24,000 nt of DNA from Planctomycetota bacterium (GCA_046047955.1 JBJOHC010000109.1:676-24675), one strand, 5' to 3'. Numbered from the stretch's first letter, positions 1 to 24,000 are shown. Translations and numbers: made by a program. The notes: generated by a model from the sequence alone, not told the origin.

Positions 1-2
1 GA

Positions 3-1235
3 GTGGAAGCGGAAGGACGCCGCGAAGTGACGGACGACGCGACGCCCGCGGGTGCGGATGCGCCCGAGGATCCCGATTCCGCCGCGTGGGTCGATGTCGG
101 CGCCGCCGCCGAACTCGCGGCGCGTCCTCTGCAGCAGGTCCTCCTCGACGGGCGGACGCGCGTCGCGCTCAGCTGCGTCGACGGCGTCTTCGCCGCGATC
201 TCGGGCGTCTGCAACCATGTCGGCGGGCCGCTCGGCGAGGGCCGCCTCGAGCGCGTCGCGGGCGAGGACTACATCGTCTGCCCGTGGCACTACTGGAAGT
301 TCCACCGCGCGACGGGCGTCGGCGAGCCCGGATACGAGGCCGACTGCGTGCCGTCGCACGCGGTGCGCGTCGAGGATGGCCGCGTGCTCGTCGCGCGCAG
401 GCCCTCGACCGCGCGACGGAAGTCGAAGCACGCGCCGCACCCGCTCGCGCGCGAGCCGCGGCGCGAACCGGGCCCCGTGCGCGTCCTCGGCATCTCGACG
501 ACCGCCATGACCGAAGGCGAGCCCCGCTACTCGACGAGCGACGATCTCCTCGACGCGGCGCTCGCGGGCGCGGCCGACCTTGGCTGCGAGACGCGGCTCC
601 TGCGCGTGCGCGACCTCGCGTTCCGCGCGTGCGAGGGCTTCTACTCGAAGTCCGCGCGCGCGTGCACCTGGCCCTGCTCGATCACGCAGATGGACCCGAC
701 CGACCAGATGGACCGGGTCTACGAGGGCGTCGTCCACTGGGCCGATGTCATCCTCGTCGCGACGCCGATCCGCTGGGGCAACGCGAGCAGCCTCTACTAC
801 CGCATGGTCGAGCGGATGAACTGCATCCAGAACCAGGAGACCGTCGCGGGGCGCCACCTCATGCGCAACAAGGCCGCGGGCTTCATCATCACGGGCGGGC
901 AGGACAACGTGCAGGCCGTCGCCGGGCAGATGATGGGCTTCTTCGGCGAGATCGGCTGCCAGTTCCCGCAGTTCCCCTACATCGCGCATTCGCGCGGATG
1001 GAGCGCGGAGGACATGGAGAACAACCAGCGCGCGGTGCGGCGGAGCGCGTTTCTCCACGACGGCGCCCGCTCGCTCGCGGCGCGGTGCGTCGAGATGGCG
1101 AAGCTCCTCCTCTCGGGCACGCTCGCACCCGAGCCGCCCGCACGCGGTGGGCGCAAGGCGCACGCCGACGCGACGGCGACGGGCGACGGCGAAGCCGACG
1201 GCGCGCGGATGGTGCGCATCCACGACGGGCGGTGA
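3..1235 (+). CDS. Rieske [2Fe-2S] domain fused to a flavodoxin-like NAD(P)H-dependent FMN reductase domain (start uncertain, may extend past the left window edge)
   Basis: ORF 3..1235. The N-terminal part carries both Rieske ligand boxes (CNHVGGPL and CPWHYWKF). The C-terminal ~230 aa (VRVLGISTT...ADVILVATPIRWGNASS...AGFIITGGQDN) look like the flavodoxin-like FMN-reductase fold. Codons end in G/C almost throughout. TGA at 1233-1235. The first codon is GTG at position 3, so the true start could lie upstream of the window. Confidence 0.8.
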   Translation: MEAEGRREVTDDATPAGADAPEDPDSAAWVDVGAAAELAARPLQQVLLDGRTRVALSCVDGVFAAISGVCNHVGGPLGEGRLERVAGEDYIVCPWHYWKFHRATGVGEPGYEADCVPSHAVRVEDGRVLVARRPSTARRKSKHAPHPLAREPRREPGPVRVLGISTTAMTEGEPRYSTSDDLLDAALAGAADLGCETRLLRVRDLAFRACEGFYSKSARACTWPCSITQMDPTDQMDRVYEGVVHWADVILVATPIRWGNASSLYYRMVERMNCIQNQETVAGRHLMRNKAAGFIITGGQDNVQAVAGQMMGFFGEIGCQFPQFPYIAHSRGWSAEDMENNQRAVRRSAFLHDGARSLAARCVEMAKLLLSGTLAPEPPARGGRKAHADATATGDGEADGARMVRIHDGR

Positions 1236-1260
1236 CGGGCTCGACGGGCGGTGACAGGCG
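1223..1260. repeat. 19-nt tandem duplication (2 copies, 17/19 identical) spanning the stop codon of the Rieske-flavoprotein gene
   Basis: cgacgggcggtgacgggct (1223-1241) is directly followed by cgacgggcggtgacaggcg (1242-1260). The first copy contains the TGA at 1233-1235. Confidence 0.85.
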
Positions 1261-1321
1261 CGCCGGGCGCCTCCACGACGGCCGCTCACCGCACGACGCC
1301 CGCGGTGCGTCGTCCTTCCGC

Positions 1322-2749
1322 TCAGTCGCGCCGCCGCTCGAGCAGTTCGTAGAGCAGGTTGTCGACGAAGAGCGGCTGCTCGACCATCTCGATGTGCTCG
1401 TAGGGCAGGAAGACGACCGAGTCGAAGTCGAGCCAGTACTCGGCGGGCGCCGCGGCATCCTTCGCGACCGCCGCATCGGCGAGCGCCGAGGCGCGCGTCA
1501 CCTCGCCGTCGCCGGGAGCGCGCGAGCGGACGCGCATCGTTCCGTCCGCCGCGATTTCGGTCACATCGTCGGTCGCGATCGCGTCGCCCGTGATGAGGAC
1601 GCGCCGCAGATGCGCGGGCGGCGTCGACGGACGCGCGAGCGCCTCGTGAAACCGCTCGGCCGCGTCGAGGCACTTCGCGAGGTGGTCGCGCGCGATCGCG
1701 CGGCGCTCCGCGGCATCGTCCACCTCGGGCAGGAGCCACGCGAGGTACTCGGCCTGATCCTCGGCGAGCAGCCCCCAGCCGATCGACTCCCAGGTCGCCG
1801 CGTCGTGCATCGCGCGCGGCGCCCCCGCCTCGTCGACGATCCGCGCGAGGCGGTCGGGCGGCAGCAGCTGGTACATCGCGGGCAGCGTGCCGATCACCGC
1901 GGGGCGGTAGTACGGGAAGAGCGGGTTCAGGTCCCAGCCGTCGCGAAGCCGCGGGAGCGCGCGCACCGAGCCGCCGCTCGGCGTCCCGACGAGGATGAAG
2001 GTGCGGATGTTGCGCGCGCCCTCCCAGGTCGGCGCGGGCATGGGACCTTCATCGGGGAGCGCCTGCGCGCCGTAGCGGAGGTACCACTGCCCGAGCAGCC
2101 CGCCCATCGAATGGCAGACGAGATCGACCTTCACCTCGGCGTCGGGCGCGAGGCCGCGCTGCGCGCGCGCGATCCCCTGCAGTTCGCGGATGCGCGCATC
2201 GAGCGCCGCCGCCTGCGTCGAGACCTCGCGGCGCCAGTCGTAGGGGTTCTGCCAGCAGGTGTAGTGAAGACCGCCGTAGCGGACGGCGTCGGGGTCGGGC
2301 GGCGCGAGCGCGGTGTCGCGGTACTTGCCCGCGGCGAGCGCCTCGAGAAGTCCCGCGTACGCGCGGATCTCGAGCCCGCGCAGGAGCCCGAGGTCGAGCG
2401 TGACCGTGTCGAGCGCCTCGGGCGCGGTCAGACCGTCGCCGAGGGCGTTGAGCGATTTCCCGCGTTCCATCGGCAGCGCGAAGACGCGCGCGTCGGCGGG
2501 GTTGTCGGGATCGATCGCACCGAACTCGAAGGCGCCCCAGACATCGCGGCCCGACGCGGGGTCGTAGAGCTTCGAACCGAGAATGCCGGGCACGACGACG
2601 ACGGGCGTGCGCGTCGTCGCGGTCGCGCGGGCGCGCGCGCCGTAGATCGTCTCGAGTTCGATGCGACGGTCGCCACCGCAGGCGCAGGCGAGGAACGCGG
2701 CGGCGACCGCGCCCACGACGCGAACGATGGAGGGGGATCGGCGGTTCAT
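1322..2749 (-). CDS. LCAT/PGAP1-like alpha/beta-hydrolase (lipase/acyltransferase), secreted, possible lipoprotein
   Basis: Lies within ORF 1322..3112. I place the start at the internal ATG 2749-2747 (MNRRSPSIVRVVGAVAAAFLACACGG), which gives a signal peptide with a possible lipobox (FLAC). The upstream 121 codons are Arg-rich junk that overlaps the preceding gene. PVVVVPGILGSKLY is the LCAT-family N-terminal motif and VCHSMGG is a GxSxG nucleophile elbow. The start overlaps the upstream stop as ATGA. Confidence 0.85.
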   Translation of the reverse strand: MNRRSPSIVRVVGAVAAAFLACACGGDRRIELETIYGARARATATTRTPVVVVPGILGSKLYDPASGRDVWGAFEFGAIDPDNPADARVFALPMERGKSLNALGDGLTAPEALDTVTLDLGLLRGLEIRAYAGLLEALAAGKYRDTALAPPDPDAVRYGGLHYTCWQNPYDWRREVSTQAAALDARIRELQGIARAQRGLAPDAEVKVDLVCHSMGGLLGQWYLRYGAQALPDEGPMPAPTWEGARNIRTFILVGTPSGGSVRALPRLRDGWDLNPLFPYYRPAVIGTLPAMYQLLPPDRLARIVDEAGAPRAMHDAATWESIGWGLLAEDQAEYLAWLLPEVDDAAERRAIARDHLAKCLDAAERFHEALARPSTPPAHLRRVLITGDAIATDDVTEIAADGTMRVRSRAPGDGEVTRASALADAAVAKDAAAPAEYWLDFDSVVFLPYEHIEMVEQPLFVDNLLYELLERRRD

Positions 2750-3636
2750 GGATGCGAGGAGGGCTGCGAGGAGGGATGCGAGGAGGGCTGCACGGACGGC
2801 GGTTCGGCCGGCGCGCGATCGGGTGCCGCCACGACGGCGGCGCCCGCAGGCTCGCCGAAGCGCTCGATATGGAAATAGGCGAGATCGTCGCGCAGCTCGA
2901 CCTTCCCGTGCGCGACGAGGGGCCGACCGATCCAGGGCGCGAGCGCCTCGAACCCGATCGCGCCGCCGTCGGGGGCGACCGCGAGCGCGCGCCGCCACGA
3001 GCCGTCGGGTGCGCGGCAGACGAAGGCGGGCGGAATGCCGCCGCGGATGCAGAGCGTCGCGCAGTCGCGGTGCGCCTTGCCGTCGCCGGGCTTCATCACG
3101 CCGAGCCAGCACTTGCTGTCGACGATCTCGCCCGCGAGCGCGAGTGCACCGAGATCGACCGCGGGCGCGGAGGGAGGAACGCGCATCGTGGCACCGGGCG
3201 CGACGACTTCGACCGCGTCACCCTCGGCGAGCTCGATCATGCGCTGCCCGCTCCGCTCGATGAGGTAGCCGCGCACGCGCGCCTGCAGCACGCCGTCGGC
3301 GGGCACCCCTCCCTTCGCGAGGAGCGCCTCGAGCCGCGCACCCGCGCCGAGCTTTCCCATCTCGACGAGCAGGACGCGCCGCACGACGCCGTCGTCGCCC
3401 ATCGTCCGGAGCACCGGATGCGGCGCGCGAACGATCTCGCCCTCGAGGACGATCTCGCGTCCCGTCTCCCAGACGCCGAATCCCGGACGACGCTGCCCGA
3501 CCGCGAAGGTCGCCGCGAGCGCGAGGAGCGCCGCCGCCGCGACGGGCACGGCGAGCGCGAGGAAGCGCCTGTCGGCGCGCGGCAACGGCAGGTATCCGAC
3601 GTAGAACGCGCGGCCGCCGCCGCCCGCGCCGCTCAT
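2746..3636 (-). CDS. Single-pass membrane-anchored protein of unknown function with a Cys/His cluster and a PSSH/PSSQ repeat tail
   Basis: Lies within ORF 2746..4212. Start placed at ATG 3636-3634 (MSGAGGGGRAFYVGYLPLPRADRRFLALAVPVAAAALLALAATFAV), giving one N-terminal TM helix. The 192 upstream codons are Arg-rich and overlap the preceding real gene. Cluster: SKCWLGVMKPGDGKAHRDCATLCIRGGIPPAFVC. Both ends are ATGA overlaps with neighbouring genes. I do not recognise a named family. Confidence 0.7.
   Translation of the reverse strand: MSGAGGGGRAFYVGYLPLPRADRRFLALAVPVAAAALLALAATFAVGQRRPGFGVWETGREIVLEGEIVRAPHPVLRTMGDDGVVRRVLLVEMGKLGAGARLEALLAKGGVPADGVLQARVRGYLIERSGQRMIELAEGDAVEVVAPGATMRVPPSAPAVDLGALALAGEIVDSKCWLGVMKPGDGKAHRDCATLCIRGGIPPAFVCRAPDGSWRRALAVAPDGGAIGFEALAPWIGRPLVAHGKVELRDDLAYFHIERFGEPAGAAVVAAPDRAPAEPPSVQPSSHPSSQPSSHP
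2751..2798 (-). repeat. In-frame 12-nt tandem repeat (about 4 copies) encoding a (Q/H)PSS tail
   Basis: Plus strand reads gatgcgaggagg / gctgcgaggagg / gatgcgaggagg / gctgcacggacg. The minus-strand sense is CCCUCCUCGCA x3, encoding ...PSVQPSSHPSSQPSSHP* immediately before the lipase ATG. Confidence 0.9.
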
Positions 3637-4709
3637 GCGCCACCTCCCGCCCGCGCGCGGCACGGTGGAACGGGCGTGCCGGGCGCCTTCGCCTGCGGAT
3701 GGACGAGGATCGTCCGTCCCTCGATGCGCAGTTCGTAGGTGGGGATCCGCTCGGTGAAGGGCGGCGGAGACTGCCCGCAATCGGCGAGGTACTGGTAGCC
3801 GTGCCACGGGCAGGTCACGCAGCCATCGACGATGCGTCCCTCGGCGAGCGGCCCGCCCTGGTGCGCGCACACGCCCGAGATCGCCGAGTACGCGTCGCCC
3901 GAACGGAACACGGCGACCGTGCGCGCGCGACCGTCCGCGGGATCGGCGACGCGCACGCGCCGCGCGGCGCCGTCGTCGATCTCGTCGATGGCGCAGACGC
4001 GCACCCAGCCGTCGGCCTCGGCGCGCGCGACCGCGCGGTCGCGCGCGCGCTCGACGAATCCGACCGCGACATGGAGACCGACGACCCACGCGACGAGCGC
4101 GCCGGCCGCCCAGCCGTACACGGGCGACACCGCGTCCTGCAGCACGCCGAACCCGACATGCGCGACGAGGAGCGCGAACGCGAGGAAGACCAGCTGATGC
4201 AGCGACTTCCACGCGCGCGGAGAGAGGTTCCGCAGCCAGAAGTCATGGCTCGTCGCCGCCATGGCGAAGAGGATGAGGAGCGCGGCGAGCCCGAGCGGCT
4301 GGAACGGCAGCTGCGAGAGTCCGTCGAAGGGCCACCCGCTCGCGAGGATGCTCGCGAACGGATCGAGGACGCCGAAGCCGTGGTACCAGAGCGTCGCGAG
4401 CGCCCCGTGCGCGAACGCCATGAGGAACATCGTGACGCCGAGATGGCGGCGGTTGTAGAGGACGGGCGCGAGCCGCGGTGAGAGGCGCGCGAGCGGTCCG
4501 ATCGAGAGGATGACGACGAGGAGCGCGATCGCGCCCGTCCCGAACGCGCGGATCGCGAGGATGAGTTCGCTCACCTCCTCGCCCGCGGGCATCGTCGCGA
4601 CCGAGAGGGCGATGAAGGCCGCGACCCACCCGACGGCGATCGCGGCCACCAGCATGTCGTAGAACCGCTTGTGGCGGTTCCACTGGACGGCGCGATAGGC
4701 GACGCTCAT
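3633..4709 (-). CDS. Ferric-reductase-like transmembrane domain (six TM, two His pairs) fused to a C-terminal Rieske [2Fe-2S] domain
   Basis: ORF 3633..4709. Six hydrophobic helices. His pairs HLGVTMFLMAFAH (helix 3) and HQLVFLAFALLVAH (helix 5) resemble the heme-b ligands of the FRD/NOX/YedZ superfamily. The C-terminal domain has Rieske boxes CAHQGGPL and CPWHGYQY. A positively charged N-terminus plus an even TM count places the Rieske domain in the cytoplasm. Confidence 0.85.
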   Translation of the reverse strand: MSVAYRAVQWNRHKRFYDMLVAAIAVGWVAAFIALSVATMPAGEEVSELILAIRAFGTGAIALLVVILSIGPLARLSPRLAPVLYNRRHLGVTMFLMAFAHGALATLWYHGFGVLDPFASILASGWPFDGLSQLPFQPLGLAALLILFAMAATSHDFWLRNLSPRAWKSLHQLVFLAFALLVAHVGFGVLQDAVSPVYGWAAGALVAWVVGLHVAVGFVERARDRAVARAEADGWVRVCAIDEIDDGAARRVRVADPADGRARTVAVFRSGDAYSAISGVCAHQGGPLAEGRIVDGCVTCPWHGYQYLADCGQSPPPFTERIPTYELRIEGRTILVHPQAKAPGTPVPPCRARAGGGA

Positions 4710-5212
4710 CGCGCGGCCTCGCTCGGCGGCGCGGGGAGGCGCAGGGCGTCGTCCGCGGCCGCGGGTCGCGCGGGCTTCACGAGGAGCGCGACCGCGAGCG
4801 CCGCGAGCGCGAGCGGACCGAGGACGAGCCAGAGGACGAGGGCGCGCGCCCGCAACGCCTCGGAACGCGGCATCCAGGACGCCACCGCCTCGCCCGCGAC
4901 TTCAGGCGCCTCGCCGCGCGCCGAGCGCGCCACCGCCCGCCGCCATTTCGCGAGCATCCATGGCCAGAGGAGGACCGCGCCGGGCAGGATGAGAAGGCGG
5001 AATCCCCAGGTCGCGTGGCGCGCGACGGGGTCGATCGCCGCCGCACCGCGGACGGCGAACGGGATGGCGAACAGGAGGCCGATTCCCGCGTAGAGCGCCA
5101 CCCCCGCCTCGATCGCGAGGACCGCGGGAGGGACGAGCGAGGGCGCCGCGTCTGCGAGCGTACTTCGGAGGAGGATGGGGACGACCGCGGAGCCGCTCGG
5201 CACGCGGGGCAC
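4706..5212 (-). CDS. Small integral membrane protein (about 3 TM), unknown function; first gene of the operon
   Basis: ORF 4706..5212 with GTG start. Hydrophobic segments: AVLAIEAGVALYAGIGLLFAIPFAV, WGFRLLILPGAVLLWPWML, ALVLWLVLGPLALAALAVALLV. Its stop overlaps the next start as ATGA (4706-4709). Start codon choice is uncertain. Confidence 0.6.
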   Translation of the reverse strand: MPRVPSGSAVVPILLRSTLADAAPSLVPPAVLAIEAGVALYAGIGLLFAIPFAVRGAAAIDPVARHATWGFRLLILPGAVLLWPWMLAKWRRAVARSARGEAPEVAGEAVASWMPRSEALRARALVLWLVLGPLALAALAVALLVKPARPAAADDALRLPAPPSEAAR

Positions 5213-5356
5213 GATACCGTCAGTCCTACCCCCGCGAACTGCGTCGCGACCGCACCTTCAGTATCCTCCCCCGCGGCCTCCGACGCCCGTCGCGCGGGTC
5301 CGCACCGCCGAGCACAGCCGCCGCCTCGCGGCAGACGCCCTCCGTCGCCCACGCCC

Positions 5357-5884
5357 ATGCCGAACGATCCCCGCCGCGCACTCGCCCGCTCGCTCGAGAC
5401 CCTTGCCGCGCTCGCCGCGAAGTGCGACGACGCGCAGTACGCGGGCGGCCTCGCCTACGGATTCCACAGCCCGCTCGGCGCCCACTTCCGCCACTGCATC
5501 GATCATGTCGACGCGCTCCTGCACGGGATCGGGTCGGGCGAGATCTCGTACGACCGCCGCGAACGCGGCACCGCGATCGAGAAGGACCGCGCCGCGGGAC
5601 TCGCCGCCGCCGCCGACCGCGCCGCGCGCGTCCTCGCCGTCGACGACGCGTCGCTCACCGCCGCGCTCACCGTCCGCGCGATGGTCGCACCCGACGCGCC
5701 CGAGGCGGCGTTCCATTCGTCGGTCGAGCGGGAGTTCCTCTATGTCTTCCACCACACCGTGCACCACACGGCCCTGATGTCGGCGCAGGCGACGAACATG
5801 GGCGTCCAGCCCGACCCGAAGGCGGGTCGGGCGCCCGCGACGCTCGCGAACGACGCCGCGGGCGCGCCCGCGGCGCGCAGCTGA
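5357..5884 (+). CDS. DinB-superfamily (DinB_2-like) metal-binding four-helix-bundle protein
   Basis: Lies within ORF 5015..5884. Start placed at the in-frame ATG 5357 (MPNDPRRALARSLETLA). His-rich motifs typical of DinB proteins are present: HFRHCIDHVDALLH and FHHTVHHTALM. The 114 upstream codons are Arg/Asp-rich and overlap the divergent operon. Confidence 0.75.
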   Translation: MPNDPRRALARSLETLAALAAKCDDAQYAGGLAYGFHSPLGAHFRHCIDHVDALLHGIGSGEISYDRRERGTAIEKDRAAGLAAAADRAARVLAVDDASLTAALTVRAMVAPDAPEAAFHSSVEREFLYVFHHTVHHTALMSAQATNMGVQPDPKAGRAPATLANDAAGAPAARS

Positions 5885-5951
5885 CAGCGTTCGTCGGGTC
5901 GTGACCGCCGACGCGCGAACCGCTCCGCATCGCCCGCCCCCGCCCGGATCC

Positions 5952-6707
5952 ATGTGCACGCTCACGATCATCCCCGCCACCGAGGCGTCGGGCGGCGTCT
6001 GGCGACTCGCCTTCAACCGCGACGAGCAGCGGACGCGCGCCGCAGGCACCGAGCCGCGCCTCGTCGATGTCGGCGGTCGGCGCGCCGCGCATCCGGTCGA
6101 CGCGACCGCGGGCGGCACCTGGATCGCCACGACCGACGCGGGACTCGCCCTCGCGACGCTGAACCGGAACGAACCCGGACTTCCCGACGGACGCGCGCCG
6201 GGCGCGAGCCGCGGCGCCCTCATCCTCGCGCTCCTCGAGGCGGAGACGCTCGACGACGCCGCGGCGCGCGCCGCGACCGCCGCGACCGCCGTCACGCGCG
6301 GATTCCGTCTCGTCGCAACCGACGGCGCGCGCGTCCTCGAGGTCACGGGCGGCGGCGACGCGCCCGCCACGATCGCGATCGAACCGCTCGTCCGGCCCTT
6401 CCTGCGCGCCTCGAGCGGACTCGGCGATGCGCTCGTCGGCCCGCCGCGCGCCGAACTCTTCGCGGCGACCGTCCTCCGCGCCCCGCCCGACGCCTGGCCC
6501 GCCGCGCAGACCGCCTTCCACGACCACGCGTGGAGCGATCGCCGGCACCTTTCGGTGCGGATGGATCGCGACGAGGCGCGCACGGTGAGCCGCACCTTCA
6601 TCGAGGTCGCGCGCGACGCGATCCGCATGCGCCACGCGAACCGCACGGACCGTGCGCCCGACGCGCGATTCGATCCCGAGCACACGATCGATCTCCCGCG
6701 CCGATGA
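5952..6707 (+). CDS. NRDE-family protein (TANGO2-like; N-terminal Met-Cys)
   Basis: Lies within ORF 5901..6707. Start placed at ATG 5952, giving MCTLTIIP... followed by the family-defining RLAFNRDE motif. The alternative start is GTG 5901. The stop overlaps the next gene's start as ATGA (6704-6707). Confidence 0.8.
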   Translation: MCTLTIIPATEASGGVWRLAFNRDEQRTRAAGTEPRLVDVGGRRAAHPVDATAGGTWIATTDAGLALATLNRNEPGLPDGRAPGASRGALILALLEAETLDDAAARAATAATAVTRGFRLVATDGARVLEVTGGGDAPATIAIEPLVRPFLRASSGLGDALVGPPRAELFAATVLRAPPDAWPAAQTAFHDHAWSDRRHLSVRMDRDEARTVSRTFIEVARDAIRMRHANRTDRAPDARFDPEHTIDLPRR

Positions 6708-8410
6708 CGACGCCCGCGACCATCCTCGCGCTCGCCGCCACCGAGCTTCCGGGCGGCTTCGCGATCGGCGCCGACATGAGCCCCTGGCTCCAGGCCGCGC
6801 TCCTCATGCTCGGCACCTTCGTCCTCGAGGACACCACGGCGATCGCCGCGGGACTCCTCGCCCACGCGGGGACGGTTCCACTCTCCGTCGCGATCGTGGG
6901 CACGGGCGTCGGCATCTTCCTCGGCGACCTCGGCCTCTACCTCCTCGGCGCGCTCGCCGCGCGCGGCGCGCACGGCACGGGCTGGATCCGAAGGCGCCTC
7001 CCCGAGCGGCAGCTCGATCGCGTGCGCGGATGGTTCGCGGGCGGGACCTGGAAGGCGATTCTTCTCTCGCGGATCCTTTCGGGCACGCGGCTTCCCGTCT
7101 ATCTCGGCGCCGGGTTCGTCGGCGCGGGGTTCGGTCGGTTCGCCCTCTGGACCTTCGTCGCGGTCCTCGTCTGGACGCCGCTCGTGGTCGGCGGCACGGC
7201 ATGGATCGGAGGTTCGGTGCTCGCCGCGGCCGAGCGCGCGATCGGGCCACACTGGTCGGTCTGGATCGTCGCGCTGGCCGCGCTCGTCGTCGCGGTCGCG
7301 ATCCTCCGCCGCGCCTGGACCCGCCGGCGCGGCTGGCGCATCGCCTTCGAGCGCGCGCAGCGCTTCGAATTCTGGCCGAACTGGGCGATCTACGGCCCGC
7401 TCGCGCCCTTCTATCTCGTGCAATCCGCGCGGCATGGCGGCCTCCGCAGCCTCACGGCGGCGAACCCCTGCTGGCCCGACGGCGGCATGGTGGGCGAGAG
7501 CAAGCAGGCGGGACTCGACGCCTTCGACCCCGCGTTCGTCGCGCCGAGCTTTCTCGTCGAGGTCGACGGCGAACGCATCGGCAGCGAGGCGATCGAGGCC
7601 GCGTGCGCCCGACTCGCGAGCGAGGGCTGGCACGCCCCCGACGACTCGGGCACCTGGACCCGCCCCGTCGTCGTCAAGCCCGACGCGGGACAGCGCGGCT
7701 TCGGAGTCCGCATCGCACGGTCCGAACCTGCGTTCCGCGAGGCGCTCGCCGCCTCGCGCGCGGACATGGTGGTCCAGCGTCACGCGGCGGGCGAGATCGA
7801 GGTCGGCCTCTTCGTGATCCGCCGTCCCGGCCGTCCACCGGAACTCCTCTCGATCGGCGAGAAGCGGCTGCCGCACGCGACCGGCGACGGTCGTACGCCG
7901 CTGGGCGAACTCATCCGCCGCGACCCGCGCCTGCGGCTCCAGGAGCATGTGTTCCTCGAGCGTCACGCGCACGAACTCGACCGCGTCCTCGCGGAAGGCG
8001 AGCGACTTCGGCTTTCGCACGCGGCGAACCACTCGCAGGGATGTCTCTTCCTCTCGGGCGAGCACCTGCGCACGCCGGCCCTCGAAGCCTGGGCGCTCGC
8101 GGCGATGACGGGCGCTCGCGGCTTCGACTACGGACGACTCGACGTCGTCTTCCCCGACGCCGACGCCTGCCGTCGCGGCGTGGGCGGCGCCATCCTCGAG
8201 GCGAACGGCGTCCTCAGCGAATCGATCGACATGTACGACCCCGCGCTCGGAGCCTTCGGCGCGTGGCGCATCATGCGAAGGCACTGGTCGATCGCCTTCG
8301 AGATCGGGCGCGCGAACCGCACCGCGGGTGCGCGCGGGATGGGCGTTCGCGAGTTCCTCGGGCGCTGGCGCGCCTGGCGTCGGCGGGCAGACGGGTCGAT
8401 CGCGCGCTAG
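6704..8410 (+). CDS. DedA/VTT-type membrane domain fused to an ATP-grasp carboxylate-amine ligase domain
   Basis: Lies within ORF 5954..8410; in-frame ATG at 6704 (MTTPATILALAA). The N-terminal ~210 aa are polytopic with DedA-like signatures (FVLEDTTAIAAGLL; LSRILSGTRLPVYLGAG). The C-terminal ~330 aa have ATP-grasp features (RPVVVKPDAGQRGFGVRIA; MVVQRHAAGEIEVGLFVI; ANHSQGC...GRLDV) and resemble cyanophycin-synthetase/RimK-type ligases. Confidence 0.8.
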   Translation: MTTPATILALAATELPGGFAIGADMSPWLQAALLMLGTFVLEDTTAIAAGLLAHAGTVPLSVAIVGTGVGIFLGDLGLYLLGALAARGAHGTGWIRRRLPERQLDRVRGWFAGGTWKAILLSRILSGTRLPVYLGAGFVGAGFGRFALWTFVAVLVWTPLVVGGTAWIGGSVLAAAERAIGPHWSVWIVALAALVVAVAILRRAWTRRRGWRIAFERAQRFEFWPNWAIYGPLAPFYLVQSARHGGLRSLTAANPCWPDGGMVGESKQAGLDAFDPAFVAPSFLVEVDGERIGSEAIEAACARLASEGWHAPDDSGTWTRPVVVKPDAGQRGFGVRIARSEPAFREALAASRADMVVQRHAAGEIEVGLFVIRRPGRPPELLSIGEKRLPHATGDGRTPLGELIRRDPRLRLQEHVFLERHAHELDRVLAEGERLRLSHAANHSQGCLFLSGEHLRTPALEAWALAAMTGARGFDYGRLDVVFPDADACRRGVGGAILEANGVLSESIDMYDPALGAFGAWRIMRRHWSIAFEIGRANRTAGARGMGVREFLGRWRAWRRRADGSIAR

Positions 8411-8655
8411 CGGTCGCCGATCTGGAAGTGTCGGCTCCACCGCGACTTGACGAATGCACTCCTCGAGGGCACCGCGCCGAATCGGCCGCCACCATCCCTC
8501 CCGCGCACCCGCCGAACCGTTTGGATTCGGCTCATTTTCCCCTTGCACGCGCTATTCCGCGGACTACCTTCCTCCCCGTCAGTCTCAGGCGGGCACGGCC
8601 TGGATCTGTTTCCCGGCACCGTTCTGGACATGGCACAACCCGTTGGAGGATGGCT

Positions 8656-10746
8656 ATGCGCGGTGTGATGACCCTCGGCGCCGGAGTGGCGCTCGTCGGT
8701 TCGATGCTCGTGACGGCGGCGGCAAGCGCCCAGTGCACCATCGACCCGAACCCGAACTTCGTGGCGATCGACGGCGGCTGCCCCGTCGCCGGCGTCGCCG
8801 ACCCGAACGGCGGATGCAATGTCGTGCCGAACGCCTTCCAGGCGACGGGCGACCTTTCCGCCTCGAACCTCTCGTTCACCATCGGCGGCACCTGCGGCCA
8901 GGATCCGGTCGCCGGCTCGCGCGACATCGACTGGTTCTCGTTCACCGTCACCGACGCGTGCTTCGTGAACATCTCGATCGCGATGACCTTCCCCGACGGC
9001 TCGCCCTCGACGCGCACGATCGCGTTCGCCGGCGAGTTCAACGGCGACGGCACGCCGAACTGCGACAGCGTCTACGGATTCGCGTTCGCCGCGTGCCCCG
9101 CGGCGTTCCCCGAGTTCTTCGCGCAGCCCGGCACCTACATGTGCATCATCACCACCGACTTCGCGGCCGGCGGCGGACTCCCCTGCGAGTCGCCCTACAC
9201 CGCGACGGTGACGGGTCGTCTCCCCCAGTACACCGAGTGCGGCGCGCCCGGCACGGGCAACTGCGGCATCGTCAACGCCGCCACCCCCGGCTGCGAGGAT
9301 GTCGCCTGCTGCGAGACCGTCTGCACGGTCGACCCGCTCTGCTGCATCATCGGCTGGGACACCCAGTGCGCCACGCAGGCGCAGCTCCCGACCGCGGCCG
9401 GCGGATGCGGCGTCTTCGTCTACAACTGCCAGCCCGGCGCGGGCGCGCCCGCGAACGACTGCGCGACCGCCGCGCCCGTCATCAACCTCGACGAGACCGT
9501 CGCGTGGAACAACGCGAACGCGTCGAACGACGGTCCGAACACGGGCCAGTGCGGCGCCAACGTCCGCAAGGACGTGTGGTTCATCGCCCAGGCGCCCGCC
9601 GACGGCAACATGATCGTCATCGCGAACAGCCCCGGCCAGGACATCGTCCTCTCGGCCTACAACCTCGGCACCTCGCCGACGGTCGACGGCTCGCAGCTCG
9701 CGAACAACTTCGTCGGCTGCCTCGACAACGCGGGCATCGGCGGCGAGGCGACCACGCTCCCGGGCGTCGTCGCGGGCAACTACTACCTCTGGCGGATCGG
9801 CGAGTGGGATGACCCGACGAACACGGGCGTGCCCGGCGCGGGCGATGTCACCATCACCGTCGAGCGCGTCGTCTACGACACGGGCATCCACACCGCGATC
9901 TGCAACGCTGGCACCGCGACCAACCTCGGTCTCTCGAGCGGTCCGGTCGCGGCGACCACGCCGCAGCGCTGGCTCGCGGTTCCCTTCTCGGTGTCCGACC
10001 CCGACGGCGCGGGCCCCGAGACGAGCTGGCGGCTCACGCTCATGCAGCCCGAAGGCTTCGTCCCCGCGGGCGCGGTCAACGAGAAGCTGAACTGGATCAT
10101 CTGGAGCCGCAACGGCTTCGTCGCCCCGAACTACGCGACCGACCAGATCGCGAGCGGCCAGATCGACTTCCCCGCGCTCGGCACCAACGGCGAGGCGAAC
10201 ATCCCGATGGATCTCGTCCTCGAGGCGGGCGACTACTACCTGACCGTCTTCGCGTCGGCGGTGGGCAATCCCTGCACCCCGAGCGACGGCCAGCTGACGA
10301 CCTCGAACTTCGCGTGGTTCATCGGCGCCCCGGGCGGCATCGTGCCGACCGACGGCACCAGCTTCTACTGCCTCCGCTCGGCGACGCAGCAGGGCACGGG
10401 TCCCGCGACCGAAGTGGTCAACGCGGGCACCACGACCCCCTGCTCGAACCCGGCGGGCGCCGGCTTCGCCAACTACTCGCTGCCTGCGCAGTACCAGGTC
10501 TGCGACGGCGACTCGCCCGCGAGCAAGCTGTACTCGGCCGCGCTCCACATCCTCGGCAACCCCGAGCCCGCGCCGAAGAATCCCTGCCCGACCGACTTCG
10601 ACGGCAACGGAACGACCGACGCCGCCGACCTCGCCGCCCTCCTGGGTGGCTGGGGCCAGCCGGGTGCGACCGATCTCGACGGCAACGGCACGACCGACGC
10701 CGCCGACCTCGCCGCGCTCCTCGGCTCGTGGGGCGCCTGCCCGTAA
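8656..10746 (+). CDS. Secreted multidomain protein: PPC-like modules, a Cys-rich module, and two C-terminal dockerin-like repeats
   Basis: Only the C-terminal half of the 1364-aa ORF 6652..10746 is real. GGAGGA at 8645-8650 sits 5 nt upstream of ATG 8656 (alternative start ATG 8650). Signal peptide MRGVMTLGAGVALVGSMLVTAAASA|QC. DIDWFSFTV and KDVWFIAQ resemble the DxDWYxF signature of pre-peptidase C-terminal domains. The C-terminus carries DFDGNGTTDAADLAALLGGWG and DLDGNGTTDAADLAALLGSWG. Confidence 0.85.
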   Translation: MRGVMTLGAGVALVGSMLVTAAASAQCTIDPNPNFVAIDGGCPVAGVADPNGGCNVVPNAFQATGDLSASNLSFTIGGTCGQDPVAGSRDIDWFSFTVTDACFVNISIAMTFPDGSPSTRTIAFAGEFNGDGTPNCDSVYGFAFAACPAAFPEFFAQPGTYMCIITTDFAAGGGLPCESPYTATVTGRLPQYTECGAPGTGNCGIVNAATPGCEDVACCETVCTVDPLCCIIGWDTQCATQAQLPTAAGGCGVFVYNCQPGAGAPANDCATAAPVINLDETVAWNNANASNDGPNTGQCGANVRKDVWFIAQAPADGNMIVIANSPGQDIVLSAYNLGTSPTVDGSQLANNFVGCLDNAGIGGEATTLPGVVAGNYYLWRIGEWDDPTNTGVPGAGDVTITVERVVYDTGIHTAICNAGTATNLGLSSGPVAATTPQRWLAVPFSVSDPDGAGPETSWRLTLMQPEGFVPAGAVNEKLNWIIWSRNGFVAPNYATDQIASGQIDFPALGTNGEANIPMDLVLEAGDYYLTVFASAVGNPCTPSDGQLTTSNFAWFIGAPGGIVPTDGTSFYCLRSATQQGTGPATEVVNAGTTTPCSNPAGAGFANYSLPAQYQVCDGDSPASKLYSAALHILGNPEPAPKNPCPTDFDGNGTTDAADLAALLGGWGQPGATDLDGNGTTDAADLAALLGSWGACP
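10594..10734 (+). repeat. Two near-identical 63-nt coding repeats (dockerin / EF-hand-like DxDGNGTTD...LLGxWG units), period 78 nt
   Basis: 10594-10656 and 10672-10734 align with only a few substitutions at the DNA level. Confidence 0.9.
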
Positions 10747-10814
10747 GCGTTCACTGAGGGAGTGACGGCCGCGGCGGCGCTCCTTCCGCACGCGTCCGGC
10801 ACCGCTCGCATCAG

Positions 10815-10847
10815 GCCCCCCGGCTTCGGCCGGGGGGCTGTTTCTTT
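10815..10847 (+). terminator. Rho-independent terminator after the secreted-protein gene
   Basis: Perfect 10-bp stem GCCCCCCGGC (10815-10824) / GCCGGGGGGC (10829-10838) with a TTCG tetraloop, followed by TGTTTCTTTCC. Confidence 0.85.
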
Positions 10848-10941
10848 CCGCCCCGCCCGTTTCAAGCCCGCGGGATCGACTCCCCGAGCGGCGCTCCGCT
10901 ACAACACGCGAGGCTCCGCCGATGCGCGCGCCGATTCACCC

Positions 10942-12402
10942 ATGACGAACGATCCCGCACAAGACCTTCTCGACGCCCGGCGGAGTTACGACGCCGCGCG
11001 CCCCGCGCCTTCGATCAAGGGAGGAGGGCTCTTCGGCCCCGGGCCCGAGTTCCACGACCATCCGCCCGAGTTCCTCGCGAAAGCCGCGCTCGAGAACGGC
11101 GGCATCGCGCGCGGCCGGATTCTCCTGAGGCAATTCGTCACCGTCTCCGATCCCGAGGCGATCCGCGAGATCCTCGTGTCGAAGGCCCGGCACTTCGCGC
11201 GCGGGTGGGAGCACCGCGACATGGGTGCCATCCTCGGCATGGGCCTCGTCGCGCTCGATGGCGAGGCGTGGCGCGCGCAACGGCACCTTCTGCAGCCCGC
11301 GTTTGCCGCGTCGCGAATCCGACGCGTCGCCCCCGCCTCGGCGCGGTCGGCCCGATCGCTCATCGAGCGCTGGGATGCGGCCTGCCGCGAAGGCAGGCCC
11401 GTTCGCGTCCTCGCGGAGGCGCAGACGGCGACTCTCGAAACCATCAGCGATGCGCTTCTCTCGGTCGATCTCCGCAACGCGGAGGGCGAGGTGATCGCGC
11501 GCGACTTCTCGAAGGCCCTGCGCAGCGCCCTTGCCACCGTGGGCGATCGGCACCGCTCCACCTGCCCGATGCCGCTCTTCCTTCCGACCCGAGGGAACAG
11601 GCGCCTCCGCGAGATGGGCGACCAGATCGATCGATTCATTGAAGGCCACCTTCGACCGCGCTTCGAGCACGCAGCACCAGCGCGCGACGACATCGTGCAG
11701 TCGATGATCGACGCGATCGAGGCCGCGGCCGCGCGGAGCGAAGCTGCCCATGCCCCACCTCCGTTCGGCTGGCCCGAGGCGCTCGCCGAGACGAAGACCC
11801 TCTTCATCGCCGGCTTCGAGACGACCGCGACGCTTCTCGCCTGGGCGCTCCACCACTTGTCGCACCACCCCGAGATCGCTGAGCGCTGGCACGCGGAGTG
11901 CGACGCGCTCGCGAGTGCATCCGCCGGCGCGGGGAGCGATGCCGACCGAGATGAACTCCACTTCGAGGCCCTCGATCGGCTGCCCTTCATCCGCTCGGTG
12001 CTCGACGAGACGCTGCGGCTTTCGCCGCCGTTCTACGCGATCCCCCGGGTTGCGCTGTGCGATGTCGGCGTCCGAGGGGTCCGGATCCGGAAGGGCGACG
12101 AGATCTTCATCTCGGTGCTCGGTGCGCATCGGAATCCCGCGGCGTGGCCCGATCCGATGCGCTTCGATCCCGATCGCTTCGCGCCGGGAGCGCACTTCGA
12201 CAAGCACGCGTATCTGCCCTTCGGACTCGGCGGACACTTCTGCATCGGCGCATCGATCGCGCTCGCCGAGGCGACCCTCCTTCTCGCCGCCATCGGCGCG
12301 CACTTCCGGCTTGTGCCACTCGTGCCGCACGATGTCCCGACCGTGGGTCGCGTCACGTTCGTGCCCGAGCGCGAAATCGAACTGCGGCTCGAACGCAGGT
12401 AG
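10942..12402 (+). CDS. Cytochrome P450 monooxygenase
   Basis: Lies within ORF 10762..12402; start placed at in-frame ATG 10942 (MTNDPAQDLL). P450 motifs: I-helix AGFETT, K-helix ETLR, heme-thiolate loop FGLGGHFCIG. Visibly more A/T-ending codons than neighbouring genes. Confidence 0.9.
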   Translation: MTNDPAQDLLDARRSYDAARPAPSIKGGGLFGPGPEFHDHPPEFLAKAALENGGIARGRILLRQFVTVSDPEAIREILVSKARHFARGWEHRDMGAILGMGLVALDGEAWRAQRHLLQPAFAASRIRRVAPASARSARSLIERWDAACREGRPVRVLAEAQTATLETISDALLSVDLRNAEGEVIARDFSKALRSALATVGDRHRSTCPMPLFLPTRGNRRLREMGDQIDRFIEGHLRPRFEHAAPARDDIVQSMIDAIEAAAARSEAAHAPPPFGWPEALAETKTLFIAGFETTATLLAWALHHLSHHPEIAERWHAECDALASASAGAGSDADRDELHFEALDRLPFIRSVLDETLRLSPPFYAIPRVALCDVGVRGVRIRKGDEIFISVLGAHRNPAAWPDPMRFDPDRFAPGAHFDKHAYLPFGLGGHFCIGASIALAEATLLLAAIGAHFRLVPLVPHDVPTVGRVTFVPEREIELRLERR

Positions 12403-12436
12403 CGGGCGCCGGGTCGGACCTCACTCCACCGCACTC

Positions 12437-12480
12437 CTCACTTCACCGTACTGCTCACTTCACCGTACTGCTCACTTCAC
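12437..12480. repeat. 17-bp tandem repeat CTCACTTCACCGTACTG, about 2.6 copies, between convergent genes
   Basis: Copies at 12437-12453 and 12454-12470, plus a partial copy at 12471-12480. The last copy contains the sulfotransferase stop codon (tca at 12472-12474, minus strand). Confidence 0.9.
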
Positions 12481-13794
12481 GGGTCGCAGCGACTGCTCGC
12501 GCGCGACGTACGGCGCCATCGCACGCTCGACCTCGTCGCGCGAGAGCCCGAACTCCTCGACCGCATAGTGGTGCGCGCCGTGGCGTCCCTGCGGGTGCGC
12601 CGCGAGGTACGCGCGCACCGAGGCCGCGTTGGCGTCACTCCAGTCGAGACCGAGCGTTCCGTAGACCCGCTCGAGCGCGGCCGTCGGATCGGCGACGAGT
12701 TCGCGGTAGTGGAGCCGCGCGACGCGCCCGTCGAGAAGCGCCGCATCCTCGCGCGTCTGCCGCGCATCCGCCTCGGCCCAGCGCGCGACGATCCCGAGGA
12801 CGTCGCTCCCGATCAACGCGGGGTCGACCGCATCCGACCCGGTCGTCCGCAGCGCGTGGAGGAGGCTCGCGGTCGACGCGACGACCTCGGCCGCATCGCG
12901 ATAGGTGACGACGAAGCGCGCACGCGGACAGAGCCGCGCGATCAGCGCGACATGACCCGCGTGCAGCGGGCACTTGAGGAGCCAGCGCCGGGAGTCCCCG
13001 GGCTCCGAGAGGTGCGCGATCGCGCCGAGATACCCGCGATAGACCCGCGACCAGTCCTCCGGACCGCGTGCCGCGAGCCACTCGAGGTACGACGGCACCG
13101 CGTATCCGATCGGATACGCCTCCGAGACGAACCAGCTCTGCAGGAGCCAGAGGCACTCCTCGGGTCCGTCGGCGTCGATGTCGTGGACCGAGCGAAGGTG
13201 CGGCGCGAGCGCATCGATGTTCTGCTTCGCGCGCGTCGCAGCGGCGCGGCGAACCGCCTCGCTCGAGCGCTCGCCATGCCCTGCGCCTGGGAGACGAATC
13301 GGCGACATCGACTCGAAGAGCCGCAGCGGCCGCAGCACAGGGTCGAGCGACATCAGGTGGTGGAGGATCGTCGTCCCCGTCCTCGGCAGGCCGACGAGGA
13401 AGATGGGGCCTTCGCCGGGAGGCACCGCGCACCCCGCCGGTGGCTCCGCCCCACCCCACGCGATCTCGAGGCTGCGGAGGTTCACGAGCCCGCGGAGGAT
13501 GCTCGCCGCGGCCATCGCGCGCCCCACGGCGTTGAGCGCGGCCTCCTCGCGCAGCGAGCGGACGAGGATCGCGAGCGGCTCGCGGAACCGCGTGTCGACG
13601 AACGGACCGCCGAGATCGGCGACCGCCGCGGCCTCGAGTTCGTCCGCGTCGAGCCGCGGCGCGAGGTGCAGCCAGTCCGCCGCCGCGGCCGCGAAGCGCG
13701 CAATCACGAAAGAGATGGGACGCACGGGTGCCGTTCGAAGGCCGTCGGATTCCATGGACGCCAAGCGTAGCAAGGGCGGAGAGGTCCGCCGCAT
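12472..13794 (-). CDS. PAPS-dependent sulfotransferase family protein (Sulfotransfer_3-like)
   Basis: ORF 12472..13794. FLVGLPRTGTTILHHLMS is the 5'-phosphosulfate-binding loop (PRxGTT). The remainder is consistent with cytosolic-type sulfotransferases. An alternative start is ATG at 13755 (MESDG). Confidence 0.8.
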   Translation of the reverse strand: MRRTSPPLLRLASMESDGLRTAPVRPISFVIARFAAAAADWLHLAPRLDADELEAAAVADLGGPFVDTRFREPLAILVRSLREEAALNAVGRAMAAASILRGLVNLRSLEIAWGGAEPPAGCAVPPGEGPIFLVGLPRTGTTILHHLMSLDPVLRPLRLFESMSPIRLPGAGHGERSSEAVRRAAATRAKQNIDALAPHLRSVHDIDADGPEECLWLLQSWFVSEAYPIGYAVPSYLEWLAARGPEDWSRVYRGYLGAIAHLSEPGDSRRWLLKCPLHAGHVALIARLCPRARFVVTYRDAAEVVASTASLLHALRTTGSDAVDPALIGSDVLGIVARWAEADARQTREDAALLDGRVARLHYRELVADPTAALERVYGTLGLDWSDANAASVRAYLAAHPQGRHGAHHYAVEEFGLSRDEVERAMAPYVAREQSLRPVK

Positions 13795-13889
13795 CGCCAG
13801 CGCACGCTCGGGGGGGCCGGGCCCGCGTCGATCTCCATCGGACGAGACGCCCCCACAGGTATCCTGCGTCGGCTCGAACGGCCACCACC

Positions 13890-16172
13890 ATGCGCGAATC
13901 CCTCCCCCTCCTGCTCGCGTTCCTTCCGCTTCTCGCCCCGTCCGCGCACGCGTCCCGCGGGGCCGCCGACACCGTCACCGTCGACCGCGACGACATCGAG
14001 GTGCGCGCGTCGTGCACGCTCGCCTTCCCCGCGACGCCCGTCGCCGACGCGGACGGCGACGGCGTCGTCCAGGTCTTCGGCCGCGAGGACGGCGCGCGCA
14101 TCGTCGTCGACCTCGGCGGGGCGCGGCTCGTCGGCGGCGCGGGCGCGCCCGAGTCGCACGCGGGGTTCGGCATCGTCGTGCGCGGTCGGAACGTGACCAT
14201 CCGGAACGGCGCGATCGCGGGCTTCAAGGTCGCGCTCCACGGCGAGGATTGCGACGGCCTCGTCGTCGAGGATCTCGTCACGAGCGACAACTACGCGCAG
14301 CGCCTCCGCTCGACGCCCGCCGCCGAGGACGGCACCGACTGGCTCTTCCCCCACCGGAACGACGGCGGCGAATGGATCCGCGAGCATGGCGCGGGCGTCT
14401 CGGTGCGGCGCGCGAAGGGCGCGGTCATCCGCCGCGTCACGAGTCACCGCACGCAGAACGGCATCGTCCTCGACCGCGTCTCGGGCTCCGAGATCTACGA
14501 CAACGACTGCTCGTTCCTCTCGGGCTGGGGCATCGCGATGTGGCGCGCGTCGTCGAACACCGTGTGCCGCAACAGCCTCGACTTCTGCGTGCGCGGCTAC
14601 TCGCACGGCGTCTACAACCGCGGGCAGGACTCGGCGGGGCTCCTCATGTTCGAGCAGTGCTCCGACAATGTGATCGCCCTCAACAGCATCACCCATGGCG
14701 GCGACGGCGTCTTCGGCTTCGCGGGACGCGAGGCGCTCGGCGAAGGTGCGGGAGGCGACGCGGGCGAGGGCGCGGGCCCCGACTCGAGCCGCGGCAAGGG
14801 CTGCAACGGCAACTGGTTCATCGGCAACGACCTCTCGTTCGCCGCCGCGCACGGTCTCGAGATGACCTTCAGCTTCGGCAACCGCATCGTGCGGAACCGC
14901 TTCGAATCGAACGCGATCTGCGGGATCTGGGGCGGCTACGCGCGCGACACGCTCGTCGCCTCGAACGACTTCCGCAGGAACGGAGGCATGGGCTACGGCG
15001 GCGAGCGCGGCGGCGTGAACATGGAGCACGCGCAGCGCACCGTCGTCGCGACGAACACCTTCCGCGAGGACAGGGTCGGCGTGCGCCTCTGGTCGGACGC
15101 CGACGAGGGGATCCGCCGGCTTCCCTGGGGCATCGCGAACGGGATGGACGCCTCGGACAACCGCATCGCGGGCAACGAGTTCTCGCGCGTCGAGGCGCCG
15201 ATCGAGCTGATCGACGCGCGCGCGACCGTGGTCGAGGCGAACGGCTTCGACGACTGCCCCGCCGAGGTCGTCGAGCGCGGCGGCGAGCCCGCGCGCATGG
15301 CCGAGCGCCTCGGCGACCTGCCGTCGTGGGAGGCCGAGGCCGACCGCATCGTCGCGGCGCTGCCCGGGGAGCGCGCCGCCATCGGTCTGCGCGAGGAGCT
15401 CCGCGGCCGCGAGAGGATCATCATGCGCGAGCACGCGCCCTACGCCTGGGACGGACCGCTCGTCGTCCCCGCGAACGCGAGCCAGTCGCGGGCGGCCTTC
15501 CGCGCGCTCGGCTTCGCCCGCATCGCGGGCACCGATGTGATCGGCCGCGGGCCGCTTCTCGTCGGCGTCGCGGCCGACGGGGTCACGGTCGAGGTCGGAT
15601 CGCAGGACACGGGCTTCGTGACGCCGTTCACCGTGCAGGTGCGCGGGGAGGGCCGCGGCGAGAAGGCGGTCGCGCGGGGCGTGCTCGCGCCGGGCGCCTG
15701 GCGCACGCGGATCTTCGCGCTCGACGAGACGCCCGAGGGCGCGGCGCCCGTCGCGCTCGCGGCCGTTCCCGATCCCGACGCCTTCCGCGCGCGCGCGGCG
15801 CTCGAGACGCGCGAATTCGTCCTGCGCGAGATCGATTTCGACTTCGCGAACGCGGGCCCCTCGCAGGCCGTCCCCGACCCCGATGTCGAGCGCCTCGCCT
15901 TCGGCCGCGACCGCTTCGGCGTCGTCGCCGAGACGACGCTCGCGTTCCAGCCGGGCCGCTGGCGGATCGTCACCGAGTCGGACGACGGCGTCCGCCTCCT
16001 CGTCGACGGCGCCGTCGCGATCGAGCGCTGGAACATCCACGGCCCCACGCGGGACGCGTACGAACTCGTCGTTCCCGAGCGGCGCGAGGTGCCGCTGCGA
16101 CTCGAGTACTTCGAGAACGACGGCTTCGCGAGGCTCCGGCTGCGATTCGAGCATCTCGGCAAGGCGGGCTGA
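13890..16172 (+). CDS. Secreted right-handed parallel beta-helix repeat protein with a C-terminal PA14-like domain
   Basis: Lies within ORF 13728..16172; in-frame ATG 13890 gives the signal peptide MRESLPLLLAFLPLLAPSAHA. There are many ~22-aa Asn/Gly-turn repeats (IRNGAIAGF, IYDNDCSF, VCRNSLDF, VIALNSITHGGDGV, WFIGNDLSF, IVRNRFESN, LVASNDFRRN, VVATNTFRED, IAGNEFS). The C-terminus (WRIVTESDDGVRLLVDGAVAIERWNIHGP...LRLEYFENDGFARLRLRF) matches the PA14 pattern. Confidence 0.8.
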   Translation: MRESLPLLLAFLPLLAPSAHASRGAADTVTVDRDDIEVRASCTLAFPATPVADADGDGVVQVFGREDGARIVVDLGGARLVGGAGAPESHAGFGIVVRGRNVTIRNGAIAGFKVALHGEDCDGLVVEDLVTSDNYAQRLRSTPAAEDGTDWLFPHRNDGGEWIREHGAGVSVRRAKGAVIRRVTSHRTQNGIVLDRVSGSEIYDNDCSFLSGWGIAMWRASSNTVCRNSLDFCVRGYSHGVYNRGQDSAGLLMFEQCSDNVIALNSITHGGDGVFGFAGREALGEGAGGDAGEGAGPDSSRGKGCNGNWFIGNDLSFAAAHGLEMTFSFGNRIVRNRFESNAICGIWGGYARDTLVASNDFRRNGGMGYGGERGGVNMEHAQRTVVATNTFREDRVGVRLWSDADEGIRRLPWGIANGMDASDNRIAGNEFSRVEAPIELIDARATVVEANGFDDCPAEVVERGGEPARMAERLGDLPSWEAEADRIVAALPGERAAIGLREELRGRERIIMREHAPYAWDGPLVVPANASQSRAAFRALGFARIAGTDVIGRGPLLVGVAADGVTVEVGSQDTGFVTPFTVQVRGEGRGEKAVARGVLAPGAWRTRIFALDETPEGAAPVALAAVPDPDAFRARAALETREFVLREIDFDFANAGPSQAVPDPDVERLAFGRDRFGVVAETTLAFQPGRWRIVTESDDGVRLLVDGAVAIERWNIHGPTRDAYELVVPERREVPLRLEYFENDGFARLRLRFEHLGKAG

Positions 16173-16439
16173 GGCCGAGCGGGGCGGCGCGGGACGGCGC
16201 GGGATCGACCGCGGCGATCCGCACGACCCGCCGCGCCCCCCCGCCGCCGCACGGGTCCCGCGATCCGTCATTTTCCCGTTCAGGCGCCTTTCCCCTTCCT
16301 CCGACGGGGCGAGGTGGTATCGTCCACCCCATGACCCGCCGCCCGACCCGCTCCGCATGAAGACCGCCGCCTCCCAGCGGCTTGGTTCGATGCGTGCGGC
16401 CGTCGCCCTCGACGCGCGTCGCCCTCCGACATCCAGCCC

Positions 16440-16457
16440 GTCCCGATCGATCGGGAC
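16440..16457. repeat. 18-bp perfect palindrome GTCCCGATCGATCGGGAC in the infC upstream region
   Basis: GTCCCGATC is followed directly by its reverse complement GATCGGGAC, about 55 nt upstream of the infC GTG. Confidence 0.9.
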
Positions 16458-16511
16458 CCCGTACCGCGCGCGCGCCACAGGTGGCCTGCCGTCCGCGCGA
16501 CCACGCACCGT

Positions 16512-17213
16512 GTGACCGCCACCATCGAAAGGAACCAAGCCATCTATCCGCCGCGCAGACCCTTTGGGGGACGGTCCGAACGGGACTTCGGACCACGCAT
16601 CAACGACCGCATCCGCATCACGCCCGTTCGACTTCTCGATGAGAACGGCGAGATGGTGGGCGTCGTCGAACTCGACGAGGCCAAGCGCCGCGCGTACGAC
16701 TCGGGACTCGATCTCGTCGAGATCTCGCCCGACAGCCGTCCGCCCGTGTGCAAGATCATGGACTTCGGCAAGTTCAAGTACGAGCAGTCGAAGAAGGAGA
16801 AGGCCAACAAGGCGAAGAGCAAGGCCTCCGAAATGAAGGAGGTCCGCCTCGGCCGCTCCATGAAGATCGATCCGCACGATGTCGACATCCGCGTCGCGCA
16901 GGCGCGCCGGTTCCTCATCGAGGGCCACCGCGTGCAGATCATCCAGAACTTCCGTGGCCGCGAGATGGCCTTCCGCGAGAAGGGCGACATGCGCATGGAG
17001 GAGATCATCCAGCGCCTCTCCGACCTCGCGAAGGTCGAGGTGCCGCCGCGCCTGAACGGTCGCCGCATGGGCATGATCCTCGTCCCCGAGAAGCAGAAGG
17101 TCGAGGCGTACAAGAAGAAGATGGTCGCCGAAGGAAAGCCCGTGCTGCCCTCGATTCCCGAGCAGCTCGAGGAGTTCCACGACGACGACGAGGACGACGG
17201 CGGCGAGGAGTGA
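16512..17213 (+). CDS. infC: Translation initiation factor IF-3
   Basis: ORF 16512..17213. RINDRIRITPVRLLDENGEMVGVV..., LDLVEISPDSRPPVCKIMDFGKFKYE and NFRGREMAF align with canonical IF-3. The start is uncertain: GTG 16512 in the ORF track, or a possible non-canonical ATC at 16542 preceded by AAAGGA. There is a ~37-aa Lys-rich then acidic C-terminal extension. Confidence 0.9.
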   Translation: MTATIERNQAIYPPRRPFGGRSERDFGPRINDRIRITPVRLLDENGEMVGVVELDEAKRRAYDSGLDLVEISPDSRPPVCKIMDFGKFKYEQSKKEKANKAKSKASEMKEVRLGRSMKIDPHDVDIRVAQARRFLIEGHRVQIIQNFRGREMAFREKGDMRMEEIIQRLSDLAKVEVPPRLNGRRMGMILVPEKQKVEAYKKKMVAEGKPVLPSIPEQLEEFHDDDEDDGGEE

Positions 17214-17275
17214 TGCCCCGCGGCGGCCGCGCGATCGCGCGCGGTCGCGAACGGGTTCCCGTCCGGTTGACTCTC

Positions 17276-17313
17276 GCAGGCGCGGCCCCCCGGCCGCGCC
17301 TGCGTTCGTTTCG
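17276..17313 (+). terminator. Rho-independent terminator after infC
   Basis: Perfect 12-bp stem GCAGGCGCGGCC (17276-17287) / GGCCGCGCCTGC (17292-17303) with a CCCC loop, followed by GTTCGTTTCGG. Confidence 0.8.
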
Positions 17314-17362
17314 GAGCCGGCGGATCGCGGCGCGCGCAGGCGGCTCGTAGACTCCGCGCGCG

Positions 17363-18115
17363 ATGCGCGAACCGCTCCGACATGACCGATCGTTCGCGGC
17401 CGCGTGCTCCGCGCGCGACGCGGCCGGATGCGTGGCGGGCGACGGGGATGTCCGCGCGGGCGGTGCGCCGTTCGCGATCGCGGTCCTCGTCACGCCGTGG
17501 CAGCCGTCGCGGATCGGCGCGCGGCGCCCCGTGCGCGACGCCGATGCCTTCGCGCAGCTCGGCGCCGATCGGATCGACCGCGCGCTGCAGGCCTCGCGCG
17601 TGCGGGCGACCTTCGTGATCGATCCGCTCTGGGCGCAGCGGCACGCGGCCGACGCGCTCCGCATCGCCGCGCGACACGAGGTCGCCGTCCTCGGCTACGA
17701 CGCGCGTCGACCGTCTTCCAGCGATCCCGCGCGCGGCGCCGAAGCGCTCGAACGGCTGACGGGCGTGCGCCCGCGGTTCTTCCTTCCCGCGCGAGACGCG
17801 CCCTGTCCGCCCGAGGCGATTCTCGCGGCGGGACTTCGCGATGCGCGGACGCTCCGCCTCGCCAGGATCGGGCGGTCCGAACGGCTCGGTTGGCGCGGAC
17901 TCCGCATCGGCCCGGCCGTCCTCGCGCTGCTTCCGCGCTCGATGGTGGCGTCGGCGCTCGCGCGCGACCGCGCGGGATGCAGCCCCGCGGTCCTCGTCGA
18001 CGCGAGCGCCGCCGCCGACCTCCGCGGCCTCGCGGGCGCCCCACTCGGCGGCTTCGGAACGGGGATGGGGTTCGCTTCGGCGCTTGCGGCGATCGCGGAG
18101 CTCGGCGAGTCGTGA
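17363..18115 (+). CDS. Hypothetical protein, weakly polysaccharide-deacetylase (NodB)-like but lacking the canonical catalytic motifs
   Basis: ORF 17363..18115 has G/C-dominated third positions and a non-degenerate amino-acid composition, unlike the overlapping Arg-rich ORFs. RATFVIDPLWAQRHAADALRIAARHEVAVLGYD and LTGVRPRFFLPA loosely resemble NodB-domain motifs. No TFDDG-type or HxxH-type motif is seen. Confidence 0.5.
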   Translation: MREPLRHDRSFAAACSARDAAGCVAGDGDVRAGGAPFAIAVLVTPWQPSRIGARRPVRDADAFAQLGADRIDRALQASRVRATFVIDPLWAQRHAADALRIAARHEVAVLGYDARRPSSSDPARGAEALERLTGVRPRFFLPARDAPCPPEAILAAGLRDARTLRLARIGRSERLGWRGLRIGPAVLALLPRSMVASALARDRAGCSPAVLVDASAAADLRGLAGAPLGGFGTGMGFASALAAIAELGES

Positions 18116-18285
18116 CGGGGATCGGCGCGGGGAGAGGGGCGGACGCAGGAAAGGCCGTCCGAACGGGCGCCATCTGAAGGCGCGCGCCGGACGGCGAGGG
18201 CGCCCGACCGGCGACGACCGGTTCCGCTCGACCGTGTCGAGGAGACTCGGGCGGCATCGAGGGGTTCGAGGCCTCACCTCGTACC

Positions 18286-18340
18286 CGTCGCGTGCCCGTC
18301 GCGTGCCCGCCGCGTGACCGTCGCATGCCCGCCGCGGCCC
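18286..18340. repeat. 11-nt tandem repeat (consensus CGTCGCGTGCC), 5 copies, in a 560-nt noncoding gap
   Basis: cgtcgcgtgcc / cgtcgcgtgcc / cgccgcgtgac / cgtcgcatgcc / cgccgcggccc, contiguous from 18286 to 18340. Confidence 0.9.
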
Positions 18341-18609
18341 GATGGGCGCCGCTTCCGCCCGTCTCGCTCGCATGACGCGCGCCCGTCGATCGCAGCCGCG
18401 CGCGGCCCCGTCGGGAAGGCAAGTACCGCGCCGCACGCCGTTTCCATCGCATGGCGCCGTTCGCCGCGACCGCCGCACGCTCCGTCCGTCGGGATCGCCG
18501 CCGCCCGCGAAGCGTCGTCCATCTCGCACCCCTTCGACGGCGCGCCGACCGATCGCCACCTCGGCGCCCAGGCCCGCGGGCGACCTCGGGAAAAATCGCG
18601 CGCCGCTGA

Positions 18610-18641
18610 TTGCTTTTTATGCAGGCAGATGTATATTCATT
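18610..18641 (+). promoter_or_regulatory. Candidate sigma70-type promoter (TTGCTT-N16-TATATT) overlapping an ARG-box-like near-palindrome, upstream of argR
   Basis: This is the only AT-rich island in the window (ttgctttttatgcaggcagatgtatattcatt). -35 TTGCTT at 18610-18615, 16-nt spacer, -10 TATATT at 18632-18637, about 38 nt before the argR GTG. ATGTAT|ATTCAT (18629-18640) is one mismatch from a perfect palindrome and contains the ATTCA half-site of ARG boxes. Confidence 0.5.
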
Positions 18642-18674
18642 CCCTTCCCCTCCGCACGCCGCCCGCGAGAAGCC

Positions 18675-19130
18675 GTGAAGACCCGCCGCCACGCCACCAT
18701 CCGCACCCTCATCGCCGCCGGCGAGATCCGCAGCCAGCAGGAGCTCGGCCAGCGTCTCGCGCGCGAGGGAATCGAGGTGACGCAGGCGACGCTCTCGCGC
18801 GATCTCGCCGAGATCGGCGTCCTCAAGGGGCCGGACGGCTACCAGCTGCCGGGCGCGGCGCCGGCGCCCGCGAACGAGGAGACGCTCGCCCGCGTCCTCC
18901 GCCGCGAGCTCCTCTCGGCGACCGCGGGCGGCACGCTCGTCGTCCTCAAGACGCTGCCCGGCCACGGCAACGCGCTCGCGATCGAACTCGACCGCGCGAG
19001 CACCGCCGGCACGATCAAGGGCGTGCTCGGCTCGATCGCGGGCGACGACACGATCTTCCTCGCCGCCTCGAGCGACCTCGCCGCGCGACGCCTCGCGAAG
19101 GAACTGCGCGGCGCCGCGCAGCTCGTCTGA
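18675..19130 (+). CDS. argR: Arginine repressor ArgR
   Basis: Lies within ORF 18342..19130; in-frame GTG 18675 gives (M)KTRRHATIRTLIAAGEIRSQQELGQRLAREGIEVTQATLSRDLAEIG. This aligns with the winged-helix N-terminus of ArgR/AhrC (QATVSRD motif). The C-terminal oligomerisation domain includes GSIAGDDTIFL (GTIAGDDT-like). Confidence 0.9.
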   Translation: MKTRRHATIRTLIAAGEIRSQQELGQRLAREGIEVTQATLSRDLAEIGVLKGPDGYQLPGAAPAPANEETLARVLRRELLSATAGGTLVVLKTLPGHGNALAIELDRASTAGTIKGVLGSIAGDDTIFLAASSDLAARRLAKELRGAAQLV

Positions 19131-19164
19131 GCCGGCGCCGCGCCACCGCCGTCCACCGCCCGCT

Positions 19165-19188
19165 CTCCTCCGCTCCTCCGCTCCTCCG
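19165..19188 (+). repeat. 8-nt tandem repeat CTCCTCCG x3 in the argR-argC spacer
   Basis: ctcctccg at 19165-19172, 19173-19180 and 19181-19188, ending 22 nt upstream of the argC TTG start. Confidence 0.9.
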
Positions 19189-19209
19189 ATTCGCCACACG
19201 GAACCCGCG

Positions 19210-20301
19210 TTGAACGACTCCACCCGCTCCCTCGACCACCAGCCCCTCCGCGTCGCCGTCGTCGGTGCGAGCGGCTATGCGGGCGCCGAGCTCCTCGCGA
19301 TCCTCGCGGGCCATCCGTCGGCCGAAGTCGTCGCGCTCTTCGGCTCCTCGCGGAAGGCCGAAGAGGGCGCGCCCACGGCCGCCGACCTCTTCCCCCGCTT
19401 CGAGGGGCTTCCCGTCGGCGCGCTGCGCGTCGAGCCGTTCTCGGTGGACGCGGCCTGCGCCGCGGGCCTCGACGCCATCTTCCTCGCGACGCCGCACGAA
19501 CTCTCGCACGAGGTCGCGGGCGCGCTCGTCGACGCGGGCATCGTCGTCCTCGACCTCTCGGCGGCGTTCCGCCTCTCCGACCGCGCCGTCTTCGAGCGGA
19601 ACTACGGCTTCGCCCACGCGCACGCGGCGCTCCTCGCCGAGGCCGCGTACGGCCTCGCCGAGTTCAACGCCGACGCGATCGCGCGCGCACGGCTCGTCGC
19701 GGTGCCGGGCTGCTATCCGACGGCGTCGATCCTCGCGATCCGTCCGCTCGTCGAGGCGGGACTCGTCGACCTCTCGCGCCCCGCCATCGTCGACGCGGTC
19801 AGCGGCGTCTCGGGCGCGGGCCGCCGGGCCGAGGTGAAGAGCCTCTTCTGCGAAGTCTCGATGCAGGCCTACGGCGTCTTCAAGCACCGCCACCGACCCG
19901 AGATCGCCGAGCACGCGGGCATGCCCGCGATCTTCACGCCGCACCTCGGCTGCTACGACCGCGGCATCCTCGCGACCGTGCACCTCGAGCTCGTCGCGGG
20001 CGCGACCGAGGCCGAGGTCCGCGCCGCCTACGCGCGCGCCTACGCGGGCCGCGCGTTCGTGCGCCTCCTCGCCGCGGGACGCTGGCCGAGCGTCGCCGCC
20101 GTCGCGCGCACGAACTTCTGCGACATCGGCTTCGCCCTCGAGGGCGCGCACCTCATCGTCGAGAGCGCGATCGACAACCTCGTGAAGGGCGCGGCGGGCC
20201 AGGCCGTCCAGTGCATGAACATCCGCTTCGGACTCGACGAGCGCGCGGGCTTCGGCGCGCTCGCCGCGGGCGCTCCCGCGCTCGCGGGAGGTGCGGCGTG
20301 A
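19210..20301 (+). CDS. argC: N-acetyl-gamma-glutamyl-phosphate reductase
   Basis: ORF 19210..20301 (TTG start). LRVAVVGASGYAGAELL is the NAD(P)-binding motif, VAVPGCYPTASILAIRPL contains the catalytic Cys, and VSGVSGAG is present. The stop overlaps the argB start as GTGA. Confidence 0.9.
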   Translation: MNDSTRSLDHQPLRVAVVGASGYAGAELLAILAGHPSAEVVALFGSSRKAEEGAPTAADLFPRFEGLPVGALRVEPFSVDAACAAGLDAIFLATPHELSHEVAGALVDAGIVVLDLSAAFRLSDRAVFERNYGFAHAHAALLAEAAYGLAEFNADAIARARLVAVPGCYPTASILAIRPLVEAGLVDLSRPAIVDAVSGVSGAGRRAEVKSLFCEVSMQAYGVFKHRHRPEIAEHAGMPAIFTPHLGCYDRGILATVHLELVAGATEAEVRAAYARAYAGRAFVRLLAAGRWPSVAAVARTNFCDIGFALEGAHLIVESAIDNLVKGAAGQAVQCMNIRFGLDERAGFGALAAGAPALAGGAA

Positions 20302-21176
20302 ACGGCGTTCCGCTCCCCTCGCATCCCGTCGAGCTCGACGCGACGCGCGCCGCGCGCGGCCCCCTCGTCGTCAAGGTCGGCGGCGCGCTCCTCGAGGCGG
20401 CCGACGCCGATCCCGCGGCGCTCGCGCCGACCTTCGCGGGGCTCGTCGCGCTTCACCATGCGCACGCCGCGAAGGGTGGCGGCGGCATCGTCCTCGTCCA
20501 TGGCGGCGGCGCGCAGGTCGACGCGATGCTCGCGCGGCTCGGCATCGAGACCCCGCGCATCGAGGGGATCCGCGTCACGACGCGCGAGGCGATCGACCCG
20601 ATCGCGGGCGTCCTCGCGGGCAGCGCGCACCTGCGCTTCATGGGACACCTCGCGGCGCATGGCGCGCGCGCGGTCGGCCTCTCGCTGTCGGACGGCGGCC
20701 TCTGCACCTGCCGCCACACGACGAGGTTCGCCTTCGACGCGGGCGAGGTCGGCGAGATCACGGGCGGCGACGGCGCCGTCGTCGACACGCTCCTCGCCGC
20801 GGGATTCCTGCCCGTCGTCAACTCGATCGGCCTCTCCGCCGAGGGCGCGCCCCTCAATGTGAACGCCGACGAGGCCGCGTGCGCGATCGCGCGCGTCACC
20901 GGCGCCGACGCGCTCGTCCTCCTCACCGATGTCGCGGGCGTCCTCGACGCGTCGAGGTCGCTGATCCCCGCGCTCGACGCCGACGCGATCGACGCGCTCA
21001 TCGCCGACGGCACGATCTCGGGCGGCATGATCCCCAAGGTGCGCAACGCGCTCGCCGCGGCGCGCGAGGCGGGCTGCCCCGCCACGATCGCCTCGTGGCG
21101 CGACCCCGCCGCCATCGCGACCGGCGCCGCCGGAACCCGCATCGCCGCGACCGCTCCCGTCGCGCTTCCCGCCTGA
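20298..21176 (+). CDS. argB: Acetylglutamate kinase
   Basis: Lies within ORF 20211..21176; in-frame GTG 20298 is preceded by GGGAGG (20286-20291) with a 6-nt spacer. VVKVGGALL, LVHGGGAQVD, NVNADEAA and GGMIPKV are amino-acid-kinase/ArgB motifs. Confidence 0.9.
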   Translation: MNGVPLPSHPVELDATRAARGPLVVKVGGALLEAADADPAALAPTFAGLVALHHAHAAKGGGGIVLVHGGGAQVDAMLARLGIETPRIEGIRVTTREAIDPIAGVLAGSAHLRFMGHLAAHGARAVGLSLSDGGLCTCRHTTRFAFDAGEVGEITGGDGAVVDTLLAAGFLPVVNSIGLSAEGAPLNVNADEAACAIARVTGADALVLLTDVAGVLDASRSLIPALDADAIDALIADGTISGGMIPKVRNALAAAREAGCPATIASWRDPAAIATGAAGTRIAATAPVALPA

Positions 21177-21212
21177 ATCCAACGCCCACGCGCGAGAAAG
21201 GACACGCCTCCC

Positions 21213-22217
21213 GTGGCCGACTTCACCGTTCCCTCCCTCCCGACCCTCGATTCGCTCGCCGGCCGCTCGGTCCTCCGACTGACCGACCTCGAGCCCGCGC
21301 AGATCCCCGCGCTCCTCGCGCTCGCCCGCGATCTGAAGCGCGACTACGCGCGGTACGCGGGCAGCCTCGCGCAGCGCTCGCTCGTCATGCTCTTCGAGAA
21401 GCCCTCGCTCCGGACGCGCGTGAGCTTCGAGCTCGGCTTCCAGAAGCTCGGCGGCGGCGTCTCGTTCCTCGATCACCGCAGCGAGCCGATCGGCGCGCGC
21501 GAACCCGTCGGCGACTACGGACGCAACCTCGAGCGCTGGGCCGATGTCATCGTCGCCCGCGTCTTCCGCCACGAGACGCTCGTCGCGCTGCGCGACCACT
21601 GCCGCGTGCCCGTCGTGAACGCGCTCAGCGAGATCGCGCACCCGTGCCAGGCGCTCGCCGACGCGCTCACGCTCGTCGAACACGGCGTCGATCTCGCGTC
21701 GATGCACCTCGCCTGGACGGGCGACGGCAACAACGTCTGCCGCTCGCTCATGACGCTGACCGCGATGTCGGGCGGCCGCATGACCGTGGTCACGCCCGCG
21801 GGTCACGCGCCGTGCCCGCGCTTCGTCGCCGAAACGCAGGCGATCGCCGCCACGACCGGCGCGCGCGTCGAGACGACGACCGACCTCCGCGCGATCGCCG
21901 GCGCCGACGCCGTCTACGCCGACGCGTGGATCTCGATGGGCGAGACCGACAGCGCCGAGAAGACCGCGGCGCTGCGCGCGCTCCAGGTCACGCCCGAGGT
22001 CATGGACCTCGCGGGGCCGTCGGCGCGCTTCATGCACTGCCTTCCCGCGCATCGCGGCGAGGAGGTCGTCGACGCCGTCATCGATGGACCGCGCTCGATC
22101 GTCTACGACCAGGCCGAGAACCGCATGCACGCGCAGAACGCGCTCCTTCTCGCGCTTCTCGGCGCGATTCCCACGAACCGTCCCGCGCCGCGCGAAGCCG
22201 CCGGCCTCGCGCGCTGA
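21213..22217 (+). CDS. argF: Ornithine carbamoyltransferase
   Basis: ORF 21213..22217 (GTG start; AAAGGA 10 nt upstream). FEKPSLRTRVSFE is the carbamoyl-phosphate site, with HPCQALAD, DAWISMGE (the DxxxSMG ornithine loop) and HCLPAHRGEEV. Confidence 0.9.
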   Translation: MADFTVPSLPTLDSLAGRSVLRLTDLEPAQIPALLALARDLKRDYARYAGSLAQRSLVMLFEKPSLRTRVSFELGFQKLGGGVSFLDHRSEPIGAREPVGDYGRNLERWADVIVARVFRHETLVALRDHCRVPVVNALSEIAHPCQALADALTLVEHGVDLASMHLAWTGDGNNVCRSLMTLTAMSGGRMTVVTPAGHAPCPRFVAETQAIAATTGARVETTTDLRAIAGADAVYADAWISMGETDSAEKTAALRALQVTPEVMDLAGPSARFMHCLPAHRGEEVVDAVIDGPRSIVYDQAENRMHAQNALLLALLGAIPTNRPAPREAAGLAR

Positions 22218-22240
22218 ACCGCACGCTCCGATCCGCCACG

Positions 22241-22332
22241 CACGACACGCATCCACGACAGGCATCCACGACACTCCCCCCACGACACGCAGCCACGACA
22301 GGCATCCACGACACGCCTCCACGAGAACCGAA
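22241..22332 (+). repeat. C/A-rich 13-nt tandem repeat (CACGACAsGCAyC), 7 copies, organised as a duplicated 40-nt higher-order unit; fills the argF-argG spacer
   Basis: Units start at 22241, 22254, 22267 (14 nt), 22281, 22294, 22307 and 22320. Block 22241-22280 is nearly identical to block 22281-22320. Confidence 0.9.
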
Positions 22333-22346
22333 GGACAACGCACCCG

Positions 22347-23657
22347 ATGACCACCCCCACCACCAGCTCCGCCTTCAAGCCGAAGAAGGTCTGCGTCGCC
22401 TACTCGGGCGGCCTCGACACCTCCTGCATCATCCCCTGGCTCGTCGAGACCTACGGCTGCGAGGTCGTCGCCTGCGTCGCCGATGTCGGCCAGGGCGCGC
22501 GCGAGCTCGAGGGGATCGAGGCGAAGGCGATCCGCACGGGCGCCGTCGAGTGCCGCATCGTCGACCTCCGCAAGGACTTCCTCGAGGAGTTCGCCTTCCC
22601 GATGGCGATCTCGGGCGCGGTCTACGAGGGCCGCTACCTGATGGGCACCTCGATCGCGCGGCCGATCATCGCGCGCGCGCAGGTCGAGGTCGCGCTCGCG
22701 ACCGGCTGCGACGCGCTCTGCCACGGCTGCACGGGCAAGGGCAACGACCAGGTGCGCTTCGAGTCGACCTACGCGTCGCTCGCGCCGCAGCTGCCCGTCA
22801 TCGCGCCGTGGCGCATCTGGAACCTGCGCAGCCGCGAGGCGATGCTCGCCTACCTCAAGGAGCGCGACATCCCCTGCTCGGCGAGCGCCGAGAAGATCTA
22901 CTCTCGCGACGCGAACATCTGGCACATCTCGCACGAGGGCGGCGAGCTCGAGGATCCGTGGAACGCCCCGCCCGAGGATGTGTGGATGATCTCGGCGAAC
23001 CCGAAGGACGCGCCCGACCAGTACGAGGACGCGATGCTCACCTTCTCGAAGGGCCGGCCCACGCACCTCAACGGGAAGGCGCTCGACCCCGTCGCGCTCC
23101 TCTCCGAACTCAACGCGATCGGCGGCCGCAACGGCGTCGGCCGCATCGACATCTGCGAGAACCGGCTCGTGGGCATGAAGAGCCGCGGCGTCTACGAGAC
23201 GCCCGGCGGCACGATCCTGATGGAGGCGCTGCGCGGCCTCGAGCAGCTCGTCCTCGACCGCGAGACGCTCCACTTCCGCGAACGGCTCGCGCTCGACTTC
23301 GCGAAGATCGTCTACAACGGCACCTGGTTCAGCCCGACGCGCGAGGCGATGTGGGCCTCGTTCGAGGCGATCGCGCAGTCGCTCGACGGCGATGTCGTCG
23401 TGCGCTGCTACAAGGGGCGCGCCGAGGCGGTCCGCCGCCGCTCGCCGAAGTCGCTCTTCTCGCACGATTTCGCGACCTTCGGCGAGGACGAGGTCTACGA
23501 CCACAGGCACAGCGAGGGCTTCATCCGCCTCTTCAGCCTGCCGCTCCGGATCCGCGCGCTCCTCGGGCTCAATCCCGACGCGACGAAGATGGCCGCGACG
23601 GCGAAGCCCGCCGGCTGCTGCGGCGGCTCCTGCCACACCGAGAAGGCGCACGCCTGA
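22347..23657 (+). CDS. argG: Argininosuccinate synthase with a short Cys-rich C-terminal tail
   Basis: ORF 22347..23657. [13 protein letters not shown] is the N-type ATP pyrophosphatase P-loop, with [13 protein letters not shown] and [23 protein letters not shown] lies about 11 nt upstream of the ATG. The tail is ...[17 protein letters not shown]. Confidence 0.95.
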
Positions 23658-23678
23658 TCCGCGAATCCCGCAGACCCA

Positions 23679-23708
23679 CGCGGCGCTCCCCCGACGGGGA
23701 GCGCCGCG
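23679..23708 (+). other. GC-rich hairpin (13-bp stem, 4-nt loop) in the argG-argH spacer, without a U-tract
   Basis: CGCGGCGCTCCCC (23679-23691), loop CGAC, GGGGAGCGCCGCG (23696-23708). Followed by attccgcttcaatcc, which is not T-rich. Confidence 0.6.
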
Positions 23709-23772
23709 ATTCCGCTTCAATCCCCCCTTCGTCCCGCACGACGAACGCACACCCCACCGAGGGCATCACCGG

Positions 23773-24000
23773 ATGACCACCGCGATCTGGGCAGGCCGAC
23801 TCGAAGGCCAGGCCGACGACCTCTTCCGCGAGTTCAACGACTCGCTCTCCTTCGACCGCGCGCTCGTCCGCGAGGACATCGAGGGCTCGATCCACTGGTC
23901 GAAGGCGATCATGCGCGCCGGCGTCATCGACGAGGCCGAGCAGGCCTCGATCGAGGCGGCGCTCGGCGAGATCCTCGCGATGGTCGTCGACGATCCGTCG
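23773..24000 (+). CDS. argH: Argininosuccinate lyase, 5' portion (runs off the right window edge)
   Basis: Not listed in the ORF track because it has no stop within the window. ATG 23773 opens MTTAIWAGRLEGQADDLFREFNDSLSFDRALVREDIEGSIHWSKAIMRAGVIDEAEQASIEAALGEI, which matches the conserved ArgH N-terminus (W.GRF....F..S..FD..L...DI.GS.AH). Confidence 0.85.
   Translation, partial: MTTAIWAGRLEGQADDLFREFNDSLSFDRALVREDIEGSIHWSKAIMRAGVIDEAEQASIEAALGEILAMVVDDPS

Follow-up and report, generated by a model that had tools for sequence, protein, structure and literature searches.

A candidate electron-export module joining a ferric reductase-like/Rieske fusion to a periplasmic Cys/His protein in bacteria

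Overview

We read a gene module from a Planctomycetota bacterium (GCA_046047955.1 JBJOHC010000109.1:676-24675) as a novel variant among MsrQ/NOX-type electron-export systems, one whose periplasmic partner is also new; we know of no earlier description. The window, meaning the whole stretch of DNA analyzed, is 24,000 nucleotides long. Judged by conservation, the unit consists of two small membrane subunits (A and B), a ferric-reductase-like domain fused to a Rieske domain (FRD::Rieske; g2) and a single-pass protein (g3), which differs from the four-gene set proposed in the initial annotation. The observed gene order, fusions, domains, ligands and topology lead us, on balance, to favor an inner-membrane electron-export complex built from A, B, FRD::Rieske and g3; its cofactors, direction of flow and role would be those described under the proposed mechanism. 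Three of the module's four polypeptides are without any family assignment, as A, B and g3 match no Pfam or NCBIfam family, solved structure or paper. The earlier remark that no named system has this gene set thus held for the families, structures and literature searched. The features discussed are listed by coordinates and strand.

3..1235, plus strand, convergent: Rieske::NAD(P)H-FMN-reductase fusion, 410 aa (Pfam Rieske + FMN_red)
1322..2749, minus strand: g4, 475-aa LCAT/PGAP1-like alpha/beta-hydrolase lipoprotein (Pfam LCAT PF02450)
2746..3636, minus strand: g3, 296-aa single-pass protein of a family without Pfam, NCBIfam or PDB sequence match
3633..4709, minus strand: g2, 358-aa FRD::Rieske protein, six TM and a C-terminal Rieske [2Fe-2S] domain (Pfam PF01794 + PF00355)
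4706..5212, minus strand: g1, membrane protein of 168 aa, three hydrophobic segments (no Pfam/NCBIfam match)
5015..5884, plus strand, divergent: DinB_2-family gene (Pfam DinB_2; real start probably near 5354)
5901..6707, plus strand: TANGO2-like gene (Pfam TANGO2, 29.6 bits; probable start at an MCT... motif near 5952)
6698..8410, plus strand: VTT/DedA membrane domain (VTT_dom, 41.3 bits) fused to a weakly ATP-grasp-like domain (RimK/ATP-grasp, weak)

Operon layout and conserved unit

The minus strand at 1322-5212 carries four genes (g1-g4) with three ATGA start/stop overlaps between them, confirming the arrangement first reported. Read on the minus strand, g1 ends GCG CGA TGA and g2 starts ATG AGC (4709-4706), g2 ends GGC GCA TGA and g3 starts ATG AGC (3636-3633), and g3 ends CAT CCA TGA and g4 starts ATG AAC (2749-2746). 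Overlaps of the same type occur in a relative with 81% identity (L005), which supports the suggestion that g1-g4 are probably co-transcribed and translationally coupled in the window lineage. ATGA overlaps are frequent in GC-rich operons and are weak proof when taken alone; the argument that the linkage exceeds chance comes from conservation. In a synteny sample of 80 species-level genomes, g2 lies directly upstream of g3 in all 73 loci testable for this order. Module junctions are overlapping or tightly packed across phyla, and FRD::Rieske and g3 are joined in a single protein in at least five natural cases (P0167, P0267, P0294, P0312 and P0314). The g3 family comprises 2814 clusters at 50% identity, and at least 598 bacterial species-level genomes, drawn from several phyla, carry the module. 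Algisphaera agarilytica is a cultured host.

Described initially as a 3-TM protein, g1 does have three hydrophobic segments but really joins two small proteins usually encoded by separate genes: subunit A (~75 aa, 2 TM), with the motif ...IDPxAxxxxxGFRLLIxPGAxxLWPW, and subunit B (~49 aa, 1 TM). The two are joined in L004 and in the clade close to the window lineage, and separate in most lineages, including L001, L002 and L007; the four polypeptides of the conserved unit are therefore encoded by three genes in the window lineage. Clustering places A upstream of g2 in 62/72 loci, and a motif search found it in six of the seven loci left unresolved by both clustering and tblastn. The GTG start of g1 at 5212 is uncertain, and one public gene call begins 111 nt further in.

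The fourth gene did not hold its place in the set. The LCAT-like gene adjoins the module in just 8/80 genomes and 8/18 metagenome loci, and the other 10/18 metagenome homologs have no module within 6 kb. It stands either behind g3 or, in L067, L082 and L098-L101, ahead of A. The g4 protein matches LCAT PF02450 with 27.9 bits (cut-off 21), and its homolog in L067 scores 40.6 bits. The sequence HSMGG, which fits a GxSxG nucleophile elbow and putative catalysis, is invariant across 10 homologs. The possible lipobox fared well, its Cys being kept in 10/10 homologs as expected of a lipoprotein signal; motifs in the family are LLAAC, LSAGC, VSGC, LAGC, LAAC, LTAC and FLAC, the last being that of the window, off consensus at positions -3 and -2. 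From its distribution, g4 appears to be a lineage-specific accessory, an add-on in the window clade.

The FRD::Rieske protein

Residues 57-182 of g2 match Ferric_reduct PF01794 (47.2 bits, cut-off 28) and residues 235-325 match Rieske PF00355 (53.4 bits, cut-off 20.3); both domains are present in 120/120 g2 homologs among the matches listed. The membrane domain has the features of the FRD superfamily, with a profile score above threshold, six TM and two His each in TM3 (H89 and H101, 12 residues apart) and TM5 (H171 and H184, 13 apart). The two His pairs noted at the start are real, each His being kept in 78/79 sequences. In FRDs, the His pairs of TM3 and TM5 ligate two stacked b hemes axially, and H89, H101, H171 and H184 are putative heme-type ligands that would bind such cofactors. 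The AF2 model (pLDDT 90, pTM 0.84) has STEAP2 (7tai, E 4.6e-4) as the best structural match of its membrane domain. MsrQ is the best NCBIfam match for the same domain, but with a score of 51.3 bits (NF003831; cut-off 130) g2 does not qualify as an MsrQ equivalog. A C-terminal FAD/NAD(P)H dehydrogenase domain of the NOX/FRE type was sought, and g2 gave no FAD_binding or NAD_binding Pfam match.

The Rieske assignment is based on the profile match and the CxH...CxxH motifs, whose ligands (C281-x-H283 and C300-x2-H303) are kept in 79/79 sequences. Its closest relatives are the electron-shuttle ferredoxins CarAc, BphF and T4moC, and structure comparison of the model with CarAc-type ferredoxins gave a TM score of 0.86. 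The N-terminus and loops 2-3 and 4-5 are rich in K/R, and K/R counts place both termini inside. The Rieske domain is thus predicted to be cytoplasmic and of the low-potential ferredoxin type. High-potential Rieske proteins have an extra disulfide Cys in both boxes (CTHLGC/CPCHGS) and are extracytoplasmic via Tat. A bc1/b6f-type identity was rejected for g2, with boxes CAHQGGPL and CPWHGYQY, a predicted cytoplasmic location and dioxygenase ferredoxins as best matches.

The periplasmic partner

In g3 a conserved FYVGYLP motif lies on the cytoplasmic side, a TM helix spans residues 20-47, and two OB-like beta-barrels lie in the periplasm; the C-terminal tail is low-complexity and lineage-specific. 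Net charge is +1.2 in the N-flank and -0.9 in the C-flank, and the FRD::Rieske::g3 fusions require the same orientation as the charge-based topology of g3 and g2. The AF2 model (pLDDT 85, pTM 0.76) retrieved nothing from the PDB by Foldseek at E<1e-3, weak OB folds being the only similarities.

A cluster of the form C-x15-C-x3-C-x10-C had been proposed for this protein. It is present in the window sequence, but its fourth Cys (C207) is found in just 12/85 relatives. What is invariant is D173-x-K-C176-x-L-G-x-M181-x-P-G-x4-H189-x2-C192-x3-C196, in which C176, M181, H189, C192, C196 and neighboring residues are identical in 85/85 sequences. On this alignment the cluster is better described as a Cys3-His(-Met) site; it may instead hold structural zinc or form a disulfide. 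TRASH/YHS domains have the spacing C-x19-22-C-x3-C. This identity was rejected for g3, whose spacing is C-x15-C-x3-C and of which 0/36 members match YHS. No conserved Tat motif was found (RR in 40/85, Tat-like in 13/85), which makes a pre-assembled Fe-S cluster unlikely; any metal would be acquired in the periplasm.

Neighboring genes

The Rieske::FMN-reductase at 3-1235 is a candidate cytoplasmic electron donor, presumably using NAD(P)H. At this position L004, L009, L091 and L092 have an orthologue of ~80% identity, and elsewhere further dehydrogenases fused to Rieske domains stand near the module, supporting the partnership proposed earlier. These include a Rieske::GltS-FMN enzyme in L001 and Rieske::pyruvate-oxidase-like TPP enzymes in L035 and L069; Rieske matches were also found beside the module by tblastn in L075 and L078. 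The recurrence of three unrelated kinds of Rieske-fused dehydrogenase suggests electron flow from cytoplasm to periplasm, with such donors beside the module in just ~12 of ~105 loci examined.

An ECF sigma factor or ZAS anti-sigma factor occurs in 19/55 full-flank loci; of the loci with the sigma gene 18/19, and of those with the anti-sigma gene 18/18, have it upstream on the same strand. Their position directly upstream in about a third of loci suggests stress control, a linkage missing from two thirds of loci, the window included. The DinB_2 gene is the first of a DinB_2/TANGO2/VTT trio and accompanies the module in 23/79 species-level loci, downstream of g3 on the same strand in L049 and L064; the TANGO2-like gene is found in 22/79 and the ATP-grasp-like part of the VTT gene in 19/79. 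Recurring neighbors related to redox stress are DinB_2, a YHS (seleno)protein (NF041384; YHS is near the module in just ~24% of loci), Ni-SOD, MsrA-MsrB and DoxX. No conserved gene for a terminal acceptor was found across loci.

Proposed mechanism

The chain would start in the cytoplasm, where a dehydrogenase carrying an N-terminal Rieske domain of its own, in the window the Rieske::FMN-reductase and elsewhere a pyruvate-oxidase-like or GltS-like enzyme, would gather electrons and hand them to the Rieske [2Fe-2S] domain of g2, which is of low potential. Transfer from a Rieske ferredoxin to a Rieske cluster is established in ring-hydroxylating dioxygenase systems. The membrane would be crossed via an inner heme b (H89/H171) and then an outer heme b (H101/H184), and electrons would arrive at g3, the membrane-anchored double-barrel protein of the periplasm, whose Cys3-His(-Met) site may be the terminal redox/metal center or a relay to a further acceptor. 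The route first sketched, from a cytoplasmic Rieske center through a di-heme FRD to an extracytoplasmic Cys-bearing protein, finds support in the strict synteny, the fusions (at least five) and the charge-based topology. Outward flow is argued from the irreversibility of pyruvate-oxidase chemistry. The ECF sigma factor and small RsrA-like zinc anti-sigma factor upstream in about one third of lineages point to inducible reducing power for the envelope, and by analogy with MsrPQ the most likely role is its supply under oxidative or thiol stress.

A broader proposal, which we hold tentatively and think rather improbable as a whole, is that g3 may be the first member of a family of metallo-reductases new to the periplasm. 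On this view the complex would be a widespread, so far unrecognized route for spending cytoplasmic reducing power in the envelope, with interchangeable NAD(P)H or pyruvate Rieske-fused dehydrogenases and, in many lineages, an RsrA-like anti-sigma factor as thiol-stress switch. Its substrate would be a harmful or scarce envelope species, such as oxidized lipid, Cu(II)/Fe(III) or an oxidized Cys/Sec protein (e.g., the neighboring YHS (seleno)protein), and some clades would have added accessories for handling lipids (the LCAT-like lipoprotein, DedA/VTT fusions).

Alternative explanations

The site in g3 admits two other accounts. The Cu(I) protein CusF has an OB fold, Sco proteins employ CxxxC together with a His, and g3 may resemble both. 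In a metal reductase or metal-handling system, which is unlikely though of some weight, g3 would bind Cu or Fe and the FRD hemes would reduce the bound Cu(II)/Fe(III) for uptake, detoxification or delivery to envelope metalloenzymes, a bacterial counterpart of FRE/STEAP. The invariant Met, His and Cys, the aromatic residue beside C176 and the OB-like fold fit this, as do Sec export without a Tat motif, consistent with periplasmic metal acquisition, and the recurrence of YHS-domain proteins nearby. FRE and STEAP, which are related FRDs, act as ferric/cupric reductases (PMC3591440), and STEAP2 is a structural match for the membrane domain of g2. However, no recurring metal transporter, Fur box or copper-resistance gene was found in 87 loci, the regulators observed are of the thiol/oxidative ZAS type and not metal sensors, and g3 fails the TRASH/YHS Pfam models. 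We also consider it improbable that g3 is a structural, assembly or regulatory subunit with zinc or a disulfide, the outer heme of g2 reducing diffusible O2, quinone or a metal chelate as in NOX/FRE. Cys3-His is a typical ligand set for structural zinc, NOX and FRE work without a periplasmic partner and g3 resembles no known redox protein; against this, invariance extends to D173, K175, M181, P183 and G184 around the site, and obligate pairing and repeated fusion with g2 exceed what is usual for an assembly factor.

The four-gene system of the initial annotation, in which exported electrons would serve an envelope lipid reaction with g4 such as repair or removal of oxidized phospholipid, seems quite unlikely. 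Translational coupling of g4 in the window and close relatives and the joining of its family to the module in two independent arrangements favor it. Lipid-related neighbors also recur, namely VTT/DedA fused to an ATP-grasp-like domain or an alpha/beta hydrolase, and TANGO2; in Algisphaera they include a PlsC-type acyltransferase and TMEM164. Yet g4 is missing from 72/80 genomes with the module, more than half of its metagenome homologs (10/18) stand apart from it, no chemistry connects the Cys3-His site to lipids, and the role of TANGO2 is disputed (PMC10470608 vs PMC13044924). Inward flow, with the complex oxidizing a periplasmic donor or quinol and passing electrons via Rieske to cytoplasmic flavoenzymes, is very improbable. 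MsrQ can draw on the quinone pool (PMC12525009), but no characterized FRD is known to move electrons other than outward, among the neighbors are a pyruvate-oxidase-type decarboxylase, which is irreversible, and an NAD(P)H-FMN reductase, and g2 has a Rieske domain of the low-potential ferredoxin kind.

Significance

The periplasm is free of ATP and NAD(P)H, and few systems are known to deliver electrons to it: DsbD, MsrPQ, Nap/Nrf-type and flavinylated systems. If electron export by A, B, FRD::Rieske and g3 is correct, the FRD/NOX superfamily gains both a terminal partner and an input logic that are new to it, the latter being Rieske-to-Rieske hand-over from swappable dehydrogenases, and a catalogued, unexplained FRD+Rieske fusion acquires a concrete function. 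An unstudied stress regulon would also be indicated in Phycisphaerae and marine proteobacteria. With Algisphaera agarilytica as cultured host, the module is testable.

Comparison with known systems

Zhang et al. (2013, PMC3591440) catalogued the FRD+Rieske(+FMN) architecture 'M4', as in g2, and noted it as extending bacterial FRDs for electron transfer; they give the domain architecture only, without partner proteins, gene neighborhood or function. The 'MsrQ-like' flavinylated systems (Meheust et al., 2021, PMC8238504) are modular in the same way, pairing a membrane protein of PF01794 with a cytoplasmic donor that varies and a redox protein in the periplasm, but have ApbE together with a protein that bears an FMN-binding domain; neither an ApbE flavin transferase nor a periplasmic FMN-binding-domain protein was found in window genes or among recurrent neighbors of the module. 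NOX, FRE and STEAP share with g2 the FRD fold and the His pairs in TM3 and TM5, and by analogy the module would share their outward transfer from a cytoplasmic donor. They differ in having a fused FAD/NADPH or F420-type domain, whereas g2 has a Rieske domain that would be fed by a separate dehydrogenase, and the module has an obligate periplasmic protein partner. Ring-hydroxylating oxygenase chains (CarAd/CarAc/CarAa, BphG/F/A) resemble the module in its proposed sequence from flavoprotein reductase to Rieske center to next center. Their acceptor is an oxygenase, that of the module would be a di-heme membrane domain, and the donor and acceptor Rieske domains of the module are both fused to larger proteins.

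In MsrPQ (YedYZ), as predicted for the module, a six-TM heme-b FRD serves a dedicated extracytoplasmic partner encoded by an adjacent gene. The MsrPQ partner is a Tat-exported molybdoenzyme, whereas that of the module is a membrane-anchored OB-like Cys3-His protein, and no MsrP-like Oxidored_molyb-type gene was found in annotated loci or recurrent ORF clusters (87 loci). In contrast to MsrPQ, the module has a cytoplasmic Rieske domain fused to its FRD and two extra small membrane subunits; the module would share with MsrPQ a link to stress.

Organization of the operon

Four minus-strand ORFs run head to tail in the window, as proposed in the initial annotation, and inspection of the sequence demonstrated that each TGA stop overlaps the next ATG, giving ATGA junctions at 4709-4706, 3636-3633 and 2749-2746. 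The product types proposed for the second and fourth genes were matched by Pfam above cut-offs, and profile searches with the first and third, which had been recommended, returned no Pfam or NCBIfam family. On the sequence and the family searches together, the four-gene observation is real. The genes are:

4706-5212, minus strand: g1, membrane protein of 168 aa; no Pfam or NCBIfam match
3633-4709, minus strand: g2, 358 aa; ferric reductase domain (FRD; Ferric_reduct, PF01794) plus Rieske domain (PF00355), both above curated cut-offs
2746-3636, minus strand: g3, single-pass protein of 296 aa; no Pfam or NCBIfam match
1322-2749, minus strand: g4, lipoprotein of 475 aa; LCAT Pfam match above cut-off

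Operons of high GC routinely contain ATGA overlaps, and the G+C content of the window is 72-75%, so the case rests mainly on comparative evidence. A scan for operon-internal terminators and promoters found none, the 73% GC making such a scan uninformative. A Planctomycetota MAG encodes a protein 100% identical to the g3 product. A 7-bp GC-rich hairpin (GACGACGC...GCGTCGT, 1283-1304), lacking a T-run and uncalled by a consensus scan, sits in the 86-nt gap between the g4 stop and the end of the convergent gene at 1235, and may be a bidirectional terminator of both.

Elsewhere in the window, a secreted protein of ~699 aa (8647-10746, plus strand) has a signal peptide and no Pfam match, and ends in two copies of D-x-D-G-N-G-T-T-D-A-A-D-L-A-A-L-L-G-x-W-G, resembling dockerin or EF-hand. 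The gene calls at 12472-16172 have a ~67-nt overlap between a minus-strand Sulfotransfer_3-family gene and the start of a plus-strand gene for an 814-aa NosD/beta-helix plus PA14 protein; the start codons chosen there are probably over-extended.

Conservation of the unit

A homology search returned 275 relatives of g3, all unnamed and without Pfam domains. Scanning one genome per species found a g3 relative in at least 598 species, mostly Phycisphaerae, with some Alphaproteobacteria, Congregibacter, Bacteroidota and Lentisphaeria among the matches listed, and an exhaustive profile search collected 2,814 50%-identity clusters, of which 1,293 reached E≤1e-30. Synteny was analysed by tblastn and all-against-all ORF clustering in 87 fetched loci (numbered L001, L002 and so on). 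Among species-level genome loci with enough upstream sequence, 73 of 73 have g2 immediately before g3 on the same strand, so the neighbourhood check called for initially upheld an obligate g2-g3 order; almost everywhere the two genes overlap or stand no more than some tens of bases apart. FRD, Rieske and g3 are also joined in a single polypeptide in at least five proteins, each ~600-630 aa long.

The first ~100 residues of g1 correspond to A, a two-TM protein of ~75 aa with the motif ...IDPxAxxxxxGFRLLIxPGAxxLWPW, and its last third to B, a one-TM protein of ~49 aa. Most lineages encode A and B as separate, overlapping genes, which are fused in the clade of the window. Clustering placed A upstream in 62 of 72 loci, and the motif did so in six of the seven left unresolved by clustering and tblastn. 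The core unit is A-B-FRD::Rieske-g3, hereafter the module.

A g4 homolog adjoins the module in only 8 of 80 genome loci. The feature originally described is real and strongly conserved; its unit has to be redefined, with the lipase demoted to an accessory. In six of the eight, all in the clade of the window (69-75% identity), g4 follows g3; in the other two, from more distant Phycisphaerales (45-49% identity), it precedes A. A metagenome scan seeded with g4 gave 18 loci: four with g4 after g3, four with the order g4-A-B-g2-g3 and ten with no module within 6 kb. Because the two juxtapositions are independent, they suggest a functional link between g4 and the module that is genuine but optional. 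The lipobox cysteine and an invariant HSMGG nucleophile motif are kept in all g4 homologs, so g4 is most likely a lipoprotein that faces the periplasm and acts as a hydrolase or an acyltransferase.

A shared context was sought for the module-less LCAT-like homologs, and yielded only arg genes or sigma factors, with no functional pattern. Genes of the argC/argR/argB type adjoin several of these homologs (L094, L095, L105, L108), and the window holds an arginine-biosynthesis cluster (argC, argB, argF and argG by Pfam; 19210-23657, plus strand) 17 kb from g4. This adjacency may reflect residual synteny, not function.

The FRD::Rieske protein

The FRD and Rieske ligand sets of g2 are complete. H89/H101 (TM3) and H171/H184 (TM5) are conserved in 78 of 79 sequences, a figure shared by H155 and H213 close to the cytoplasmic face, and the Rieske ligands C281, H283, C300 and H303 in all 79. 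The ligand boxes read CAHQGGPL and CPWHGYQY, which by established classification are of the low-potential ferredoxin type and not of the bc1 type. The AF2 model is confident (pLDDT 90, pTM 0.84), with six long helices and, at the C-terminus, a domain rich in beta structure; Foldseek matched this domain to CarAc, a Rieske ferredoxin (TM-score 0.86), and to relatives of CarAc, and aligned the membrane domain to STEAP2, and a PDB sequence profile search returned Rieske ferredoxins and oxygenases only. K/R counts are 3.1 for the N-terminus, 4.1 for loop 2-3, 2.7 for loop 4-5 and 0.3-0.7 for the other loops. This distribution places g2 in a predicted N-in/C-in orientation, with a cytoplasmic Rieske domain, H89/H171 on the cytoplasmic side and H101/H184 on the periplasmic side.

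The predicted periplasmic protein

The g3 alignment and an 85-sequence set share the invariant residues V13, Y15, D173, K175, C176, L178, G179, M181, P183, G184, H189, C192, C196 and P202, the first two falling in an FYVGYLP motif ahead of the TM helix. The four-cysteine cluster first assigned to this protein is ruled out, C207 being kept in only 12 of 85 sequences; the site, as read from the alignment, is an invariant Cys3-His-Met. With unit and metal site redefined, the initial annotation is essentially correct.

The AF2 model of g3 (pLDDT 85, pTM 0.76) contains a TM helix (residues 20-47) and two beta-barrels, and the Cys and His residues lie on two short helices, with a conserved low-confidence loop between them, inside the second barrel. 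A Foldseek search of the PDB identified no known fold at E<1e-3 and otherwise just weak OB folds; a search of PDB sequences by profile had 0 matches up to E=10, and Pfam gave a sub-threshold DUF5818 match alone, in 9 of 36 members. A low-complexity C-terminal tail, PSVQPSSHPSSQPSSHP (window 2749-2815, minus strand), is encoded by a ~24-nt direct repeat and is missing from the alignment in all but the closest relatives.

Flanking charges indicate an N-in/C-out topology, which the fusions also demand. Tat export, implying a pre-assembled Fe-S cluster, was rejected, since RR occurs in only 40 of 85 N-flanks and a Tat-like motif in 13 of 85. Charges, fusions and the lack of a conserved twin-arginine together point to a Sec-exported domain. 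An Fe-S cluster assembled in the cytoplasm is unlikely, and the candidates for the site are mononuclear Fe or Cu, structural Zn, or redox-active thiols.

Regulation and recurrent neighbours

An ECF sigma factor and/or a cytoplasmic anti-sigma of ~85-95 aa occurs near the module in 19 of 55 full-flank loci. Among loci carrying them, 18 of 19 sigma genes and 18 of 18 anti-sigma genes precede the module in the same orientation (examples directly upstream of A-B-g2-g3 are L007:4688-5598, L022, L058, L064 and L076), often with a SpoIIE/PP2C-type phosphatase between the pair and A. The anti-sigma, a small soluble protein of the zinc type (ZAS), has a C-x25-H-x3-C-x2-C spacing, like that of RsrA, and a weak RsrA match. 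No such pair was found near the operon in the window. Further recurrent neighbours include:

5015-8410, plus strand: DinB_2 / TANGO2-like / VTT (DedA) trio in the window, divergent from the operon
L004:9007-9576; L002:1841-2755; L089:5033-5497 (Algisphaera agarilytica): YHS (seleno)protein, NF041384 above cut-off

DinB_2, TANGO2 and an ATP-grasp-like protein neighbour the module in 19-23 of 79 loci. The trio occurs in about a quarter of loci (also L002, L004, L007, L049, L064 and L089), and in L049 and L064 the DinB_2, TANGO2 and ATP-grasp-like genes are co-directional and downstream of g3. The partner fused to VTT is a weakly ATP-grasp-like domain in the window and an alpha/beta hydrolase in Algisphaera. 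TANGO2 has been read as a Cys N-terminal-nucleophile hydrolase (PMC13044924) and as a heme-trafficking protein (PMC10470608); the window protein begins M-C-T, a start that fits the hydrolase reading over heme trafficking.

The YHS (seleno)protein (118 bits; cut-off 70) neighbours the module in 19 of 79 species-level loci. In L004 its gene lies just past a Rieske::FMN-reductase gene, a position whose equivalent is off the left edge of the window, and the window contains no such gene. Because this Cys/Sec family adjoins a proposed electron-export module, it is a candidate acceptor for the electrons. A search for a terminal acceptor gene present next to g3 in every locus came up empty, the most frequent candidates reaching only ~24-29% of loci. 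Ni-SOD, MsrA-MsrB, DoxX and photolyase are single-case neighbours, and Algisphaera adds an acyltransferase and TMEM164. Overall, the neighbourhood has the character of oxidative or thiol stress, and lipid handling is a lesser theme in it (VTT/DedA fusions, alpha/beta hydrolases, acyltransferase, TMEM164).

Candidate electron donors and proposed mechanism

Rieske-fused dehydrogenases recur beside the module:

3-1235, convergent to the operon: Rieske::NAD(P)H-FMN-reductase fusion (Pfam)
L001:2988-4604: N-terminal Rieske::GltS-type (glutamate-synthase-type) FMN domain
L069:8821-10854 and L035:3353-5452: N-terminal Rieske::pyruvate-oxidase/acetolactate-synthase-like TPP enzyme

Co-occurrence of the first with the module, raised as a question initially, recurs in L004, L009, L091 and L092, each with a ~80%-identical orthologue at the equivalent position. 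Additional Rieske matches lie near the module in L075 and L078. We know of no characterised Rieske::TPP-enzyme or Rieske::GltS-type FMN fusion. An N-terminal Rieske domain is common to three unrelated dehydrogenases beside a Rieske-tipped heme conduit, and the simplest reading, we infer, is that they are interchangeable donors to the module. An FRD combined with Rieske and FMN modules is among the architectures catalogued by Zhang et al. (2013) (PMC3591440).

In the most likely mechanism, electrons would pass from a dehydrogenase through its own Rieske domain to that of g2, next to the inner heme, then to the outer heme and finally to the periplasmic g3 site, perhaps so as to reduce some target in the envelope during stress. 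Given the chemistry of pyruvate oxidase, electrons would naturally flow outward, and inward flow is largely excluded. A metal (Cu/Fe) reductase would suit mononuclear Fe or Cu among the candidates for the g3 site, and is somewhat unlikely beside regulators of the thiol/oxidative-stress type. We consider it unlikely that g3 is a structural or regulatory subunit, a role compatible with structural Zn and set against the invariance of residues around the site and the obligate pairing and repeated fusion with g2. An integral lipid-repair system formed together with g4 would take in the lipid-handling neighbours, and is quite improbable given how rarely g4 adjoins the module.

Comparison with known systems

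The module was likened to MsrPQ, to NOX/FRE/STEAP and to 'MsrQ-like' flavinylated systems (PMC8238504). It differs from MsrPQ in that the MsrQ equivalog score of g2 is under the cut-off and MsrP is lacking, from NOX/FRE/STEAP in that g2 has no FAD/NADPH domain, and from the flavinylated systems in that it has neither ApbE nor an FMN-binding protein. The FRD plus Rieske fusion appears in a 2013 listing that gives neither partners nor function for it (PMC3591440), and literature on FRD plus Rieske fusions, DUF5818, the YHS selenoprotein and the ECF context contained no description of the module that we could find. We rate the module, with its three protein families lacking family assignment, as a probable FRD-based electron-export system.
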